From: an uncultured Campylobacterales bacterium
GTDB taxonomy: Bacteria > Campylobacterota > Campylobacteria > Campylobacterales > Sulfurimonadaceae
Direction: 5' to 3'
Assembly (NCBI GenBank): GCA_964650175.1
Contig: CAZYTC010000007.1
Coordinates: forward strand, 484 to 64,483
DNA: 64,000 nt
Part shown: positions 1 to 64,000 of the stretch, piece after piece
Layout of the letters: the number at the start of each line of letters is the position of its first letter
Position numbering within the stretch: the first letter of the stretch is position 1
Translations under genes and position numbers: made by a program
Notes under the pieces: model-generated
What the model saw: the letters and a program-made list of their open reading frames with translations, nothing else
Database searches by the model: none
Told to the model about the DNA's origin: nothing

Positions 1-57
1 TAGTTGCGAGAAGATAAATTAGGATATAATAAAATTTAATTTCAAAAGGATTTTGCA
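1..57 (+). repeat. TA-cassette leader repeat, copy 1 (putative promoter/RBS module)
   Basis: 57 nt ending at the ATG of ORF 58-285. About 93% identical to 643-697. Contains GGATATAAT (-10-like) and AAAAGGA (RBS-like). Confidence 0.75.
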
Positions 58-285
58 ATGTTGGCACATAAGCAGATTTTAGATGCGGTGGAATTTTTAC
101 CAATAGATATAAAAACACAAATAGTCGATAAGATATTATCTAGTCTAAATCCAACTGATAAAACTATAACGGATTTGTGGATAAAAGAGGCACAAAAACG
201 AAAAAACCAAATCGAAACCAACCAGACAGAACTCATAGATGGAGATGAGGTTTTTAGAAAAATTGCCAAAAGATTTGAGAATTGA
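58..285 (+). CDS. Type II antitoxin, 'putative addiction module component' family (partner of ParE/RelE toxin)
   Basis: 75 aa. The LPIDIKTQIVDKILSSL...DLWIKEAQKR...ELIDGDEVFRKI layout is typical of this antitoxin family. Its TGA stop overlaps the TTG start of the downstream toxin (TTGA). Confidence 0.7.
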   Translation: MLAHKQILDAVEFLPIDIKTQIVDKILSSLNPTDKTITDLWIKEAQKRKNQIETNQTELIDGDEVFRKIAKRFEN

Positions 286-572
286 AGTTTTTCTTTCATC
301 CTGATGCGGAGATAGAATTAAATGAGCATATAGATTATTATGAAAAGCTTCAAAATGGTTTGGGATATAGATTTGCAAATGAGATTTATAAGACAATATA
401 TAGAGTCACAGAGTATCCGTTAGCTTGGCAAATTTTAAGTGATGATATTAGACGGGCTTTGACACATAATTTTCCTTTTGGTGTGATTTACTATATCAAA
501 GACGATGTAATAGTTATTCTAGCAATAATGCACCTAAGAAAAGAGGCAAATTATTGGATAAATAGATACTAG
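282..572 (+). CDS. Type II toxin, RelE/ParE family
   Basis: 96 aa. FHPDAEIEL..., YPLAWQ..., RRALTHNFPFGVIYYIKDDVIVILAIMHLRK..YW match the ParE/RelE pattern. Overlaps the antitoxin by 4 nt. Confidence 0.8.
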   Translation: MKFFFHPDAEIELNEHIDYYEKLQNGLGYRFANEIYKTIYRVTEYPLAWQILSDDIRRALTHNFPFGVIYYIKDDVIVILAIMHLRKEANYWINRY

Positions 573-639
573 ACTGCCACGCTTCGCTCGCAGTGACGAA
601 CCCAGTCATTGCGAGGCTTTGAAAAAGCCGCGGCAATCC
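573..639. repeat. Two adjacent REP-like nested palindromic units
   Basis: ACTGCCACGCTTCGCTCGCAGTGACGA followed by GTCATTGCGAGGCTTTGAAAAAGCCGCGGCAATCC. Same framework as 1322-1350, 5787-6146 and 44896-44923. Confidence 0.85.
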
Positions 640-642
640 ATT

Positions 643-697
643 TAGCTGCGAGAAGATAAATTAGGATATAATAAAACTCAACTTCAAAAGGATTTTT
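643..697 (+). repeat. TA-cassette leader repeat, copy 2
   Basis: TAGCTGCGAGAAGATAAATTAGGATATAATAAAACTCAACTTCAAAAGGATTTTT ends at the ATG of ORF 698-1039. Near-identical to 1-57. Confidence 0.75.
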
Positions 698-1039
698 ATG
701 AAAACTTTAACCATTGATATTCAAGATAGTTTTTTGAAAGATTTTTTGAGCTTTGTACAAAAAAGTCAAAATAAAATATCGGTTAGAAACAGTACTATTG
801 TAGAAGAAGATAACTATTTTGATGAGAGAAAAAAAGAGCTTCATCAAATAAGAGAAGATGTAAAAAATGGCAAAGAAGAGCTTTTCAATATAGAAGAATT
901 TGAAGAGACAAAGCTATATTTTAAAGAGTGTTTAGAAGATATTGAAAATGGTAAAACAGAGCTTTTAACACAAAATGAATATCAAAATAAAATGGATAGC
1001 TTTAGAGAAGATTTAAAGCAAAAATATGCAAATAATTAG
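698..1039 (+). CDS. Putative antitoxin of the downstream ParE-family toxin (acidic, helical)
   Basis: 113 aa. Overlaps the toxin ORF by 14 nt. Contains an internal duplication (REDVKNGKEELFNIEEF / LEDIENGKTELLTQNEY). The assignment rests on position and composition only. Confidence 0.5.
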   Translation: MKTLTIDIQDSFLKDFLSFVQKSQNKISVRNSTIVEEDNYFDERKKELHQIREDVKNGKEELFNIEEFEETKLYFKECLEDIENGKTELLTQNEYQNKMDSFREDLKQKYANN

Positions 1040-1310
1040 AGATACAAAATATCTAGTAAAAATTCAAAGTATCGTTGAATATATAACAAAAGATAGTATC
1101 GCTAGGGCTTTTGATTTTTTAGATGATTTGGATGAGCAGATAAACGATTTAACCAATATGCCTTTAAGGTGTAGAAGATCTATATATTTTGATGATGATA
1201 ATATCAGAGATTTGATATTTAAGGGCTATGTAATTGTGTATAAAGTTGATAAAACTAAAAAACAAATTATTATAATCGGTATTAATAAATATAAAAAAGG
1301 TTTATTTTAA
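1026..1310 (+). CDS. Type II toxin, ParE family (plasmid stabilisation-type)
   Basis: 94 aa. IVEYITKDSIARAFDFLDDLDEQINDLTNMPLRCRR...IRDLIFKGYVIVYKVD...IIIIGI follows the ParE layout. Confidence 0.7.
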   Translation: MQIIRDTKYLVKIQSIVEYITKDSIARAFDFLDDLDEQINDLTNMPLRCRRSIYFDDDNIRDLIFKGYVIVYKVDKTKKQIIIIGINKYKKGLF

Positions 1311-1321
1311 CAAGACTATTT

Positions 1322-1350
1322 ATTGCGAGGCTTTGAAAAAGCCGCACAAT
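1322..1350. repeat. REP-like hairpin between the convergent ParE-like and katA 3' ends (possible bidirectional terminator)
   Basis: ATTGCGAGGCTTTGAAAAAGCCGCACAAT has an inner GGCTTT/AAAGCC stem and an outer ATTGC/GCAAT-like stem. Confidence 0.7.
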
Positions 1351-1363
1351 GTGATAAAGCTCG

Positions 1364-2821
1364 CTACGCCTCCACTTTACTCCACTCAATCTCTAGTGCT
1401 TTTACGACACCTTTTCCGTACTCAATATCTGCTTTTGCACAGTTTCGGATATGGCGGATTTGAATATTTTCTGGTACACCAGACATATTTCTAGCGGTAT
1501 TGTCAAAAAGTATCTGTTTTTGCTCACTACTCATCACATCAAAAAGCATCTTAGTTTGCGTGTAGTAGTCGCTGTCATCCTCATGGAAATTCCAGTGATC
1601 AGCGAGGCTACCAATTTCTAGTGCTGGATCTCTGTAGTCTGATTGCTCTTGCCATTTGCCAAAGCTATTTGGCTCATAACCGATAGTTGAGCCGAAATTA
1701 TTGTTCACTCTCATCTGACCATCTCTGTGGTAGCTGTTTGTTTCACATTTTGGGGCATTCACAGGGATTTGATGGTGATTTACTCCCAGTCTATATCGCT
1801 GTGCATCGCCGTATGAAAATAGTCTACCTTGCAGCATCTTATCTGGTGAAAAGCTAATCCCAGGGACAACTGCCGCAGGATTAAACGCTGATTGCTCCAC
1901 ATCTAGGAAATAGTTTTCAGGGTTGCGGTTAAGCTCAAAGTATCCCACTTCGATTAGTGGAGCATCTTTTTTTAGCCACACTTTAGTTAAATCAAATGGA
2001 TTATATGGCAGATTTTTTGCCTGCTCTTCGCTCATCACTTGGATAAACATTGTCCATTTTGGATAATCACCTCGTTCGATGCTCTCATATAAATCTCTCT
2101 GGTGAGATTCGCGATCTTTGGCGATAATCGCCTCTGCTTCGGCGTCGCTTAGATTTTTAATCCCTTGTTGCGTGTGGAAATGAAATTTGACCCAAACTCT
2201 CTCATTTTTGGCATTAATCATAGAAAAAGTGTGGCTTCCAAATCCGTGCATATGTCTATATGAGTATGGGATACCACGATCACTCATCACAACTGTTACC
2301 TGATGGAGTGCTTCAGGCAAAAGCGACCAAAAATCCCAGTTTGTCTTGGCACAACGCATATTCGTTCTAGGGTCTCGTTTGACTGCATGGTTTAAATCAG
2401 GAAATTTAAGCGGGTCTCGCAGAAAAAATACAGGTGTGTTGTTACCTGCTAAATCCCAGTTGCCCTCTTCTGTATAAAACTTCATAGCAAATCCACGGAT
2501 ATCTCTCTCAGCATCTGCCGCACCTCTCTCACCTGCTACGGTGGAAAATCTCACAAACATATCTGTCTTTTTGCCGATTTCGCTAAACATTTTCGCTTTT
2601 GTATATTTGGTGATATCGTGAGTTACGGTAAATGTACCAAATGCACCAGAGCCTTTGGCGTGCATTCTTCGCTCTGGTATCACCTCTCTATCAAAGTGTG
2701 CAAGTTTTTCTAAAAACCAGACATCTTGAAGCAGCATAGGACCTCTCGCACCAGCTGTCATTACATTTTGGTTATCTACTACAGGTGCTCCTGCAACCGT
2801 TGTAAGTTTGTGATCACTCAT
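1364..2821 (-). CDS. katA: Catalase (monofunctional, haem b)
   Basis: 485 aa. Carries [20 protein letters not shown] (distal His region) and [15 protein letters not shown] (proximal Tyr region). Confidence 0.97.
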
Positions 2822-2873
2822 CTTATCCCCTTTTTGATTTTCTGTAGATAAGTTTATCTAATAGTTTCTTAAA

Positions 2874-2888
2874 TAAGAATTATTATTA
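2874..2888. promoter_or_regulatory. PerR/Fur-type 7-1-7 box candidate upstream of katA
   Basis: TAAGAATTATTATTA matches TTATAATNATTATAA at 12 of 15 positions by hand alignment. It lies about 55-65 nt upstream of the katA start. Confidence 0.3.
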
Positions 2889-2941
2889 TTTGATTTCTAA
2901 TCTCAATGCTACAATGAGCCCAATATTTAGGAAATTTGAGC

Positions 2942-2968
2942 AAAAATATGTCAATTTGTCATATTTTT
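2942..2968 (+). repeat. 25-nt motif copy (AAATATGTCAATTTGTCATATTTTT), 35 nt upstream of rmuC
   Basis: Near-identical to 32915-32941 and 33880-33905. A degenerate copy lies at 5121-5145. Confidence 0.85.
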
Positions 2969-3002
2969 ATAGTTTAGAAGTTGCTTTTGTTATAATGGCG
3001 TT

Positions 3003-4403
3003 ATGAAGTATGAAATTTTTATTATTATCTTTTTTATCGTTACGACAATCGCAGCACTCTTTAGGGTGATTAGGCTAAAATCTACACTGGTAGATAGAGA
3101 TAGGGCTAATTTAGAGTTGCAGCACCTAGCGACAAATCAGCTGGGGCTTAAAAATATGGAGCTAGAGAGTAAAACGGCACTATTTAATCAGGAGCTAGAG
3201 TCGAAAATATCTCATATAAATCTATTAAAAACCGAGCTAGAGAGCCATAGAGCAGAGTATCATAAAAAAGAGCGAGAGCTAGCAGAGCTGCTAGATAGTT
3301 ATCACAATCTAAAAGAGCAAAATGCTATTTTAGAGACTAAAAATAGTGAGATAGTTAAATCTTTTGAAGAGAAGATAATACTATTACAAGAGTCAAAAGA
3401 GCAGATGAAGATGGAGTTTGAAAAGCTTTCACTAGAGATTTTAGAGCAAAAGAGCAAGAGTTTTAGCCAAACTCAATCAAAAGATTTAGAGGTTTTATTA
3501 AAACCATTTAGAGAGCAGATTGCACAATTTGCAACTCAATCAAAAGAGCAGTTTATACACGATGCAAAAGAACGCCAATCGATAAAAGATGAGATTGTGA
3601 GGCTAAAGGGGCTAAATGAGAGGTTAAGTAGCGATGCGATAAATCTCACTCAAGCACTAAAGGGCGAGAATAAAACCCAAGGAAATTGGGGAGAGATAGT
3701 GCTAGAGCGAGTGTTAGAAGAATCAGGTCTGCGAGAGGGATATGAGTATGAGACTCAGGGCACTTATAGTAGCGAAGAGGGTAAGCGATACCGCCCAGAT
3801 GTGATAGTGCATCTGCCAGAGCAAAAAGATATTATCATAGATTCCAAAGTCTCTTTAGTAGCATATGATGCGTTTATCAGAGCTGATGATGATACCGCTA
3901 GAGCAATCGCCCTAAAAGAGCACCTGCTATCTATAAACAACCATATCAAAGATTTAAGCTCCAAGCGATATGAGCAGTTAGAGGGGATTAGAACGCTAGA
4001 TTTTGTACTGCTTTTTATGCCGATAGAGGGGGCTTTTCATCTAGCACTAGAGAATGACCATAGCTTTTTTAAGAGTGCGTATGAGAAAAATATCATCATC
4101 GTATCGCCATCAACACTGCTAGTGACACTACGAACTATTGAGCATATTTGGCGCCGAGAACACCAAGAGCAAAACGCACAGATGATTGCCAAGAGTGCTG
4201 AGGCACTATATGAAAAACTCGTCGCTTTTGTGGATGATATGGGCGATATTGGCAAACAGCTAGAGCGAGCCAACAAGAGTTATGAGGGTGCTATGAATAA
4301 GCTTCAAAGCGGAAGAGGAAATCTCATCAAGCGAGCAGAAGATATGAGAAAGCTGGGGCTAAAACCGAAAAAACAGTTGCCCGTTATAGATGATGATTTG
4401 TAG
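3003..4403 (+). CDS. rmuC: DNA recombination protein RmuC
   Basis: 466 aa. N-terminal TM helix, long coiled coil, then a RmuC-type C-terminal domain (RPDVIVHLPEQKDIIIDSKVSL...FMPIEGA). Confidence 0.9.
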   Translation: MKYEIFIIIFFIVTTIAALFRVIRLKSTLVDRDRANLELQHLATNQLGLKNMELESKTALFNQELESKISHINLLKTELESHRAEYHKKERELAELLDSYHNLKEQNAILETKNSEIVKSFEEKIILLQESKEQMKMEFEKLSLEILEQKSKSFSQTQSKDLEVLLKPFREQIAQFATQSKEQFIHDAKERQSIKDEIVRLKGLNERLSSDAINLTQALKGENKTQGNWGEIVLERVLEESGLREGYEYETQGTYSSEEGKRYRPDVIVHLPEQKDIIIDSKVSLVAYDAFIRADDDTARAIALKEHLLSINNHIKDLSSKRYEQLEGIRTLDFVLLFMPIEGAFHLALENDHSFFKSAYEKNIIIVSPSTLLVTLRTIEHIWRREHQEQNAQMIAKSAEALYEKLVAFVDDMGDIGKQLERANKSYEGAMNKLQSGRGNLIKRAEDMRKLGLKPKKQLPVIDDDL

Positions 4404-4474
4404 TTTTTTATGTGCTATACTTTTGCATATATGATTTATACATAAGGATATTATGATATGGAGAGCTTAAAAAG

Positions 4475-5080
4475 ATGAAAAATATAAATATAGCAATTTT
4501 AACATTTGATGGATTTAATGAATTAGATTCAATTATTGCTTTTGGAATATTAAACCGAATGAAAGAGTATGGTTTTGATGTTCAAATCACTTCACCAACA
4601 AAAACAGTTACTTCAATGAATGGATTAACTATTGAAGCACAACAACAACTAGAATTTGCAAATAGTGCAGATGTTGTATTGTTTGGAAGTGGATTAAAAA
4701 CAAGAGATATAGCAAAAGATAAAACAATTTTATCTAGGCTATCTTTAGATAAAGAGAAACAACTAATAGTTGGGCAGTGCTCTGGAACGCTTTTGATGTC
4801 TGTATTGGGCATTTTAGAAGATATTCCAGCTTGTACGGATTTGATAACTAAACCTTGGGTGGTTGAATCTGGAGCAGAGGTTTTAGATCAAGCATTTTTT
4901 GCAAAAGGAAATATTGCTACTGCTGGAGGGTGTTTATCTTCAAAATATTTAGCAACTTGGATTATTGCAAAACTTTTAGGTAAAGAAAAAGCCTCCGAAG
5001 CTATATATTATGTTGCACCTGTTGGAAGAAAAGAGCAAGAAATCAAAGAGTGTTTAGAAACCATCGAATCTTATTTGTAG
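4475..5080 (+). CDS. DJ-1/PfpI family protein
   Basis: 201 aa. ILTFDGFNELD at the N-terminus and a nucleophile-elbow GQCSG. Visibly more AT-rich than its neighbours and prefers TTA Leu codons. Confidence 0.85.
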   Translation: MKNINIAILTFDGFNELDSIIAFGILNRMKEYGFDVQITSPTKTVTSMNGLTIEAQQQLEFANSADVVLFGSGLKTRDIAKDKTILSRLSLDKEKQLIVGQCSGTLLMSVLGILEDIPACTDLITKPWVVESGAEVLDQAFFAKGNIATAGGCLSSKYLATWIIAKLLGKEKASEAIYYVAPVGRKEQEIKECLETIESYL

Positions 5081-5120
5081 TATTTAAAAATTTTTAAAAT
5101 ATAAAAGCTATAAGAAGATT

Positions 5121-5145
5121 TTATTGCAATTTGTCATATTTTTTT
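5121..5145 (+). repeat. Degenerate copy of the 25-nt motif, about 50 nt upstream of rhuM copy 1
   Basis: TTATTGCAATTTGTCATATTTTTTT. The sequence between the motif and the ATG is homologous to the equivalent stretch at 32942-32993. Confidence 0.6.
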
Positions 5146-5195
5146 ATAATTATATTTTAATATGTTAATATTTATAAAATGATTTAGGAATAATT

Positions 5196-5767
5196 ATGCA
5201 AAATTTATCAAATCTAGTAGTTTACAGTGATGGTGAACTGGAGTTAAAAGTTTCAGTAGATAGCGAAACCGTTTGGCTGACACAAAAGCAGATTGCAGAG
5301 CTTTTCAATGTAACTGTTCCAAATATAAATATGCATATAAAAGCTATCTATAAAGATGAAGAGCTTATTAAAAATCGAACTATTCAATATTTCTTAATAG
5401 TTCAAAAAGAGGGAAATAGAGAAGTTGAGCGAAATATTGAACACTATAATTTTGATATGATTATATCTATTGGATACAGGGTAAACTCTGTAAAAGCCAC
5501 AAAATTCCGTCAATGGGCAACAACTATTTTAAAAAGCTATATACAAAATGGCTATGTGATAAATACTCATAAGATAACAGAGCAAAGATTGCTATCTTTG
5601 GAAAATGATATGCAATTTATAAAATCTAAAATAAAAGACAATAGCTTAGAATTGAAAGAGAATATCTTTTATGATGGGCAAGTTTGAAAGATTTGGGCAA
5701 AAAATGGTTCGCGTTTTCTAAAATGAATCTAGATATTGATGAGATTTTAAATAAACTAAAGGTGTAG
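5196..5767 (+). pseudogene. RhuM-family gene with an out-of-frame internal deletion
   Basis: The N-terminal 163 aa (…ISIGYRVNSVKATKFRQWAT…) stop at 5687. In another frame the last ~27 codons (LKDLGKKWFAFSKMNLDIDEILNKLKV*) match the C-terminus of the copy at 32994-33867. The central ~120 codons are missing. Confidence 0.8.
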
Positions 5768-5786
5768 AGATCTAGATAATTTCATA

Positions 5787-6146
5787 GTCATTGTGGAACT
5801 CTTTAGAGTATCTGGATTGCTTCAGCCTATGGCTTCGCAATGACGATGTTCTGTCACTGCGAGGAGTTTACGACGCGGCAGTCTACTATGGATTGCCACG
5901 CTTCGCTCGCAATGACGAGATTCTGTCACTGCGAAACCCTTTAGGGTTGTGGCAGTCTACCATATGGATTGCCACGCTTCGCTCGCAATGACGAGGTGAT
6001 GGATTGCCACGCTTCGCTCGCAATGACGAGGTGATGGATTGCTTCAGCTTATGGCTTCGCAATGACGAGGTGATGGATTGCCACGCTACGCTCGCAATGA
6101 CGAAGTTTTGTCACTGCGAGGAGTTTACGACGCGGCAGTCTACTAT
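5787..6146. repeat. Cluster of about 10 REP-like nested palindromic units
   Basis: Units of GGATTGC-loop-GCAATGACGA and GTCACTGCGA-loop-GGCAGTC are packed 4-8 nt apart. Three units (GATTGCCACGCTTCGCTCGCAATGACGAG) are identical. Confidence 0.9.
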
Positions 6147-6157
6147 TTGGCACTCCA

Positions 6158-6706
6158 CTATGGATGCGGAATTTTAACTTTTGAATTTAGCATATGTCCT
6201 ATAAAGACCATCAAAATCATAACGGCGATATAGTGGATATATCCAGAACCCAGCCATACTAGCCACAACAGTATCGCACCTAGTGGAGTGGGGATACCGA
6301 TGAAGTGTTTTGCTACCTCACCAGCGTCAGAGTTTAGATTAAACTCTATGAGCCGTCGTAGTCCGCTGATGGCGTAGTAGATACTTACAACTCCAGCGGA
6401 GATTAGAGCGACTCCATCTAGAGCTAGATATACAGATTGGTAGATAAAAAATATTGGCACTAGTACGAAGCTGAGAAAATCGGCATATGAGTCTAACTGG
6501 ATACCAAACTCGTTTGATAGATTAAATTTGCGAGCTACTTTGCCATCGAAAATATCAAATGCACCACCAGCCCAAGCAAGAGCTACAGCGATGATAAACT
6601 GCTCTTTTGTGATGAAATATATAGCGAGCATTCCGCAGGTGATATTTGCCATTGTGATGAGGTTTGCCAGATTAAAATGCGATTTTGATTCAAAGAGAAA
6701 TTTCAT
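6158..6706 (-). CDS. pssA: CDP-alcohol phosphatidyltransferase, phosphatidylserine synthase-like
   Basis: 182 aa, polytopic. Perfect signature DGKVARKFNLSNEFGIQLDSYAD (D-G-x2-A-R-x8-G-x3-D-x3-D). Confidence 0.8.
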   Translation of the reverse strand: MKFLFESKSHFNLANLITMANITCGMLAIYFITKEQFIIAVALAWAGGAFDIFDGKVARKFNLSNEFGIQLDSYADFLSFVLVPIFFIYQSVYLALDGVALISAGVVSIYYAISGLRRLIEFNLNSDAGEVAKHFIGIPTPLGAILLWLVWLGSGYIHYIAVMILMVFIGHMLNSKVKIPHP

Positions 6707-6748
6707 AGTTTAGCTATCCAAATTTTTCTCATATTATAGCCAATTATC

Positions 6749-6767
6749 GATAACTAAAATCACAATA
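6749..6767. promoter_or_regulatory. Fur-box-like sequence in the pssA/feoA divergent intergenic region
   Basis: GATAACTAAAATCACAATA matches GATAATGATAATCATTATC at 13 of 19 positions by hand alignment. It lies upstream of feoAB. Confidence 0.3.
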
Positions 6768-6853
6768 ATTTTGAAAAGAATTATCAATACTAAGGGAGTT
6801 ATAAGAGCAGGCGTTATATTATTCTATAACTTATACAATCAAGGTAAATATTT

Positions 6854-7090
6854 ATGAAGAGTAAAACACTGCTAAGTGGCTGTGAGAAAGGCTCTGTCGC
6901 AACTGTGATAAAAAACAATGCAGCAGGTGCACTAAAACAGCGATTAATCTCTTTTGGGCTGATGAGAGGCTCTAGGATAGAGATTTTAGAGTGCTCTATC
7001 GCAAAAAAGACTATCGAAATCAGAGTTGATAAGATGGTAATCGCACTACGAAATGAAGAGGCAGAGCTCATAGAGGTGGAGTATGAATAA
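6854..7090 (+). CDS. feoA: Ferrous iron transport protein A
   Basis: 78 aa with FeoA-type SH3-like pattern (GSVATVIK...RLISFGLMRGSRIEIL). Overlaps the feoB start. Confidence 0.85.
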   Translation: MKSKTLLSGCEKGSVATVIKNNAAGALKQRLISFGLMRGSRIEILECSIAKKTIEIRVDKMVIALRNEEAELIEVEYE

Positions 7091-9188
7091 GATAACTATC
7101 GCACTGGTAGGTCAGCCAAATGTGGGCAAAAGTATGCTCATTAACTCTATTAGTGATGCCAAACTACATGTGGGAAATTTTACGGGTGTTACAGTAGAGA
7201 AGAAGATTGTTACATTTAAATATAGTGGCTATGAGATAGATATCGTCGATTTACCAGGGACTTATGCGTTTAATGATTATTCGCTAGAAGAGCGGGTTAC
7301 GCATGAGTTTTTGACAACTGGCGAGTATGATTTGATAGTAAATGTGGTCGATTCTACAAATCTAGAGAAGAACCTACAGCTAACATCTGAGCTGATGACA
7401 ACTAGTAAAAAGATGATAATCGCTCTAAATATGTCTGATGAGGCAAAAAAAGAGTCTATCGAGATAGATGATAGATATCTCTCGCAGCTACTAGGAGTGA
7501 GTGCGATAAGTGTATCAGCTGCTACAAAAGAGGGTTTAGATAGATTATTAGATGAGATTATAGAGCTATATGAGAGAGATTTTAGCGAGCCAAAACTGGT
7601 ATTTAGTGAAGCGGCAGAAGAGGAGATATCAAAAATCTCATCATATCTAGATAGCCAAAAATATAGCGGTGCAATATCAAATCGAAATATCGCTATAAAT
7701 CTACTGCAAAAAGAGAAATCTATCTATCAGCTACTGCACGATGACCCTATCTGGACGGAGTTGCAGCCTAGATTACTAGAGGCAGATAGACACATATTGC
7801 TGCATCATGACACAGAGGATATGAAAGAGGCATTTAGCGAGGAGTACCGTGCGTTTAATCGCGGTATTGTAGCTGAGACGGTAAAAGTCAAATCTGATGC
7901 GATAGAGAAAAAGACAACGACACAAAAGATAGATGCGGTGCTGATACACCCATTTTTTGGTATACCTATATTTTTGTTTTTTATGTGGGGGCTTTTTCAG
8001 CTCACTTTTACACTAGGTGATATTCCGACAGTTTGGATAGAGGAGTTTTTTGAGTGGCTTGGGATGAGTGTTGCCTCTGGTATTGCTAATGAGGAGTTGG
8101 CATCACTGGTGAGCGATGGGCTAATCGCTGGTGTGGGTGCTGTTGTAGGATTTTTGCCAAATATTATTATACTTTTTATAGGGATTGCACTGCTTGAATC
8201 GACTGGATATATGTCTAGGGTTGCATTTTTGCTCGATGGATTTTTTCATAAATTTGGTCTGCATGGGCAGAGTTTTATACCGCTAGTTACGGGGTTTGGA
8301 TGCTCTATTCCTGCCTATATGTCTGCTAGGATACTAAAAAATGATCGCGATAGATTACTGACGCTATTTGTTATAGGTTTTATGAGTTGTGGGGCGAGAT
8401 TGCCTATTTATGTGCTATTTACGGGGGCGTTTTTTGGCACAGAGCACGCTGGAAATGTGCTGTTTGCTATCTATATTGGCGGAGCGATAATAGGGCTAAT
8501 TGCTGCAAAAATACTGAAAATGACAGCATTTAAAGGCGAAGATGAGCCATTTGTTATGGAGATGCCAAAATATAGATTGCCATCGGCAAAACTGGTTTGG
8601 CATACAGTCTCATCAAAGAGTATGATGTATCTAAAAAAAGCGGGTACATTTATCGCCGCTGCTTCTGTTTTGGTCTGGTTTATGAGTACATACCCTAAAA
8701 ATACAGAGTTAGCAGAGATTTATGAGGCAAAAATAGAGTCGGCCATAAATGAAGAGATGGCTCAAGAGCTAGAGAATGAGCTAGCAAATAAAGAGCTAGA
8801 GGGTAGCTATTTAGGGCAGTTTGGTCATGCGATAGAGCCATTTTTTGCTCCATTAGGACTAGATTGGAAGATGGCAGTAGCACTACAAACAGGACTCGCT
8901 GCAAAAGAGGTAGTGGTCTCTACTATGGGGGTGCTTTATTCGCTAGGTGGGGATGCTGATGAGGAGAGCAAATCGCTCATTAGTGCGATTAGTAAAAATA
9001 TTCCATTTGCATCTGCTGTGGCATTTATCGTGGTGATAATGACCTATTTGCCGTGTTTGGCGGCATCTGTAGTGTTTACCCGAGAGGCTGGTGGATTTAA
9101 ATATTTTATCTATCTGTTTGCATTTACTAGTGCTGTAGCATATTTTCTAGCATTTATCGCATATAATATCGCATTAGCGATGGGTTAA
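7083..9188 (+). CDS. feoB: Ferrous iron transporter FeoB
   Basis: 701 aa. N-terminal G domain (GQPNVGKS, DLPGTY, NMSD) followed by a polytopic membrane domain. Confidence 0.97.
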   Translation: MNKITIALVGQPNVGKSMLINSISDAKLHVGNFTGVTVEKKIVTFKYSGYEIDIVDLPGTYAFNDYSLEERVTHEFLTTGEYDLIVNVVDSTNLEKNLQLTSELMTTSKKMIIALNMSDEAKKESIEIDDRYLSQLLGVSAISVSAATKEGLDRLLDEIIELYERDFSEPKLVFSEAAEEEISKISSYLDSQKYSGAISNRNIAINLLQKEKSIYQLLHDDPIWTELQPRLLEADRHILLHHDTEDMKEAFSEEYRAFNRGIVAETVKVKSDAIEKKTTTQKIDAVLIHPFFGIPIFLFFMWGLFQLTFTLGDIPTVWIEEFFEWLGMSVASGIANEELASLVSDGLIAGVGAVVGFLPNIIILFIGIALLESTGYMSRVAFLLDGFFHKFGLHGQSFIPLVTGFGCSIPAYMSARILKNDRDRLLTLFVIGFMSCGARLPIYVLFTGAFFGTEHAGNVLFAIYIGGAIIGLIAAKILKMTAFKGEDEPFVMEMPKYRLPSAKLVWHTVSSKSMMYLKKAGTFIAAASVLVWFMSTYPKNTELAEIYEAKIESAINEEMAQELENELANKELEGSYLGQFGHAIEPFFAPLGLDWKMAVALQTGLAAKEVVVSTMGVLYSLGGDADEESKSLISAISKNIPFASAVAFIVVIMTYLPCLAASVVFTREAGGFKYFIYLFAFTSAVAYFLAFIAYNIALAMG

Positions 9189-9211
9189 AAAAGATTTGAT
9201 ATAATAGCTCT

Positions 9212-9874
9212 ATGAGTAAAATATTAATGATAGAAGATGACCTAGAGCTCGCAGAGATACTAGGTGAATTTTTAGAAAAATATGGTTTTGAGGTTGTTAC
9301 TGAGGATGATCCATTTAAGGCTCTGAGTATTTTAAAGCTAGAGAAATTTGATGTGGTGATACTAGATTTAACACTTCCAGGGATGGATGGGCTAGAGGTG
9401 TGCGAGGCTATCAGACAGCGTCAAAATATTCCTATCATAATATCATCGGCTCGCTCTGATGTAAATGATAAGATAAAAGCACTAGAGCTAGGAGCAGATG
9501 ATTATCTGCCAAAACCGTATGATCCTAGAGAGCTAGAGGCGAGACTACACTCTGTACTTCGCAGGTATGATGTGGCACTAGAGTTAGCCCAAGAGCGACT
9601 TAGCGATTATAAACTAGATGAAGATGCGATGCAAATTAGCTATAAAAACAGAGCATTAGAGTTAACAAATGCAGAGTATGGGATACTAGCTCATATGATT
9701 AAAAAACAGGGAATGGTGGTATCGCGAGAGGATTTAATACATAATGTATCAGCGATAAATGAGGACTCATCAAACAAGAGTATAGATGTTATGATGGGGC
9801 GAATACGAAACAAACTAGGCGACAAAACGCTCATCGAATCGATACGCGGTATCGGATATAAATTGCTCAAATAA
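9212..9874 (+). CDS. OmpR-family response regulator (ArsR/RacR-like)
   Basis: 220 aa. REC domain with VVILDLTLPGMDG and ADDYLPKPYDPREL, plus a winged-helix C-terminus (IRGIGYKL). Confidence 0.9.
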   Translation: MSKILMIEDDLELAEILGEFLEKYGFEVVTEDDPFKALSILKLEKFDVVILDLTLPGMDGLEVCEAIRQRQNIPIIISSARSDVNDKIKALELGADDYLPKPYDPRELEARLHSVLRRYDVALELAQERLSDYKLDEDAMQISYKNRALELTNAEYGILAHMIKKQGMVVSREDLIHNVSAINEDSSNKSIDVMMGRIRNKLGDKTLIESIRGIGYKLLK

Positions 9875-11154
9875 TGCTACGAAATAATGCTGTTTTAGTA
9901 ACTGTTACATTTGCTCTATTTGTAACTTTTGCGACAGTATCATATACCTTTTATCAACTATATCTAAACAATAAAACCAAACATATAGAGAATATTTTTC
10001 AAAAACACTCTCTCATTAGCCAGATGTATTATACCTATGTGACAAAGCAGATTTCTACACCTTTGTATGATGCAAATCTAGCACTACAGGCTTTAGAGGA
10101 GATTAAAAATAGCTCGCTTCAAGATCAGGTATTGCGATATGGAAGCATACTAAAAAATGATGGCTATATAGATATTTTAGTAGAAAAACACCCTACTAGC
10201 TACTTTATGCAGGTGACTCAAGATATAGAGCGAGTCAGTATTACAATGATAGAGTTTCATGATCAGATATATTTTTATATCGATGGGTTAGGTAGCTCTA
10301 CTATGATATTGGATTTATCATCGCAGCCATATCAGTCGCTTAGTTTGGTATCTGCTTATACGACAATAGTCTCTATTTTAGCTATATCATTTGGGCTGAT
10401 TATATATAAGCTAAGACCACTACAGAGGCTTCGTCGCCAGATTGCTAGATTTGGAGAGGGCGATATGGGGGTGAGTTTTGCGATAAATGGCTCTGATGAG
10501 ATAGCACTTATCGCCAATGAGCTAGAGTCCACACAAAACAAAATCAAGAGGATTTTAGAGTCTAGAAATCTCTTTTTGCGAAATATTATGCATGAGCTAA
10601 AGACCCCTATTGCAAAGGGTCGGATTGCCGCTACAATGCTAGAGGATGAGAAAAATATTAAACGATTTGAGAATATTTTTACCAGACTTGAATCACTTAT
10701 CGGAGAGTTTGCACTTATAGAAGAGGTGGCATCTAGTAATTCACACTGTGAAAAAAGTGAATATCGCCTCATAGACATAGTTGATGGTGCTGTTGATATG
10801 GCGATGATTGAGTATGATGCTGTCGATGTGGAGGTCGATTCATCGTTTAAATTGATGGTTGATTATAGACTCTTTACGACAGTGGTCAAGAATCTCATCG
10901 ATAATGCGATTAAATACTCTATCGATAAGAGGGTAAAAATCTATATTTTAGATAATAATATAGTGTTTGAAAATAGCTCGGAGCCACTAAAATATAGCCT
11001 AGAGTATTATATCGAGCCATTTACAAAAGATAGCTCTATAAAAGATAGCTTCGGGCTAGGGCTCTATATAGTAGATGCGATACTAAAAGAGCACGATTTT
11101 AGTCTGCTCTATGAGCATATTGATGGTAAAAATAGATTTATAATAAGGGTATAG
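9874..11154 (+). CDS. Sensor histidine kinase (ArsS/RacS-like)
   Basis: 426 aa. Two TM segments flank a periplasmic domain. HAMP region, H-box MHELKTPI, then N and G boxes (DNAIKYS, GLGLYI). Its ATG overlaps the regulator's stop codon. Confidence 0.85.
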   Translation: MLRNNAVLVTVTFALFVTFATVSYTFYQLYLNNKTKHIENIFQKHSLISQMYYTYVTKQISTPLYDANLALQALEEIKNSSLQDQVLRYGSILKNDGYIDILVEKHPTSYFMQVTQDIERVSITMIEFHDQIYFYIDGLGSSTMILDLSSQPYQSLSLVSAYTTIVSILAISFGLIIYKLRPLQRLRRQIARFGEGDMGVSFAINGSDEIALIANELESTQNKIKRILESRNLFLRNIMHELKTPIAKGRIAATMLEDEKNIKRFENIFTRLESLIGEFALIEEVASSNSHCEKSEYRLIDIVDGAVDMAMIEYDAVDVEVDSSFKLMVDYRLFTTVVKNLIDNAIKYSIDKRVKIYILDNNIVFENSSEPLKYSLEYYIEPFTKDSSIKDSFGLGLYIVDAILKEHDFSLLYEHIDGKNRFIIRV

Positions 11155-11922
11155 ATGAAGCAGATATTGATTACAAATGATGATGGTTATGATTCAGAGG
11201 GGCTATTATCGCTCATAGAGGCACTAGATGGGCTAGGGCATATTACAGTGGTGGCACCATCGAGTGAAAAGAGTGCATGCGGACACTCGCTGACTCTCAC
11301 AAGACCGCTTAGTTTTATCTCTATAGGGGATGATTTTTACAAGCTTGATGATGGTACGCCGAGTGATTGTGTATATTTGGCACTGCACTCTATTTTTGAT
11401 GAGAGAAAACCAGATTTGCTCATCAGCGGTATAAATAAAGGCTCAAATATGGGCGAGGATATCACATATAGTGGTACCTGTGCGGGTGCTATGGAGGCGG
11501 TACTGCATGATGTGCCTGCTATTGCGATATCGCAAGTGATGGATTTTGCTAGAGTAGATCATGATTATACACTAGCAAAAGAGGCGATTAGAGATATTGC
11601 CTCTAGGGTTCTAGATGGCGGTTTTCCACTAGGTGAGAGAGAGTTTTTAAATGTGAATATCCCATATGATGTAAGAGAGTTACGATATCAGATAACATAT
11701 GCAGGGCACAGATTTTATGCCAATGATGCACACTTGCACCGCAACCCGCGAGGGCTAGAGTACTACTGGCTGGGTCTGCATCCACTAGAGTATAAAAGAC
11801 GCGAAAATATCGATGGGGTGTGTGATTTTGATGCTATTAAAAATGGATTCGTTTCGATAACTCCTATAAAACTAGATATGAGTGCGTATGAATCTATGGA
11901 TAGGCTGAAAAACTGGATATGA
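11155..11922 (+). CDS. surE: 5'/3'-nucleotidase SurE
   Basis: 255 aa with ILITNDDGYDSEGL at the N-terminus. Confidence 0.95.
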   Translation: MKQILITNDDGYDSEGLLSLIEALDGLGHITVVAPSSEKSACGHSLTLTRPLSFISIGDDFYKLDDGTPSDCVYLALHSIFDERKPDLLISGINKGSNMGEDITYSGTCAGAMEAVLHDVPAIAISQVMDFARVDHDYTLAKEAIRDIASRVLDGGFPLGEREFLNVNIPYDVRELRYQITYAGHRFYANDAHLHRNPRGLEYYWLGLHPLEYKRRENIDGVCDFDAIKNGFVSITPIKLDMSAYESMDRLKNWI

Positions 11923-12563
11923 GATTTGATAGAGTAAAAACGCTCATAGGTGATGAGAAATTTGAGGTATTATCATCTAAAAAGGTGCTGCTGCTAGGCG
12001 TTGGTGGGGTAGGTAGTTTTTGTCTGGATTGTCTATATCGCAGTGGTGTTAGTGATATAACTATTATCGATTTTGATAGATTTGATATCACAAACCAAAA
12101 TCGCCAGATGCACTCAGAATTACATGAGGGAGAGTTAAAGATAGAGGCTCTAAAAACTCACTATGAAACTATCACGGCACTAAATATTAAAATAACTCCA
12201 GAGTGGGTGGAGAGTTTTGATTTTAGCCCCTATGATATAGTGATAGATGCGATAGATGATACAGCTGCAAAGATAGCAATCATTAAAAAAGCTCACAAAA
12301 AGCTTATCTCTGCGGTGGGCTCAGCAAAGAGAGTCGATACTACCAAAGTAGAGATTAAATCATTTTGGAAGATAGAGGGTGATAGATTTGCTGCAAAGCT
12401 TCGCTCCTTGTTGCGAAAAGATGGCTTCAATGGCGATTTTTTATGTGTCTGTAGTAGTGAGCTATCTAGATGTAGTGAAAAAGGGAGCTTTGTAGGTGTT
12501 ACAGGAGCTTTTGGGCTAGCACTATGCTCGCTTGCTATGAGAAAACTAGCTAATATAAAATAA
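11919..12563 (+). CDS. tcdA: ThiF/MoeB-family tRNA threonylcarbamoyladenosine dehydratase
   Basis: 214 aa. LLLGVGGVGS Rossmann motif and ...DFDRFDITNQNRQ. ATGA overlap with surE. Confidence 0.8.
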   Translation: MRFDRVKTLIGDEKFEVLSSKKVLLLGVGGVGSFCLDCLYRSGVSDITIIDFDRFDITNQNRQMHSELHEGELKIEALKTHYETITALNIKITPEWVESFDFSPYDIVIDAIDDTAAKIAIIKKAHKKLISAVGSAKRVDTTKVEIKSFWKIEGDRFAAKLRSLLRKDGFNGDFLCVCSSELSRCSEKGSFVGVTGAFGLALCSLAMRKLANIK

Positions 12564-12604
12564 TAGTTTAGATATAATGACTTTATTAATTATGGAGAAT
12601 ATAT

Positions 12605-13093
12605 ATGAGACAAGAGCCGATGACAAAATATGGATTTCAAAAACTTTCAGATGAGTTAAATAGATTAAAAACAGTAGATTTACCAGAGGTAAATAAAGAG
12701 ATAGAGAGAGCAAAAGAGCTAGGGGATCTAAAAGAGAACTCAGAGTATCACGCAGCAAAAGAGAAGCAGGCATTTATAGGTACTCGCATAGCAGAGCTTG
12801 GCGATATTATTGGTTGTGCTGTGATAGTGGATCCTAGTGAATTAGGACATGAGAGAGTTAGCTTTGGCTCTACGGTAGTGCTATGTGATTTAGATAGCGA
12901 TGAGGAGCTGACATATACTATAGTAGGTGGATTTGAAAGTAGTGTAGAGCGTGGGCTTATATCGTTTCACTCGCCACTTGCAAAGAGTCTACTAGGCAAG
13001 GAAGAGGGCGATGAGGTGGTCTCAAAACTCCCTGGCGGTGTGAGAAATTTTGAGCTTTTAGAGGTTAAATATCAGGAGATTGTCTTTGAATAA
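12605..13093 (+). CDS. greA: Transcription elongation factor GreA
   Basis: 162 aa with ...GDLKENSEYHAAKEKQAFIGTRIAEL... Confidence 0.95.
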   Translation: MRQEPMTKYGFQKLSDELNRLKTVDLPEVNKEIERAKELGDLKENSEYHAAKEKQAFIGTRIAELGDIIGCAVIVDPSELGHERVSFGSTVVLCDLDSDEELTYTIVGGFESSVERGLISFHSPLAKSLLGKEEGDEVVSKLPGGVRNFELLEVKYQEIVFE

Positions 13094-14099
13094 GATTAGC
13101 GTAGGGATAATCGGCGTTAGCGGATATACGGGCTTTGAGCTAGTAAAAATGCTACTACACCATGAGCGTTTTGAGCTAAAATATTGTGCAAACACAGAGG
13201 GTGGCTCGACGCTATCACAGCTTCATCCATCACTTATGGGTGTTTTTGATATGGAGGTAGAGGCACTAGATTTAAGCGTTGCTTCTAGTAGATGCGAGCT
13301 AGTTTTTCTAGCCCTCCCACATAAAACAGCGATGCAGAGTGCTAAAGTGTTGCTTGGTCTAGGTGTAAAAGTGGTTGATTTATCTGCTGATTATAGATTG
13401 TCGCTAGAAAATTATGAGACGCACTATTGCCCTCACGAGGATATAGATAATCTCTCTCATGCTATCTACTCTATTCCAGAACTGCATCACGCTAGCGTAG
13501 CGGGTGCATCGTTGGTGGCAAACCCTGGGTGCCATGTCACATCTTCACTGCTTGCTCTTGCTCCATTTTTAGAGTATATCGATACCACGCAACCTATATT
13601 TATAGACTCTAAAACAGGAGTCTCTGGAGCTGGAAAATCACCAAGCACAACAGTGCATTATGTATCTGTAAATGATAATATTCACTGCTATAACATCATA
13701 AAACATCGCCATAGTATAGAGATAAAAGAGCACGCTTCCAAATTACTAGGCGATGATGTGAAAATCACATTTGTGCCATCTTTGGTGCCTATGAGTCGTG
13801 GAATGCTCTCAAATATCTATGCGACGCTAAAGAGTGATATAGATGCGATGGAGATTTTAAGAGAGTACTATAAAAATGAGCCATTTATCAGGGTTCGCGA
13901 TTTGCCACCACATACTAAAATGACATCGGGAACAAATTTCGCAGATATCTACGCGGCAACTGATGCTAATGCACTAGTCTCTATCTGTGCGATAGATAAT
14001 CTAATGCGTGGGGCTAGCTCACAAGCACTAGTCAATGCTAATATTATGATGGGACTAGATGCTGATATGGGAGTACCAAAAATCGCCTATGTGCCATAA
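13080..14099 (+). CDS. argC: N-acetyl-gamma-glutamyl-phosphate reductase
   Basis: 339 aa. GVSGYTG NAD motif and a catalytic Cys in ANPGCHVTS. TTG start. Confidence 0.93.
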   Translation: MSLNKISVGIIGVSGYTGFELVKMLLHHERFELKYCANTEGGSTLSQLHPSLMGVFDMEVEALDLSVASSRCELVFLALPHKTAMQSAKVLLGLGVKVVDLSADYRLSLENYETHYCPHEDIDNLSHAIYSIPELHHASVAGASLVANPGCHVTSSLLALAPFLEYIDTTQPIFIDSKTGVSGAGKSPSTTVHYVSVNDNIHCYNIIKHRHSIEIKEHASKLLGDDVKITFVPSLVPMSRGMLSNIYATLKSDIDAMEILREYYKNEPFIRVRDLPPHTKMTSGTNFADIYAATDANALVSICAIDNLMRGASSQALVNANIMMGLDADMGVPKIAYVP

Positions 14100-14802
14100 A
14101 ATCGCTGATGATGCGATATTTATCGCCGATGCTCATTATGGTAGCTATAGAGAGAATCTATTAAAGCTATTATATGATATAGATAGTGGCAGCGTTGCTA
14201 CGACACAGCTATTTTTGATGGGCGATATTGCTGATTTGCTATTTGGTGGAGTTGATGCGACTTATGAGCTAAATCGTGATTTTATCGCTCTTTTAGAGTC
14301 TATCGGCTCTAAGATAGAGCTCGTCTATCTAGAGGGAAATCATGATTTTAATCTATCAAAAATATTTAAAAATCTAACTATCTACCCTAGAGAGTCTCAG
14401 CCTGTAATCTATCGCTATAGAGAGCACAATATCGCACTAGCACATGGTGATTTGTATGGCTCTAGAGGCTATGAGATATATACAAAACTTATACGAAATA
14501 GAGCAATTTTAAAATTTTTAAATACTATTAACAATATATTTGGCAATTTTATCATTAATAATCTACTCTCATCGATGCAGAGAAAAAAACATTGCCAAAA
14601 GATAGAGCATTTTAGAGATTTAATAGAGAAAAAATTAGAGTTTTATGATATTAAAAATATTGATATTTTAATAGAGGGGCACTATCATCAAGGCGAGAGT
14701 TTTAGTGTTTGTGGTATAGAGTATATAAATCTAGATGCTTTTGCTTGTAATGAAAGTTACTTTAGAGTACAATTATTGTTAGATAAGCAAAAAGAGACTT
14801 AA
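14089..14802 (+). CDS. lpxH: UDP-2,3-diacylglucosamine diphosphatase-like metallophosphoesterase
   Basis: Motifs ADAHYG, GDIADL, GNHD and AHGD. The ATG at 14089 overlaps the argC stop and is preferred over the track start at 14059. Confidence 0.65.
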   Translation: MCHKIADDAIFIADAHYGSYRENLLKLLYDIDSGSVATTQLFLMGDIADLLFGGVDATYELNRDFIALLESIGSKIELVYLEGNHDFNLSKIFKNLTIYPRESQPVIYRYREHNIALAHGDLYGSRGYEIYTKLIRNRAILKFLNTINNIFGNFIINNLLSSMQRKKHCQKIEHFRDLIEKKLEFYDIKNIDILIEGHYHQGESFSVCGIEYINLDAFACNESYFRVQLLLDKQKET

Positions 14803-14814
14803 AAGGAGTCTGTA

Positions 14815-15759
14815 ATGCTCGGACAGAGTGAGGTATTAAAAGTCGGCTCCAATGAGATGGAGCTTGTGGACTTTCGTATATTTAAGAAAGAATCTGATGA
14901 GATATATGAGGGAATCTATGGTATAAATGTGGCAAAGGTGCGTGAGATTATTCGCTACCCAAAGCTCACAGAACTCCCAGGAACACCCGATTATATAGAG
15001 GGGATTTTTGATCTTCGTGGTGTTGTGATACCTGTTGTAAACCTAGCAAAGTGGATGGGTGTTATAGAGCCAGATGATATGGAAGAGAAATCTCGCGTAA
15101 TTATCACAGAGTTTAATAATATACTAATTGGTTTTGTGGTTCATGAGGCTAAACGAATTAGACGCATAAACTGGAAAGATATAGAGCCAGCATCGTTTAT
15201 CTCTTCTAGTAGCGGTCTTGATGGCTCTAAAATCACAGGTGTGACTCGTATCGAAGATGAAGCGGTGCTTTTGATACTAGATTTAGAGAGTGTTGTTCAG
15301 GATTTAGGACTCTATCAGCCAGCTAGTGCGAAGCTAGAAGATGGCAAATATAATTTTGATGGCTATGTATTGCTGCTTGATGATAGTGTTACTGCTAGAA
15401 GAATTATCGGTGATGCACTAGAGCAGATGGGGTTTGAGGTCATAGAGGCTACTGATGGAGAAAATGGTCTGCGAATTCTAGAAGAGATGTATGGAAAATA
15501 TGGCGATGAGTTGCCATCTAAGCTAAAACTAATCGCATCAGATATTGAGATGCCACTGATGGATGGTTTTCATTTTGCGGCAAATGTCAAATCAGATAGT
15601 AGATATAAAGCTATCCCGATAGTATTTAACTCCTCTATAAGCGATCACTTTAGTGAGATTCGTGGAAAAGAGGCTGGTGGAGAGGCGTATTTAGTCAAAT
15701 TTGATTCAAATTTATTTTATGATCAGGTAGCACGAGTAGTTCGAGCTCATGTAGGTTAG
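14815..15759 (+). CDS. cheV: Chemotaxis coupling protein CheV (CheW-like + REC)
   Basis: 314 aa. CheW-like N-terminal domain plus a receiver (LLLDDS..., DIEMPLMDG). A good AAGGAG RBS precedes it. Confidence 0.93.
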   Translation: MLGQSEVLKVGSNEMELVDFRIFKKESDEIYEGIYGINVAKVREIIRYPKLTELPGTPDYIEGIFDLRGVVIPVVNLAKWMGVIEPDDMEEKSRVIITEFNNILIGFVVHEAKRIRRINWKDIEPASFISSSSGLDGSKITGVTRIEDEAVLLILDLESVVQDLGLYQPASAKLEDGKYNFDGYVLLLDDSVTARRIIGDALEQMGFEVIEATDGENGLRILEEMYGKYGDELPSKLKLIASDIEMPLMDGFHFAANVKSDSRYKAIPIVFNSSISDHFSEIRGKEAGGEAYLVKFDSNLFYDQVARVVRAHVG

Positions 15760-15768
15760 GGGGTTGCT

Positions 15769-18105
15769 ATGGATGAATTTCAAGAGATATTACAAGATTT
15801 TTTAATAGAATCATTTGAGCTGATAGAGCAGCTTGACCAAGATTTAGTCGATTTGGAGTCTAATCCTAATGATTTAGAGCTACTAAATCGTATATTTAGG
15901 GTTGCACATACCGTTAAAGGTGCTAGTTCATTTTTAAACTTTGATATATTGAGTCGCTTGACGCACCATATGGAAAATCTACTCAATATGGCTCGTCATG
16001 GCGAGCTTCAAATCACCTCTGATGTAATGGATGTTATATTAGAATCTATCGATTTGATGAAAGAGATATTAGGGTTTATTAGAGATAATGGCAACGATAG
16101 CGGATTTGAGATAGAAGCGTGTGTAGCGAGACTTGATGAGGTTGCAAATAGTAAAGGTGCATCAAGCTCTACTGCCGCTGCTGCACCTAGTGAGCCAGTA
16201 GTTGAGAAAGCACCAGAACCGCAGGAGCCAGTCGAATCAGATGAAGAGGAGATAGACTACTCAAACCTATCAGATGCAGAGGTCGAGGCTGAAATCGAGA
16301 GATTATTAGCAGAGCGACAAGCACAAGATGCGAAAAAACGAGCAGAGAAAAAAGCAGAGGAGCCAGAACAGGCTCCAAAAGAGCAGGCTCCAGCAAAAGT
16401 GACAACGCCTGCAAAAGCAACATCTACAGCTGTTAAAAAGGTAGAAAAAGATGACTCAAATAGTGGCTCTGCGATAGAGCAGACTATTAGAGTTGATGTA
16501 AAACGACTAGATCATCTGATGAATCTAATCGGAGAGCTAGTTCTAGGTAAAAACCGTCTGATTAAAATCAATGATGATGTTGAAGAGAGATATGAGGGAG
16601 AGGCGTTTTTAGAGGAGCTAAATCAGGTTGTATCTATAGTTTCACTTGTAACAACTGATTTGCAAATCGCTGTTATGAAGACTAGAATGCTACCTATCGG
16701 TAAAGTCTTTAATAAGTTCCCAAGAATGATTAGAGACCTCTCTCGCGAGTTAGATAAGAAGATAGAGCTAGTTATCACAGGCGAAGAGACAGAGCTAGAT
16801 AAATCTATTGTAGAGGTTATAGGTGACCCGCTAGTTCATATCATTAGAAACTCATGTGATCATGGTATAGAATCGCTAGCTGAGAGGGTAGATCAAGGCA
16901 AAGATGAGACAGGTGTTGTTCAGCTAAAAGCATACCATGAAGGTAATCATATAGTAATCCAGATTATCGATGATGGTAAAGGTCTAGATGCTGATAGATT
17001 AAAAGAGATATCGATAGATAAGGGTGTAATCAGCGAAAAAGAGGCTGATTTAATGAGCGATAAAGAGGCATTTGGTCTTATTTTCCGCCCTGGGTTTTCA
17101 ACTGCAAAACAGGTAACGAGCGTATCTGGTCGTGGTGTGGGGATGGATGTTGTTAAAACAAATATCGAAAAGCTAAATGGATTAATAGATATAGATTCTG
17201 AGTTAGGTCATGGAACATCGATAAAATTAAAAATTCCTCTAACGCTAGCGATTATCCAAGCACTTCTAGTAGGGGTGCAAGAGGAGTATTATGCTATACC
17301 ACTAGCATCTGTTTTAGAGACAGTTCGTATCAGCAAAGATGAGATATATAGCGTCGAGGGTCGCTCTGTTATGAGACTGCGAAACGAGGTTCTATCTCTT
17401 GTGCATATTGGAGATATTTTCGAGGTTGAGCGAGTGTTTGATAATAGCGAACACGCTTATGTAGTTGTACTAGGGCTTGCTGAGAGCAAAATCGGTCTAA
17501 TTGTTGATTCGCTTGTGGGTCAAGAGGAGATTGTTATTAAATCACTAGGCGAGTATCTAAAAGGTATCGAGGGTATCGCTGGTGCAACTATTAGAGGCGA
17601 TGGTGGTGTTACGCTGATTGTTGATGTGGCAGCACTAATGCAGATGGCAAAATCTGTAAAATCTACCGTGGGTCAAGAGGGTGATGGCAAGGCGGTCTCT
17701 AGAGAGAAAAACTCTCCAGAAGATTATGTGGTGCTAATCATAGATGACTCTAAAACAGATAGAAATATTATGCGAAAATCTCTAGAGCCTATGGGTATAA
17801 CGCTACTAGAGGCAGCTGATGGTGTAGAGGCATTAAATATGCTAAAACAGGGCGATCAGCATTTTGATGCGATGCTAGTTGATATCGAGATGCCTCGTAT
17901 GGATGGGTATACGCTAGCAGCAGAGATTAAAAAGTATAATAAATACAAAAATCTACCACTAATAGCGGTAACTTCTAGAACAGGCAAGGCTGATAGAATG
18001 AGAGGTGTAGAGTCTGGAATGATAGAGTATATCACTAAACCATACTCGCCAGATTATTTAATGAGTGTAGTAAAACGAAATATCAACTTCAAAGAGGGGC
18101 TATAA
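15769..18105 (+). CDS. cheA: Chemotaxis histidine kinase CheA with C-terminal receiver (CheAY)
   Basis: 778 aa. Hpt (HTVKGAS), dimerisation and HATPase domains, CheW-like domain, then a C-terminal REC (DIEMPRMDG). Confidence 0.97.
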   Translation: MDEFQEILQDFLIESFELIEQLDQDLVDLESNPNDLELLNRIFRVAHTVKGASSFLNFDILSRLTHHMENLLNMARHGELQITSDVMDVILESIDLMKEILGFIRDNGNDSGFEIEACVARLDEVANSKGASSSTAAAAPSEPVVEKAPEPQEPVESDEEEIDYSNLSDAEVEAEIERLLAERQAQDAKKRAEKKAEEPEQAPKEQAPAKVTTPAKATSTAVKKVEKDDSNSGSAIEQTIRVDVKRLDHLMNLIGELVLGKNRLIKINDDVEERYEGEAFLEELNQVVSIVSLVTTDLQIAVMKTRMLPIGKVFNKFPRMIRDLSRELDKKIELVITGEETELDKSIVEVIGDPLVHIIRNSCDHGIESLAERVDQGKDETGVVQLKAYHEGNHIVIQIIDDGKGLDADRLKEISIDKGVISEKEADLMSDKEAFGLIFRPGFSTAKQVTSVSGRGVGMDVVKTNIEKLNGLIDIDSELGHGTSIKLKIPLTLAIIQALLVGVQEEYYAIPLASVLETVRISKDEIYSVEGRSVMRLRNEVLSLVHIGDIFEVERVFDNSEHAYVVVLGLAESKIGLIVDSLVGQEEIVIKSLGEYLKGIEGIAGATIRGDGGVTLIVDVAALMQMAKSVKSTVGQEGDGKAVSREKNSPEDYVVLIIDDSKTDRNIMRKSLEPMGITLLEAADGVEALNMLKQGDQHFDAMLVDIEMPRMDGYTLAAEIKKYNKYKNLPLIAVTSRTGKADRMRGVESGMIEYITKPYSPDYLMSVVKRNINFKEGL

Positions 18106-18597
18106 ATGAGTGAAAAATTACAACAGATTATAAATAATCAACATAAATCCCTAAATGAAGATGTAAAAATCGATGAGGTGATACAGCTAGTAGGTTTCAT
18201 CGTTGGCGAAGAGGAGTTCTCGGTGCCAATTTTATCTATCCAAGAGATAATCAAACCTATTAAATGGACAAGAGTGCCACAAACTCCTAACTATATTTTG
18301 GGAGTTTTTAATCTAAGAGGTGCTGTTATACCACTAATAGATTTGCGTTCTCGCTTTAGTCTAGAGATGATAAAGCATACTGATGATACGAGGTTTATCG
18401 TTATGAAACATAATGATGAGGTGGCAGGTTTTGTTATAGATAGACTTACAGAAGCTATTAGAATGCCAAAGAAAAACATAGGACCTGCACCAGATACTAT
18501 TAGTGAAGAGGAATCGCTAATAGATGGCGTAGGTAAACAATCAGATAGAATTATCACTATCTTAAAAGTTGAAAAGCTACTAGAGAGAAATTTCTAG
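18106..18597 (+). CDS. cheW: Chemotaxis adaptor CheW
   Basis: 163 aa, a single CheW-like domain (GVFNLRGAVIPLIDLR). Confidence 0.95.
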   Translation: MSEKLQQIINNQHKSLNEDVKIDEVIQLVGFIVGEEEFSVPILSIQEIIKPIKWTRVPQTPNYILGVFNLRGAVIPLIDLRSRFSLEMIKHTDDTRFIVMKHNDEVAGFVIDRLTEAIRMPKKNIGPAPDTISEEESLIDGVGKQSDRIITILKVEKLLERNF

Positions 18598-18602
18598 CAA
18601 CT

Positions 18603-19925
18603 ATGATAAGCGAATCAGAGTATCATAGTCGCAGAGTTAAACTGCTACAAAACATCGATGAGGGGGTGTTTATCCTCTCATCAACTCCCATAAAAAACCG
18701 CTCTAACGATACAGATTATAGATATAGACAAAATAGTGATTTTTACTACCTCACAGGATTAAATGAACCGAACGCTATAGTTGTATTATCAAAAAACAGT
18801 GATGAGACTAGAAGTTATCTATTTTTAAACTCACATGATGATGATTTTGCACTATGGAATGGCGATAGTACCACAATTGAGAGTGCTGATGGTAGATTTA
18901 TGATAGATGAGTTAGTAGATATCGATAATTTTGAGAGTAAAATATCTGACATTTTAGCAAATCACACTACGCTATATATAGATTTATATGATACTTCAGA
19001 GCCTATTGTTAAATCTAAAGAGATAGCAAGCAATATGCGTCAGATGCGTGGAGTAAAAAACTATATCAGAGTGTTTATAGATGTCTTATCAATAATTAGA
19101 GAGCTGCGAGCCATAAAATCGCCCGCTGAGATAGAGCTTATTAAAAAGGCTATCGCAGTAACAGCAAATGCACATCATGAGATTATGAGGCGATGTACTC
19201 CTGAGTTATATGAGTATCAGCTTCAAGCTACATTTGAATACATCTGCAGTGATAGGGGTGCTAAAAACCAAGCCTATGAGCCGATAGTAGCAGGTGGTGA
19301 TAGTGCAAATACGCTTCATTATATAGCCAATAATCAGCGATTAGTTGATGGCGATATGGTGCTAGTTGATGCAGGGTGTGAGTATGAGTTATACTCTAGC
19401 GATATCACTCGCTCGTTTCCTGTTAATGGTAAATTCTCATCTGCACAAAAAGAGCTATATAATGCGATATTAGAGGCTCAGCTAGAGATTATAGATGCAG
19501 TAAAACCATCTATCACTAGAGCCGAGCTTCAATCACTAAGCGAGCGACTGCTCTCGCAAGCTTTGATTGATTTAGGTATTATAAATGAGAGATTGGAGAT
19601 AGTTTTAGAAAATAGACTATTCAAACGCTATTATCCTCACGGAATAGGGCACTGGATGGGGCTAGATGTTCATGACCCATGTCCATATTATGATGAAAAT
19701 GGCTCTAGTGTAACACTGCGTGAAAATATGGTGCTTACGATTGAGCCAGCACTCTATTTTAGAGCTGATGATATGAGTGTGCCTGAGCGTTTTAGAGGTA
19801 TCGGTATTAGAATAGAGGATAATATTCTAGTAACTGCAGCGGGGAGTGAAAATCTCTCATCAGCTATAGCCAAAACTACTGATGAGATAGAGGCGATTAT
19901 GGCTAGTTGTAGCTCCAGCCACTAA
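18603..19925 (+). CDS. pepP: Xaa-Pro aminopeptidase (M24B)
   Basis: 440 aa. AMP_N-type N-domain (FRQNSDFYYLTG-like) and M24 metal ligands (DGDMVLVDAG, HGIGHWMGLDVHD, EPALY). Confidence 0.9.
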   Translation: MISESEYHSRRVKLLQNIDEGVFILSSTPIKNRSNDTDYRYRQNSDFYYLTGLNEPNAIVVLSKNSDETRSYLFLNSHDDDFALWNGDSTTIESADGRFMIDELVDIDNFESKISDILANHTTLYIDLYDTSEPIVKSKEIASNMRQMRGVKNYIRVFIDVLSIIRELRAIKSPAEIELIKKAIAVTANAHHEIMRRCTPELYEYQLQATFEYICSDRGAKNQAYEPIVAGGDSANTLHYIANNQRLVDGDMVLVDAGCEYELYSSDITRSFPVNGKFSSAQKELYNAILEAQLEIIDAVKPSITRAELQSLSERLLSQALIDLGIINERLEIVLENRLFKRYYPHGIGHWMGLDVHDPCPYYDENGSSVTLRENMVLTIEPALYFRADDMSVPERFRGIGIRIEDNILVTAAGSENLSSAIAKTTDEIEAIMASCSSSH

Positions 19926-20319
19926 GCCCATCTTTGGCTTGTGGAAACTGCTCGCTATCTCCTAGAAAATCTATTAGATGCAGTTTTTTATGCGGTATCT
20001 GCATCGCTTCGTTTGGATCTATTAGGTATCGTGGCATCGGGCTCTCTTGAGCTGTAATAGCAAATGCTATAGGTGCAAGCGTGCTTAGTAGATGTGAGCT
20101 TTCGCTCACTCTTAGCTCTTGGCAAAATTTATCAAATACCGCATCTTTATACTGAGGAGGAATCTCCTCTGTGGTGTTTAAAAATATACTAAAATGTAGA
20201 GGCAACTCATTTGCCATCATCGATGGTGCGACACTAACTATATACTCTACGCCATCAAGCAGTGCATCTATTTCACTATGGTTTAGATAGCCTTTAATCT
20301 CTATAGATTTTACCTGCAT
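19903..20319 (-). CDS. Hypothetical protein (orphan, no recognised motif)
   Basis: 138-aa ORF. Its 3' end overlaps the pepP 3' end by 23 nt. It begins 1 nt after the stop of ORF 20321-20794. Confidence 0.45.
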   Translation of the reverse strand: MQVKSIEIKGYLNHSEIDALLDGVEYIVSVAPSMMANELPLHFSIFLNTTEEIPPQYKDAVFDKFCQELRVSESSHLLSTLAPIAFAITAQESPMPRYLIDPNEAMQIPHKKLHLIDFLGDSEQFPQAKDGLSGWSYN

Positions 20320-20320
20320 A

Positions 20321-20794
20321 TCAATCCTTTAAAACTCTCTCTAGTAGCGATGCCATACCGATATGTAGATTGTAGTTTGAGACTGGAAAATCGACCATCT
20401 CATTTGTTAAATCTACACTGTAGCTACTGAGATATTTTCCTAGTGTCTCTAAATCTATCGGCTTATATCCATCTGCAGTAAACTTGAGTTTTAGTAGCTC
20501 ATTTGCATCGTTGCTTTTAGCTAGCGTAAATGCCAAGCCTCTCAAGCTCATTAAATCGCACCATCTTAGCAGTAACTCGGCATCTAGAGCCTCTTTGTGA
20601 TTGCCCTCTGGATCAAATAGTAGCTTTTGCTCTCTCAGTGGTATTAGTACGCTTAAAATCGCCTCTACTAGCAGTGGCGTTTTTTGTTTCCAAAATGGAG
20701 CATCATCGGTGCGTTCAATCGCTGCTTTAATCGCACTAACTATAGAGACGGAATCTTTTGTCGCTAAAAGTGCTGATATGGGTTTAAGTATCAT
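20321..20794 (-). CDS. Hypothetical protein (helical, no recognised motif)
   Basis: 157-aa ORF, first gene of a two-gene minus-strand unit divergent from the DUF445 gene. Confidence 0.5.
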   Translation of the reverse strand: MILKPISALLATKDSVSIVSAIKAAIERTDDAPFWKQKTPLLVEAILSVLIPLREQKLLFDPEGNHKEALDAELLLRWCDLMSLRGLAFTLAKSNDANELLKLKFTADGYKPIDLETLGKYLSSYSVDLTNEMVDFPVSNYNLHIGMASLLERVLKD

Positions 20795-20865
20795 AGATTT
20801 ACCTAATTTTTGTATAACTTTAACTATATTTGTATAATTTATAGCTAAATTTTAGGAGTAGTTTT

Positions 20866-21564
20866 GTGGATAAAGGGTATTTGACAAATTTTTGTGCGGC
20901 TGCTGTGGTGGGTGGCTCATATTTGGTTGATGGTGAGATAGGCTCAATTATGCGTAGCAGTGGGCTGTTTGCACTCTCTGGTGCTATCACTAATCAGCTA
21001 GCTATCCATATGCTATTTGAGAGAGTGCCGTTTTTGTATGGCTCTGGGATAATACTTGATAAATTTGAGGATTTGAAACTCTCTATTAGGGATTTGATGA
21101 TGGAGCAGTTTTTCACATCTAGCAAAATAGAGCAGTTTATCACTTCAAATAAAAACGAGCTAGATATATCACCCATTATCGAAACAACTGATTTCACCCC
21201 CGCATATGATGCACTTGTAGATACTATAATGGGCTCTAGTTTTGGTGGTATGCTTGGGATGTTTGGAGGTGAGGCTATTATATCAAAGCTAAAGGAGCCA
21301 TTTTTGGATAAGCTAAAAGCCTCCACTATAGAGATAGCTAGCAGTGATAGCTTCAAGAGCTCTCTAGAGCTACATCTAGGCTCTAAAAGCGATGATTTGG
21401 TAGAGAGAATCGAATCTATCGTCGATGAGAGATTAGATGAGCTCACTCCTGTGATGGTAAAAGAGATGATTCATAATATTATAAAAGAGCATCTAGGGTG
21501 GCTTGTGGTGTGGGGTGGAGTCTTTGGAGGGCTTATAGGATTTGTTAGCTATTTTATCATCTAA
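20866..21564 (+). CDS. DUF445-family membrane protein
   Basis: 232 aa with a C-terminal ...EHLGWLVVWGGVFGGLIGFVSY characteristic of DUF445. Confidence 0.65.
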   Translation: MDKGYLTNFCAAAVVGGSYLVDGEIGSIMRSSGLFALSGAITNQLAIHMLFERVPFLYGSGIILDKFEDLKLSIRDLMMEQFFTSSKIEQFITSNKNELDISPIIETTDFTPAYDALVDTIMGSSFGGMLGMFGGEAIISKLKEPFLDKLKASTIEIASSDSFKSSLELHLGSKSDDLVERIESIVDERLDELTPVMVKEMIHNIIKEHLGWLVVWGGVFGGLIGFVSYFII

Positions 21565-21582
21565 ATGATTTTATATAAAAGA

Positions 21583-21603
21583 CTTGACATTAATCGACTC
21601 AAG
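21583..21603. promoter_or_regulatory. HspR operator (HAIR)-like inverted repeat upstream of clpB
   Basis: CTTGACA-N7-ACTCAAG versus the HAIR consensus CTTGAGT-N7-ACTCAAG. It is immediately followed by TATATAAT, about 35 nt upstream of the clpB ATG. Confidence 0.45.
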
Positions 21604-21641
21604 TTATATAATTATATCAACTAAACAATAAAGGATTAGAT

Positions 21642-24218
21642 ATGTCAAACATTTTTGAAAAATTAACACACCAAATGTCACAAATGATAGAGTCATCAGT
21701 TTCACTAGCACTACATAGTAAAAATAGTGAAGTAGAGCCAGTGCACTTTTTATGGGCACTACTAGCAAACTCTAATTCGCCTCTAAATCAGATGCTAAAT
21801 AAGATGGGGGTAGATAAAACCGCCATAGAGCTAGAGGCAAAAAGTAGTGCCGAGAAACTACCAAAAGTATCATCAATCACAAAAGAGTCAATGAGGCTCT
21901 CAAAAAATTTTGCAGATGCACTAGAGCGAGGTGCGGGGCAGATGATACAAAGTGGCGATAGTTTTTTAGCGATAGATACATTTATTATCGCAAATCTATC
22001 TATACCGCCATTTAGTGATATTTTGGCTAAATATATAGATATTTCAGAGCTTAAAAAAGAGTTTGAATCATCTCGCGCGGGAGCTAAAATAGAGTCTCAA
22101 AGTACAGATGAGAATCTAGAGGCACTAACAAAATATGGTATCGATTTAACGACACTTGCTAGTGAGGGTAAGCTGCCACCTGTGATAGGTAGGGATGAAG
22201 AGATATCTCGCACCATGCAGATTTTAATAAGAAAAACTAAAAATAATCCAATACTGCTAGGTGAACCGGGGGTGGGCAAGACGGCTCTTGTAGAGGGGCT
22301 AGCACAGCGAATTTATAATAAAGAAGTACCGCTATCGCTACAAAACAAGCGAGTAATAGCACTCGATATGTCCGCACTTATCGCAGGGGCAAAATATAGA
22401 GGAGAGTTTGAAGATAGGCTAAAGGCAGTCATCGATGAGGTGAGAAAATCGGCAAATATTATACTATTTATCGATGAGATACACACTATCGTGGGTGCTG
22501 GAGCATCAGAGGGGTCGATGGATGCAGCAAATATCCTAAAGCCAGCTCTAGCTCGTGGAGAGCTACACACCATAGGGGCGACGACGCTAAAAGAGTATCG
22601 CAAATATTTTGAAAAAGATGCAGCACTAGAGCGACGATTTCAGCCTGTGCATGTGGAGGAGCCATCTATTAATGAGTCACTGCAGATTTTACGAGGGATA
22701 AAAGAGCGTCTAGAGGTTCACCATAATGTTACGATAACAGATTCAGCACTTATCTCTGCAGCAAAGCTATCACAGCGATATATAAATGATAGATTTTTAC
22801 CAGATAAAGCAATTGATTTAATCGATGAGGCAGCTGCGGAGCTAAAGATGCAGATAGAGTCAGAACCTCACGCACTCTCGGCTATAAAGAGGCTTCAAAC
22901 TCAGCTACATGTAGAAAAAGAGGCTCTAAAGATGGAAGAATCCGCAGCCAATACTAAACGGTTAGAGGAGATAGAAAAAGAGCTAGCAGACGCTGATGAG
23001 GAGCGACGAGCACTAGAGAGTCAGTTTAACCATGAAAAAGAGGTTTTTAATAAAATTTCTGCCATAAAAATAGAGATTGAGCAGAAGAAAAAAGAGGCTG
23101 AGGGTGCAAAAAGCTCTGCTGATTTTAACAAAGCCGCAGAGATAGAGTATGGCGTTATCCCAAAACTATATGAGGATGAAGCATCGCTAAATGAGCAGTG
23201 GAAGATGATGCAAGAGAGCGGAACGCTACTAAAAAATAGCGTCGATGAGGCATCTATCGCTAGTATCGTCAGCAGATGGACTAAAATCCCAGTAAACAAG
23301 ATGCTACAAAGTGAAAAAGAGAAGATATTGCATATCAAAGATGAGTTAGATCGTGAGGTAGTGGGTCAAGAGAGAGCAACTTTTGCAATCTCTAGAGCGA
23401 TAAAACGAAACAAAGCAGGGCTGAGCGATGGCACTAGACCGATAGGCTCATTTTTGTTTCTAGGGCCAACAGGTGTGGGTAAAACTCAAACAGCTAAAAC
23501 ACTAGCAAAATTTCTATTTGATAGTAGTGAGGCGATGATTAGAATCGATATGAGTGAATATATGGAAAAACACTCAGTCTCACGGCTCGTTGGTGCAGCC
23601 CCTGGATATGTGGGGTATGAAGAGGGTGGTCAGCTAACAGAGGCGGTAAGACGCAAGCCATATAGCGTAGTGCTATTTGATGAGGTAGAAAAAGCCCATA
23701 GTGATGTATTTAATATACTGCTTCAGGTGCTAGATGATGGCAGACTTACCGACAACAAAGGTGTTGTGGTAGATTTTACAAATACGATTATCATATTAAC
23801 CTCAAATATCGCAAGTGATAAGATTATGGCAAATGCAGGTAGTGAAAATATAGATTCGCTAGTTTTAGAAGATTTAAAACACTACTTTAGACCAGAGTTT
23901 TTAAATAGATTAGATGATATGGTGGTATTTAATCCGCTAGGCGAGGGTGAGATAGAGAAGATTGTAGAGCTATTTTTTAGTGAGATTGCCCAAAAGGTAG
24001 CCGAGCGAGAGATGAGCCTAGAGCTAACAGATGCGGCTAAAAAATATATCGCAGAGGCTGGATTTGATCCAGTTTATGGGGCTAGACCGCTAAAGCGAGC
24101 ACTATATGAGATAGTAGAAGATAGACTAGCTGATATGATACTAGGTGGTGAGATAGTAGATGGCTCTAGTGTTACTTTTGATATAGTTGATGGTGAAATT
24201 GTGGTAAATGTGGCATAA
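21642..24218 (+). CDS. clpB: AAA+ disaggregase ClpB
   Basis: 858 aa. Two Walker A motifs ([16 protein letters not shown]) with a middle coiled-coil domain. Confidence 0.98.
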
Positions 24219-24225
24219 TTTCATT

Positions 24226-24576
24226 ATGAGAATATTTACGATTTTACTACTAATATATAGTATTAGCTTTGGGTGCACGGGTGATTGTATGACCTGCCAT
24301 CCAGTGTTAGCTAAAAATATAGAGAATGATGAGAGACATAAAAGTATGCTTGGATGCATAAATTGTCACGCCTCAAACCCTGATAGTATGGCAGAATGTG
24401 GAAGCGATTGCTACTCTTGCCATCCTGTCTCAAAGATGGAGGCAACAGGTGTAGCTGAGCATATGGTTATTAGAGAGTGTCGTGATTGTCATATGAAGAT
24501 GCAGATAGATTTAAATATCGCTACCCCTACTGGACAATCTTCTATGCCTAGCCTGCGAGATTTTCTGTCGCAGTAG
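24226..24576 (+). CDS. Small tetrahaem c-type cytochrome, probable lipoprotein
   Basis: Four CXXCH motifs (CMTCH, CINCH, CYSCH, CRDCH) in about 116 aa. Signal peptide with lipobox SFGC. The track start at 24208 overlaps clpB, so Met-7 is preferred. Confidence 0.7.
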   Translation: MRIFTILLLIYSISFGCTGDCMTCHPVLAKNIENDERHKSMLGCINCHASNPDSMAECGSDCYSCHPVSKMEATGVAEHMVIRECRDCHMKMQIDLNIATPTGQSSMPSLRDFLSQ

Positions 24577-24580
24577 GCTA

Positions 24581-25105
24581 TTACGCGTAGATAGCTTTTT
24601 GTTGCTCCTCAAAGCTTTTGAGAATCTTCTCAAGTAGTTTTTGAGCCTCTTCTATCATCTTTTCGTTTATATCTACTTTTTGTATAGCGTTATCAAATAG
24701 ATCTACTACACTTTTTTGTGCCAGTGTTTTTAGCGAATCTTGTGATTTTGTATATGGACCAAATATGTCTGCAATATTGTGTGCTAGCATACTTATAGGT
24801 GAGTTTTGATTCCCTTGCTCTAGATTTTTCATAAAATTATCTATATATGGTTGAGCAATTTTCATAAGCTCCTCTATCTCTTTTTTGTCATTCTCATCTA
24901 TGCCGTTTTCTGTTTCGATTTTAAACGAGAAAGCTTGCAGTGAAGAGAAGCTAAAGCTACTAGCAGAGCCATTTGCATTTTTGGCACTTGCCATGGAGAG
25001 GTTGCTCTCATTTTTAAAGTTTAAATCGATTTTGTCGCCTGTGCTAGTTCTCATAGAGATAGCTAAATCGTGAGATTTATAAGCATTTAGTGCAGAAGAA
25101 ACCAT
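24581..25105 (-). CDS. Hypothetical protein
   Basis: 174-aa ORF with a Ser/Asn-rich N-half and a helical acidic C-half. No recognised motif. Confidence 0.5.
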   Translation of the reverse strand: MVSSALNAYKSHDLAISMRTSTGDKIDLNFKNESNLSMASAKNANGSASSFSFSSLQAFSFKIETENGIDENDKKEIEELMKIAQPYIDNFMKNLEQGNQNSPISMLAHNIADIFGPYTKSQDSLKTLAQKSVVDLFDNAIQKVDINEKMIEEAQKLLEKILKSFEEQQKAIYA

Positions 25106-25254
25106 AATGTAACCTTTGAGTTTTTAAATCATTAATATATAGCTATATCGGCACATTTTGAGATAGTTTTAGCTAAACTTTTATAAAACTTAACCCATCT
25201 TTAAGTAAGAATCCTCTATTATTGCGTGCTAAAAATTTCAAAAGGGATATGGTT

Positions 25255-25389
25255 ATGAAAAGAACATACCAACCGCATAATACGCCACGCAAAAGAACAC
25301 ACGGTTTTCGTGCTAGAATGGCAACTAAGAACGGTCGTAAAATAATCAATGCTAGAAGAGCAAAAGGTAGAAAACGATTGTCTGTGTAA
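25255..25389 (+). CDS. rpmH: 50S ribosomal protein L34
   Basis: Not in the ORF track (44 aa). Translates to [44 protein letters not shown]. Confidence 0.97.
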
Positions 25390-25391
25390 AT

Positions 25392-25730
25392 GGTTTTGAT
25401 ACTCTAAAACTCCATAGTGAGTTTAGTAGAGTCTATCAAAAAGGTAAAAATGCCCACTCAGTTAGTATAGCACTCTTTTATCTGCCTCTAAAGGCTCAAA
25501 AAAGAGTAGGATATACAGCTAGCAAAAAGGTGGGAAACGCCGTAGTGAGAAATCACTGCAAAAGACGCCTAAGAGCTCTCTTTAGAGAGTATAGCCCAAA
25601 ACTACCAGATGGTTGGTATGTTTTTGTAGCTAAAAGGGGTCTGTTTGATAATAATTTTGATGAAATCAGACGCGATTTTAACTATGTTTTAAGAAAAACA
25701 GGAGCTGTGGTGGGAGCTAGTAGTGATTAG
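25392..25730 (+). CDS. rnpA: RNase P protein component (start codon unresolved)
   Basis: The frame reads GFDTLKLHSEFSRVYQKGK...VGYTASKKVGNAVVRNHCKRRLR (RnpA signature). The first canonical in-frame start is GTG at 25530, well inside the conserved region. Confidence 0.8.
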   Translation, partial: GFDTLKLHSEFSRVYQKGKNAHSVSIALFYLPLKAQKRVGYTASKKVGNAVVRNHCKRRLRALFREYSPKLPDGWYVFVAKRGLFDNNFDEIRRDFNYVLRKTGAVVGASSD

Positions 25731-26046
25731 AGCTTTCTTTCTTAAGCTTTTGTGGTTATATAGACACTCATTCTCTTTGGTAACACGAGGCTCGTGTCGC
25801 CACTACCCATCGTGCTCAGAGTTTGCCTTATGGCAGTTTGAGCAAAATAGACTCTCTGTTGCTTTTTTATCTACATTTTTAAGAATATTGCGTTGTAATC
25901 AACTGTTTCGCGGTGGAATAGATTATCCAATCATAAAAAAACCACAGCTCAAACCAGAAAATCTTAACATTAATAGGGTAAAATACTGGTTCGTTCCATA
26001 TAAGCAGAACTATTTTTTGATTAAAAATTTTTACTATAAAGGTTAA
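25723..26046 (+). CDS. yidD: Membrane protein insertion efficiency factor YidD
   Basis: 107 aa with CRHYPSCSEFALWQF...RILRCNQLFRGGIDYP. Confidence 0.9.
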   Translation: MIRAFFLKLLWLYRHSFSLVTRGSCRHYPSCSEFALWQFEQNRLSVAFLSTFLRILRCNQLFRGGIDYPIIKKPQLKPENLNINRVKYWFVPYKQNYFLIKNFYYKG

Positions 26047-26048
26047 TT

Positions 26049-27626
26049 GTGCTAGAAAAAATGACACCAAACCAACGACTGATGGTAGCTGTTGCAGTTA
26101 CTATACTATTTTTTATAGGCTATACCGCCATAATTCCCCCGCAACCAGAGATAGCAGAGCAAAACACATCAGTAGCTATAGAGCGTAGTGTTAGTAGTAG
26201 TGAAGTAGAAACTAGCTCTAGTGATATAGCAAGCGAGATGCCAGCTATTAAAACAACTAGTACAGATTTGCTAACAACGATATCATCAAAAGATTTCGTC
26301 TTAAAGGTCGATACACTAGGGCGTATCTCATCTGTTGTACTAAATAGTGAAAAACATTTTAATAAAAATGGCAAAAAATCAGAGCTAATATCATCTGAGG
26401 GTGCAAAACCACTACAGATTAAGTTTGCAGATGATGAGTTAAATACTCTGGCGTCTAAAACACCATATACAACCACAAAAGAGGGCATCACTCTAGGTGA
26501 AAATGGCAAAGGCACTGTAGTTTTAACACAAAACTTACCAGATTTAGTAGTTACAAAAAAGGTAACTTTTTATAGTGATGGTCACTATGATGTAGATATC
26601 TCTCTATCGCAAGAGAAAAAATATTCGCTCTATCTAGGTCAGCACGCTAGCGTGGCAGAACAGATGATGACTGTGGCGGGCGCTATGGTCTATCATGGCG
26701 ATGATAAGTTTGATATCTTTGAAGATGGCGATGTAGATGGTAGATCTATTTTTAGTGGCGTTCACTTGGTTTCATCGTTTGATCAATACTATGCGACGAT
26801 ATTTTATGGTCTAAATAGAGATTATCAAATCTACATAGATAGAGATAACAATAGCAATGCTATAGCATATCTAGAGGGGCACAAAAATCTAAAACTAAAT
26901 GGTTTTATCGGGCCAAAAGAGTATAAAAATCTAAAATCAATAGACCCAGTATTGGTAAATGCAATAGAGTTTGGATGGTTTACATTTGTAGCAAATCCGA
27001 TTTTTAAAGTGCTATTATGGCTACATGGTATGATTGGTAACTGGGGTTGGGCTATTGTGGCACTAACTATTTTGATTAGAATAGTGCTCTATCCACTAAC
27101 TCACAAGGGTATGGTCTCTATGCAAAAAATCAAAGAGATTGCCCCTCGTATAAAAGAGCTTCAAGAAAAACACAAAGGCGATCCAGCACGAATGAACGCT
27201 ACTGTGATGGAGATGTATAAAAAGCATGGTGCAAACCCACTTGGCGGATGTCTACCGTTATTGCTACAAATCCCTGTATTTTTTGCGATTTATCGTGTGC
27301 TATTAAATGCGGTTGAGCTACAAGGTGCTCCTTGGATATTGTGGGTAAATGATCTCTCTAGAATGGATCCATATTTTATACTACCACTGCTAATGGGTGC
27401 GACAATGTATTATCAACAACGCATCACACCGAGTAATTTTACAGACCCACTGCAAGAGAAAATTTTTAAATTCTTGCCTGTGATATTTACATTTTTCTTT
27501 ATCACATTTCCAGCAGGGCTTGTGCTATATTGGTTTGTAAATAACCTATTTTCTATAATGCAACAATATCTAGTAAATAAGCAGTTTGAGGCAGCTAGAG
27601 CAGCTAGGGCGGAGCAAAAAGAATGA
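26049..27626 (+). CDS. yidC: Membrane protein insertase YidC
   Basis: 525 aa. N-terminal TM, periplasmic domain, and a 60-kDa insertase core (GWAIVALTILIRIVLYPL...GCLPLLLQIPVFFA). Confidence 0.95.
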   Translation: MLEKMTPNQRLMVAVAVTILFFIGYTAIIPPQPEIAEQNTSVAIERSVSSSEVETSSSDIASEMPAIKTTSTDLLTTISSKDFVLKVDTLGRISSVVLNSEKHFNKNGKKSELISSEGAKPLQIKFADDELNTLASKTPYTTTKEGITLGENGKGTVVLTQNLPDLVVTKKVTFYSDGHYDVDISLSQEKKYSLYLGQHASVAEQMMTVAGAMVYHGDDKFDIFEDGDVDGRSIFSGVHLVSSFDQYYATIFYGLNRDYQIYIDRDNNSNAIAYLEGHKNLKLNGFIGPKEYKNLKSIDPVLVNAIEFGWFTFVANPIFKVLLWLHGMIGNWGWAIVALTILIRIVLYPLTHKGMVSMQKIKEIAPRIKELQEKHKGDPARMNATVMEMYKKHGANPLGGCLPLLLQIPVFFAIYRVLLNAVELQGAPWILWVNDLSRMDPYFILPLLMGATMYYQQRITPSNFTDPLQEKIFKFLPVIFTFFFITFPAGLVLYWFVNNLFSIMQQYLVNKQFEAARAARAEQKE

Positions 27627-28399
27627 AAAAGATAGAAGCAACAACTCTAGAAGAGGCGTACTCAAAAGCATCGACAGAGCTTGGTTGTTCTGTAAGCCAG
27701 CTAGAGGTAGAGGTTATACAATACCCTACAAAAGGGATACTAGGACTATTTAAAAAGCCAGCGATTATAGTTGCTACAGCTAAAAATGCTCCAGCAGTAA
27801 AAGAGAAAGAGCAACCTATCTATAAGCATGAAGAGCCAGATGAAGTTGATAGTTATGAGTTAGAGTTAGATGATAAATATTATGAGCAAAAAGATGACTA
27901 TGTAGATGAAGATGGCGAGTTTTATGATTTGACGACTGAGCAGTGTGCAGCAGAGGTAAAAGAAAAAATCAATGAGCTATTTAAATCAATCTGCTATAAC
28001 ATAGATGAGATTGATGTAAAAGTTTATGATGATAATACGCTACTCGTAGAGTTTAGCGGTGCTGATAGTGCACTGATGATAGGAAAAGAGGGATATAGAT
28101 ATAAGGCTCTTTCGTATATGCTCTATAATTGGGTGAGTGCAGAGTATGGAATGCAACTGCGTCTAGAGATTGCAGAGTTTTTGAAAAACCAAGAGGAGTC
28201 AATCTCTAGGTATCTAATCAGCGTTTGTGAGAGTGTTGATATGGATGGTAGAGCTCAGACAAAAGTGCTTGATGGCGTGCTCGTACAGATAGCACTGCGT
28301 CAGCTACGCGATAGATATCCAGATAAATATGTAGCTATACGCTCCACATATGATGGTGGTAAATTTATCATCATCAATAGCTATCACGAATTTAGATGA
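27623..28399 (+). CDS. jag: Jag/KhpB-family RNA-binding protein
   Basis: 258 aa. Jag_N-like start (IEATTLEEAYSKASTELG), a KH/R3H-like C-half, and the conserved position between yidC and mnmE. Confidence 0.75.
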   Translation: MKKIEATTLEEAYSKASTELGCSVSQLEVEVIQYPTKGILGLFKKPAIIVATAKNAPAVKEKEQPIYKHEEPDEVDSYELELDDKYYEQKDDYVDEDGEFYDLTTEQCAAEVKEKINELFKSICYNIDEIDVKVYDDNTLLVEFSGADSALMIGKEGYRYKALSYMLYNWVSAEYGMQLRLEIAEFLKNQEESISRYLISVCESVDMDGRAQTKVLDGVLVQIALRQLRDRYPDKYVAIRSTYDGGKFIIINSYHEFR

Positions 28400-29739
28400 G
28401 TGATACAATAGTAGCTATCGCCACAGCAAATGGCGTAGGCTCTATCTCCATAGTGCGACTTAGTGGCTCTGATGCTCTAGCTATTGCACAAAAAATTATC
28501 AAAAAAGATAGCCTCAGCGTGCGATACGCACATCTTTGCTCTTTATATAGCAGTGACAGTAACCTCATAGATAAATCGATAGTTATATATTTCAAAGCCC
28601 CATATAGTTTTAGTGGTGAGGATATAGTTGAGTTTCAATGTCATGGCGGACATATTGTAGCTCAGCAGGTTTTAGAGGCAACACTATATTTTGGTGCCAG
28701 ACTCGCTAGAGCAGGTGAGTTTAGCCAAAGAGCATTTTTAAATAACAAGATGGATTTAACCGAAATCGAGGCGATGGCAGCACTCATAGAGGCTAAAAGT
28801 GCCGATGCTGCCTCTGTTTTAGCAAAACAGCTTAGGGGTGATCTGAGGCATTATATAGAGAGTATTAGAGATGAGCTGATAACTATAATCGCTCATTGTG
28901 AGGTTCTTATCGATTATGCCGAGGAGGATTTACCACCAGAGCTGTATGATTCTATTATCGCTAAATTAAATGAGTTGGCTAAAAAGCTAGAGAGTACACT
29001 AGAATCTAGCAAACGCCGTAGTGCAATGTTGCAGGGCTTTCGTGTCGCTATTGTGGGTAAACCAAATGTGGGTAAAAGCTCACTGCTTAATGCACTGCTA
29101 GATTATGAAAGAGCGATAGTGAGCGATATTGCAGGCACAACTCGTGATACTATAGAAGAGCAGGTGCGAATTGGTACACATATTATACGGCTTGTTGATA
29201 CCGCAGGTATTAGAGAATCTAGCGATATAATAGAGCGTATAGGGATAGAGAGATCTATCGAATCGATAGATAGTAGTGATATTGTTGTAGCACTATTTGA
29301 TGGGAGCCGTGAGATAGATAGTGAAGATAGTGCGATTATAGAGCTTTTAAAAAATAGCACAAAAGATAAGAGCGTTTTGGTATTTATAAATAAAAGCGAT
29401 TTAGAGCTAAAGATTGATATATCACAAATCGCAGAGTTTAATCCTATAAAAATCAGCACAAAGAGCTCTATCGATGTAGTGAGTCATGCACTAGAGGCTA
29501 TTATGGATGTAGAGAATGATTCTGATGAGATGATGCTAATCTCTCTGCGTCAAATAGAGTCCACGAAAGCGGCACTGCTCAATATAAAAGAGTCACTAAT
29601 ACCGCTAGAAGATGGCGAGCTAGAGCTATTTACATACCATATAAATGAGGCACTAAAATCTATCAGCTCTATCTCTAGAGTATACGAGATAGATGAGATG
29701 TTTGATAAGATGTTTGGGGATTTTTGTCTAGGCAAATGA
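28396..29739 (+). CDS. mnmE: tRNA modification GTPase MnmE
   Basis: 447 aa. IVAIATA..GSISIVRLSG at the N-terminus, G domain GKPNVGKSSLLN/DTAG/NKSD, and a C-terminal FCLGK. Confidence 0.97.
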   Translation: MSDTIVAIATANGVGSISIVRLSGSDALAIAQKIIKKDSLSVRYAHLCSLYSSDSNLIDKSIVIYFKAPYSFSGEDIVEFQCHGGHIVAQQVLEATLYFGARLARAGEFSQRAFLNNKMDLTEIEAMAALIEAKSADAASVLAKQLRGDLRHYIESIRDELITIIAHCEVLIDYAEEDLPPELYDSIIAKLNELAKKLESTLESSKRRSAMLQGFRVAIVGKPNVGKSSLLNALLDYERAIVSDIAGTTRDTIEEQVRIGTHIIRLVDTAGIRESSDIIERIGIERSIESIDSSDIVVALFDGSREIDSEDSAIIELLKNSTKDKSVLVFINKSDLELKIDISQIAEFNPIKISTKSSIDVVSHALEAIMDVENDSDEMMLISLRQIESTKAALLNIKESLIPLEDGELELFTYHINEALKSISSISRVYEIDEMFDKMFGDFCLGK

Positions 29740-30125
29740 TATATATAGGTGTAGATTTAGGGCTAAAGAGGATAGGTTTAGCGATGAGCGATGGTGGCGT
29801 AGTTGTGCCACTTCCTGCGATAGAGCGAAAAAACCGTAACCAAGCCGCAAATGAGCTAAAAGCGGTGTTAGCTGAGTATGGTGCAGATATTTTAGTGATG
29901 GGTATCCCTATGGGTAGCGATAGTGAGGATGAGATGAGACGAAGAGTGGCTCATTTTCTCTCTTTAGTAGAGTTTAGTGGCGAGATAGCATATCAAGATG
30001 AGTCATTTAGCTCACAAGAAGCCGAGGAGCTGATGAGAGGTGAGATAAAATATATCCGAGATGGGCGGATAGATTCACTCTCAGCAAAGATTATATTACA
30101 GAGGTATCTCTCTAGAGTAGATTAA
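29736..30125 (+). CDS. ruvX: Holliday-junction resolvase-like protein YqgF/RuvX
   Basis: MIYIGVDLGLKRIGLA... The ATG at 29736 overlaps the mnmE stop (ATGA) and is preferred over the TTG at 29724. Confidence 0.88.
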   Translation: MIYIGVDLGLKRIGLAMSDGGVVVPLPAIERKNRNQAANELKAVLAEYGADILVMGIPMGSDSEDEMRRRVAHFLSLVEFSGEIAYQDESFSSQEAEELMRGEIKYIRDGRIDSLSAKIILQRYLSRVD

Positions 30126-30747
30126 AAAACTCTGCAGCTTCGCTCTCATCATCACTAAGTGTGCTGTAGTCGCTATCATTTTTAAGCAGATGTGATATTT
30201 TTTGTTTGCAATAGCTGTTTGCAATCTCTAGAGCTTGATTTTTATCACTAATAAACCCCAGTCCGCTAAATTGATATGGCTCAGCCTGCTCAATACATAA
30301 AATCACCCCATCAGCGTGCTCTTCTAGCATATCAACTATCTCTCTATATGTGATATTAAACTCTGTTGCATGCCATCCGATTTGCTCTAGCTCTTTTATG
30401 GCAAATCTATCGATACCATCGGCAGATGTATCATCATATGTGGCATTTAATCTATTAATATTTATAATATTTTGCCAAAGCCCAAACGCTTTTATGAGAA
30501 CCCTGTTTTCATCTTCTACGATTTTATATGAGCTATCTAGCATCGATGCAATAGTGGGTGGTGTGACGCTTAGCATAGATGGTTTGTTTGCTTTGCCTTT
30601 GAAAATCGCTATCAAATCATCACTAAATGGCTCAAATTTTATAGCACCTGAAATATCGATAGCAAACTCAGTGTTTGTATTTATCGCATTTAATAGCTCA
30701 TTTTTATCCACAACTATAATCTCATTAAATAGATTAAATTTTCTCAT
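30112..30747 (-). CDS. Hypothetical protein (orphan)
   Basis: 211-aa ORF with an acidic C-terminus. It overlaps the ruvX 3' end by 14 nt. No recognised motif. Confidence 0.5.
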   Translation of the reverse strand: MRKFNLFNEIIVVDKNELLNAINTNTEFAIDISGAIKFEPFSDDLIAIFKGKANKPSMLSVTPPTIASMLDSSYKIVEDENRVLIKAFGLWQNIININRLNATYDDTSADGIDRFAIKELEQIGWHATEFNITYREIVDMLEEHADGVILCIEQAEPYQFSGLGFISDKNQALEIANSYCKQKISHLLKNDSDYSTLSDDESEAAEFFNLL

Positions 30748-30896
30748 TTAGTACTCTTTTGTAATTTTAATGGGTATTTTATCTATAAAAAGTAGATATT
30801 ATATAAAAGTAATTTTTAGAGCCCACCACTAAGTTTTTCCTAATAAATTTTTATGCTTATATTTGGTATAATCACGCAAAATTTTAGCGTTTTTAG

Positions 30897-31937
<1,041 letters not shown>

Positions 31938-31942
31938 CACTT

Positions 31943-31960
31943 TGAGGGCATTAGCCCTCA
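31943..31960 (+). terminator. Hairpin after ilvC (weak intrinsic-terminator candidate)
   Basis: TGAGGGC-ATTA-GCCCTCA forms a 7-bp stem. No clear T-tract follows. Confidence 0.3.
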
Positions 31961-31969
31961 TCCACATCT

Positions 31970-32905
31970 ATGGCAAAAAGAAAACCAAAAAAATCTTCAC
32001 TATTAGCATATCTAGCTATTTTTATCGGCACTATTTTTATTATAGCTATATCTATGATGATAGGTTATACCTATGGTAAAAATGAGTCAAAAAGCGTCAT
32101 AGAGAGCGAACAACTAAATACCAAAGAGCTAGTAGAGAAGCTCCGCTCTATCGTATCATCTGCTGATTATTCGCTCTATGAGATAGAGGGTGCAAAGCAT
32201 GAATATGATACGACACAAACACCTCCAAAACCACATCTGCGAGAAGAGCCACAAGAGATAAAAGATGCAAAGCTAGTCATAATTATAGATGATGTGGCAA
32301 CTGCCAAAGATATAGAGATGATAAAATCTACAAAACTGCCTCTGGTTATGTCATTTTTGCCCCCAAATGTTATTCATCCAGACTCTGCTTTACTAGCTAG
32401 CAATATAGATAATTATATGGTTCATCTGCCATTAGAGGCACAAAATTATGATTCACCAGAGCCTATAACACTACTAGCTGGTGCTAGTTATGATGAGATA
32501 GATGCACAGATTGCTAGCGTAAAATCACTATTTCCAAAAGTAAAATATATAAATAATCACACAGGCTCGAAATTTACAGATGATAGAGAGTCTATGAGCA
32601 AGCTACTGCAAGTGCTAAATGCCCATAATATCAAGTTTGTAGATAGTAGAACAATAGGCAGTAGCAAGGTTGCAGAAGCTAGCAAAGAGCTAGGTGTGAG
32701 ATATTTAGGGCGAGATATATTTTTAGACCATGAAAGTGGCGTAGAGTATGCAAAATCTCAGATAATAGAGGCTATAAAAGTTGCCAAAAAACATGGATAC
32801 GCTATCGCCATAGGGCATCCAAAACGAGATACTATCAGAGCCCTCATAGAATCAAAAGAGCTTTTAGAGAGCAGTGTCAAGATAGTGGGTATTGAGCAGA
32901 TATAG
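31970..32905 (+). CDS. Divergent polysaccharide deacetylase family protein (YibQ-like)
   Basis: 311 aa. N-terminal TM, LVIIIDDV..., NNHTGS..., AIGHPKRDT. Sits in the position of the Cj0633-type gene between ilvC and dprA. Confidence 0.8.
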   Translation: MAKRKPKKSSLLAYLAIFIGTIFIIAISMMIGYTYGKNESKSVIESEQLNTKELVEKLRSIVSSADYSLYEIEGAKHEYDTTQTPPKPHLREEPQEIKDAKLVIIIDDVATAKDIEMIKSTKLPLVMSFLPPNVIHPDSALLASNIDNYMVHLPLEAQNYDSPEPITLLAGASYDEIDAQIASVKSLFPKVKYINNHTGSKFTDDRESMSKLLQVLNAHNIKFVDSRTIGSSKVAEASKELGVRYLGRDIFLDHESGVEYAKSQIIEAIKVAKKHGYAIAIGHPKRDTIRALIESKELLESSVKIVGIEQI

Positions 32906-32914
32906 TCTTATCTC

Positions 32915-32941
32915 AAAATATGTCAATTTGTCATATTTTTT
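32915..32941 (+). repeat. 25-nt motif copy, left flank of rhuM copy 2
   Basis: AAAATATGTCAATTTGTCATATTTTTT is a direct repeat of 33880-33905. Confidence 0.85.
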
Positions 32942-32993
32942 ACCTTTTATAAACTTTTATGCTACTATTTATAAAACATTTTAGAGAATAGTT

Positions 32994-33867
32994 ATGGAAA
33001 ATCAAAATCTAGTAGTTTATAATGATGGAGAGTTAGAGCTCAGAGTCTCTGTGAGTAATGAGAATATTTGGCTAACACAAAAACAGATGTCAGAGTTATT
33101 TGACACAAGTACAGATAATATCGGACTACACTTAAAAAAATATTTATCTTGAAAAAGAGTTAAATGAATCTGCAACTACCGAGGAATTCTCGGTAGTTCG
33201 ATTAGAGGGCAAAAGATCTGTAAAGAGGACACTTATCCACTACAATTTAGATGCAATCATATGCGTGGGCTATAGGGTTAGTTCAGTCAGGGCTACGAAA
33301 TTTCGTCAGTGGGCAACAGCCATATTAAAGTCATATATACAAAACAGCTATGTAATCAATAGTGATAAAATCACAAATGAGAGGTTTGTAACTTTAGAAA
33401 ATAGTGTAAATATTTTAAAAACTCAGGTGGATAAATTTAATTCGTTTTTAAAAGATAATTCTCTAGAATTTAACCAAGGTATCTTTTATGATTCTCAAAT
33501 CTATGACGCCTATAATTTTATAAATGACTTGCTAAAGAGTTCTAAAGCAGAAGTAATTTTAATAGATAGCTATATAGATGACTTTATTTTCACACTATTT
33601 TCTAAATATCCAAATCTAAGTTTTATTATATATACAAACAGTATCAATAAACAGTTAAAGCTAGATTATGAAAAATACTCTAAACAATACTCAAATATAG
33701 AACTAAAAACCTTTAAAAACTCTCACGATAGATTTTTGATAATCGATAAAAAAGAGATTTATCATATAGGGGCGAGCCTGAAAGATTTAGGTAAAAAGTG
33801 GTTTGCATTTGGCAAGTTAGAGTTAGATGTAAAAGAGATGATAGGTAAGCTAACACAGCAGAGATGA
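32994..33867 (+). pseudogene. RhuM-family gene interrupted by a +1 frameshift in an A7 tract
   Basis: MENQNLVVYNDGELELRVSV...HLKK stops at 33150-33152. Removing one A from the run at 33134-33140 restores HLKNIYLEKELNE...GYRVSSVRATKFRQWAT... through to 33867. Confidence 0.85.
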
Positions 33868-33879
33868 GCCCTATGCTAT

Positions 33880-33905
33880 AAAATATGTCAATTTGTCATA
33901 TTTTT
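33880..33905 (+). repeat. 25-nt motif copy, right flank of rhuM copy 2 and 44 nt upstream of dprA
   Basis: AAAATATGTCAATTTGTCATATTTTT. Confidence 0.85.
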
Positions 33906-33948
33906 CACTATTTTATCGAATTTAAGTTATTATTGTTAAAAAAGATAG

Positions 33949-34704
33949 ATGATGGACTTTTTACAAGAGTTATATAATATAGATAAAAATATCAAATACT
34001 TAGGTAATCTAGAGCTACTATCTCGCAAGCGAGTGGCAATAGTGGGTAGCAGAAAGCCGACCCAATACGCTAGTCACTATACATATAGTATTGCAAAAGA
34101 GCTAGCACGAGTAGGGGTTTGTGTGGTGAGTGGTGGAGCGATGGGGGTCGATGCGATAGCTCATAGTGGAGCGGGGGCGGCAAATACCATAGCTGTTATG
34201 CCATGCGGGATTGATTTAAGGTATCCTGCGATAAATAGAGCACTATTAGATGAGATAGCTGCTAATGGGCTGATGATTAGCCAATTTGAAGATGGATTTA
34301 AAGCGACAAATTGGAGCTTTGTGGTGCGAAATAGAGTTGTGATAGCACTGAGTGATGTCGTGATAATCACTCAAGCAGATCTAAAAAGTGGCAGTATGGT
34401 AAGTGCCGAGATAGCTAAAGAGTTAGGCAAAGAGATTTTCGTACTGCCACACATAATAGGCGAGAGCGAGGGAACAAACTCGCTTCTTGAGAGTGGCGAG
34501 GCAAAAGGGATATATAATATACCATCTTTCATAGAGCGTTTTGGCGTAGCACCAAGCGGGGTAGATAGTAGTGATGAGTTTTTGCTATTTTGTGCCACTA
34601 GACCTAGCTATGAAGATGTTTTTGCTAGGTTTAGCGATAGGCTATTTGAGGCGGAGCTAAGCGGTATAATCGAGATAAAAGATGGTAGAGTCTCTCTGGT
34701 TTAG
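33949..34704 (+). CDS. dprA: DNA processing protein DprA (Smf)
   Basis: 251 aa with VAIVGSRKPT.Y......LA..GV.VVSGGAMGVDAIAH. Confidence 0.9.
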   Translation: MMDFLQELYNIDKNIKYLGNLELLSRKRVAIVGSRKPTQYASHYTYSIAKELARVGVCVVSGGAMGVDAIAHSGAGAANTIAVMPCGIDLRYPAINRALLDEIAANGLMISQFEDGFKATNWSFVVRNRVVIALSDVVIITQADLKSGSMVSAEIAKELGKEIFVLPHIIGESEGTNSLLESGEAKGIYNIPSFIERFGVAPSGVDSSDEFLLFCATRPSYEDVFARFSDRLFEAELSGIIEIKDGRVSLV

Positions 34705-34705
34705 G

Positions 34706-35725
34706 TTAGATAATCATCATCGCATCGCCATATGAGTAGAATCTGTATTTATGCTCTATCGCTGTGGCATATATGCGGTGCATCTCATCTACTCCGACAA
34801 ATGATGAAACTAGCATCAGCAGTGTAGATTTAGGTAGATGAAAATTTGTCAGCAGATAGTCAGTTCGTATGGGCTGATTATTAGGATGCAGAAATATATC
34901 AGCCTCTCCGCTAGCGTTTTGAGTTCGCTTGTAGTGCTCTATAGTTCTAGTGGCTGTGGTGCCTATGGCTAAAATTTTTGTATCACTATCTAGTAGATTT
35001 TTTGTAGCATTGTCGATATTGTAATACTCTCTATGCATCGGATGATCTAATATATCATCTACATCTACAGGCTTAAAGGTCCCAGAGCCCACATGTAGGG
35101 TCAAAAATCGATAATCAAATCGATTTTTTAGAGCTTCAAACAGCTCATCGCTAAAATGTAGCGACGCAGTAGGTGCTGCGACTGCTCCGCTGTGATTTGC
35201 AAATACGCTTTGATACTCTATCTCATCGCTAGCATCATCTGCCCTATCGATATATGGAGGTAGTGGAATATGACCAATTTCATCTAATATTATAATCAAA
35301 TCCTCACATCTAAGAGGTTTGTTATCTAGATAAAAATGTACAATTCTTGAGCCATCACTATGTAGCTCTATCACTTTTGCTGATAGGTTTTTATCAAATA
35401 TGAGCAAGCTATCAGGTTTGACCTTGCCTCTGATGTAGACATTTATATCATATGAGTTTAGGGCTCTATTTATCAGTAGCTCTATAGAGCCACCACTAGA
35501 TTTATGCCCATAGATGCGGGCTTTTATAACCTTTGTATCATTTAATACCACAGTAGTATCACTAGGGATAAAATCTAGTATCTCATAGAAATATCGATGT
35601 GATATGGATTTTGTAGCTCTATTATAGATGAGTAGTTTTGCACTATCTCTAGGGCTAGCAGGGTGTGATGCTATGAGCTCTGGTGGTAGCTCATAGTCAT
35701 AACTAGCTGTTTTGAGGGGATTCAT
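34706..35725 (-). CDS. queA: S-adenosylmethionine:tRNA ribosyltransferase-isomerase
   Basis: 339 aa with YDYELPPELIASHP... and ...LPPYI... Confidence 0.96.
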   Translation of the reverse strand: MNPLKTASYDYELPPELIASHPASPRDSAKLLIYNRATKSISHRYFYEILDFIPSDTTVVLNDTKVIKARIYGHKSSGGSIELLINRALNSYDINVYIRGKVKPDSLLIFDKNLSAKVIELHSDGSRIVHFYLDNKPLRCEDLIIILDEIGHIPLPPYIDRADDASDEIEYQSVFANHSGAVAAPTASLHFSDELFEALKNRFDYRFLTLHVGSGTFKPVDVDDILDHPMHREYYNIDNATKNLLDSDTKILAIGTTATRTIEHYKRTQNASGEADIFLHPNNQPIRTDYLLTNFHLPKSTLLMLVSSFVGVDEMHRIYATAIEHKYRFYSYGDAMMII

Positions 35726-36494
35726 CTAGGTCTTCTTCCTCATCATCCGCTTCTATAGGAGGGGCTGGATTTACCGCTCTAACGATGAGTATCGATACGC
35801 CATATAGTAGTGTTAGAGGTATCGCCATCAATGTCTGTGTTAAAACATCTGGTGGAGTTAAAATAGCTGAGAGCATAAAAATTAAAACTATCGCATATCT
35901 AAAAAATCCTGCCATTTGACGATCATTGACAAGCCCTAAGAGTGCCAGAAAATATGAAACCACTGGAAGCTCAAAGGCTATTCCAAATCCCATCATAATT
36001 TTGGCTATAAAATCTACATAATCTTCTATATTTATGAGTGGCACAAACTCAAATGCACCAAACTCTATCATAAAATTAAAACCAAAAGGTGTTACTATGT
36101 AGTATGCAAAGAGTGCTCCGATGAGAAACATAGATGTCCCACCAAATATAAATGGATAGAGCATTTTTTTCTCATTATCATATAGCCCAGGGGCGATAAA
36201 TAGCCAGATTTGAGCTAGCACTACAGGTAGTGCTGCTAGTAGTGCTGCATAAAATGCAACCTTTAGTGCTACAAAAAATGTTCCACCTACTTGGGTTGTG
36301 GTTACCATCCCTTTTGCGGCATTTGGTGCTACTTTTGCCACTTCATCAAGTGCTGCATTTAGCGGAGCTGTAAGCCACTGCATAATAGGCTCATGAAATG
36401 CAAACATCACAAAAAATAGAACTATTACAGTCCCTACGCTGATACCTAGGCGTTTACGAAGCTCTACTAGATGGGGTCTTAAATCTTCAAACAT
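35703..36494 (-). CDS. tatC: Twin-arginine translocase subunit TatC
   Basis: 263 aa with six TM segments. HLVELRKRL at the N-terminus and ...TPPDV... Confidence 0.95.
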   Translation of the reverse strand: MFEDLRPHLVELRKRLGISVGTVIVLFFVMFAFHEPIMQWLTAPLNAALDEVAKVAPNAAKGMVTTTQVGGTFFVALKVAFYAALLAALPVVLAQIWLFIAPGLYDNEKKMLYPFIFGGTSMFLIGALFAYYIVTPFGFNFMIEFGAFEFVPLINIEDYVDFIAKIMMGFGIAFELPVVSYFLALLGLVNDRQMAGFFRYAIVLIFMLSAILTPPDVLTQTLMAIPLTLLYGVSILIVRAVNPAPPIEADDEEEDLDESPQNS

Positions 36495-36886
36495 TATACA
36501 TTCTCGCTATTTTCTTTTTTATTTTTAGGTGTAAATGTTATAACTTCTGGCTCTTTTGGTGCGGGTGGGGCTGATGGCTCCTCTATAGTTTCGATGATAT
36601 CATCTTTTATGTGGGTTATCTCTTTGCCTATCTCTTGGACATTGCTCATTCGCTCTAGCTCTGCACTAGCACTTTGGAGCTCTTTTTTATAGCTATCGAC
36701 GCTATCTTTTAGCTCATCTAACTTCATCTCTTGAGCTAGTGTATCTTTTGCACTATTTACGGTGCCTTTTACCTGTCTAAAAAACTTTGCCACATCGACC
36801 ATTGCAGTTGGGAGCTTGTCTGGTCCTAAAAATAGTACCGCCAAAATCGCAATGATTAAAATCTCCCCTAAACCCATTCCAAACAT
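36494..36886 (-). CDS. tatB: Twin-arginine translocase subunit TatB
   Basis: 130 aa. MFGMGLGEILIIAILAVLFLGPDKLP followed by an amphipathic helix. Confidence 0.85.
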   Translation of the reverse strand: MFGMGLGEILIIAILAVLFLGPDKLPTAMVDVAKFFRQVKGTVNSAKDTLAQEMKLDELKDSVDSYKKELQSASAELERMSNVQEIGKEITHIKDDIIETIEEPSAPPAPKEPEVITFTPKNKKENSENV

Positions 36887-36936
36887 ATAAAAAATCCAAA
36901 TATTAAATTAAAGAGTTTAATTCTACCAAAAAAATC

Positions 36937-37998
36937 TTAATACCCTTCTATATATAGAGCAATTTCATCTGATAGTAGATAGTTGTTGTTGTAAAATCTG
37001 CCGTTTTTATACTCTAGTATACCGCTATTAGCTAGCTCTTTTGCTCTTTTTAAAAACTTTCTATCTAAAATCATCTCATCTATGCCGACGCAGCTGCGAA
37101 GTGCTAGAAAAATCTGCTCGCTTATCATATCATCAGGAGCTAACTCTTCTGTGCTGATTTGAAGTGGGTTTTTTATGTAATCTTCTATCACAGTAGATGG
37201 ATAAAGACGACAATTGTCTAAAAATCCAACCGCACCGCTGCCGATACCGATATAATCTTTGTATCTCCAATACCCTAGATTGTGAAATGAGCGATATTTG
37301 CCAAAATTTGATATCTCATATTGCTCTAACCCAAAACTCTCTACATAATCAAAAAGCCATTTTGTAAGCTCTAAATCCTCACTGCTCATAGATGGTTTAT
37401 GTTCAAAATCGGTGTGTGGTTCGATGGAGAGGGCATATAGGCTTAGGTGCTCTAGTTTTAGCTCCATCGCTATATCGATATCATTTTTTAGTAGCTCCTG
37501 ATTGTCGCCATTGACGCCATATATAAAATCACAACTGATATTTTTAAAATCTAATTTTTGGGCATTTTTGATACACTCTATAGCGTGAGTGGTGTTGTGA
37601 GCTCTGCCTAGATGGCGTAGTTTATCGCTATTAAAGCTCTGTATTCCAAAGCTGATGCGATTTACGCCAAGAGCTCTCATCCCCTCTAGCCACTCATAGG
37701 TGGCACTATTTGGGTTTGCTTCGCTAGTTATCTCTATATCATCAGCTAAAAATGGCTCTAGTGAGCTAAAAATATCTCTATATAGTGATGGCTCAATCGT
37801 CGATGGAGTGCCACCACCTATGAAGATGGACTCTATTTTATTTTCGCTTGATACGCTAAATCTCTCTAGCTCATAGAGTAGCTGAGCGTGTAGTGCGTCC
37901 ATATAGTTTTTACGGTGTGAGAATTTATCGACATAGCTATTAAATGCACAATATGAGCATTTGCTATCACAAAATGGGATATGAATATATAAAAGCAT
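36937..37998 (-). CDS. hemW: Radical SAM haem chaperone HemW (HemN-like)
   Basis: 353 aa with LYIHIPFCDSKCSYCAF (a CxxxCxxC cluster). Confidence 0.88.
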   Translation of the reverse strand: MLLYIHIPFCDSKCSYCAFNSYVDKFSHRKNYMDALHAQLLYELERFSVSSENKIESIFIGGGTPSTIEPSLYRDIFSSLEPFLADDIEITSEANPNSATYEWLEGMRALGVNRISFGIQSFNSDKLRHLGRAHNTTHAIECIKNAQKLDFKNISCDFIYGVNGDNQELLKNDIDIAMELKLEHLSLYALSIEPHTDFEHKPSMSSEDLELTKWLFDYVESFGLEQYEISNFGKYRSFHNLGYWRYKDYIGIGSGAVGFLDNCRLYPSTVIEDYIKNPLQISTEELAPDDMISEQIFLALRSCVGIDEMILDRKFLKRAKELANSGILEYKNGRFYNNNYLLSDEIALYIEGY

Positions 37999-38067
37999 TT
38001 TGGATTATACTATTTTTAATTGCAATTATTCTAAAATATCGTTTTTAAATCACAAACAAGTAGATGG

Positions 38068-38529
38068 ATGCAATTATATAGACCAAATGTAGCAGCGATT
38101 GTACTATCGAGCTCTTATCCAGAAAAAAAACAGCTTTTTGTAGCTGAGCGAAGCGATATGGAGGGGATTTGGCAGTTTCCACAAGGCGGAATTGATGGCA
38201 CAGAAACGCCACAAGAAGCACTCTATCGTGAGCTAAAAGAGGAGATTGGAACTAAAAAAGTAGAGCTAATAGCAGAGTATCCAGAGTGGATAAGCTATGA
38301 GTTTCCAGAGCACGCCAAAGAGAAGATGGCTCCATTTTTAGGGCAGATGCAGAGATACTTTTTGGTTAGATTGATAGATGATAGCAAGATTAAAATAGAT
38401 ACCAAAGACGCAGAGTTTAAAGATTTTAAATTTGTAGATTTAGAGGTGCTGTTTGATATGATTTCACACTTTAAAAAGCCTGTTTATGAGCAGGTTATAG
38501 GACATTTTAAAAATGAGGGGTATTTGTAG
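38068..38529 (+). CDS. rppH: RNA pyrophosphohydrolase (Nudix)
   Basis: 153 aa with the Nudix box GGIDGTETPQEALYRELKEEIG. Confidence 0.88.
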   Translation: MQLYRPNVAAIVLSSSYPEKKQLFVAERSDMEGIWQFPQGGIDGTETPQEALYRELKEEIGTKKVELIAEYPEWISYEFPEHAKEKMAPFLGQMQRYFLVRLIDDSKIKIDTKDAEFKDFKFVDLEVLFDMISHFKKPVYEQVIGHFKNEGYL

Positions 38530-39741
38530 ATGCTGATTGTACAAAAATATGGCGGAACGAGTGTCGGAGATTTAGATAGAATCCAAAATGTCGCCGATAG
38601 AGTGGCGAAAAATGTTGCTGATGGTCATCAGATAGTTGTCGTTGTATCGGCTATGAGTGGCGAAACAAACAAGCTAATCTCATATGCAGAGCACTATACT
38701 CCTACGCCACAAAAGGGCGAGCTTGATATGCTACTTAGCTCTGGAGAGAGAGTAACAGCAGCACTACTATCTATCGCACTAAATGCTATAGGGTGTGATG
38801 CGGTATCGATGAGTGGCAGAAGAGCTGGAATCGTGACAGATGCACTCCATACAAAAGCGAGAATCGAAAGTATAGACCCATCTGCGATGAGAGCAGAGTT
38901 AGACAGTGGTAAAGTGATAGTTGTAGCAGGTTTTCAGGGTGTAAATGAGCTAGGTCAAGTAACTACGCTAGGTCGTGGCGGTTCTGATTTATCTGCTGTG
39001 GCACTCGCTGGTGCATTAGGGGCTGATTTGTGTGAGATTTATACCGATGTTGATGGTATCTATACAACAGATCCACGCATAGAGCCAAAAGCTAAAAAGA
39101 TGGATATGATTAGTTATGATGAGATGCTAGAGCTCTCATCACTAGGGGCAAAAGTGCTTCAAAACCGCTCTGTGGAGCTAGCTAAAAAACTAAATGTAAA
39201 TCTAGTAACTCGCTCAAGCTTTTCTGATGCTGAGGGAACATTAATAACAAAGGAAGGAAATATCATGGAACAACCATTAGTAAGCGGTATCGCACTAGAT
39301 AAAAACCAAGCTAGAATCAGCCTAAGTGGCGTTGTAGATCGTCCTGGGATTGCATCTGATATATTTTCAAAACTAGCACAAAGTGCTGTAAATGTGGATA
39401 TGATAATCCAAACATCAGGTAATGATGGCAAAACAGAGATGGATTTTACAGTCCCAAAAACAGAGCTAGGGGATGCAAAAAAGATAGTCGAGACATTTAT
39501 CAGCGATAAAGAGGTAGGGACCGCACAATATGATGAGGATATTTGTAAAGTTTCTATCGTAGGAGTGGGGATGAAATCACACTCTGGCGTAGCAGCTACA
39601 GCGTTTTCTACGATGGCAAAAGAGAGTATTAATATCACTATGATTTCAACTTCAGAGATAAAAATCTCTATGGTAATAGCAGAAAAATATGGAGAACTCG
39701 CTGTTAGAGCACTACATGATGCCTATTCATTGGATAAATAG
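38530..39741 (+). CDS. lysC: Aspartate kinase
   Basis: 403 aa. IVQKYGGTSV at the N-terminus and two C-terminal ACT domains. Confidence 0.97.
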   Translation: MLIVQKYGGTSVGDLDRIQNVADRVAKNVADGHQIVVVVSAMSGETNKLISYAEHYTPTPQKGELDMLLSSGERVTAALLSIALNAIGCDAVSMSGRRAGIVTDALHTKARIESIDPSAMRAELDSGKVIVVAGFQGVNELGQVTTLGRGGSDLSAVALAGALGADLCEIYTDVDGIYTTDPRIEPKAKKMDMISYDEMLELSSLGAKVLQNRSVELAKKLNVNLVTRSSFSDAEGTLITKEGNIMEQPLVSGIALDKNQARISLSGVVDRPGIASDIFSKLAQSAVNVDMIIQTSGNDGKTEMDFTVPKTELGDAKKIVETFISDKEVGTAQYDEDICKVSIVGVGMKSHSGVAATAFSTMAKESINITMISTSEIKISMVIAEKYGELAVRALHDAYSLDK

Positions 39742-40289
39742 TGAGACTTTTTGATGAGTGGACGCTAGAGCTGATACGCAGCGAGGGGAGCCATTTTAGC
39801 TGGTTTGAAGAGTATCGATTTGATTGGATTCCATCAATAGCTGATGCGATGACGCAGATTATGGACTCCAAGGCGATAGTATTAATCACAGACCATGAAC
39901 GCAGATGGTTTAGTGAGTATATTATCACCAATCTAAATAAGAGAACTCAAAATAGACCGATGATTCCTATCGTAAATCTAGAGTCGCTCTATCCGCATTA
40001 TGACTTTATCTCTGGTGGAGAGTCTATAGATGTGCTAAGTGATATGCTTGATATCGCTTTTAGGGGTGAATATTTCTTTTGGTATATTGGCAAGGGCGAT
40101 GATAAACGAAGCCATATCGCCAAACGAGACGCCAATTCGTTTATCTGGACGATGGATGAGACATATCAAAACGCACTGATGTTACACTCGCATGACTTGC
40201 TTTTGGATATAAAATTATTGCAGCTATACACTCTGTTTGACAAGACTCTTAGTGGCGTTTTATTTGGGGAGATAGATGTTAGAGAGTGA
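39741..40289 (+). CDS. hobA: DnaA-binding initiation factor HobA
   Basis: 182 aa. RWFSEYIITNLN and DLLLDIKLLQLYTLFDKTLSGVLF resemble H. pylori HobA (HP1230) as recalled from memory. The lysC-hobA-holB-folP order matches HP1229-HP1232. Confidence 0.75.
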   Translation: MRLFDEWTLELIRSEGSHFSWFEEYRFDWIPSIADAMTQIMDSKAIVLITDHERRWFSEYIITNLNKRTQNRPMIPIVNLESLYPHYDFISGGESIDVLSDMLDIAFRGEYFFWYIGKGDDKRSHIAKRDANSFIWTMDETYQNALMLHSHDLLLDIKLLQLYTLFDKTLSGVLFGEIDVRE

Positions 40290-40902
40290 TAGAAGCTTTA
40301 TTGCCATAACTCAAGATATAGAGCAGTTTGCACAGCAGGTAGAGTTAGCTAGAGCACCAAATCGAGTTATACCTATTATAACGGATAAATTTTTAATAGA
40401 GCACGCACATACTGTTATCGAAGAGGCATACAAAGCAGAAGAGCATCTAAAAACAATCATTTTAGGTGCAAAACATTTTGGTATAGACCCACAAAACGCA
40501 CTACTAAAAATCCTCGAAGAGCCACCGCGAAATATCTCATTTGTTATCATCACTGAGAGTAAAAACGCACTACTACCTACTGTTATATCTAGGCTTTTTG
40601 TATTAAATGATCTTAGTAGAGCTACTTATGAGCCATTTGATTTTAGCTTGCGTAGATTTGAGTTGGATCAATTTTTTGCTTTTATAATAGAGCATAAAAA
40701 TCTCAAATCTCTAGAGGCTAAATATATGCTAGAGAGGCTACTGTATCAGGCGGTTCATATAGATAAAATCACTCTCTCAAAGGCTCAGATGGAGAGTTTT
40801 GAGCGAGGTATGAAACTGCTGAGTGTAAATGTGAGAGCTTCGAGAGTTTTTACATCTGTATTGATGAACTTTTTAGTTGAGGCTAAGTATGATCATTCAT
40901 AG
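40276..40902 (+). CDS. holB: DNA polymerase III delta' subunit
   Basis: 208 aa with ...QNALLKILEEPP.N..F.I.T......LPTV.SR. Confidence 0.8.
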   Translation: MLESDRSFIAITQDIEQFAQQVELARAPNRVIPIITDKFLIEHAHTVIEEAYKAEEHLKTIILGAKHFGIDPQNALLKILEEPPRNISFVIITESKNALLPTVISRLFVLNDLSRATYEPFDFSLRRFELDQFFAFIIEHKNLKSLEAKYMLERLLYQAVHIDKITLSKAQMESFERGMKLLSVNVRASRVFTSVLMNFLVEAKYDHS

Positions 40903-42037
40903 ATTATCTAGCGATATCGATATGAAAAGCTATCTCAAAAATCTAGGCGTAGATAGTGGTGGCATAGAGATTTTATCTAAAAAGAGTGAGCTTTTTATCA
41001 TCCGCATAGATGAGCTACATGTTGGGGCTGCAAATATATTAAAACAAGACGCACTAAGTGTTGGAGCAGATTTAGCAGTACCACGAGGCACGGTGCTCGC
41101 CAAAACACCGACTGTAAATACACTGCTAATTGCTACAAGACGGCAGTTAGAGAAGCTATCTAAAAAAGAGCTCGCTCAACCATTTGGATTAAAAGAGCTC
41201 GCTCATAGACTAGCTGATTTACTAAAGAGCCATAGCCCCAAAAGCGTAGATGTGATGGGGATTGTAAATGCAAATGATGATAGTTTTTATAGTGGCAGTA
41301 GATTTAAATCAGCCCAAGCGGTAGAGCATATCGAATCGATGATAGCTCATGGTGCTAGCATTATAGATTTAGGTGGTGTATCTAGTCGCTATGGCTCGCA
41401 AAAAATAGAGCCATCTATCGAGCTAGAGAGAGTGCGAGAGATTATAGATGCTATCTATAGCGAGCGACTATATGAGAGAGCGATTTTTAGTATAGATTCA
41501 TACGAGCCGTTGGTGGTGCACTACGCACTAGAGCATGGATTTAAGTGGGTTAATGATATTAGCTCGCTATCTGAAGCAGAGGTGGCAAAACTATCTGCTA
41601 GCTACGGTGCTACGGTGGTGCTGATGCATATGCAAGGCACGCCACAAACGATGCAGGATAATCCATATTATGATAGTGTTTTAGATGAGGTTGAGAGCTT
41701 TTTAAAAGAGAAGATAGAGTATGCAAAGAGCTTTGGTATTAGAGATATTATTCTAGATTGTGGTATCGGTTTTGGTAAGAGATTAGAGGATAATATTGAG
41801 CTTATCAATCATCAAAAGCATTTTTTATCACTAGGGCATCGCTTGCTTGTGGGGGCGAGTCGTAAATCTATGATAGGTGCGATAGATGGCTCAGGTATCA
41901 GTGATAGATTGGGCGGAACGCTGGCTATTCATCAAAAAGCTATCGAAAATGGAGCCTCTATCATCAGGGTACACGATGTAGCAGAACATGTGCAGATGAT
42001 AAAAGTTTTAAACGCCCTAAAGGCTCATAATGTCTAG
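40889..42037 (+). CDS. folP: Dihydropteroate synthase with N-terminal extension
   Basis: The Pterin_bind core has GIVNANDDSFYSG and ...DLGGVSSR... The ATG at 40889 is preferred over the TTG at 40877. Confidence 0.92.
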   Translation: MIIHRLSSDIDMKSYLKNLGVDSGGIEILSKKSELFIIRIDELHVGAANILKQDALSVGADLAVPRGTVLAKTPTVNTLLIATRRQLEKLSKKELAQPFGLKELAHRLADLLKSHSPKSVDVMGIVNANDDSFYSGSRFKSAQAVEHIESMIAHGASIIDLGGVSSRYGSQKIEPSIELERVREIIDAIYSERLYERAIFSIDSYEPLVVHYALEHGFKWVNDISSLSEAEVAKLSASYGATVVLMHMQGTPQTMQDNPYYDSVLDEVESFLKEKIEYAKSFGIRDIILDCGIGFGKRLEDNIELINHQKHFLSLGHRLLVGASRKSMIGAIDGSGISDRLGGTLAIHQKAIENGASIIRVHDVAEHVQMIKVLNALKAHNV

Positions 42038-43178
42038 TATTATAGTCATAATGACTCTATCATTTTTGGTGCTTATATCGCCATTTTTTTCACGCATTAC
42101 TAAAATACCTGTCGTTGTTGTAGAGATGCTACTTGGTAGTGTCGCTGGATATTTTGGACTGCTTTATGATGATGAGCTATTTAAGTTGATAGCTAAAATC
42201 GGGTTTTTGTATCTGATGTTTTTAGCAGGTATGGAGGTTAATCTGCGAGCCTTTGGACTGGGCGAGTCATCACTGCTTCGTAGAACGGTAATATATTTTC
42301 TAGTGCTTTATGGCTGTTCACTATTTTTATATCTATATTTAGATTTGAGTGCTGTCTATCTCGTCGCACTTCCTATTTTTTCACTAGGAATGCTTATGGC
42401 GATGGTAAAAGAGTATGGTAAAAACGAGCCATGGCTGGCACTTGCACTAAATATTGGTATTATTGGCGAGCTTGTGAGTATATTGGCACTTACTATACTT
42501 AGTGGCGGGCTAGAGTATGGTTTTAACCGAGAGTTTGCATTTACACTTGGCGGATTATTTTTGTTTTTGATAGGTTTTATACTACTATTTAAAGGTATGA
42601 GGATACTTTTTTGGTGGTTTCCAACACTAAAAACACTCATAATGCCACATGAAGATAGTAAAGATCAAGATGTTAGATTTTCGATGGCGATAATGTTTAG
42701 TATGATTGCTATGATGCTATATCTAAAAATCGATGTGGTTTTAGGTGCATTTTTGGCTGGAATGTTGATAACTGCATATTTTAAACATAAAACAAATCTA
42801 GGTGAAAAGCTATCATCTTTTGGTTTTGGGTTTTTAGTTCCGATATTTTTTATATATGTAGGCTCTACGCTATCATTTGATGCATTTATGGATATGGATA
42901 TACTAAAACACGCTCTATTTATCGCTCTCGCGATAGTATCTATTAGGCTCATTAGCTCATTTGTGGCATACTCTACATATTTAGGGTGGAAAAATACGAT
43001 ACTTTTTTCACTTAGCGACTCTATGCCTCTAACATTTTTAGTCGCTATCGCTACGCTAGGGCTACAAGCAGGGGCTATAAATGAGAGCGAGTATTCAGCT
43101 TTTATCGTCGCTAGTATGGGAAGCGGTGTGATTTTAATGGTTGGTATAAAATTTTTATATCTACTCTTTAAGAGATAA
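42030..43178 (+). CDS. Cation:proton antiporter (CPA family)
   Basis: 382 aa with about 11 TM segments. Na+/H+ exchanger-like (FLYLMFLAGMEV). Confidence 0.85.
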   Translation: MSSIIVIMTLSFLVLISPFFSRITKIPVVVVEMLLGSVAGYFGLLYDDELFKLIAKIGFLYLMFLAGMEVNLRAFGLGESSLLRRTVIYFLVLYGCSLFLYLYLDLSAVYLVALPIFSLGMLMAMVKEYGKNEPWLALALNIGIIGELVSILALTILSGGLEYGFNREFAFTLGGLFLFLIGFILLFKGMRILFWWFPTLKTLIMPHEDSKDQDVRFSMAIMFSMIAMMLYLKIDVVLGAFLAGMLITAYFKHKTNLGEKLSSFGFGFLVPIFFIYVGSTLSFDAFMDMDILKHALFIALAIVSIRLISSFVAYSTYLGWKNTILFSLSDSMPLTFLVAIATLGLQAGAINESEYSAFIVASMGSGVILMVGIKFLYLLFKR

Positions 43179-43254
43179 ATTTGATATATATTACAAAAAT
43201 ATATAATTGTGTCGATATTAGGTTAATTGGCACTATTTTAATATAGGAATCTGC

Positions 43255-44028
43255 GTGGATTTAACAGTTATATTAGGCATACTAGGGGCTATCGCCTCTA
43301 TCTCTATTGGAGATATTATTGAGGGTGGAAATCCTCTGCATCTACTGAGTTTACCATCGATAATTATTATTTTCCCAACTGCTATGACAGCAGCTATGGT
43401 TGCAACTGATGGTGCTTATGTAAAGGGTGCATTTAAAAATCTAGGTGGCGTTGTATTTAAAAAGAGCTCTATAGATCTAAATGCTCGTATAAAAGAGATA
43501 GTAGAGCTCTCTACGATGGCTAGACGCGATGGGCTGCTATCTCTAGAGAGTCGCGTAACACAGCTTGATAATGAGTTTTTAAAACAGGGTCTTAGTATGG
43601 CTGTTGATGGTAATGAGGTAGAGACTATCGTCGATACGCTAGAGCAGGTTATCGAAGAGACAGAACACTACTATCACGGATGTGCTCACTACTGGATTCT
43701 AGCGGGTGAAACATCGCCCGTTATGGGTCTGATTGGGGCGGTTTTGGGTCTGATTTTGGCACTTCAAAAGCTAGATAATCCAGCAGAGATGGCTCACGGT
43801 ATTGCAGGGGCGTTTACAGCGACTGTTACGGGGATTTTCTCGGCATATGTTGTTATGGGTCCATTTGGTAAAAAGATGATTGCAAAATCACACCATATTG
43901 TCAAAGAGCAAAAGTTGATGCTAGAGGGGATTGTTGGGATAGTTCATGGTGACAACCCTAGGGTTCTAGAGGCAAAACTACTAAACTTCCTCTCTCCTGC
44001 AGAAGAGAAACAGAGCCAGTTTAACTAA
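43255..44028 (+). CDS. motA: Flagellar stator protein MotA
   Basis: 257 aa, GTG start. MDLTVILG...GGNPLHLL resembles H. pylori MotA. Followed by motB. Confidence 0.93.
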   Translation: MDLTVILGILGAIASISIGDIIEGGNPLHLLSLPSIIIIFPTAMTAAMVATDGAYVKGAFKNLGGVVFKKSSIDLNARIKEIVELSTMARRDGLLSLESRVTQLDNEFLKQGLSMAVDGNEVETIVDTLEQVIEETEHYYHGCAHYWILAGETSPVMGLIGAVLGLILALQKLDNPAEMAHGIAGAFTATVTGIFSAYVVMGPFGKKMIAKSHHIVKEQKLMLEGIVGIVHGDNPRVLEAKLLNFLSPAEEKQSQFN

Positions 44029-44038
44029 GTAGATATAG

Positions 44039-44887
44039 ATGGCAAAAAAGAAACAAAAAAAGTGTCCAGAGTGTCAAGAGTGTGAGAAATGGGCGGTGCC
44101 CATGTCGGACTTTTTTAGTCTGCTTCTAGCACTTTTTATTGCACTCTATGCTATCGCTTCTGTAAATAAAGAGCGGATGCAAGCGGTTAAAGAGGAGTTT
44201 GTCAAAATCTATGATTTTGCACCAGCACCAGAGACTGTAATCACTATAGATGATATGCAAAAAGAGTCTACGCCAAATGATAATACAGCTAGTCCATCAG
44301 GACTTTCACCATCTCCAGATGGTGGCTCAATGCTCATAAGTACACCAGCGACACCAGAGCAATCTCAAGCTGTTTTAGATGCTCTACAAAAGGTACAAAA
44401 AGAGTTAAAAAACATCTCTATGGGAGTAGGTCCACTAGATCAAAATATGGATGGAATATTACTCAAACTTCCAACCACTGTTATGTTTAGAGGTGCTGAG
44501 GTGAGTATTAATGATGAGGAGACTCATCTGTTTTTACGCCGAGTAGCTGATATTATAAACTCGCTCCCTCCTATTGTAGATATATCACTACGCGGATTTA
44601 CAGATAATCTGCCTATTACTGGTGGGATTTATCGTGATAATTTAGAGCTTTCAGCCCGTAGAGCTGAGAGTGTTATGCGTGAGCTTATCTCTAATGGCGT
44701 AGATCCAGATAGACTATCAACAGCAGGATTTGGCTCTGCAAAACCAGCTGCACCAAACAACACAGAAGAGAATCGTGCAAAAAACCGTCGTGTAGAGATG
44801 TATATGTATGTGTCTGCTGATAAGACTCTAGAGCCAGAGAGACAAACAAATATTTTAGATGCACTTGGAAAACTAGTAACAGAGTAG
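44039..44887 (+). CDS. motB: Flagellar stator protein MotB
   Basis: 282 aa. N-terminal ...CPECQECEKWAVPMSDFFSLLLALFIALYAI is epsilonproteobacterial-type. OmpA-like C-terminus (NRAKNRRVE). Confidence 0.93.
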   Translation: MAKKKQKKCPECQECEKWAVPMSDFFSLLLALFIALYAIASVNKERMQAVKEEFVKIYDFAPAPETVITIDDMQKESTPNDNTASPSGLSPSPDGGSMLISTPATPEQSQAVLDALQKVQKELKNISMGVGPLDQNMDGILLKLPTTVMFRGAEVSINDEETHLFLRRVADIINSLPPIVDISLRGFTDNLPITGGIYRDNLELSARRAESVMRELISNGVDPDRLSTAGFGSAKPAAPNNTEENRAKNRRVEMYMYVSADKTLEPERQTNILDALGKLVTE

Positions 44888-44895
44888 ATTGTGTC

Positions 44896-44923
44896 TCGTT
44901 GTGAAGCCTCTAGGCTGAAGCAA
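44896..44923. repeat. Degenerate inverted REP-like unit
   Basis: TCGTTGTGAAGCCTCTAGGCTGAAGCAA resembles the reverse complement of GATTGCTTCAGCCTATGGCTTCGCAATGACGA. Confidence 0.5.
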
Positions 44924-45075
44924 AAGTAACCAAATACGAAAACTACTCCTTGAGAATCTCTTCTAAAAAATCAAAGCTTTACTGTAGTGATGAAATTATC
45001 TATTTGGAATGTTTTTGCTAAAGCAAGGAGTTTTAAATGCCTAGTTCTCGCCCTTGCGAGAATGGCTTGGTAGTG

Positions 45076-46551
45076 CTATTTTATAAATAGACTCATTAGA
45101 TAGTATATCCCAGAGCTCATAATAGCAGTTGCAGGGAGTGTAAACACCCATGAGAGAATAATCGTCTTTATCATCCCTTTTTGCACTCCACCATCAGGTT
45201 CTGCCACCATCGAACCAGCCACAGAGCTAGAGACTATATGGGTGGTGCTTACAGGAGCGTGCATAAAGTTTGCAACAAGTATTGTAGCAGCAGATATCGC
45301 TTGTGATACTGTTCCTTGCATATAGTTTATCGGTTTTGAGCCGATTTTCTCTCCTATGGTCAAGACTATGCGTTTATACCCTATCATCGTTCCTATACTA
45401 ATAGATAGTGCAACAGTGATGATAACCCATAGAGGCACATATTCAGCAGATGTTACCATATTTGTGCGGTTTGATTTGATATAGTTTGACATATCGCTAT
45501 CGACTACCTTTTCAACTTGGGTAAAAAAGTTATCACTACACAATACAGAGTTGTGAACTATCCAGATATCATTGTCGCTTAAATCTCTATAGGTAGTGAT
45601 TTTATCGAGTTTATTTGATATCAGCAGGGTTGTTTGCTGCATATTTTTTATATCACATTCTGCGATAGATTGCTCATTTTTTAGAGCACTTTTTAGCAGC
45701 TTTTGGCTCACTAGATTATCTAGCATCAGACTATTTTCACTATAAAACTCAGCTAGATTTGTAGCTGAGTTTTGTATCTGTTTTATCTGATACTCTTGCG
45801 AGTTCATATCTAGTGCATAGTATGATGGCAAAATCCCTATTAGGATAATCATAATAAGCCCCATACCTTTTTGCCCATCATTAGAGCCATGAGCAAAGCT
45901 CACGCCAGCACCTGTAGAGATAATCCCCATTCTCATCCAGAAATTTGGTCGCTTTCGTTTTTTCTCATCCTGTGGAGTTTTATAATATTTTGGATGACGC
46001 AAGAACTTTCTAGCACTTCTCATCATTATATATGCTAGCCCAAAGCCCAGTAGTGGCGAGATTGCTAGAGCTGCTAGCACCTTATATAGTGCTTGCCAGT
46101 TGATACTTTGATAAAAATCAAACCCTTGCATCATTCCAAATGCGAAACCAACCCCGATAATAGAGCCAATTAGTGCGTGAGAGCTAGATGCAGGGATACC
46201 AAAATACCATGTCCCTAGATTCCAAACTATAGCAGATATGAGCAGTGAATATATCATAATGAGTGTCGCACTCTGATTTGATGAGACTATTATATCTAGT
46301 GGCAACAGATGCACGATAGCATAGGCAACTCCGATACCACCGAGTAAAACGCCCAAAAAGTTCATAAATCCAGCCATTATTACAGAGTGGCTAGCCTTTA
46401 GTGAGTTTGTATATATAATCATCGAAACAGCATTTGCAGTATCAAGAAAACCGTTAATCATCTCATAAAAAATCGCCAAAGCTAGCGAAGTGAGCAAAAG
46501 CACCAGTGTGATTGTAGGTATATCGCCTAGTGCTTGCAGGAGAGTGTCCAT
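45076..46551 (-). CDS. Inorganic phosphate transporter, PiT family
   Basis: 491 aa. ANAVS..., GSNDGQKGMG and a duplicated PHO4 repeat, with a large central hydrophilic loop. Confidence 0.92.
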   Translation of the reverse strand: MDTLLQALGDIPTITLVLLLTSLALAIFYEMINGFLDTANAVSMIIYTNSLKASHSVIMAGFMNFLGVLLGGIGVAYAIVHLLPLDIIVSSNQSATLIMIYSLLISAIVWNLGTWYFGIPASSSHALIGSIIGVGFAFGMMQGFDFYQSINWQALYKVLAALAISPLLGFGLAYIMMRSARKFLRHPKYYKTPQDEKKRKRPNFWMRMGIISTGAGVSFAHGSNDGQKGMGLIMIILIGILPSYYALDMNSQEYQIKQIQNSATNLAEFYSENSLMLDNLVSQKLLKSALKNEQSIAECDIKNMQQTTLLISNKLDKITTYRDLSDNDIWIVHNSVLCSDNFFTQVEKVVDSDMSNYIKSNRTNMVTSAEYVPLWVIITVALSISIGTMIGYKRIVLTIGEKIGSKPINYMQGTVSQAISAATILVANFMHAPVSTTHIVSSSVAGSMVAEPDGGVQKGMIKTIILSWVFTLPATAIMSSGIYYLMSLFIK

Positions 46552-46632
46552 TTGGATTCCTAGTTATATTGTTTATGAAAGCATAATATATTTATGGTTA
46601 AAGCAACTTTTTTAAAAGCTGCAATAACGAGT

Positions 46633-47184
46633 TTATTTAGATAATATAGTAGCTTTTATAATCTTTTGCTCTTGTAGTGGTCTATCGCCACCTCTTGAGC
46701 CATTTGTTGCTATATTATTTAGCTTATCCACAGCCTCCATCGAACCAGAGACTTTTCCAAATATTGTATGGTGACCATTTAGCCACGGAGTAGGGGCTGT
46801 TGTGATAAAAAATTGACTACCATTTGTGCGAGGACCTGCATTTGCCATCGCCAAAATACCAGCTTTATTAAATACCACTCCAGATTTAAACTCGTCTTTA
46901 AATGGCTTGTTCCATATAGAGTTTCCACCAGCTCCTGTGCCTGTTGGGTCTCCTCCTTGAATCATAAAGTTTTTGATGATTCTGTGAAAAATCAATCCAT
47001 CGTAATAGCCATTTTTGATATGCGTAGTAAAGTTCTCTACCGCTAGTGGAGCGATATTTGGATATAGCTCTAGGACTATATCGCCTTGTGTGGTTTGTAG
47101 TTTTACCTTGATGGTATCAGCATTTGCAAATAGATTTGTTAGCGATAGTGCTAAAATCATTATAGTTGCGTATAGGTGTCTCAT
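46633..47184 (-). CDS. ppiB: Periplasmic cyclophilin-type peptidyl-prolyl isomerase
   Basis: 183 aa. Signal peptide followed by FHRIIKNFMIQGGDPTGTG...GILAMANAGPRTNGSQFFIT. Confidence 0.92.
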   Translation of the reverse strand: MRHLYATIMILALSLTNLFANADTIKVKLQTTQGDIVLELYPNIAPLAVENFTTHIKNGYYDGLIFHRIIKNFMIQGGDPTGTGAGGNSIWNKPFKDEFKSGVVFNKAGILAMANAGPRTNGSQFFITTAPTPWLNGHHTIFGKVSGSMEAVDKLNNIATNGSRGGDRPLQEQKIIKATILSK

Positions 47185-47186
47185 TA

Positions 47187-47576
47187 TTATCCTTTTCTTG
47201 GTTTAAAATCTAAACATACTGAGTTTATGCAGTATCTCATCCCTGTAGTAGCTGGACCATCAGGGAAGAGATGCCCTAGATGAGCATCACAGACAGAGCA
47301 TAAAACCTCTGTGCGTATCATACCAAATGAGCTATCTTTTTTCTCTGTTATGTTTGATGATGATATCGCTCTATCATAGCTAGGCCACCCTGTGCCAGAG
47401 TCAAATTTGTGCTTCGAATCAAACAGTGGAGCCTCACAGCAGATGCAGTGATAGACGCCATCGCCATTAAAATCATAATATTCACCGCTAAATGCTCTCT
47501 CTGTCCCATGCTCTCGCGTTACATGATATGCAAGTGGCGAGAGCATCTCTTTATATTCAGCATCGCTTTTTTTCAT
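47187..47576 (-). CDS. msrB: Peptide-methionine (R)-S-oxide reductase
   Basis: 129 aa. Two CxxC pairs (CICC.., [12 protein letters not shown]) and RYCINS. Confidence 0.95.
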
Positions 47577-47578
47577 TT

Positions 47579-49012
47579 TTACTCCTTGTTTGATATGTCT
47601 GAATATGTGATTATTGTTGCACTCTCTAGTGCTCTGCTGATTATATATCCTATATCAGAATCCTCTGCTTTTGCGATATAAAAGACATGTGGAGCGTGCA
47701 CGCCGTGAGTATTTTCCAGATTTGTTAAAAATATATTTGAAAAATCGTGATATTGCAAACTAAAGCTATCATTGGTTATCTGAGATTTGATGCCAAAATA
47801 CTCATCGAGTGCGTTTTTACACATATTTAGCGTATCTTGATCTTTGCAAATTATCATCGAGCGTTTTTTATCATCGAAAAATTTAGAGTGTATTTTAGTT
47901 AGCAGCATAGGCAGTAGCGTTTCACTATCTGTTTTTAGATGCTCTGTATCGATTTTATCGCAGTAGTTATTTGTAAGCTCAATCACCTTCTTATCTATCA
48001 GACTATCAGAGGTCTTTCGCACTAAAACTAGAGATTGTTTAGCTGGTTTAGAGAGTCGCAATAGATCTAAAATCGACTCATCATAGAGGTGTGAATCATC
48101 ACAATAGATGGTGTCGAGCTCTAGATGTTTTTTGCTATTTATAAACTCATTTAGCTCATCTGATGGGATAAATTGAATATTTTTTAGATTGATATTTATA
48201 GCCGCACAGGTGAGGATATTTACTAGCTCTTTTCGCAGTAAATCAGCCGCTAGCACTGTTTTTGTGGTAATGAGTATCTGTTTTTGTCTATCTTGTAGTA
48301 GCTCTAGAAGTGCTCTAGAGATTATGGCGGTACTCTTTCCGCTATTGTGTTTGCCATATAGAGTGATGACTTCAGAGCCTAAATCACTATTTATAAAATT
48401 TATCTGCTCTTTATCTAATAATCTAGCCTCTGATTGCTGTTTTGATGGCAATATGAGATGTGATTGTAGTGCGATAGAGATTGTTTTAGTAGGCAGTGTG
48501 TTTTTATTATACTCTAGTAGCGATTTTAGTTTTTGCAGTATTGCATCAGGTGGTGTATCTGAAAATATAATCTTCTCTATAGGCAGTAGCTCTTTAAATG
48601 AGTCATCTAGATTATCATACTCACTCTCTAAAAGCTCTGACATATAGATAAAACGGCTATACTCTATCTCGTTAAAAGATAAAATATCATCTAGTTTTTG
48701 TCTAATCATACTCTCGCTATCTTCAAAGTTTGTGGTAGATTGTTTGGTATTGCTAGCTTTTGAGATGGTTGAGTTTTTTAAATCATCAAATGTATAATCT
48801 ATCTGATTTGCTATATAGATTCCATGGTGTGGTAGATAAAATAGATATTGGATTTTGCGATATTTATCTATATAGTAGAGATTAAAATCATAAAAAAATA
48901 GTCCATCTGTGCCATTTGCTAGATGGTTTAAATGTTTAATGAGCTCATTATCGGCACTTTTTTCTACTATTTCTATATTTGGTTTGAAGAATTTTGATAC
49001 AAATGTAAACAC
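47579..49012 (-). CDS. P-loop NTPase with degenerate NERD-like N-terminal domain (SF1-helicase-like)
   Basis: 477 aa. Walker A is [11 protein letters not shown] and a Walker-B-like [10 protein letters not shown] follows. The N-terminal ~80 aa have a NERD-like layout, but IANQ occupies the expected E-x-K position. A 2-nt gap separates it from msrB. Confidence 0.5.
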
Positions 49013-49083
49013 ATAAAATCCTATTTGGCTACTATTGGCTAAATTATATCAAATAAAAGAGAATTTTGAAGAATTTTAGGAAG

Positions 49084-49102
49084 AATCGAGAGAAACTCTC
49101 GA
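49084..49102 (-). terminator. Hairpin downstream of hup
   Basis: ATCGAGAG-AAA-CTCTCGAT forms a perfect 8-bp stem 20 nt after the hup stop. Confidence 0.5.
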
Positions 49103-49122
49103 TCGTGATATCTATAGAGATA

Positions 49123-49407
49123 CTATTTAGCAGCCTCTACGCTATCTTTTAAACCTTTACCTGGTTTAAATTTCGGAACCATTTTGTCCGCAGTAGTATA
49201 AGTTTTATCAGTTCCTGGAACTTTACCACTTTTACCTTTTTGTAGTGCAGTAACAAAGCTACCAAAACCAACTAGAGATACTTCCTCTTTTTTCGATAGT
49301 GCTTCTGTTACAGCAACTGTAAATGCTTTGATAGCTGTTTCAGCTTCAACTTTAGTTTTGTAACCACCACTTTTTTGAACTAGTTCAACGAATTCTGCTT
49401 TATTCAT
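49123..49407 (-). CDS. hup: Histone-like DNA-binding protein HU
   Basis: MNKAEFVELVQK...SLVGFGSF...GKVPGT...PKFKPGK. An internal Met of the track ORF is taken as the start. Confidence 0.92.
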   Translation of the reverse strand: MNKAEFVELVQKSGGYKTKVEAETAIKAFTVAVTEALSKKEEVSLVGFGSFVTALQKGKSGKVPGTDKTYTTADKMVPKFKPGKGLKDSVEAAK

Positions 49408-49512
49408 CCATGTCACCTTTTTTGTGAGAGTACGCATATATTTTATCCACACGAAATGGTTAAAATATTTTCGCTATGAGTACTTTAATATCTATTAGCT
49501 TAAAGTTTTCTT

Positions 49513-49740
49513 CTATTTGTGGTAAAATCTAATAGTTTTGGTGCTTTCGGGTTGATTTAGGACTTTTTTAAGCCATCCTTTAGGTTTTGTGGTGAAATTA
49601 GAGATTATGCTTGGTCTTTTATTAGCATATTTTTTATAGTTACTAAAGAGATTTAATCTGCCAAATCTACCCCTGCGAGGTGAAATGCATAAAAAAACCT
49701 CCTCTAGTGCTAATCTCTCTTTTTCACTCAAAACATCCAT
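49513..49740 (-). CDS. Small basic hypothetical protein
   Basis: 75-aa ORF. It starts 1 nt after the stop of the XRE regulator gene. No recognised motif. Confidence 0.45.
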   Translation of the reverse strand: MDVLSEKERLALEEVFLCISPRRGRFGRLNLFSNYKKYANKRPSIISNFTTKPKGWLKKVLNQPESTKTIRFYHK

Positions 49741-49741
49741 T

Positions 49742-49981
49742 TTAACTTCCCAATCTATTTATTTTTCTAACTACTCTGATTATCTCATCATCTTCTAACA
49801 TTCCTAGCATATCCATCACCGCTTTTGCTGCTTGAGGTTTGGCGTTGCCCAGCCTCCAATCTTGGTATGTACGCATGGAGATACCTAGTTGTGTAGCCAT
49901 CTCTTTTTGAGAGATCTTTTTACCATTATGCTGTGCCTCTACCGCATTGTGCAGGAGATTAAAAAGATCACTCATTTCCAT
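49742..49981 (-). CDS. XRE-family helix-turn-helix transcriptional regulator
   Basis: 79 aa. ISQKEMATQLGISMRTYQDWRLG is a classic HTH_3 core. Confidence 0.75.
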   Translation of the reverse strand: MEMSDLFNLLHNAVEAQHNGKKISQKEMATQLGISMRTYQDWRLGNAKPQAAKAVMDMLGMLEDDEIIRVVRKINRLGS

Positions 49982-50137
49982 TGCCTCATTTTAGTAGCTT
50001 TTCCTTTAATTAGACATTAAACCGTATGTAAAAACTGTTAAATTGTATTTGATATCTATTTTTAATACTATTTTAAACATATATCAGAATAAAGCATAAA
50101 CTATTCCATATTATAAATTAGTTATTATTCATATTAT

Positions 50138-50153
50138 ATACGGAATACCGTAT
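50138..50153. promoter_or_regulatory. Palindromic operator candidate in the XRE / csgG-like divergent intergenic region
   Basis: ATACGG-AATA-CCGTAT has perfect 6-bp arms. An extra ACCGTAT half-site lies at 50021-50027, near the XRE start. Confidence 0.35.
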
Positions 50154-50224
50154 TAATATAATTAATGTTATAAAATGTATGATTTCATTTAAAGGATATT
50201 TTTATAAAATTACTTGTACTATAT

Positions 50225-50923
50225 ATGTATAAAACAAAAAAAGGATTCACGATGAGATTGGTTGGGATATCTATTATGGTACTAGCCATTGCGATATTGT
50301 ATGGCGGTTGTGCAAAAGAGAGTTCAAGAGCACTAGAAGTTCCTAGGACTCATGCATCAAATAATGTTTATAAAGGCGAGAGAGCGTCACTATCTATTGG
50401 AGCATTTGATAATCGCTCTAGCTATATGAGAGGAATATTTTCTGATGGCGTTGATAAATTAGGCTCTCAGGCAAAAACAATATTGATATCACACCTGCAA
50501 CAAACAAATAGGTTTGTTATATTAGATAGAGATAATCTATCTCAGCTAAAACAAGAAGCAGGCTTTGCGGGAAAAACAAACTCTATTATGGGTGCAAAAT
50601 ATGTAATCACTGGCGATGTGTCAGAGTTTGGACGCAAAGAGGTTGGAGATCATCAGTTATTTGGAATACTTGGCAAGGGTAAATCTCAAATCGCATATGC
50701 AAAAGTGATTTTAAATGTGGTAGATGTAGAGAGCTCAGCAGTAGTGCATACATCACAAGGAAGCGGAGAGTATGAGCTATCAAATAGAGAGGTGATAGGA
50801 TTTGGTGGTACATCTAGTTATGATTCTACTTTAAATGGTAAGGTATTAGATTTAGCAATCAGAGAGGCTGTTGATTCATTGGTAAGTGCTATATCAGATG
50901 GTTCGTGGAACCCACACAGATAG
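50225..50923 (+). CDS. CsgG/HfaB-family outer-membrane lipoprotein (secretion channel-like)
   Basis: 232 aa. Lipobox LYGGC. SLSIGAFDNRS...LGSQAKTILISHLQQTNRFVILDRDNLSQLKQE...GAKYVITGDVSEF follows the CsgG family pattern. Confidence 0.82.
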   Translation: MYKTKKGFTMRLVGISIMVLAIAILYGGCAKESSRALEVPRTHASNNVYKGERASLSIGAFDNRSSYMRGIFSDGVDKLGSQAKTILISHLQQTNRFVILDRDNLSQLKQEAGFAGKTNSIMGAKYVITGDVSEFGRKEVGDHQLFGILGKGKSQIAYAKVILNVVDVESSAVVHTSQGSGEYELSNREVIGFGGTSSYDSTLNGKVLDLAIREAVDSLVSAISDGSWNPHR

Positions 50924-50930
50924 GGTATTT

Positions 50931-51284
50931 ATGAGATTAAGAGTACTATTGTTAGCTACATTGGTAGCATTTGTGTTGACAGGATGCGGTAGTTCATATA
51001 AGCCATTATATTATTGGGGCGACTATCAGCCTCAGATATATGCACACCTAAAAAATTCTCATAGCTCATCAGCAGAGCAGCTAGGAGCTATGGATGAAAC
51101 TTTACAGAAAGCTAGATCTAATGATTTACCTATGGGTCCAGGTTTTTATGCACATGTAGCACTATTGCATCTAGAAGATGGCAATTTCGATGAGTTTAAA
51201 AAACATATGGAGCTAGAAAAAGAGCTTTTTCCAGAATCTAGCCATTATGTAGATTTTATATTAAAAAATTTGATAAAAAAGTAG
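50931..51284 (+). CDS. DUF4810-family lipoprotein
   Basis: 117 aa. Lipobox LTGC. YYWGDYQPQIY..., PMGPGFYAHVALLHL...EKELFPES are typical of DUF4810. Confidence 0.7.
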   Translation: MRLRVLLLATLVAFVLTGCGSSYKPLYYWGDYQPQIYAHLKNSHSSSAEQLGAMDETLQKARSNDLPMGPGFYAHVALLHLEDGNFDEFKKHMELEKELFPESSHYVDFILKNLIKK

Positions 51285-51288
51285 TGAT

Positions 51289-51951
51289 ATGAGAGTATAT
51301 ATAATAGCATTTATTGCCATAGTGTCTGCTATGGTGTTTGGCGGATGTGCTAAGTCAGTAGAGCCATATGATTATAGTGCCTTTAGAGAGCATCATCCTA
51401 AATCTATTTTGGTATTGCCCCCGATAAATAACTCAAATGATATAGTAGCGACTCCAGCTGTTTTTGCTCAGGTAGTTATGCCACTAGCTGAATCTGGTTA
51501 TTATGTTTTTTCTCCATCATTGGTATCAGAGACATTTAAAAACAATGGCTTAACAGTACCAAACGAGATACACGCCGTGTCGCTACATAAATTAGATGAG
51601 GTTTTTGGTGCAGATGCGGTGCTTTATATAGAGATCAAAGAGTATGGCTCTTCGTATAAGATTTTAAGTAGTGATATAACTGTATCACTAAATGCAAAGC
51701 TAGTTGATATAAAAACAGGCAAGCTGCTATGGAAGGGCACCGCTAGAGCATCTAGTGCAGAGGGGAAATCTAATAATGGAAATATTATAGGTATGCTAAT
51801 TGGTGCACTAATCGATCAGATAGCCAATACTGTGTCGGATAATAGCTATAAATATGCAGGTATTGCCGATAATAGGCTGCTTTTTGCAGGTAGAAATGGT
51901 GCACTATTATATGGACATAGATCGGATAAGTATGCAAAAGAAGAGTATTAA
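51289..51951 (+). CDS. DUF799-family lipoprotein (GNA1162-like)
   Basis: 220 aa. Lipobox FGGC. SILVLPPINNS..., PLAESGYYVFSP..., FGADAVLYIEIKEY..., LVDIKTGKLLWKG. Confidence 0.75.
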   Translation: MRVYIIAFIAIVSAMVFGGCAKSVEPYDYSAFREHHPKSILVLPPINNSNDIVATPAVFAQVVMPLAESGYYVFSPSLVSETFKNNGLTVPNEIHAVSLHKLDEVFGADAVLYIEIKEYGSSYKILSSDITVSLNAKLVDIKTGKLLWKGTARASSAEGKSNNGNIIGMLIGALIDQIANTVSDNSYKYAGIADNRLLFAGRNGALLYGHRSDKYAKEEY

Positions 51952-51975
51952 AGAGTTTTAAGAAGCTACATCTAT

Positions 51976-51993
51976 TGCTCTCATTTGAGAGCA
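51976..51993 (+). terminator. Hairpin after the lipoprotein trio
   Basis: TGCTCTCA-TT-TGAGAGCA followed by TTGTTG, 25 nt after the stop codon. Confidence 0.45.
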
Positions 51994-52041
51994 TTGTTGA
52001 TAACATCTCTCTTAAAATACGAGAAAAATCAAACGCCTAGG

Positions 52042-52095
52042 ATTAATTCTCATAAAGCCACAAAATTCCGTCAATGGGCTACAATTATCAGTTAT
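52042..52095 (+). pseudogene. Short RhuM-family gene fragment
   Basis: AAAGCCACAAAATTCCGTCAATGGGC is identical to the KATKFRQWA-coding stretch of rhuM copy 1 (about 5503-5528). Only about 17 codons remain (..HKATKFRQWATIISY*). Confidence 0.65.
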
Positions 52096-52251
52096 TAGAT
52101 AGAGGTATTAAATATAGATTATTGCTCTCTGCTCACAGTGACTGCTCTTTGTTTTGATGGTAAGAGTTAAAAATTTATCTTTTCTCGTTTTTTATGCAGT
52201 GAAACTATTTTTAGATTGTGTGTGTTATAATAGTGCACTATAGGGGTTTTT

Positions 52252-53868
52252 ATGGGTAGCAAGAGGTATTGTATACTAGCATTTATTTTTTGGGGTTTAG
52301 TGGTGCTGGGTTCATATATGTGGAACTTGCACCTACTGGGTGAGAAACTATATAATCAATCAGTAGATCGTGCACAATTTGTTTTTAAGATGATAGAATC
52401 CACTAGGCTATGGAATGCAAGACACGGTGGAGTTTATGTAAAAATCAGTGATGAGACGCAACCAAACAAATATTTAAAAATCGAAAATAGAGATATAAAT
52501 AGCGTCGATGGAATGCATTTGACGATGATAAACCCCGCTTATATGACTAGACAGCTTATAGATGTAGTTACAGAGCCGAGCGATTTAAAACTACATATCA
52601 CTAGCGATAAGCTGATGAATCCGATTAATAAAGCAGATGAGTGGGAGAGTAAACAGCTAGAGAAGTTTAAAAATGGTGTTAGCTCATTTGCAGAGTTTAT
52701 AGATGATGGCGATAGTAAGATTTTTCGCTATATGCAACCGCTAAAGGTCGATAGTAGCTGTCTTAGATGCCACTCTCATCAAGGCTATAGTGTAGGGGAT
52801 GTGCGAGGTGGCGTAAGTGTCACTTTTAGCGTAGAGCCACTGCTAGAGCTAGAGTCGGCTCAGAGTCGAAATATAGCTATTAGTCATCTGATTGCGTGGC
52901 TATTACTGGGTGTTTTATCGACGCTTTTTATCTATAGATTTAGAAAAAATATCGTCAATCTAGAGCTTGAGAAGATACGCATCGAGGAGCTGGTATCAAT
53001 TAGAACAAAAGAGCTACAAAAATTTTCACACGCGATACACTATAGCCCCGTAACTATTGTTATTACCGATAAAAATGGTGCGATAGAGTATGTAAATCCA
53101 AAATTTTCTGAAACAACAGGCTATAGCTATGATGAGGCGATAGGGCAAAATCCTCGGATACTCCAATCAGGAAAGCTTAAAGATGGTATCTATAGAGAGC
53201 TTTGGGAGACAATTTTAGATAAGCAAGAGTGGCGTGGAGAGCTGTTAAATAGAACAAAAGATGGCACAGAGTATTGGGAGGATGCGAGAATTTCGCCGAT
53301 ATTAGATAGTGATGGCGAGGTTACCCATTTTGTGGCGATAAAAGAGGATGTTACGCTCAAAAAACTATCTCAAGAGAAGATTTTATATCAAGCACGCCAC
53401 GATGCATTGACAGGACTTGTAAACCGTAAATATTTTCATGAGCTACTATCTGAGGCTATGAAAAAACCTCTGGTACTACTCTATCTAGATTTAGATGGAT
53501 TTAAGATGGTAAATGACACCCTAGGGCATGATGCGGGGGATTTGCTATTATTAGAGGTGGCCAAAAGGCTTTCAAATCTAGTTCGCTCTAGCGATGTGGT
53601 AGCTAGGCTCGGTGGCGATGAGTTTGTTATTATGATGAGAAGCGGTGCGAGCATTGATGGTGCAAAAGAGTTGGCTGAGAAAGTTCTAGCATCTATTTCG
53701 ACACCGTTTGATATAAAAGATAATATGATAAAAATCTCTACATCTATCGGGATATCTATATCTAAGATGGATAAGAGTGAGCATGAGCTATTAAAAGAGG
53801 CAGATATTGCGATGTATGATGTAAAAGAGTCAGGTCGAAATAACTATAAAATCTATGGAAAAAATTAA
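52252..53868 (+). CDS. Diguanylate cyclase with DUF3365 (haem-c) sensor, TM, PAS and GGDEF domains
   Basis: 538 aa. ARHGGVYV..., INPAYMTRQL and CLRCH (CXXCH) fit DUF3365. PAS follows (ITDKNGAIEYVNPKF). GGDEF domain with RLGGDEFVIM. Confidence 0.88.
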   Translation: MGSKRYCILAFIFWGLVVLGSYMWNLHLLGEKLYNQSVDRAQFVFKMIESTRLWNARHGGVYVKISDETQPNKYLKIENRDINSVDGMHLTMINPAYMTRQLIDVVTEPSDLKLHITSDKLMNPINKADEWESKQLEKFKNGVSSFAEFIDDGDSKIFRYMQPLKVDSSCLRCHSHQGYSVGDVRGGVSVTFSVEPLLELESAQSRNIAISHLIAWLLLGVLSTLFIYRFRKNIVNLELEKIRIEELVSIRTKELQKFSHAIHYSPVTIVITDKNGAIEYVNPKFSETTGYSYDEAIGQNPRILQSGKLKDGIYRELWETILDKQEWRGELLNRTKDGTEYWEDARISPILDSDGEVTHFVAIKEDVTLKKLSQEKILYQARHDALTGLVNRKYFHELLSEAMKKPLVLLYLDLDGFKMVNDTLGHDAGDLLLLEVAKRLSNLVRSSDVVARLGGDEFVIMMRSGASIDGAKELAEKVLASISTPFDIKDNMIKISTSIGISISKMDKSEHELLKEADIAMYDVKESGRNNYKIYGKN

Positions 53869-53878
53869 AAGGAGTAGT

Positions 53879-54487
53879 ATGAATTATCCAGCGTTTTTTG
53901 ATAATGTGGAGAAAGTCTATATGATTGACCCACTATCTGCAGTTTTAGGGACATTTAGTGGTGGTGAGGTAGAGTTTAGCTATCTAGATGTGGTAAAAGC
54001 AGCAGGGCATAGTTGCCCTACAGTAGGTGGTGCATATTTGATGAGTTTGCGAGCATTAGAGGCACTCTATCCTAATGAAAAACCTCTGCGTGGAGGTATT
54101 AGAGTCGAGTTTAAAGAGCCTATGACAGAGGGCGTAGCAGGTGTAATTGCAAATGTAATCACGCATATCACAGGTGCTACAGAGAGCAGTGGATTTAAGG
54201 GATTAAATGGCAAATTTGCCAGACACTCGCTGATGAGTTTTGAGAGTGATATAGCATCATCAGCTAGATTTAGCAGGGTTGATAATGGTGAGAGTGTGGA
54301 TGTTTTTTATAATCCGAGCATCGTGGCACCAAGCCCACAGATGCAACCACTAATGCAAAAAATTATGGGTGGCGTAGCTAGTGATGATGAAAAAAGAGAG
54401 TTTGGCAAACTGTGGCAAGAGCGAGTAAAAATGATAGTTGTAGATAATGCTAAAAATAGTGATGTGATTAGGGTGGTTAAATTATAG
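53879..54487 (+). CDS. FmdE-like domain protein (tentative)
   Basis: About 202 aa. AAGHSCPTVGGAYL resembles the GHxCPG motif of FmdE/FwdE-family domains. A strong AAGGAG RBS lies 7 nt before the ATG at 53879. Confidence 0.45.
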   Translation: MNYPAFFDNVEKVYMIDPLSAVLGTFSGGEVEFSYLDVVKAAGHSCPTVGGAYLMSLRALEALYPNEKPLRGGIRVEFKEPMTEGVAGVIANVITHITGATESSGFKGLNGKFARHSLMSFESDIASSARFSRVDNGESVDVFYNPSIVAPSPQMQPLMQKIMGGVASDDEKREFGKLWQERVKMIVVDNAKNSDVIRVVKL

Positions 54488-55057
54488 TGATAAAAAATCA
54501 CTATAATCATAACGGCTAAGGTCTACGAAAAACTCTCCATCACGCTCTATGATGCGAGGGTCGCTTCCAAATCCTGCTTCAAAGCGACGACGAACATCTT
54601 TTCGCTCTTGTGATGAGAGTCCTATAAATTTTAGATATCTCTTTAGCTCTATAAGTGCTGGTTGGGGAGTTTCGATATCAACATCATGTACTTTTTGCTC
54701 ATTTGAGAGTAGCAGTTTTGTATTAAAAACCTCCAAAATACTCTTTAGTTGCTCATCTTTGGCGATATAAATATCTTCTATGCGTTCTCGCTCAGCAATT
54801 AGCATCTGCTCTTTATCGCCGATTAGCTTGTCGATTTTGCTCTCTAACTCTTTGATTTTTAGTTTTAGCTGCAGGTTCTCTTTTTGATAGATAGAGAGTA
54901 TCATCTCTAGCGTTGTTTTATCTTTTGGATTCTCTGTTTTTATATAAGCGATACCATCTTCTACTATATAATCTAGCTCTTTTGATTTGAGTTTTTGCTG
55001 CAGATGCTCTTTTGTGATGTTGTACTGCTTCATATATTCGCTGATAGTTTGTCTCAT
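54482..55057 (-). CDS. HTH-like / coiled-coil protein, partner of the minimal cyclase
   Basis: 191 aa. N-terminal ~40 aa are excisionase/MerR-like (ISEYMKQYNITKEHLQQKLKSKELDYIVEDGIAYI). A ~90-aa heptad coiled coil and a ~55-aa C-terminal domain follow. No TM segment. Starts 2 nt after the cyclase stop. Confidence 0.5.
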   Translation of the reverse strand: MRQTISEYMKQYNITKEHLQQKLKSKELDYIVEDGIAYIKTENPKDKTTLEMILSIYQKENLQLKLKIKELESKIDKLIGDKEQMLIAERERIEDIYIAKDEQLKSILEVFNTKLLLSNEQKVHDVDIETPQPALIELKRYLKFIGLSSQERKDVRRRFEAGFGSDPRIIERDGEFFVDLSRYDYSDFLSL

Positions 55058-55059
55058 AT

Positions 55060-55698
55060 TTACCTCACTTTTAGTAGCTTTTTTGGTGGCGGTATAATAG
55101 CACCTTGGTTCATCCAGATGAGATATCCTAGTCGCTCAAATCCGTGCTTATCGACGATTTTGTGCATGGAGCCTCGTTTGAATTTGCATTTAGCTAGTAG
55201 TTCATTGTATTGTGGAAAATTTTGTAAAAATATCTCAAATCGCTCAAATGATTTATCAGAGATAATCACTGTGTTTGAGATGAGGTCTTTTATCCCTACA
55301 TATCTAGCACACTCATTTAATCCATCGCCTACAAAGTTTTCTCTAGCTAGAACATCTTTGAATTTATAGATATTTCCTGTGTGAACAGCTACTCTGATAC
55401 CTTTGTAGTATGAAAACTCTTGCTCTATGAGACTAGAGAAGTGTGTAAAAGATAGCCCAAGTATGGGGCCAAAACCGCGTAGCTTTGGATCTAGGATAGA
55501 GTAAAATCCATCTCCTGTTGGGATGAGTCCTAAAAATATATCATCCATCTTAAAGCCAGAGGCACGAAGCATCGAGTTTATCATCTTGCGAAAAGTGGAT
55601 GATACATAGGAGATTATCTCTAGTTGCTCATCCATTTCAAGTAGTGAAAAGTCGATTATATCTATCAATACTATATCCGTAGTGATTAGTTTGCTCAT
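55060..55698 (-). CDS. Stand-alone class III nucleotidyl cyclase-fold protein (minimal cyclase)
   Basis: 212 aa. IVLIDIIDFS (cf. FxDIxGFT), IPTGDGFY (cf. KxIGDxxM) and IRVAVHTGNIY...NFVGDGLNECARY (cf. RIGIHTGxV...GDxVNxAsR) occur in the canonical order. No accessory domain. Confidence 0.65.
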   Translation of the reverse strand: MSKLITTDIVLIDIIDFSLLEMDEQLEIISYVSSTFRKMINSMLRASGFKMDDIFLGLIPTGDGFYSILDPKLRGFGPILGLSFTHFSSLIEQEFSYYKGIRVAVHTGNIYKFKDVLARENFVGDGLNECARYVGIKDLISNTVIISDKSFERFEIFLQNFPQYNELLAKCKFKRGSMHKIVDKHGFERLGYLIWMNQGAIIPPPKKLLKVR

Positions 55699-55801
55699 AT
55701 AATTTAGGCTCTTTATAGTTGGTGATTTATTTGTGGTGTTTGTGAAACTCTCATATAATATGATATCATATCTAAAAAATAATTAGTTTGAGGTAATATC
55801 T

Positions 55802-57247
55802 ATGATAAAGAGGACGAAAATCGTTGCAACTGTGGGGCCAGCGTCAGACTCACCAGAGGTTTTAAAATCGCTTATATTGGCGGGGGTAAATGTTTTTCGC
55901 CTCAATTTTTCTCACGGCACACACGAGTATCATCTAGGGGTTTTAAACTCTATTCGCCGTGCTATGGATGAGACTGGGATATTGGTAGGCGTGATGCAAG
56001 ATATTAGTGGTCCAAAGATTAGAGTTGGTAAACTAGCAGATGAGTTTGTGCTCTCTAGTGGCGATTTTATCGATTTTTATTATGAGAGCATTTTAGGCGA
56101 AAAGGTATCTGATGGATATTTCAAACTCAGCATCAACGAAGAAGGTATTCTCAGACGCCTAAAAGTAGATGATTTTATCTATCTATATGATGGGTTGATT
56201 CGTGCAAAAATCGTAGATGTAAATGATGTTTATGTAAGAGCTGAGATAGAAAATGCAGGTAAACTTACATCAAATAAAGGTGTGAATTTTCCAACTACTC
56301 CACTAGGTATTAATATCCTCACTGAAAAAGATAAAAAAGATATGAAATGGGGAGTAGAAAATGGTGTAGATTTTATGGCTATTAGTTTTGTGCAAAATGC
56401 AAATGATATGATAAATGCACGAGAAATAGTCAAATCACACGGCGGAAATACCCAACTAATCGCAAAGATAGAAAAATTTGATGCAGTTGAAAATATCGAT
56501 GAGATATTAGAGCACTCAGATGGGCTTATGGTAGCTCGTGGAGATTTAGGGATAGAGGTGCCATATCATCAGGTGCCAATCATTCAGAAAATGCTTATTC
56601 AAAAAGCAAATGCTTGCTCAAAACCAGTCATTACTGCGACACAGATGTTACTATCTATGAGCGAGAAAGAGACAGCTACAAGAGCAGAGATTAGTGATGT
56701 GGCAAATGCTGTTTTAGATGGCTCTGATGCTGTAATGCTCTCAGAAGAGAGTGCAGTGGGTAAACACCCACCACTAGCGGTTAAAACGATGGTTGAGACG
56801 ATAAAAGCGATAGAAGAGGTCTATCCGTTTGATAAGTTTACATTTGATTACAAAGATGAGAATGATAAGATTAATGAGTCTATCGTAAGGCTAGGCGATA
56901 CGCTAGGTTCTGATGGGATTATATCTATGACAACATCGGGTCAGTCTGCTAAAAAACTATCACGATATCGCCCTCGTGTGACGATTTATGCAGCTACGCC
57001 AGATAGAAATGTAGCTCGCTCACTTACGCTAGTGTGGGGTGTAGCACCTGCTTATATCACTCGCGAAACACATATAGAGAGCATACTATCTGATATTATC
57101 CAAAGCGGAATTAGACGAAATATTATCGATTTAGATAAAACATATCTATTTACTGCGGCGTATCCTATGGCTGATCCAAGAGCTACAAATATGATACGCA
57201 TACTTAGTCGCGAAGAGCTAACATTTTTTGGGGATTTAGATAGCTAA
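55802..57247 (+). CDS. pyk: Pyruvate kinase
   Basis: 481 aa with RTKIVATVGPAS..., NFSHG.., MVARGDLGIEVP. Confidence 0.97.
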   Translation: MIKRTKIVATVGPASDSPEVLKSLILAGVNVFRLNFSHGTHEYHLGVLNSIRRAMDETGILVGVMQDISGPKIRVGKLADEFVLSSGDFIDFYYESILGEKVSDGYFKLSINEEGILRRLKVDDFIYLYDGLIRAKIVDVNDVYVRAEIENAGKLTSNKGVNFPTTPLGINILTEKDKKDMKWGVENGVDFMAISFVQNANDMINAREIVKSHGGNTQLIAKIEKFDAVENIDEILEHSDGLMVARGDLGIEVPYHQVPIIQKMLIQKANACSKPVITATQMLLSMSEKETATRAEISDVANAVLDGSDAVMLSEESAVGKHPPLAVKTMVETIKAIEEVYPFDKFTFDYKDENDKINESIVRLGDTLGSDGIISMTTSGQSAKKLSRYRPRVTIYAATPDRNVARSLTLVWGVAPAYITRETHIESILSDIIQSGIRRNIIDLDKTYLFTAAYPMADPRATNMIRILSREELTFFGDLDS

Positions 57248-57250
57248 AAT

Positions 57251-57967
57251 ATGAGTGGTGTTGATAAAGTTTTTGATAAACCAATATCCAAACAGTTTGA
57301 GTTTGATGACTCAGTTGCGAGCGTATTTGATGATATGCTCTCTCGCTCAGTGCCATATTATAGTGAGTCGATGGAGCTAACTAGAAGGTTTGTGATAAAT
57401 GCACTAGAAGATGGCTCGCTAGTTTATGATTTAGGCTGCTCTACTGCCTCTACGCTACTAGAGATAGAGAGATCTATAAAAGATAAATCAGTTAGGCTAG
57501 TAGGAATCGATAACTCTGCTGCTATGATAGAACACGCGAGCAAAAAACTGCGACTATTTAACTCTGATATTGTTGTAGAGTATGGCGATATATTAGAGTA
57601 TGATTATGAGAGCTCAAAGGCGATGATTAGCAACTATACACTGCAATTTATACGACCTATGATGAGAGATAGATTGATTCAAAAAATTTACAGCTCGCTA
57701 GAAGATGGCGGAGTGTTTTTATTTAGCGAAAAGGTTGTAAGTGCCGATGCAAAGCTTGATAAACAGCTTATCGATTGCTATTATGATTTCAAAAAAACAC
57801 AAGGCTATAGCGAATATGAGATAGTCCAAAAACGAGAGGCATTAGAGAATGTGCTCATCCCATATACTGTAGATGAGAATATCAAAATGGCAAAAAATAG
57901 TGGATTTAAGAGTGTAGATGTGATATTTAAGTGGGCAAATTTCGCTACATTCATAGCTATAAAATAG
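57251..57967 (+). CDS. cmoA: Carboxy-S-adenosyl-L-methionine synthase
   Basis: 238 aa with FDDSVASVFDDMLSRSVPYY, VYDLGCSTA and NYTLQFI. Confidence 0.92.
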   Translation: MSGVDKVFDKPISKQFEFDDSVASVFDDMLSRSVPYYSESMELTRRFVINALEDGSLVYDLGCSTASTLLEIERSIKDKSVRLVGIDNSAAMIEHASKKLRLFNSDIVVEYGDILEYDYESSKAMISNYTLQFIRPMMRDRLIQKIYSSLEDGGVFLFSEKVVSADAKLDKQLIDCYYDFKKTQGYSEYEIVQKREALENVLIPYTVDENIKMAKNSGFKSVDVIFKWANFATFIAIK

Positions 57968-58201
57968 CTACTCTACGCTACCTATGCCTCTACGCTCAGG
58001 CTTTGTTTTCACAGCCTCTTTTATATCTGCAAAATCGATGAGATTTTTATCACATTTTTTGCGGTAATAGCCTTGTGCGTCATAATACTCTTCGCAGTCA
58101 TTGTAGTATCTAAGACTAATGCCTCTATCATTAAAGCATCCACCTAGTAAAATAGTAGTGATTAAAAAATATAAAACTCTCATAAAAATATTGTATCTCA
58201 T
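57968..58201 (-). CDS. Small Cys-rich putative lipoprotein
   Basis: 77 aa. Lipobox LLGGC. ATGA overlap with the nth stop. No recognised motif. Confidence 0.5.
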   Translation of the reverse strand: MRYNIFMRVLYFLITTILLGGCFNDRGISLRYYNDCEEYYDAQGYYRKKCDKNLIDFADIKEAVKTKPERRGIGSVE

Positions 58202-58845
58202 CTAGGTTTAAAAACCTCTCTGGATTTACAAAATTCTACTAAAAAACAGTCACTATCGCATTTGGGATTTTTGGCGGTGCAGATGTATCTACCAAATAGT
58301 ACCATCGCTTGATGTAGATGATGCAGGTCTGTTTTAAATAGCTTTGATAGTGTCGCCTCTGTGGTTGGTGGTGTGAGATCACGGCTAAGCCCTAATCTGT
58401 GGCTAACACGAAACACATGTGTATCTACTGCCATCAAATTCGCCCCAGTATACTCTATGAGTACCACATTTGCGGTCTTTTGCCCCACTCCAGCTAGTGT
58501 GATGAGCTCTTTTTCATCTAGTGGAATCTCTCCGCCATAGTGCTCTTCTACCCGCTTTGCCATCTCTATGAGATTTTTTGCTTTGTTATTAAAAAATGAA
58601 CAGCTATTTATGAGTGATTTTACCTCTTTTAAATCTGCTTTTGCTAGCGAGGCGGTATCTGGAAATCTCTCAAATAGTGCAGGGGTTATGATGTTTACTC
58701 GCTTATCAGTACACTGAGCTGATAGTGCTACAGATACTATAAGCTCATAGAGGTTTTTATACTCAAGCTCCGTGATAGCACCAGAGTATCTAGATAAAAA
58801 AGCCTCCTTTATTAAGGCGGCTTCTTTTTTTGTCGATAGTTTCAT
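58198..58845 (-). CDS. nth: Endonuclease III
   Basis: 215 aa. HhH-GPD (LAGVGQKTANVV) and a C-terminal 4Fe-4S cluster CxxxxxxCxxCxxxxxC. Confidence 0.96.
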   Translation of the reverse strand: MKLSTKKEAALIKEAFLSRYSGAITELEYKNLYELIVSVALSAQCTDKRVNIITPALFERFPDTASLAKADLKEVKSLINSCSFFNNKAKNLIEMAKRVEEHYGGEIPLDEKELITLAGVGQKTANVVLIEYTGANLMAVDTHVFRVSHRLGLSRDLTPPTTEATLSKLFKTDLHHLHQAMVLFGRYICTAKNPKCDSDCFLVEFCKSREVFKPR

Positions 58846-58949
58846 ATATTAAGCCATTTCTTATGCAATAAATATTTAATTGCCATTTTTTGTGATACAA
58901 TTAAAAAAAGTATTTAAAAGTGAATTATACTATAAATCAGGAGGTGCTT

Positions 58950-60896
58950 GTGAGTTTATTTGGTTTTGTAGGGGGATTATTTGGCGATAATAGAGATAAT
59001 TCTACTAATATAGATGGCAAGCAACCAGATGATAATATTTTATACAAGGTTTTAGATACCAACTCTAATCCAATACTACTTTATACTAGAAAAATGGGTT
59101 GGTTTTGGGCAAATAGAGCATTTTTTGCACTCTCTGGGTATAAAGATATTGAGCAATTTAAGAGCGAAAAAGAGAGTCTAAGAGATATTTTTGCATATGA
59201 GAGCGAAGATATTTTTACTGAATCTGATAAGACTTGGCTAGATTATCTAAGATCTGAGGGCATAAAAGATTATAGCGTCGGAATGGTAGATGGTGAGTCG
59301 AAGATGAATACGCTAGTAGCTAGAGTGAGTGTTATTAGAGACTCTGGCGAAGATTTATATATATTGCGACTAGATAATATTACAAATGTGATAAAACTGC
59401 GTGAGGATATGTCAAAAGTAGAGGAGTTGCAGGGTAAATTTCTCTCAAACATCTCACACGAATTTCGTACACCTATGAATGGTATTTTAGGCTTTATAGA
59501 TTTAATCGGTGGCACAAACTTAACAGAACTGCAACAAGAGTATATAACCTCTGCACAAAGCTCTGCTAGAAATCTGATGAATAATATAGAAAATCTGCTA
59601 GATTTAGCACAGATGCAAAGTGGAAAACTCACAGTAAGCAATAGCGATTTTAGTATCGTCCATGAGCTAGAGGATTTAGCTAGAGGGATTGTTCCAGCGG
59701 CTGAAGATAGAGATATTAGTGCACTATTTTTTATAGATCCAAAGCTACCAACAACGCTTACAGGCGATATTAGAAAGATAAAACAGGTAATATTAAATCT
59801 ATATCAAAATGCTCTAAAATTTACACCACCAAAAGGCAGAGTAACGATAGAGGCAAAACTGCTAAAGCGAAATACATCTGGTAGTTGTAATATAGGATTT
59901 AGTGTCAAAGATACAGGCAAGGGCATAAACAAAGATGAGTTAGCTCAAATAATCAGACCGTTTGTCTCGGGTGATCAAGCAGATAATAGACTAGGCGTAG
60001 GGCTTAGCCTATCTCATGGGCTAGTCAAATTGATGGGAAGCGAGTTAAAAATCGTAAGCGAAGAGGGCAGGGGCTCATCATTTAGTTTTGCACTCACGCT
60101 AGAGGGCTCTGTGGGTCATACGATGCAGATGATAAATAATATCCAAGTAAAAGTACTGCTACTAGATGAGAGTAAAATCGATGATGCAAACCATCTAACA
60201 AACTATCTACGCAGTTTTGGGCTATCTGTTGTAAAATCACAAACAATAGATGAAAACTTATATAAAGATGTAGAGTGCGTATATGTAGTAGCTAGCCAAG
60301 AGAAAATCGATTGGCTCGTGCCATTATCAAAAATCAAGCGAGAAAAGCGAGTTATACTACTGATAGAGTCTGGCGAAAAACTACAAGCTAGAATGCTTCA
60401 TGGTGTGGATGAGCCTCTATCTAAACCGCTACTGCCGTTTATGTTTATGGAGCATTTAACAAAAACATATAATATTCCAAAACCGATGGTCTATCAAACA
60501 CAAACACTTCAGCGAGGAATCCAAGCGTTAGTGGTAGAAGATAACCTTATTAATCAACGATTAATTACCCTATTGTTGCGTGAGTATGGGGTAAAAGTAA
60601 CTGTAGCATCAAATGGTGAAGAGGCTGTTGATGCTTGTAGATTAAACACCTATGATATTGTATTTATGGATATCGATATGCCTGTAAAAGATGGTATAGT
60701 AGCAACCCAAGAGATAAAAGAGGAAAAACGCTACACCAAAGGTGACAAGATGCCTATTATCGCTCTAACAGCACTAGCTATGGAGGGCGATAAAGAGCGT
60801 ATTTTAGCAGAGGGACTAGATGATTATATCTCTAAACCTCTAACTAGAGAAAAACTAGAAGCTGTGCTTCATAAATATTTGGAAGTAACTGTATAG
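58950..60896 (+). CDS. Soluble hybrid sensor histidine kinase/response regulator (paralogue 1)
   Basis: H-box SHEFRTPMNGI, HATPase (GVGLSLSHGLV), a degenerate receiver-like linker, and a C-terminal REC (FMDIDMPVKDG). An AGGAGG RBS lies 5 nt before the GTG at 58950; the track start is 58920. Confidence 0.88.
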   Translation: MSLFGFVGGLFGDNRDNSTNIDGKQPDDNILYKVLDTNSNPILLYTRKMGWFWANRAFFALSGYKDIEQFKSEKESLRDIFAYESEDIFTESDKTWLDYLRSEGIKDYSVGMVDGESKMNTLVARVSVIRDSGEDLYILRLDNITNVIKLREDMSKVEELQGKFLSNISHEFRTPMNGILGFIDLIGGTNLTELQQEYITSAQSSARNLMNNIENLLDLAQMQSGKLTVSNSDFSIVHELEDLARGIVPAAEDRDISALFFIDPKLPTTLTGDIRKIKQVILNLYQNALKFTPPKGRVTIEAKLLKRNTSGSCNIGFSVKDTGKGINKDELAQIIRPFVSGDQADNRLGVGLSLSHGLVKLMGSELKIVSEEGRGSSFSFALTLEGSVGHTMQMINNIQVKVLLLDESKIDDANHLTNYLRSFGLSVVKSQTIDENLYKDVECVYVVASQEKIDWLVPLSKIKREKRVILLIESGEKLQARMLHGVDEPLSKPLLPFMFMEHLTKTYNIPKPMVYQTQTLQRGIQALVVEDNLINQRLITLLLREYGVKVTVASNGEEAVDACRLNTYDIVFMDIDMPVKDGIVATQEIKEEKRYTKGDKMPIIALTALAMEGDKERILAEGLDDYISKPLTREKLEAVLHKYLEVTV

Positions 60897-60905
60897 GAGT
60901 TATAG

Positions 60906-62810
60906 ATGGTATATTTTACACCAGAGTTTAAAGCAGACTACAACTGCGACTGGATAGAGGCGTGTACATCACTACATATCGATCCGCTTTTATATATCGA
61001 CCTCTCTGGTGTAATACTAGGATGTAATGATAGATTATTAGATTTTTTACATTTGAGTGATTTTGATGAGATGAGTGAGCTAGGCGAATGGTTCGTTCCA
61101 CAGGGTCTAGAGATATCATTTATCGTCGCAAATAGTGGAGATTATAGAGGAAAAATCTATCACAACAGCACCTCTTATGATGTGCTTGTAAAATCTGAGC
61201 ATATCGTACTAGGGGATAAACCTATAGTAGGAGTGGTGTTTAAAGATATCTCTATATTAGAAAAAGCTAGAGCGGCAGAGAGATATTTTGAGACACTAAA
61301 AAATCAGTTTTTATCAAACATCTCTCATGAGTTTAGAACTCCTATGAACTCTATTATCGGCTTTACCGATTTGCTCAAAAACTCACCACTTAGCTCATGG
61401 CAATCAGAGTACATCTCTATGATGGGCAAGAGTGCTATGAGTATGATGCGAAATATCGAAAATCTACTTGAGCTGATGCAAGTAGAGAGCGGTGGAGTGC
61501 ATCTAAATCTACAATCTGTCAATCCTATAGAGGTATTTGAGCGATTTTCTATGCTATTTGATGATTTAGCTAGCTCTAAAAAGATAGATTTGCTATTTCT
61601 AATAGATCCAAGGCTTCCAAAAATTATGATAGCTGATGAGGATAAGATTTTAGCTGTTATTAGAAATCTGATTCAAAATAGTATCAAATTTACCAGCGAT
61701 GGCGGAAGTGTTTTTGTAGAGATAACTCTCACAAAAGATGAGCCAGATGCTATAGAGGTAGAGTATAGCGTAAGTGATACAGGCATCGGTATAGAGCCTG
61801 AGAGAGTAAAAATGCTACTTCGTCCATTTGCTTCGGCGTGGGATAATCAACGCCGTGGCAAAGATGGGCTAGGAATCGGGCTTAGTCTGAGCCATAAATA
61901 TATAGATATGATGGGCTCGCATCTAATGTTAGCTTCAGAGGTAGATAGAGGCTCTAGATTCTCATTTAGACTCACACACGAGGTAGAAGAGAGGGCGTCG
62001 TTTGAGGTAAATAGTGATGTGGCAATATCTATATATACACAAAAGAGCACGCTAGGCGTACATGGTGCACTGCTATATAAATATCTAGAGGTGCTAGAGC
62101 TAGAAGCAACCGTTGTAAATGATTTAGTTAGTGATGTAATTAGAGATTCAGATGTGCTATTTTTAGATGCAGAGCATATCTCAAAAACTCAGATAGATGC
62201 ACTAAAAACAGCATATCCAGAGTTAGATATTATACCGATAATCTATAGCAAAGATATACTATTTGCCCAAGAGCTAGAGCGAGATTCTATCTCCTCGCTA
62301 CTATTACCGCTACTGCCGACATCGCTATTAAAAGCACTAAGTGGCTCATGTGAGGCGATTAGCCAAAGTCATATTGTAGAGTCATCAAAATCAAAAGATT
62401 TAGCAGATTTCAAAGATGTAAAAGTGCTAGTGGCAGAGGATAATATAATTAACCTCAGACTACTAGAGACGATACTGCACCAAGAGGGCTTTAAAGTTAC
62501 AGCTGTAGATAATGGTCAAAAAGCAGTCGATGCATATCTAAAAGAGTATTTTAATATCGTACTTATGGATATCGATATGCCTGTGATGGATGGGCTGATG
62601 GCAAATAGGCTTATCAAAGAGATAGACAAACGAGATAATCGTGGTGCAGTGCCTGTTATAGCACTTACAGCCCACGCACTTATTGGAGATAGAGAGCGTA
62701 TCATAGCGGCGGGACTAGATGCTCACCTCGCTAAACCAATAGATAAAAAACTACTACTACAGACGATTAGTAGATTTATGAATAGCAAAGATAAAAATAG
62801 AGCTAAATAG
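60906..62810 (+). CDS. Soluble hybrid sensor histidine kinase/response regulator (paralogue 2)
   Basis: 634 aa. H-box SHEFRTPMNSI, HATPase (GIGLSLSHKYI) and a C-terminal REC (LMDIDMPVMDG). No TM segment. Confidence 0.9.
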   Translation: MVYFTPEFKADYNCDWIEACTSLHIDPLLYIDLSGVILGCNDRLLDFLHLSDFDEMSELGEWFVPQGLEISFIVANSGDYRGKIYHNSTSYDVLVKSEHIVLGDKPIVGVVFKDISILEKARAAERYFETLKNQFLSNISHEFRTPMNSIIGFTDLLKNSPLSSWQSEYISMMGKSAMSMMRNIENLLELMQVESGGVHLNLQSVNPIEVFERFSMLFDDLASSKKIDLLFLIDPRLPKIMIADEDKILAVIRNLIQNSIKFTSDGGSVFVEITLTKDEPDAIEVEYSVSDTGIGIEPERVKMLLRPFASAWDNQRRGKDGLGIGLSLSHKYIDMMGSHLMLASEVDRGSRFSFRLTHEVEERASFEVNSDVAISIYTQKSTLGVHGALLYKYLEVLELEATVVNDLVSDVIRDSDVLFLDAEHISKTQIDALKTAYPELDIIPIIYSKDILFAQELERDSISSLLLPLLPTSLLKALSGSCEAISQSHIVESSKSKDLADFKDVKVLVAEDNIINLRLLETILHQEGFKVTAVDNGQKAVDAYLKEYFNIVLMDIDMPVMDGLMANRLIKEIDKRDNRGAVPVIALTAHALIGDRERIIAAGLDAHLAKPIDKKLLLQTISRFMNSKDKNRAK

Positions 62811-62892
62811 CTCATTTAACATCGATTATTCTATATGATATACAATTGCCATACAATAGAGTTTTGCATCTATTAGTTATAAAACAAGGATA

Positions 62893-63726
62893 ATGATGAA
62901 GCGATATCTGATTGCTCTATCTGTTTTGTTTAGCGGTGTAGATGCCGCAGTTTTGGCGAGCGTAAATGGTAGCGATATCACATCTGAAGAGGTTAATAAA
63001 GTCCTCATGGAGGGAACTCAGGGTAGATTTGATACGCTTCCGCTTGATAAGCAACAAGAGCTTCGCCAGAGAATAATCGAGGGTATGATTGCTCAAGAGT
63101 TGGTTTTTGAGGATGCAAAAAAAAGTGGTGTTTTAGATAGTGCCTCTTATAAGCAAGAGCTTGAGCTTGTAGTTAGAAAGATTGAAGTACAACTTGCTGC
63201 TAGATATTGGGAGCAGGAGCTTTTAGATAGTATCAAAGTAGAGCCAAAAGAGATTAAAGCATATTTTGATGCAAATATAGATGAGTTTGTGGATAAAGAG
63301 AAAGTTCACGCTAGACATATACTGCTAAAAACAGAATCTGACGCACAGGCAGTTATAAAATCTCTTAGAACATTTAGCGGCGAGAAGCTAAAAAATGAGT
63401 TTATAGCACAGGCTAAAAGCAAATCAACTGGTCCTAGTGCTTCTAAAGGCGGAGATTTAGGATATGTGGTGCGTGGTCAGATGGTACCATCATTTAATGA
63501 TGCTATATTTTCTACTAGGGTAGGAACTGTAAACTCATCTGCAGTTCAGAGTCAGTTTGGATATCATGTTATCTATATAGAGGATAAAAAGGGTGCAAAA
63601 AAACTCTCATTTAATGAGGTGAAAGATTTTATTGAGCAGAAGCTAAAGATGGATAAATTTAAAGCACAGCTTGATAAAAAGATGAATGAGCTTCGCTCAA
63701 AAGCAAAAGTAACAATCGCTAAATAG
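62893..63726 (+). CDS. Periplasmic parvulin-type PPIase/chaperone (PEB4/HP0175-like)
   Basis: 277 aa. Signal peptide, SurA-like N-domain and a parvulin core (HARHILL..., GGDLGYV..., FGYHVIY). Confidence 0.85.
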   Translation: MMKRYLIALSVLFSGVDAAVLASVNGSDITSEEVNKVLMEGTQGRFDTLPLDKQQELRQRIIEGMIAQELVFEDAKKSGVLDSASYKQELELVVRKIEVQLAARYWEQELLDSIKVEPKEIKAYFDANIDEFVDKEKVHARHILLKTESDAQAVIKSLRTFSGEKLKNEFIAQAKSKSTGPSASKGGDLGYVVRGQMVPSFNDAIFSTRVGTVNSSAVQSQFGYHVIYIEDKKGAKKLSFNEVKDFIEQKLKMDKFKAQLDKKMNELRSKAKVTIAK

Positions 63727-63730
63727 ATTT

Positions 63731-63751
63731 ATGCTCACAATCTGTGAGCAT
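63731..63751. terminator. Bidirectional hairpin between the convergent PPIase and fba genes
   Basis: ATGCTCACA-ATC-TGTGAGCAT forms a perfect 9-bp stem. Confidence 0.55.
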
Positions 63752-63755
63752 AATA

Positions 63756-64000
63756 TTAGTTTCTATCTATCGCATTTAAATCGTTAAATGCCTCTTTTAC
63801 TCTCTCAATTAGCGTCTCTTGACCAGCACGAAGCCATTTGCGTGGATCATAATATTTTTTGTTTGGCTTATCTTCGCCTTCTGGATTTCCGATTTGACCT
63901 TGTAGGTATCCACTATATTTTTCAGAGTAGTTTTTAACACCCTCCCAAGTCGCCCACTGCGTATCTGTATCGATGTTCATTTTTATAACACCATAGCTGA
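63756..64000 (-). CDS. fba: Class II fructose-bisphosphate aldolase (3' part; gene runs off the window)
   Basis: ..SYGVIKMNIDTDTQWATWEGV...LQGQIGNPEGEDKPNKKYYDPRKWLRAGQ...LNAIDRN matches the FbaA C-terminus. The reading frame stays open to position 64000. Confidence 0.92.
   Translation of the reverse strand, partial: SYGVIKMNIDTDTQWATWEGVKNYSEKYSGYLQGQIGNPEGEDKPNKKYYDPRKWLRAGQETLIERVKEAFNDLNAIDRN

Follow-up and report, generated by a model that had tools for sequence, protein, structure and literature searches.

The window, by which we mean the whole 64-kb stretch of DNA that was analysed, contains three consecutive lipoprotein genes on its + strand, separated by gaps of 7 and 4 nt (Table 1). 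This spacing, and the operon-like packing that it indicates, are as described in an earlier, sequence-only reading of the window. The three family assignments proposed at that time, CsgG, DUF4810 and DUF799/GNA1162 (the last being now called GNA1162-like, PF05643), were submitted to a Pfam profile search, and all scored above the curated cut-offs. Gene 1 matched CsgG (PF03783) with an E value of 3.8e-21 and 75.8 bits, for a cut-off of 20.8, over profile positions 9-203 of 210. Gene 2 matched DUF4810 (PF16068) over positions 1-84 of 85 (E 4.8e-25, 88.3 bits, cut-off 34.7), and gene 3 matched PF05643 with an E value of 6.5e-78 (261 bits, cut-off 25.9). An alternative in-frame ATG is present upstream of gene 1, at 50225, and would give a product of 232 aa. 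The ATG at 50252 is the more likely start, as AAGGA is found 6-7 nt upstream of it, and as the 223-aa product matches the size of the homologues (221-228 aa).

Table 1. Features at and around the trio, in window coordinates (L095 is the syntenic relative presented in the text).
Feature	Position	Strand	Remarks
Divergent 79-aa HTH (XRE-type) gene	49742..49981	-	Pfam HTH_3, weak match
Inverted repeat ATACGG-AATA-CCGTAT	50138-50153	.	6-bp arms, 4-nt spacer; candidate XRE operator
Gene 1, CsgG/HfaB-family lipoprotein	50252..50923	+	223 aa from ATG 50252; Pfam CsgG
Gene 2, DUF4810 lipoprotein, 117 aa, small, all-helical	50931..51284	+	Pfam DUF4810
Gene 3, GNA1162-like (formerly DUF799) lipoprotein, 220 aa	51289..51951	+	Pfam PF05643
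Hairpin, candidate weak terminator	51976..51993	+	25 nt past gene 3 stop; 7-bp stem, 4 GC pairs
RhuM-family gene remnant	52054..52088	+	translation ...KATKFRQWAT...
Tll0287-like/PAS/GGDEF diguanylate cyclase gene	52252..53868	+	Pfam, NCBIfam; absent from L095
FmdE-like gene	53855..54487	+	Pfam FmdE E 1.5e-4, just below cut-off; absent from L095

A lipobox had been read in each of the three proteins, and its cysteine is indeed present in all of them and invariant in 35/35 aligned orthologues of each. For gene 1 this residue, Cys29, was invariant in a set of 50/50 aligned homologues as well. The lipoboxes of genes 2 and 3 (LTGC and FGGC) fit the PROSITE-style pattern, while that of gene 1 (...AILYGG-C-AKE, YGGC) has a Tyr at position -3, which places it outside the strict PROSITE pattern. 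The residue at +2 after the cysteine is Ala, Gly and Ala for genes 1, 2 and 3 respectively, and, for DUF4810 and GNA1162-like proteins, none of the orthologues in the alignments has Asp at +2. The +2 sorting rule was established for Enterobacteria, and may not hold for Campylobacterota. An outer-membrane location of the three proteins is what we infer.

The spacer upstream of the trio is very AT-rich, as first reported: the 243 bp upstream of 50225 have a GC content of 19%, and the spacer reaches 270 bp if gene 1 starts at 50252. The motif ATACGG-N4-CCGTAT was found once in the window, for 0.02 matches expected. TATAAT hexamers are present on both sides of this palindrome, at 50133-50138 on the - strand and at 50157-50162 on the + strand, and could act as promoter elements. 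The divergent XRE protein matched Pfam HTH_3 with an E value of 3.8e-4, which is below the cut-off, and gave weak matches to NCBIfam RstR and NadS. The palindrome and the XRE gene had been described as companions of the trio; both exist, but neither is part of it. This was seen with L095, a syntenic relative and the only useful locus from a metagenome scan with MsrB (which is too conserved, and otherwise returned unrelated taxa). In L095, the XRE orthologue (73% identical) has the 75-aa gene and the HU gene downstream, as in the window, and the palindrome and the XRE-side TATAAT are kept upstream of it, yet the trio is missing. As palindrome and XRE gene are conserved together in this trio-less locus, we concluded that they form a resident, putative XRE promoter/operator unit, outside the trio. 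From the geometry of the sequence, transcription of the trio may start at a promoter adjoining this resident operator. No Rfam RNA was found in the 49400-52400 interval.

On the downstream side, the hairpin noticed earlier exists but is thermodynamically unremarkable (minimum free energy of -12.5 kcal/mol, z of -0.9 compared to shuffles), and its T-tract is poor; it is a weak candidate terminator. The RhuM fragment located beyond it is real, but tiny. The Pfam RhuM profile matches 15 residues (positions 35-49, E 0.011), and the remnant, of ~35 bp, is 94-97% identical to positions 5493-5527, inside the RhuM-family gene found at 5196-5687.

From this arrangement, the sequence-only reading had proposed a horizontally acquired islet. 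One part of the proposal stood, namely that the trio lies in a variable segment: L095, where both the palindrome and the XRE gene are retained, lacks the trio, the GGDEF gene and the FmdE-like gene, which are therefore located in a variable segment. This segment, of 4.5 kb, is larger than the trio, as it includes the GGDEF and FmdE-like genes, and its end is marked by the latter, which overlaps the GGDEF gene by 14 nt. A functional link of the GGDEF gene to the trio is unproven. In addition, no Sulfuricurvum sequence was present among the best 120 homologues, though ClpB has dozens of Sulfuricurvum relatives. For the other part, horizontal acquisition, no sign of a recent event was seen: the GC content of the trio equals the window average and its proteins are at equal distance from all Pseudomonadota. 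One may ask whether the trio is here the inert cargo of an old insertion, heading to decay, given the variable segment and the RhuM remnant alongside. This is highly improbable: none of the three reading frames is truncated or interrupted, every family-invariant residue is retained, the copies of a second strain are 93-96% identical to those of the window, and the base composition is equilibrated with that of the host.

The trio had been thought to recur as a conserved module in other bacteria, and this was borne out. The CsgG-like, DUF4810, GNA1162-like order, on the same strand, was common to 80/80 genome loci examined, in addition to the window. It was also found in the metagenomic loci L002-L004 and L167-L171, and L005 ends inside the third gene. 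In these loci elsewhere, the genes are separated by short gaps or have overlapping stop and start codons, which, together with the identical order and strand, fits co-translated partners. The trio is a conserved set of putative outer-membrane lipoproteins carried by many Gram-negative bacteria; at 50% identity, the DUF4810 family alone comprises ~1,465 representative clusters. Compared to Pseudomonadota orthologues, identity was 64% for gene 1 (range 61-66%), 35% for gene 2 and 48% for gene 3. With a Klebsiella copy as the query, no blastn match was obtained in 5,426 complete E. coli genomes. Matches by tblastn in PLSDB did not correspond to true plasmid carriage, as they proved to be megaplasmids, chromids, or chromosomes filed as plasmids. 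The Campylobacter jejuni lipoprotein operon Cj0089-Cj0091 was considered as a possible instance of the trio and rejected, since Cj0089 is the homologue of HP0018, with TPR, and Cj0091 is of the HP1457/LpoB type. PADLOC anti-phage models matched neither the trio proteins nor the products of the XRE and 75-aa genes.

The absence of curli partners, another claim made from the sequence, was verified at two scales. By Pfam, no curli family was found near the trio, in most of the called ORFs of at least 120 aa between ~42 and 63 kb, and phmmer with E. coli CsgA-G gave no match anywhere in the 64-kb window. These searches recovered neither the curlins CsgA/CsgB nor the accessories CsgE/CsgF of a curli (type VIII) system. 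Neither a conserved fourth gene nor a cargo gene was found beside the trio across genera (82 loci), and its flanking genes are not conserved from one genus to the next. The largest cluster of flanking genes was discarded, because it was an artefact that resulted from PAS and signalling domains common to its members. A c-di-GMP link received no support, GGDEF neighbours being present in 5 of the 82 trio loci, which is about chance level. No exopolysaccharide or pilus gene was seen among the window ORFs annotated, no Pel family match was obtained with Pfam, and no porin gene is present near the trio. That a CsgG-like protein keeps 61-66% identity across phyla, while no cargo is linked to it, suggests that its partner or ligand is a universal one.

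The sequence-only reading had considered the function of the module as uncharacterised. This has to be qualified, since deletions have been published in Acinetobacter baumannii UPAB1, and a crystal structure of GNA1162 exists (4HRV). The three families of the window trio, in an identical order and with no curli genes, make up the UPAB1 csgG cluster and the Neisseria meningitidis NMB1164-NMB1162 genes (GNA1162). The window copy differs from them by its host, a Sulfuricurvum-related member of the Campylobacterota as judged from ClpB homologues, and by adjoining a candidate XRE operator. UPAB1 lost PNAG, CUP pili and biofilm when the cluster (D1G37_12595-12605) was deleted (10.1101/2021.05.19.444899). 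Single deletions of the middle gene and of the CsgG homologue each abolished PNAG and Congo-red binding, and the latter deletion also led to the loss of CUP pili and to a reduced biofilm (10.1101/2021.05.19.444899). The UPAB1 cluster is repressed by H-NS (10.1101/2021.05.19.444899); H-NS control of the window trio is unlikely. The same authors reported the cluster to be widespread among Gram-negative bacteria, and cited HfaB of Caulobacter as a model (10.1101/2021.05.19.444899). Homologues of the trio also appear in a transcript table of Haemophilus parasuis grown in biofilm (PMC4245831), and were up 4.7-fold in a mutS mutant of Neisseria gonorrhoeae (PMC6955733). The term DUF4810 did not occur in the full-text literature searched. 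The window trio adds one more copy to a known, poorly characterised module, and is not a new kind of system.

We then compared gene 1 with CsgG. No match to the PDB was obtained by phmmer, and CsgG was reached by profile search and fold search only. Alignment by hhalign to E. coli CsgG gave a probability of 92% (E 6.5e-7), and the gene 1 profile against the PDB gave an E value of 0.012. The AlphaFold2 model, computed as a single chain, had a pLDDT of 81. In a Foldseek search of the PDB, the closest structures to this model were CsgG 6l7c/4uv3/4uv2 (E ~1e-9, TM 0.52-0.56), and the top 25 matches were all CsgG chains, with E values from 9e-10 to 1e-6 and TM from 0.47 to 0.56. FlgT, GNA1162 and PelC/PelBC came next, the latter with E values of 4e-6 to 1e-5. 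Identity to CsgG in the structure alignments was 15-19%. Gene 1 is therefore a distant CsgG relative, with a predicted fold that is CsgG-like. The presence of GNA1162 and PelC among its matches suggests that genes 1 and 3 share a ring-forming lipoprotein fold.

A long hairpin equivalent to TM1 is predicted at residues 126-167 and is 3-4 residues shorter than that of CsgG. The hairpin equivalent to TM2 is shorter by ~10 residues, and the model has only one strand there, with a loop of low confidence; the C-terminal tail and helix of CsgG are absent. In a low-confidence stretch of the hhalign alignment, Tyr51, Asn55 and Phe56 of CsgG correspond to Tyr67, Ile71 and the invariant Phe72 of gene 1, and the equivalent of the constriction loop, nearly invariant in the family, is 6 residues longer than in CsgG. 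Residues 61-80, 141-150 and 181-200, which are the low-confidence stretches of the model, coincide with the constriction loop and with the TM1 and TM2 hairpins of CsgG, and are also the most conserved parts of the family. In CsgG itself, constriction loop and TM hairpins reach their final shape only within the assembled oligomer. The hairpins of gene 1 contain invariant charged residues (RKEVGDHQ, GKGK), which are unusual for lipid-facing strands.

Gene 1 had been presented as a member of a nonameric channel family, and the trio as a secretion system. The family match holds, but both labels had been assumed, for a subfamily which turns out to be distant and short in TM2. Could the trio nevertheless form a true CsgG-type (type VIII-like) pore, that is a nonameric beta-barrel, with the DUF4810 and GNA1162-like proteins in the roles of CsgE and CsgF, and with an unlinked protein or amyloid substrate? 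The Pfam score above cut-off, the best fold matches to CsgG in both its pore and pre-pore forms, the nearly full-length TM1-like hairpin, the aromatic constriction positions conserved in the hhalign alignment, and the two accessory proteins encoded alongside, as in curli systems, all go in this direction. The shortened second hairpin speaks against such a pore, which we consider unlikely. The C-terminal helix is missing too, the hairpin residues are invariant and in part charged, neither curlin, CsgE nor CsgF genes were found near the trio by Pfam or in the window by phmmer with the E. coli proteins, and none of the 82 loci pointed to a conserved cargo gene. Moreover, the trio has lipoproteins for both accessories, unlike the soluble CsgE and CsgF, and what is lost in the Acinetobacter mutant is a polysaccharide together with chaperone-usher pili, and not a known amyloid.

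For gene 3, phmmer against the PDB recovered N. meningitidis GNA1162 (4HRV) over residues 28-184, with an E value of 5.6e-46. The GNA1162 fold belongs to an alpha/beta lipoprotein superfamily shared with PelC, LptE and the TolB N-terminal domain. Gene 3 also gave a score of 20.1 bits with NCBIfam LpoB (TIGR02722), far below the cut-off of 110.55, so that it does not belong to this family, and a weak match to Pfam LptE (18 bits, cut-off 23). Gene 2 had no phmmer match in the PDB. Its AlphaFold2 model, based on a shallow alignment (pLDDT 75), has five helices, and Foldseek returned TPR arrays alone, with a non-significant E value of 0.2 (probability 0.99, TM 0.5); gene 2 looks TPR-like.

These similarities raise another possibility, in which the trio would be a pore-less complex of the periplasmic face, dedicated to envelope homeostasis. 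It would touch peptidoglycan, or a general machine for outer-membrane biogenesis, much as LpoB, the TolB N-terminal domain or LptE do, and the matrix and pilus defects would be indirect. Precomputed Pfam matches to LpoB and TolB_N are found on many gene 1 homologues, as a counterpart to the weak LpoB and LptE matches of gene 3. Very high conservation across phyla with no cargo, a pleiotropic Acinetobacter phenotype affecting two unrelated export pathways, and hairpins that do not resemble lipid-facing strands would be explained as well. However, the LpoB and LptE scores of gene 3 are far below their cut-offs, the fold of gene 1 is nearer to CsgG than to any pore-less relative, and the module is accessory and patchy (absent from the 5,426 E. 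coli genomes and from L095), which is unexpected for a core envelope function. This is not a likely explanation.

Comparison with three known systems helps to situate the trio. It resembles the E. coli curli system (CsgG, CsgE, CsgF) by its CsgG-fold lipoprotein with a central loop and a TM1-like hairpin, and by the two small accessories encoded alongside; it differs by accessories that are lipoproteins unrelated to CsgE/CsgF, by the lack of curlin genes, and, within gene 1, by the shorter TM2, the longer loop with Ile in place of Asn55, and the missing C-terminal helix. PelBC is an exopolysaccharide exporter composed of PelC, a dodecameric lipoprotein ring, and PelB, which combines TPR and a 16-strand porin. 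With it, the trio would share a ring-type alpha/beta lipoprotein fold and a TPR element at the outer membrane, a likeness predicted at the level of folds, as well as a tie to exopolysaccharide suggested by Acinetobacter genetics. Unlike PelBC, it has no PelB-like 16-strand porin and no nearby synthase genes, and its putative TPR element is a separate lipoprotein of 117 aa. No sequence-level relationship of the trio to Pel proteins was found, and it does not belong to the PelBC systems. Finally, in the holdfast anchor HfaA/HfaB/HfaD of Caulobacter, compared here by description, the CsgG-family lipoprotein HfaB serves polysaccharide anchoring and not curli, while HfaA (curlin-like) and HfaD are unrelated to the DUF4810 and GNA1162-like proteins.

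Taken as a whole, the reading that we favour, with a probability of roughly one half, is that the trio is a self-contained operon for a hetero-oligomeric lipoprotein complex, acting as an outer-membrane gate or scaffold for surface polymers, and that it is not a curli system. Complex formation and ring assembly are suggested by the folds and the co-conservation of the genes. The complex would have its anchor in the outer membrane, on the inner face. Gene 1 would provide the CsgG-fold, ring-forming subunit, with the conserved central loop, the long beta-hairpin and the truncated second hairpin as its working surfaces. Gene 3, with its GNA1162 fold, would form a second ring or a plug, and gene 2 would be a small TPR-like adaptor between the two. 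Such a complex would be needed to export or anchor surface polymers, exopolysaccharide or pili, and would not serve to secrete one particular protein encoded next to it. The polymer-related role is transferred by analogy from Acinetobacter genetics. Against this gate or scaffold, it should be said that the Acinetobacter phenotypes are pleiotropic and could correspond to a general envelope defect. The invariant charges of the hairpins, a TM2 equivalent that is short and poorly predicted, and the lack of exopolysaccharide or pilus genes among the annotated ORFs of the window speak against it as well.

In a further reading, possible although rather doubtful, the trio would represent an unrecognised and widespread class of outer-membrane translocon. 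The CsgG-fold ring would form a modified barrel, with one full and one truncated hairpin per subunit, and would be capped by a GNA1162/PelC-fold ring through the TPR-like lipoprotein, handling a universal envelope polymer instead of a linked protein cargo. If this were true, the trio would stand beside the curli type VIII system as a separate, sister system. The CsgG-like subunit of the window departs from curli CsgG exactly at the membrane-hairpin region.

Among orphan lipoprotein systems of the outer membrane, the module belongs to the more widespread ones. It is found, patchily, in sulfur-oxidising Campylobacterota, and moves between genomic contexts as an intact three-gene unit, with a CsgG-like subunit that is ~64% identical between Campylobacterota and Pseudomonadota. 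Solving it would explain the joint loss of PNAG and chaperone-usher pili in Acinetobacter, and knowledge of its architecture and of its ligand would supply a missing piece in the picture of Gram-negative envelope machines.

Profile searches placed the three lipoprotein genes of the trio in the families proposed by the sequence-only reading, all above the Pfam cut-offs: gene 1 matched CsgG with 75.8 bits (cut-off 20.8), gene 2 DUF4810 with 88.3 bits (34.7) and gene 3 the GNA1162-like family with 261 bits (25.9). The ORF positions gave three consecutive genes with gaps of 7 and 4 nt, as reported earlier. Gene 3 also matched the crystal structure of Neisseria meningitidis GNA1162 (4HRV, E 5.6e-46), and no direct sequence match was found in the PDB for genes 1 and 2. 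The mechanical start of gene 1 is probably wrong: the second ATG, at 50252, is favoured because a Shine-Dalgarno-like AAGGA lies 6-7 nt 5′ of it and the resulting product, of 223 aa, has the length of its homologues (221-228 aa). All three proteins carry a signal peptide that ends at a lipobox cysteine, and this residue did not vary in any of the 35 aligned orthologues of each. The earlier claim of a lipobox in all three holds for this cysteine, but the PROSITE-type pattern fits genes 2 and 3 only, gene 1 being just outside it with Tyr at -3. We conclude that the trio is real and was correctly classified.

Coordinates of the trio, of its surroundings and of other features mentioned in the text (window positions)
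Feature	Position	Strand	Remark
Gene 1	50225-50923	+	CsgG; mechanical ORF, 50252 likelier start
Gene 2	50931-51284	+	DUF4810
Gene 3	51289-51951	+	GNA1162-like (formerly DUF799)
XRE, 79-aa helix-turn-helix gene	49742-49981	-	upstream, divergent; HTH_3 match weak
Inverted repeat ATACGG-AATA-CCGTAT	50138-50153		upstream
Hairpin, 7-bp	51976-51993		downstream; z -0.9
RhuM-family remnant, ~35 bp	52054-52088		downstream; Pfam E 0.011
Diguanylate cyclase (Tll0287-like sensor/PAS/GGDEF) and FmdE-like gene	52252-54487		downstream; pair with 14-nt overlap
RhuM-family gene	5196-5687	+	truncated
Catalase	1364-2821	-	
477-aa protein	47579-49012	-	
Two hybrid histidine kinases	58920-62810	+	tandem

Scoring of gene 1 homologues covered more than 8,000 sequences, of which the best 120 had 59-93% identity; named sources among these 120 were Serratia, Pseudomonas, Azonexus, Zoogloeaceae, Xylophilus, a Bacteroidota MAG and a Sulfurospirillaceae MAG. 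The order CsgG-like, DUF4810, GNA1162-like was found in 80 of 80 loci from GTDB species representatives, on a single strand and with short gaps or overlaps, which bears out the earlier statement that the trio recurs as a conserved operon; further metagenomic contigs likewise kept it. Locus comparison revealed no fourth gene or cargo candidate recurring beside the module, whose flanks differ between genera, and GGDEF neighbours (5 of 82 module loci) were at about chance level. The most useful marker of the module is DUF4810, for which 1,465 representative clusters were counted (E <= 1e-3), almost without exception small stand-alone proteins. None of 5,426 complete E. coli genomes had the module, and in a plasmid collection it occurred only on megaplasmids or chromids. 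When the window was compared with the module-carrying loci L006-L085, evolutionary rates differed strongly between the three proteins, and in the CsgG-like protein the central loop and the putative hairpins hardly varied between phyla. Mean identity to Pseudomonadota orthologues was 64% for the CsgG-like, 35% for the DUF4810 and 48% for the GNA1162-like protein. That the trio might be decaying in the window genome is unlikely, since all three reading frames are unbroken, no invariant residue is lost, and a second strain carries copies 93-96% identical.

The AlphaFold2 model of gene 1 (50-sequence alignment, pLDDT 81) had CsgG chains as its best PDB fold matches (E ~1e-9, TM 0.52-0.56, 15-19% identity), followed by FlgT, GNA1162 and PelC/PelBC. 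The sequences of gene 1 and E. coli CsgG are only distantly related (E 0.012 for the profile against PDB; hhalign probability 92%, E 6.5e-7 over 203 columns). Like CsgG, gene 1 is predicted to keep a TM1-equivalent hairpin (strands 126-144 and 151-167), 3-4 residues shorter. In contrast to CsgG, its TM2 equivalent falls about 10 residues short and is modelled as one strand and a low-confidence loop, it has no C-terminal tail, and the equivalent of the constriction loop has 6 extra residues; hhalign tentatively aligns Tyr51, Asn55 and Phe56 of CsgG to Tyr67, Ile71 and the invariant Phe72. The monomer model is least confident in the constriction-loop, TM1 and TM2 equivalents, which are also the most conserved parts of the family and include charged residues (RKEVGDHQ, GKGK). 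This combination would fit surfaces shaped only in the oligomer and contacting a fixed partner or ligand, and ordinary lipid-facing strands of a barrel would look different. The trio might, tentatively, be a translocon of its own class, sister to type VIII and with a modified barrel; a true CsgG-type pore exporting an unlinked protein cargo seems rather improbable. The gene 2 model is all-helical, with five helices (pLDDT 75), and its only resemblance is to short TPR arrays, with E-values that are not significant. Gene 3 has the GNA1162 fold, of the alpha/beta lipoprotein class common to PelC and LptE.

No curli-like gene was found by Pfam among most called ORFs of at least 120 aa from ~42 to 63 kb, where the neighbours have housekeeping and signalling functions, and E. 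coli CsgA-G gave no phmmer match in the whole 64 kb, in agreement with the earlier observation. The tandem hybrid histidine kinases carry HisKA, HATPase_c and receiver domains. The surroundings contained no tRNA gene and no Rfam RNA. The FmdE-like gene matched Pfam FmdE just below cut-off. As for the hairpin and RhuM fragment described after the trio, the former is present but thermodynamically unremarkable, and the latter was recovered, 94-97% identical to part of the RhuM-family gene near the window start. That gene encodes 163 aa covering Pfam profile positions 2-70 of 252, and matches the PADLOC candidate defence families PDC-S05 and PDC-S23 (E down to 5.5e-55).

The host is a Sulfuricurvum-related Campylobacterota, as the window ClpB shares 78-82% identity with its counterparts in many genomes and MAGs of Sulfuricurvum. 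At 90% identity the catalase clusters with a protein from a Sulfuricurvum MAG, whereas the window ClpB reaches only ~82% with any Sulfuricurvum; the catalase may have been exchanged more recently. No Sulfuricurvum protein was among the best 120 gene 1 homologues; the nearest named relative among these (72-73% identity) is from the Sulfurospirillaceae MAG, where the genomic context of the trio is unlike that of the window. On another low-GC contig the trio adjoins aroC-rnc-rnhA.

L095, a metagenomic locus syntenic with these surroundings (GC 0.35), retains on one side PHO4, PPIase, MsrB, a 477-aa-like gene, HU, a 75-aa gene and XRE, and on the other side genes like p191 and p212, which lie on the far side of the FmdE-like gene. 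It lacks the trio, RhuM remnant, GGDEF and FmdE-like genes, and holds in their place a single gene (5741-7414) for a 557-aa FapA_N-domain protein (Pfam E 5.6e-7). With flanks kept around this replacement, window 49982-54481 is a variable segment. This supports the earlier idea of an islet, which may reflect gain or loss of the segment, and nothing suggests a recent transfer, since trio GC (0.35-0.38) is that of the window mean (0.377) and its proteins are equidistant from all Pseudomonadota. The 477-aa protein, with weak P-loop/helicase-like matches (Pfam AAA_19 E 0.002, PADLOC RecD_like E 1e-4), is conserved in position in L095 at 26% identity only, and its gene is thus a fast-evolving one.

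The spacer upstream of the trio is, as described, very AT-rich (19% GC) and contains the reported palindrome, which occurs once in the window against 0.02 expected. Upstream of the XRE orthologue, L095 has the nearly identical repeat ATACGG-AAAA-CCGT, then the same TATAAT on the XRE side (regions compared: window 49982-50251, L095 7415-7605), and the XRE, 75-aa and HU genes form a string common to both. Because it is kept upstream of XRE in the trio-less locus, the palindrome is best read as a candidate promoter/operator of the resident XRE unit, probably autoregulated. Facing the trio, 90 nt ahead of ATG 50252, the window has a further TATAAT at 50157-50162. That the trio may be under the putative XRE operator we only infer, since such hexamers are common in 19%-GC DNA.

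The earlier description of the trio as uncharacterised was nearly right, but deletion phenotypes had been published for the same module in Acinetobacter baumannii UPAB1 (D1G37_12595-12605), a cluster repressed by plasmid-borne H-NS and termed widespread and "largely uninvestigated" by the authors, who identified its third gene as a GNA1162 homologue (bioRxiv 10.1101/2021.05.19.444899). There, loss of the CsgG homologue or the middle gene abolished Congo-red binding and PNAG, and deletion of the CsgG homologue also eliminated CUP pili and lowered biofilm (10.1101/2021.05.19.444899). Homologues are listed in a transcript table of biofilm-grown Haemophilus parasuis (PMC4245831), one has an increased level in a mutS mutant of Neisseria gonorrhoeae (PMC6955733), and lists of meningococcal vaccine antigens include several. 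The full-text literature searched did not contain the term DUF4810. A pore-less complex serving envelope homeostasis has, in our estimate, a small chance of being the explanation. Because the three lipoproteins co-occur tightly and universally, they would form one hetero-oligomeric complex at the periplasmic face of the outer membrane, two members sharing a ring-forming fold and one being a TPR-like adaptor. Our best reading, with a probability of about one half, is that this complex would be a gate or scaffold for surface-polymer export or anchoring, given that no cargo is linked, that the CsgG-like protein is unusually conserved across phyla, and that the Acinetobacter phenotype is pleiotropic and polymer-related. 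The trio is a further copy of a known, mechanistically unsolved module, and neither a curli system nor a new type of system.

Follow-up and report, generated by a model that had tools for sequence, protein, structure and literature searches.

The window, the whole stretch of 64,000 nucleotides from an uncultured member of the Sulfurimonadaceae that was analysed here, encodes a protein that its modelled fold identifies as a real, unannotated homologue of the class III nucleotide cyclases, divergent in sequence and minimal in architecture. Its gene is followed on the same strand by that of a second protein, here called the partner. We regard it as very probable that the protein is a class III-type cyclase capable of catalysis, encoded in a vertically inherited operon with no role in defence. 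The broader statement, that the two genes constitute a vertically inherited signalling operon of the Sulfurimonadaceae in which the partner regulates the cyclase in trans, has in our estimate about even chances of being right.

Organization of the locus

The cyclase gene (212 aa, 55060..55698) and the partner gene (191 aa, 54482..55057) appear in the ORF list on the minus strand. The TAA stop codon of the cyclase (55062-55060) is separated by a spacer of 2 nt (55059-55058) from the ATG of the partner (55057-55055), and a GAGG ribosome-binding site is found at 55066-55063, 5 nt upstream of this ATG. On the other side, the 3' end of the partner gene overlaps by 6 nt a convergent FmdE-like ORF (53855-54487, plus strand). 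The gene pyk (55802-57247, plus strand) is transcribed divergently from the cyclase gene, and the ORF list and the sequence leave 103 bp between them (55699..55801) that presumably carry the promoters for both pyk and the cyclase operon. In this spacer of the window a promoter scan gave a number of sites not above that of shuffled sequences, and an operator search retrieved trivial repeats only. A CTCAG...TAGA element is kept in the pyk-cyclase spacers of Sulfuricurvum and is missing from that of the window. Both ORFs, the 2-nt gap, the 6-nt 3' overlap and the divergent pyk had been listed in the preliminary description of this DNA, and all were found again.

A divergent class III cyclase

The AF2 model of the 212-aa protein (pLDDT 89.4, pTM 0.87) gave 139 matches with E <= 0.001 when compared to the PDB with Foldseek. 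The best 50 matches were all (50/50) adenylate or guanylate cyclase domains of class III, with a probability of 1.00, E values from 1.5e-8 to 4e-7 and TM scores of 0.50-0.66. Model and matches agree on a lone cyclase-homology domain with the beta-alpha-beta-beta-alpha-beta palm fold. The protein had been described from its sequence as a bare class III cyclase without sensor, transmembrane (TM) or regulatory domain, and modelling with AlphaFold followed by Foldseek had been proposed as a check. Fold and residues bear the description out, since the protein falls among the class III cyclases and has the catalytic residues.

Similarity searches at the sequence level were far less informative. The cyclase matched nothing in Pfam at E <= 1, PF00211 (Guanylate_cyc) included, nor any PADLOC-DB model at E <= 1, PycC included, and neither it nor the partner had a useful match in NCBIfam or PHROGs. 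The single sequence and a profile of the close family found nothing among the PDB sequences. A broadened family profile (A3) retrieved 18 of them, class III cyclases only, with marginal E values (3.5e-4 to 0.7) and alignments that correspond motif for motif. An exhaustive HMMER search for relatives recovered only 235 clusters, the distant ones with PF00211. Among the members of the broad family just 7 of 62 matched PF00211 at E <= 0.1 and none of these (0) belonged to the Sulfurimonadaceae clade, the sequence link of the cyclase to this model running through intermediate sequences only. The family is invisible to the standard Pfam cyclase models, yet has the complete class III catalytic set, and is present in every sampled genome of the Sulfuricurvum/Sulfurimonas type.

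Catalytic and base-specifying residues

The cyclase contains the motifs IVLIDIIDFS (residues 9-18), IPTGDGFY (59-66), IRVAVHTGNIY (101-111) and NFVGDGLNECARY (121-133). The class III motifs had been quoted in the preliminary description, and they are not there by chance since their key residues are invariant or nearly so in 62 diverse members of the broad family, the set across which conservation was counted, and the predicted fold is that of a cyclase. D13, G62-D63-G64 and G124 are invariant (62/62), while N128 is found in 61, R132 and K184 in 60, and N121 and H185 in 59 of the 62.

The first metal-binding aspartate, D13 (codon at 55660..55662, minus strand, 62/62), lies in LIDIIDFS, the equivalent of FxDIxGFT, and in the comparison of the A3 profile with the PDB this motif aligns with FSDIVGFT and FSDITNFT of CyaC and RhGC. 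The second, D63 (55510..55512, minus strand, 62/62), is within a TGDG motif that aligns with the TGDG of 3mr7. Four residues before it, and aligned with a Lys of 3mr7, I59 occupies the Lys/Glu base-specifying position and is I, V, L or M in all 62 members. The codons from N121 to R132 (55303..55338, minus strand), assigned by the family and PDB alignments, include the second base-specifying position and the transition-state residues N128 and R132. N121 corresponds to Cys566 of RhGC, precisely the column at which 5oyh, a converted-specificity mutant, differs from 6sir (D vs C), and GDGLNECAR of the cyclase aligns with GDTVNTASR of RhGC (general motif GDtVNtAsR). Family conservation also picked out K184-H185 (55144..55149, minus strand) in the C-terminal beta-hairpin. 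K184 probably corresponds to the Lys that class III cyclases conserve in beta7-beta8, and would contact the triphosphate.

The cyclase thus has both the metal-binding Asp pair and the Asn and Arg that stabilise the transition state in class III enzymes. The canonical purine pair (Lys with Asp/Thr for ATP, Glu with Cys/Ser/Gly for GTP) is absent from the cyclase and replaced by Ile/Asn, so the base of the product is not readable from the sequence. Judging from the residues, the product is most likely a 3',5'-cyclic mononucleotide, and the odd base pocket makes the family a candidate source of a non-standard messenger. Beyond the catalytic set, the conserved residues Q25, H106 and H185 (the latter in 59/62) are specific to the family.

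The partner protein

In the AF2 model the partner consists of a small winged-helix-like domain, a helix of 75 residues and a second small domain. The first of these (residues 1-41, 54935..55057, minus strand) has a beta-alpha-alpha-beta-beta topology (E2-4, H5-12, H16-24, E29-33, E36-40) modelled with a pLDDT of ~80-85. Its named Foldseek matches in BFVD were mostly excisionase or HTH proteins, all weak (best E 0.07). The best small-domain match was a phage excisionase, superposed over 43 columns with TM 0.77 and rmsd 1.5 A at a non-significant E value. Against the PDB, the partner fold had weak matches to ArsR, HlyU and BldC (E >= 0.14), and the whole sequence and fold gave nothing significant. 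Searches of Pfam (HTH_17/MerR-type), NCBIfam and PDB sequences with this domain, its profile included, gave no match. The topology makes the N-terminal domain a candidate winged helix of the excisionase/MerR-like kind, and the partner a probable DNA-binding protein. An excisionase/MerR-like N-terminus had been proposed before and the modelled topology fits, with Foldseek matches that are rich in excisionase, MerR-like and ArsR-type HTH proteins but weak throughout (E >= 0.07).

The long helix (residues 47-121, 54695..54919, minus strand, AF2) reaches a pLDDT of 97, has weak matches to coiled-coil families and probably forms a dimeric coiled coil. The coiled coil predicted earlier, of ~90 residues, corresponds to a real long helix in the model, shorter at ~75 residues. 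Across 78 orthologues 26 of its positions are at least 95% conserved, many of them polar, which gives the helix a polar surface (YQKEN, DKEQML, KDEQLK) of unusual conservation.

The second small domain (residues 134-191, 54485..54658, minus strand) is also seen in the AF2 model, as had been anticipated from the sequence, and repeats the beta-alpha-alpha-beta-beta topology of the first (E135-137, H138-145, H149-162, E169-172, E175-179). It carries an invariant RRF...G.D.R...G.F..D..YDY.D.L signature, with 16 positions at least 95% conserved in the 78 orthologues, and its profile matched no PDB chain. An internal duplication of the terminal domains was considered and rejected at the sequence level (hhalign probability < 1%). 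TM, TIR, cNMP-binding, GAF and nuclease domains were not detected in the partner by Pfam, PADLOC and PDB searches or in the AF2 model, and the earlier statement that it lacks TM helices and TIR or cNMP-binding motifs stands.

Distribution and synteny

We listed 80 loci in the genome sample, 78 of them with sequence downstream, all from Sulfuricurvum, Sulfurimonas, other Sulfurimonadaceae or Campylobacterota MAGs labelled less precisely. The metagenome sample added 72 loci with room for a partner. The partner gene directly adjoins the cyclase gene, in the same orientation, in 78/78 species genomes and in 65/72 metagenome loci, and in 26 loci the two genes overlap by 11 nt. The pair had been called an orphan, a term that does not survive these counts.

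The flanking genes are conserved as well. Of the 80 genome loci, 65 have a methyltransferase, 59 nth and 55 pyk upstream of the pair, and most have HU downstream. With msrB and a PPIase among the other neighbours, the setting is not that of a defence island. A survey of gene neighbourhoods had been proposed with both points in mind. It found the partner always adjacent in the species genomes, while the defence-island surroundings failed to appear. A very conserved small HTH gene and HU lie just downstream of the pair in relatives.

The divergence of the cyclase follows that of the partner (rho 0.88), a correlation that shared phylogeny alone would give, and also that of pyk (0.77) and the methyltransferase (0.75), but not that of nth (0.10). 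Sulfurimonas loci without an adjacent pyk still keep cyclase and partner together, and the insertions in the lineage of the window sit beyond the pair, none of them between its two genes. The convergent GGDEF/FmdE operon is missing from all other Sulfurimonadaceae loci surveyed. The preliminary description had taken the pair for an insertion. With nth, the methyltransferase and pyk on one side and HU on the other, the synteny is widely conserved, and it is the GGDEF/FmdE operon, not the cyclase pair, that is the lineage-specific, mobile element inserted here. Furthermore, no relatives were found on IMG/VR viral contigs, phages or plasmids. Vertical inheritance at a fixed chromosomal position makes the pair look like a housekeeping signalling module and not like an inserted anti-phage system.

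Companions of related cyclases

The cyclase is constant and its companion varies between clades. Besides the winged-helix coiled-coil protein described above, it can be an overlapping upstream protein of 367 aa, a coiled coil fused to the C-terminus of the cyclase or a dCache-HAMP-GGDEF protein, and in some cases there is none. The 367-aa companion is found in a marine subclade and is unrelated to the partner. Cyclases that are 46% identical to that of the window do not have this partner and their neighbours are unrelated. Distant relatives are fused to regulatory modules (a TetR-type DNA-binding domain in P0287, CYTH, TPR, NACHT), and those at ~22-34% identity include the cyclase-NACHT fusion and a gene adjoining a TIR protein.

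The idea that the partner is homologous to the coiled coils of the fused relatives was rejected on comparison, so that the argument from fusions is architectural only. Pairwise comparison of the partner, the 367-aa marine protein and the proteins encoded upstream in the soil relatives revealed no relationship either. A functional link between cyclase and GGDEF proteins was suggested by the convergent GGDEF gene here and by another located 1 nt downstream in the P0251 clade. It was rejected because it is not conserved, being absent from the other Sulfurimonadaceae loci and from L096/L097. For P0247, the nearest stand-alone outgroup (its record is a contig of 980 bp), a scan of metagenomes gave no relatives.

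A model for the gene pair and its alternatives

Since the companion changes while the cyclase stays, we read the partner as an input or regulatory module and not as the sole receptor of the product. As in all class III enzymes, the active form would be a homodimer whose interface contains two active sites. D13 and D63 would coordinate the two catalytic metals, with N128 and R132 stabilising the transition state and K184 touching the triphosphate. The regulatory function for which the cyclase has no domain of its own would be supplied in trans by the co-translated partner, itself predicted to dimerise through the 75-residue coiled coil, which is flanked on both sides by a small winged-helix-like domain. 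Its conserved coiled-coil surface may dock on the cyclase dimer and control it, and the winged-helix domains could connect the complex with DNA or some other cue, information flowing in this scheme from the partner to the enzyme. Receptors for the messenger would be encoded at other loci, the CRP-like proteins that are widespread in Campylobacterota being one possibility. Within the window no CRP-like gene was found by phmmer with E. coli CRP as the query. That the partner is a regulatory subunit working by this specific mechanism we put forward tentatively, at a little under even chances.

The strict pairing and the coupled translation could also be explained if the partner were the receptor, a cyclic nucleotide binding to a terminal domain and switching DNA binding, so that messenger and transcription factor would form a self-contained pair. 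The winged-helix-like topology of the terminal domains is consistent with this, and the invariant charged and aromatic residues of the C-terminal domain (RRF, G.D.R, YDY) could form a ligand pocket. We consider it unlikely because no known nucleotide-binding domain (cNMP-binding, GAF) was detected in the partner, and because the 46%-identical cyclases without it must, for their part, have a different receptor. A housekeeping messenger of free-living Sulfurimonadaceae such as cUMP, cCMP or another product of the Ile/Asn pocket, read by a new nucleotide-binding domain in the partner, seems quite improbable to us. If true, such a non-canonical messenger would for the first time have a physiological role outside defence in bacteria, and the receptor fold would be new. 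An N-terminal winged-helix-like domain followed by a long coiled coil is also a common layout of structural DNA-anchoring proteins. The partner might accordingly be a chromosome- or pole-associated coiled-coil DNA-binding protein of RacA-type layout that is functionally independent of the cyclase and only shares its operon. The HU and small HTH genes just downstream in relatives speak for this. Adjacency in 78/78 genomes, the frequent 11-nt overlap and a pair that remains intact in Sulfurimonas loci lacking the adjacent pyk, and is never split by insertions, make this independence very improbable.

Other doubts concern the enzyme itself. The palm fold is common to class III cyclases, GGDEF and Cas10 enzymes, and a protein with this fold might make no cyclic mononucleotide at all. 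It could be a nucleotide-binding pseudo-enzyme, or a nucleotidyltransferase that makes oligonucleotides, linear or cyclic, or that nucleotidylates a protein, for which the partner would be a candidate. The non-canonical I59 and N121, the family-specific Q25, H106 and H185, and the lack of a PF00211 match all leave room for it. We hold it to be distinctly unlikely, given that the complete class III catalytic residue set is conserved and that mononucleotide cyclases, with no GGDEF or Cas10 proteins among them, make up the best 50 fold matches. In a pseudo-enzyme, moreover, invariance of both metal-binding Asp and of the Asn/Arg pair would not be expected. Finally, the bare cyclase, the Pycsar uridylate cyclase 8jsz among its fold matches and the relatives at ~22-34% identity with a NACHT fusion or a TIR neighbour, which recall 'immune clade 1' of the cNMP cyclases (bioRxiv 10.64898/2026.08.12.744502), could be taken as signs of an abortive-infection module, Pycsar-like or using a cyclase in some other way, whose effector would be new. 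To this we attach an extremely low probability. There is no PADLOC match, and neither TM, TIR, CNBD nor nuclease domains were detected in the partner. The pair occurs in 78/78 species genomes, mostly beside housekeeping genes several of which diverge in step with it, and it was found neither on viral contigs, phages or plasmids nor within defence islands. Its distribution largely refutes a Pycsar-like defence role. The pair had been proposed as a candidate for Pycsar-type defence, but by PADLOC its cyclase is outside the PycC/PucC clades, it has no CNBD-TIR or multi-TM effector and it does not show a patchy distribution on mobile elements. Regulation of the cyclase by its partner in a housekeeping operon is the reading that we retain.

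Comparison with known systems

With class III cyclases such as Rv1625c, Spirulina CyaC, Catenaria RhGC, M. avium Ma1120 and P. aeruginosa CyaB the cyclase of the window shares the predicted fold over ~200-220 columns, the order of the motifs, the metal-binding Asp pair, the Asn and Arg of the transition state and the C-terminal Lys. It differs from them in that identity is only 10-17%, PF00211 does not find it, Ile/Asn stands at the base-specifying positions where they have Lys/Asp-Thr or Glu/Cys, sensor, TM and signalling-helix modules are lacking and Q25, H106 and H185 are additional. The excisionase/MerR-like winged-helix proteins have in common with the modelled N-terminal domain of the partner the beta-alpha-alpha-beta-beta topology and a long helix after it, although no match was significant. 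A winged helix of this kind followed by a coiled coil is the RacA-type layout. A second small domain at the C-terminus, like that of the partner, is not known from these proteins.

PycC of Pycsar and PucC of Pucsar are also stand-alone cyclase domains of ~200 aa with non-canonical base-recognition residues (PMC11224242; bioRxiv 10.64898/2026.08.12.744502), and the PycC structure 8jsz is one of the fold matches of our cyclase. The pair of the window differs from these systems in having no PADLOC match to PycC and no adjacent CNBD-TIR or TM effector, and in its conserved chromosomal position and vertical inheritance, whereas immune cyclases have a patchy, fast-evolving distribution (bioRxiv 10.64898/2026.08.12.744502).

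In the same phylum, a survey based on the models PF00211 and PF01295 put the share of Campylobacterota with CHASE2 adenylate cyclases at 21% and that with CRP-like proteins at 86%, and inferred that the CRP homologues are unlikely to sense cAMP (PMC9239204). The earlier remark that model Campylobacter and Helicobacter are not known for cyclic mononucleotide signalling needs qualifying for the phylum in view of these figures (PMC9239204). The CHASE2 enzyme, which PF00211 does detect, is encoded in a cluster with phosphodiesterase, FecR and TPR genes, and there are indications of its horizontal transfer (PMC9239204). Also a cyclic-nucleotide cyclase of Campylobacterota, that of the window has no sensor and a different partner, and belongs to a family that this survey missed. 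If active, it would define an unrecognised cyclic-nucleotide pathway in the abundant environmental sulfur-oxidising Sulfurimonadaceae, for which the 'orphan CRP' inference (PMC9239204) would need to be revisited, and a minimal cyclase regulated by a separate coiled-coil subunit and not by a fused sensor.

A conceptual precedent for the pair is the CyaC-CycR-Clr system of Sinorhizobium meliloti, in which a class III cyclase is physically associated with DNA-binding transcription regulators (PMC10463352). CyaC of S. meliloti is a membrane enzyme and its TetR- and CRP-type partners are unrelated to the winged-helix coiled-coil protein, contact within the pair of the window being what we propose. 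The TetR-cyclase fusion P0287 points in the same direction.

Organization of the operon

Two ORFs on the minus strand, coding for a 212-aa class III cyclase-like protein (55060-55698) and a 191-aa partner (54482-55057), lie 2 nt apart, and a GAGG precedes the partner ATG by 5 bases. The divergent gene pyk is found at 55802-57247, and the 3' end of the partner overlaps by 6 nt a convergent FmdE-like ORF (53855-54487; Pfam score 22.2 bits, below the 22.9 cut-off) that is preceded by a Tll0287-PAS-GGDEF gene (52252-53868, plus strand). The ORF listing and the sequence agree with the preliminary description both in the two ORFs and in the cyclase motifs that it quoted (residues 9-18, 59-66, 101-111 and 121-133). 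Beyond pyk, ORF 58920-60896 (plus strand) corresponds to a gene for a hybrid histidine kinase-response regulator (HisKA, HATPase_c, Response_reg) that was called on L001 and L002, two near-identical contigs, together with a second such gene directly beside it.

A strongly diverged class III cyclase

The cyclase gave nothing relevant in Pfam at E <= 1, no match in NCBIfam or PADLOC, and none among PDB sequences with either the single protein or a close-family profile. All of its homologues are labelled "hypothetical proteins" and none has a Pfam domain; where an organism is named, it is Sulfuricurvum. Among 1.84 billion cluster representatives searched exhaustively with HMMER, only 235 clusters were retrieved at E <= 0.001, with PF00211 present in distant ones. 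The AlphaFold2 model (pLDDT 89.4, pTM 0.87; input alignment of 27 sequences) had 139 Foldseek matches in PDB at E <= 0.001. The best 50 of these were all class III adenylyl/guanylyl cyclase catalytic domains (E 1.5e-8 to 4e-7, TM 0.50-0.66, ~200-220 alignment columns), including one Pycsar uridylate cyclase. As modelled, the entire protein is a single cyclase-homology domain with no extension. A 62-sequence family profile matched 18 PDB sequences, 18/18 class III cyclases (best E 3.5e-4). Both fold and profile alignment thus uphold the class III assignment originally made from motifs, and the protein represents a new, strongly diverged subfamily within this known enzyme class.

Residues were assigned from the alignments of the 62-sequence profile to the PDB class III cyclases. 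D13 aligns with the first metal Asp (FSDIVGFT) and TGDG (D63) with the second metal Asp of solved cyclases, while GDGLNECAR aligns with GDTVNTASR, for which reason N128 and R132 are taken as the transition-state pair. In the family alignment D13, Q25, G62-D63-G64 and G124 are invariant (62/62), followed by N128 (61/62), R132 and K184 (60/62 each) and N121 and H185 (59/62 each); given this conservation, the catalytic machinery is intact. From what is known of class III cyclases, the enzyme should work as a homodimer with two-metal catalysis. N121 falls in the column where the wild-type Catenaria guanylyl cyclase RhGC (C) and its converted-specificity mutant (D) differ, and I59, aligned with a Lys of the solved cyclase 3mr7, is at a position always hydrophobic (I/V/L/M) in the 62 sequences. 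Judging from the sequence, the base pocket is neither of adenylyl nor of guanylyl type. The pocket is what is unusual in this family, fold and chemistry being familiar, and both annotation and a phylum-wide signalling survey have missed the family.

The partner protein

Partner homologues are likewise unannotated. Its AlphaFold2 model contains a small beta-alpha-alpha-beta-beta domain (residues 2-40), one single helix (47-121, pLDDT up to 97), a disordered linker and a second beta-alpha-alpha-beta-beta domain (135-179). Fold searches of PDB and BFVD gave no significant match; winged-helix DNA binders made up most of the weak ones. PDB yielded ArsR/HlyU and BldC (E >= 0.14), and BFVD yielded excisionase, MerR-like and HTH proteins (best E 0.07). 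One BFVD excisionase aligned to the small domain over 43 columns (TM 0.77, rmsd 1.5 A), although this match was not significant. The terminal domains have no detectable sequence relationship to each other and neither matches a PDB chain. Conservation among 78 orthologues is about equal in the three structured parts, with variable linkers, and 26 positions of the helix, many of which are polar, are near-invariant. The partner paired with the cyclase has a previously undescribed architecture.

Distribution and pairing

When one genome per species was surveyed, a relative was present in 144 genomes. The 80 loci listed belong to Sulfuricurvum, Sulfurimonas and Sulfurimonadaceae, the remainder being less precisely labelled MAGs (Campylobacterales, Campylobacterota, Epsilonproteobacteria, Helicobacteraceae and one Pseudomonadota). 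The partner comes next on the same strand in all 78 listed loci with sequence downstream (the two remaining contigs stop at the cyclase), and 26 loci show an 11-nt overlap between the two genes. Across related loci, the identities to the window of the partner (rho 0.88), pyk (0.77) and the methyltransferase (0.75) are correlated with cyclase identity, whereas that of nth is not (0.10). These last three genes are found upstream in 55/80, 65/80 and 59/80 listed loci, respectively. What emerges is a minimal class III domain with a complete catalytic set and, in a housekeeping setting, a partner that is strictly co-inherited and translationally coupled to it.

In metagenome contigs the partner was present in 65 of the 72 Sulfurimonadaceae-type loci with room for it. 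The other seven (L120, L141, L142, L145, L155, L160 and L164; about 3850-5610 in L142) make up a subclade whose cyclase start is overlapped, over about 17-30 nt, by an unrelated upstream protein of ~367 aa, itself preceded by a conserved 156-aa ORF. These cyclases (~46% identity) have a Ser/Arg-rich N-terminal extension and lack the partner with its winged-helix-like domain and coiled coil; the genes downstream of them differ from locus to locus, among them those for a histidine kinase (Tll0287-like N-terminus) and a response regulator.

Wider family and possible function

In three relatives (P0246, P0250 and P0252) the cyclase domain is fused to a C-terminal K/E-rich coiled coil, not homologous to the partner. 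In the P0251 clade (36% identity) a dCache-HAMP-GGDEF protein begins 1 nt after the cyclase in some contigs (L085, 5001-7301; L086; L095) and the cyclase is alone in others (L096 and L097, 73% identical). Distant members are TetR-cyclase, cyclase-NACHT, CYTH-cyclase, cyclase-alpha/beta-hydrolase and cyclase-TPR fusions (P0287, P0358, P0337/P0346, P0334, P0390). Because the cyclase is constant and its companions vary, and because relatives are fused to typical input modules, one of them DNA-binding, we propose that the partner may be a regulatory subunit acting on the cyclase in trans, and that the messenger would be read elsewhere. Complexes of a cyclase with transcription factors are already known from S. 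meliloti, in CyaC-CycR-Clr (PMC10463352). Candidate receptors are the CRP-like proteins of Campylobacterota, where these are found in 86% and a recognisable cyclase in 21% (PMC9239204). The main alternative to regulation in trans is that the partner itself is the receptor for the cyclase product.

The preliminary description, confirmed in its observation and supported in part in its interpretation, had also raised the possibility of a Pycsar-like defence module, a reading that is now essentially excluded. Searches of IMG/VR viral contigs with both proteins, and of phage and plasmid collections with the cyclase, turned up no relative. A defence-like look is confined to remote members, the fusions and one soil relative in a putative three-gene operon (L088, 1757-5249) adjoining a TIR protein. 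Some remote branches may be immune, and this pattern fits what has been published on immune cNMP cyclase clades, each with physiological outgroups (bioRxiv 10.64898/2026.08.12.744502).

Flanking insertion and indel, and the pyk-cyclase spacer

Downstream, relatives carry a 77-93-aa Xre-like HTH gene, an ~80-aa gene, HU, a large unknown gene, msrB and a PPIase. None of the 80 related genome loci has the GGDEF and FmdE-like genes (52252-54487, plus strand), which are thus an insertion specific to this lineage, placed between the small HTH gene and the partner; it is they, and not the cyclase pair as previously suggested, that were inserted. Just beyond the GGDEF gene, the ~2 kb at 50164-52201, with two lipoprotein-like ORFs (50886-51284 and 51289-51951), are replaced by only 96 bp in the otherwise 99.5%-identical metagenome contig L001, indicating a strain-level indel. 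The Xre-like HTH protein of the window (77 aa, 49742-49975, minus strand; Pfam HTH_3, E 3.7e-4, below cut-off) is 91-93% identical to Sulfuricurvum orthologues, the neighbouring genes only 57-75%, and is followed by the ~80-aa gene (49513-49740). In relatives about 270 nt separate the partner from the HTH gene downstream, the ~80-aa gene and HU coming next. Absent from the window's own pyk-cyclase spacer, a conserved CTCAG-N4-5-T(T/A)TAGA element was found in 31/56 of these spacers in Sulfuricurvum-type loci, immediately ahead of a TACAAT-like -10 box and about 50-75 nt before the start of the cyclase (L005-L052); it is possibly an operator or extended promoter.
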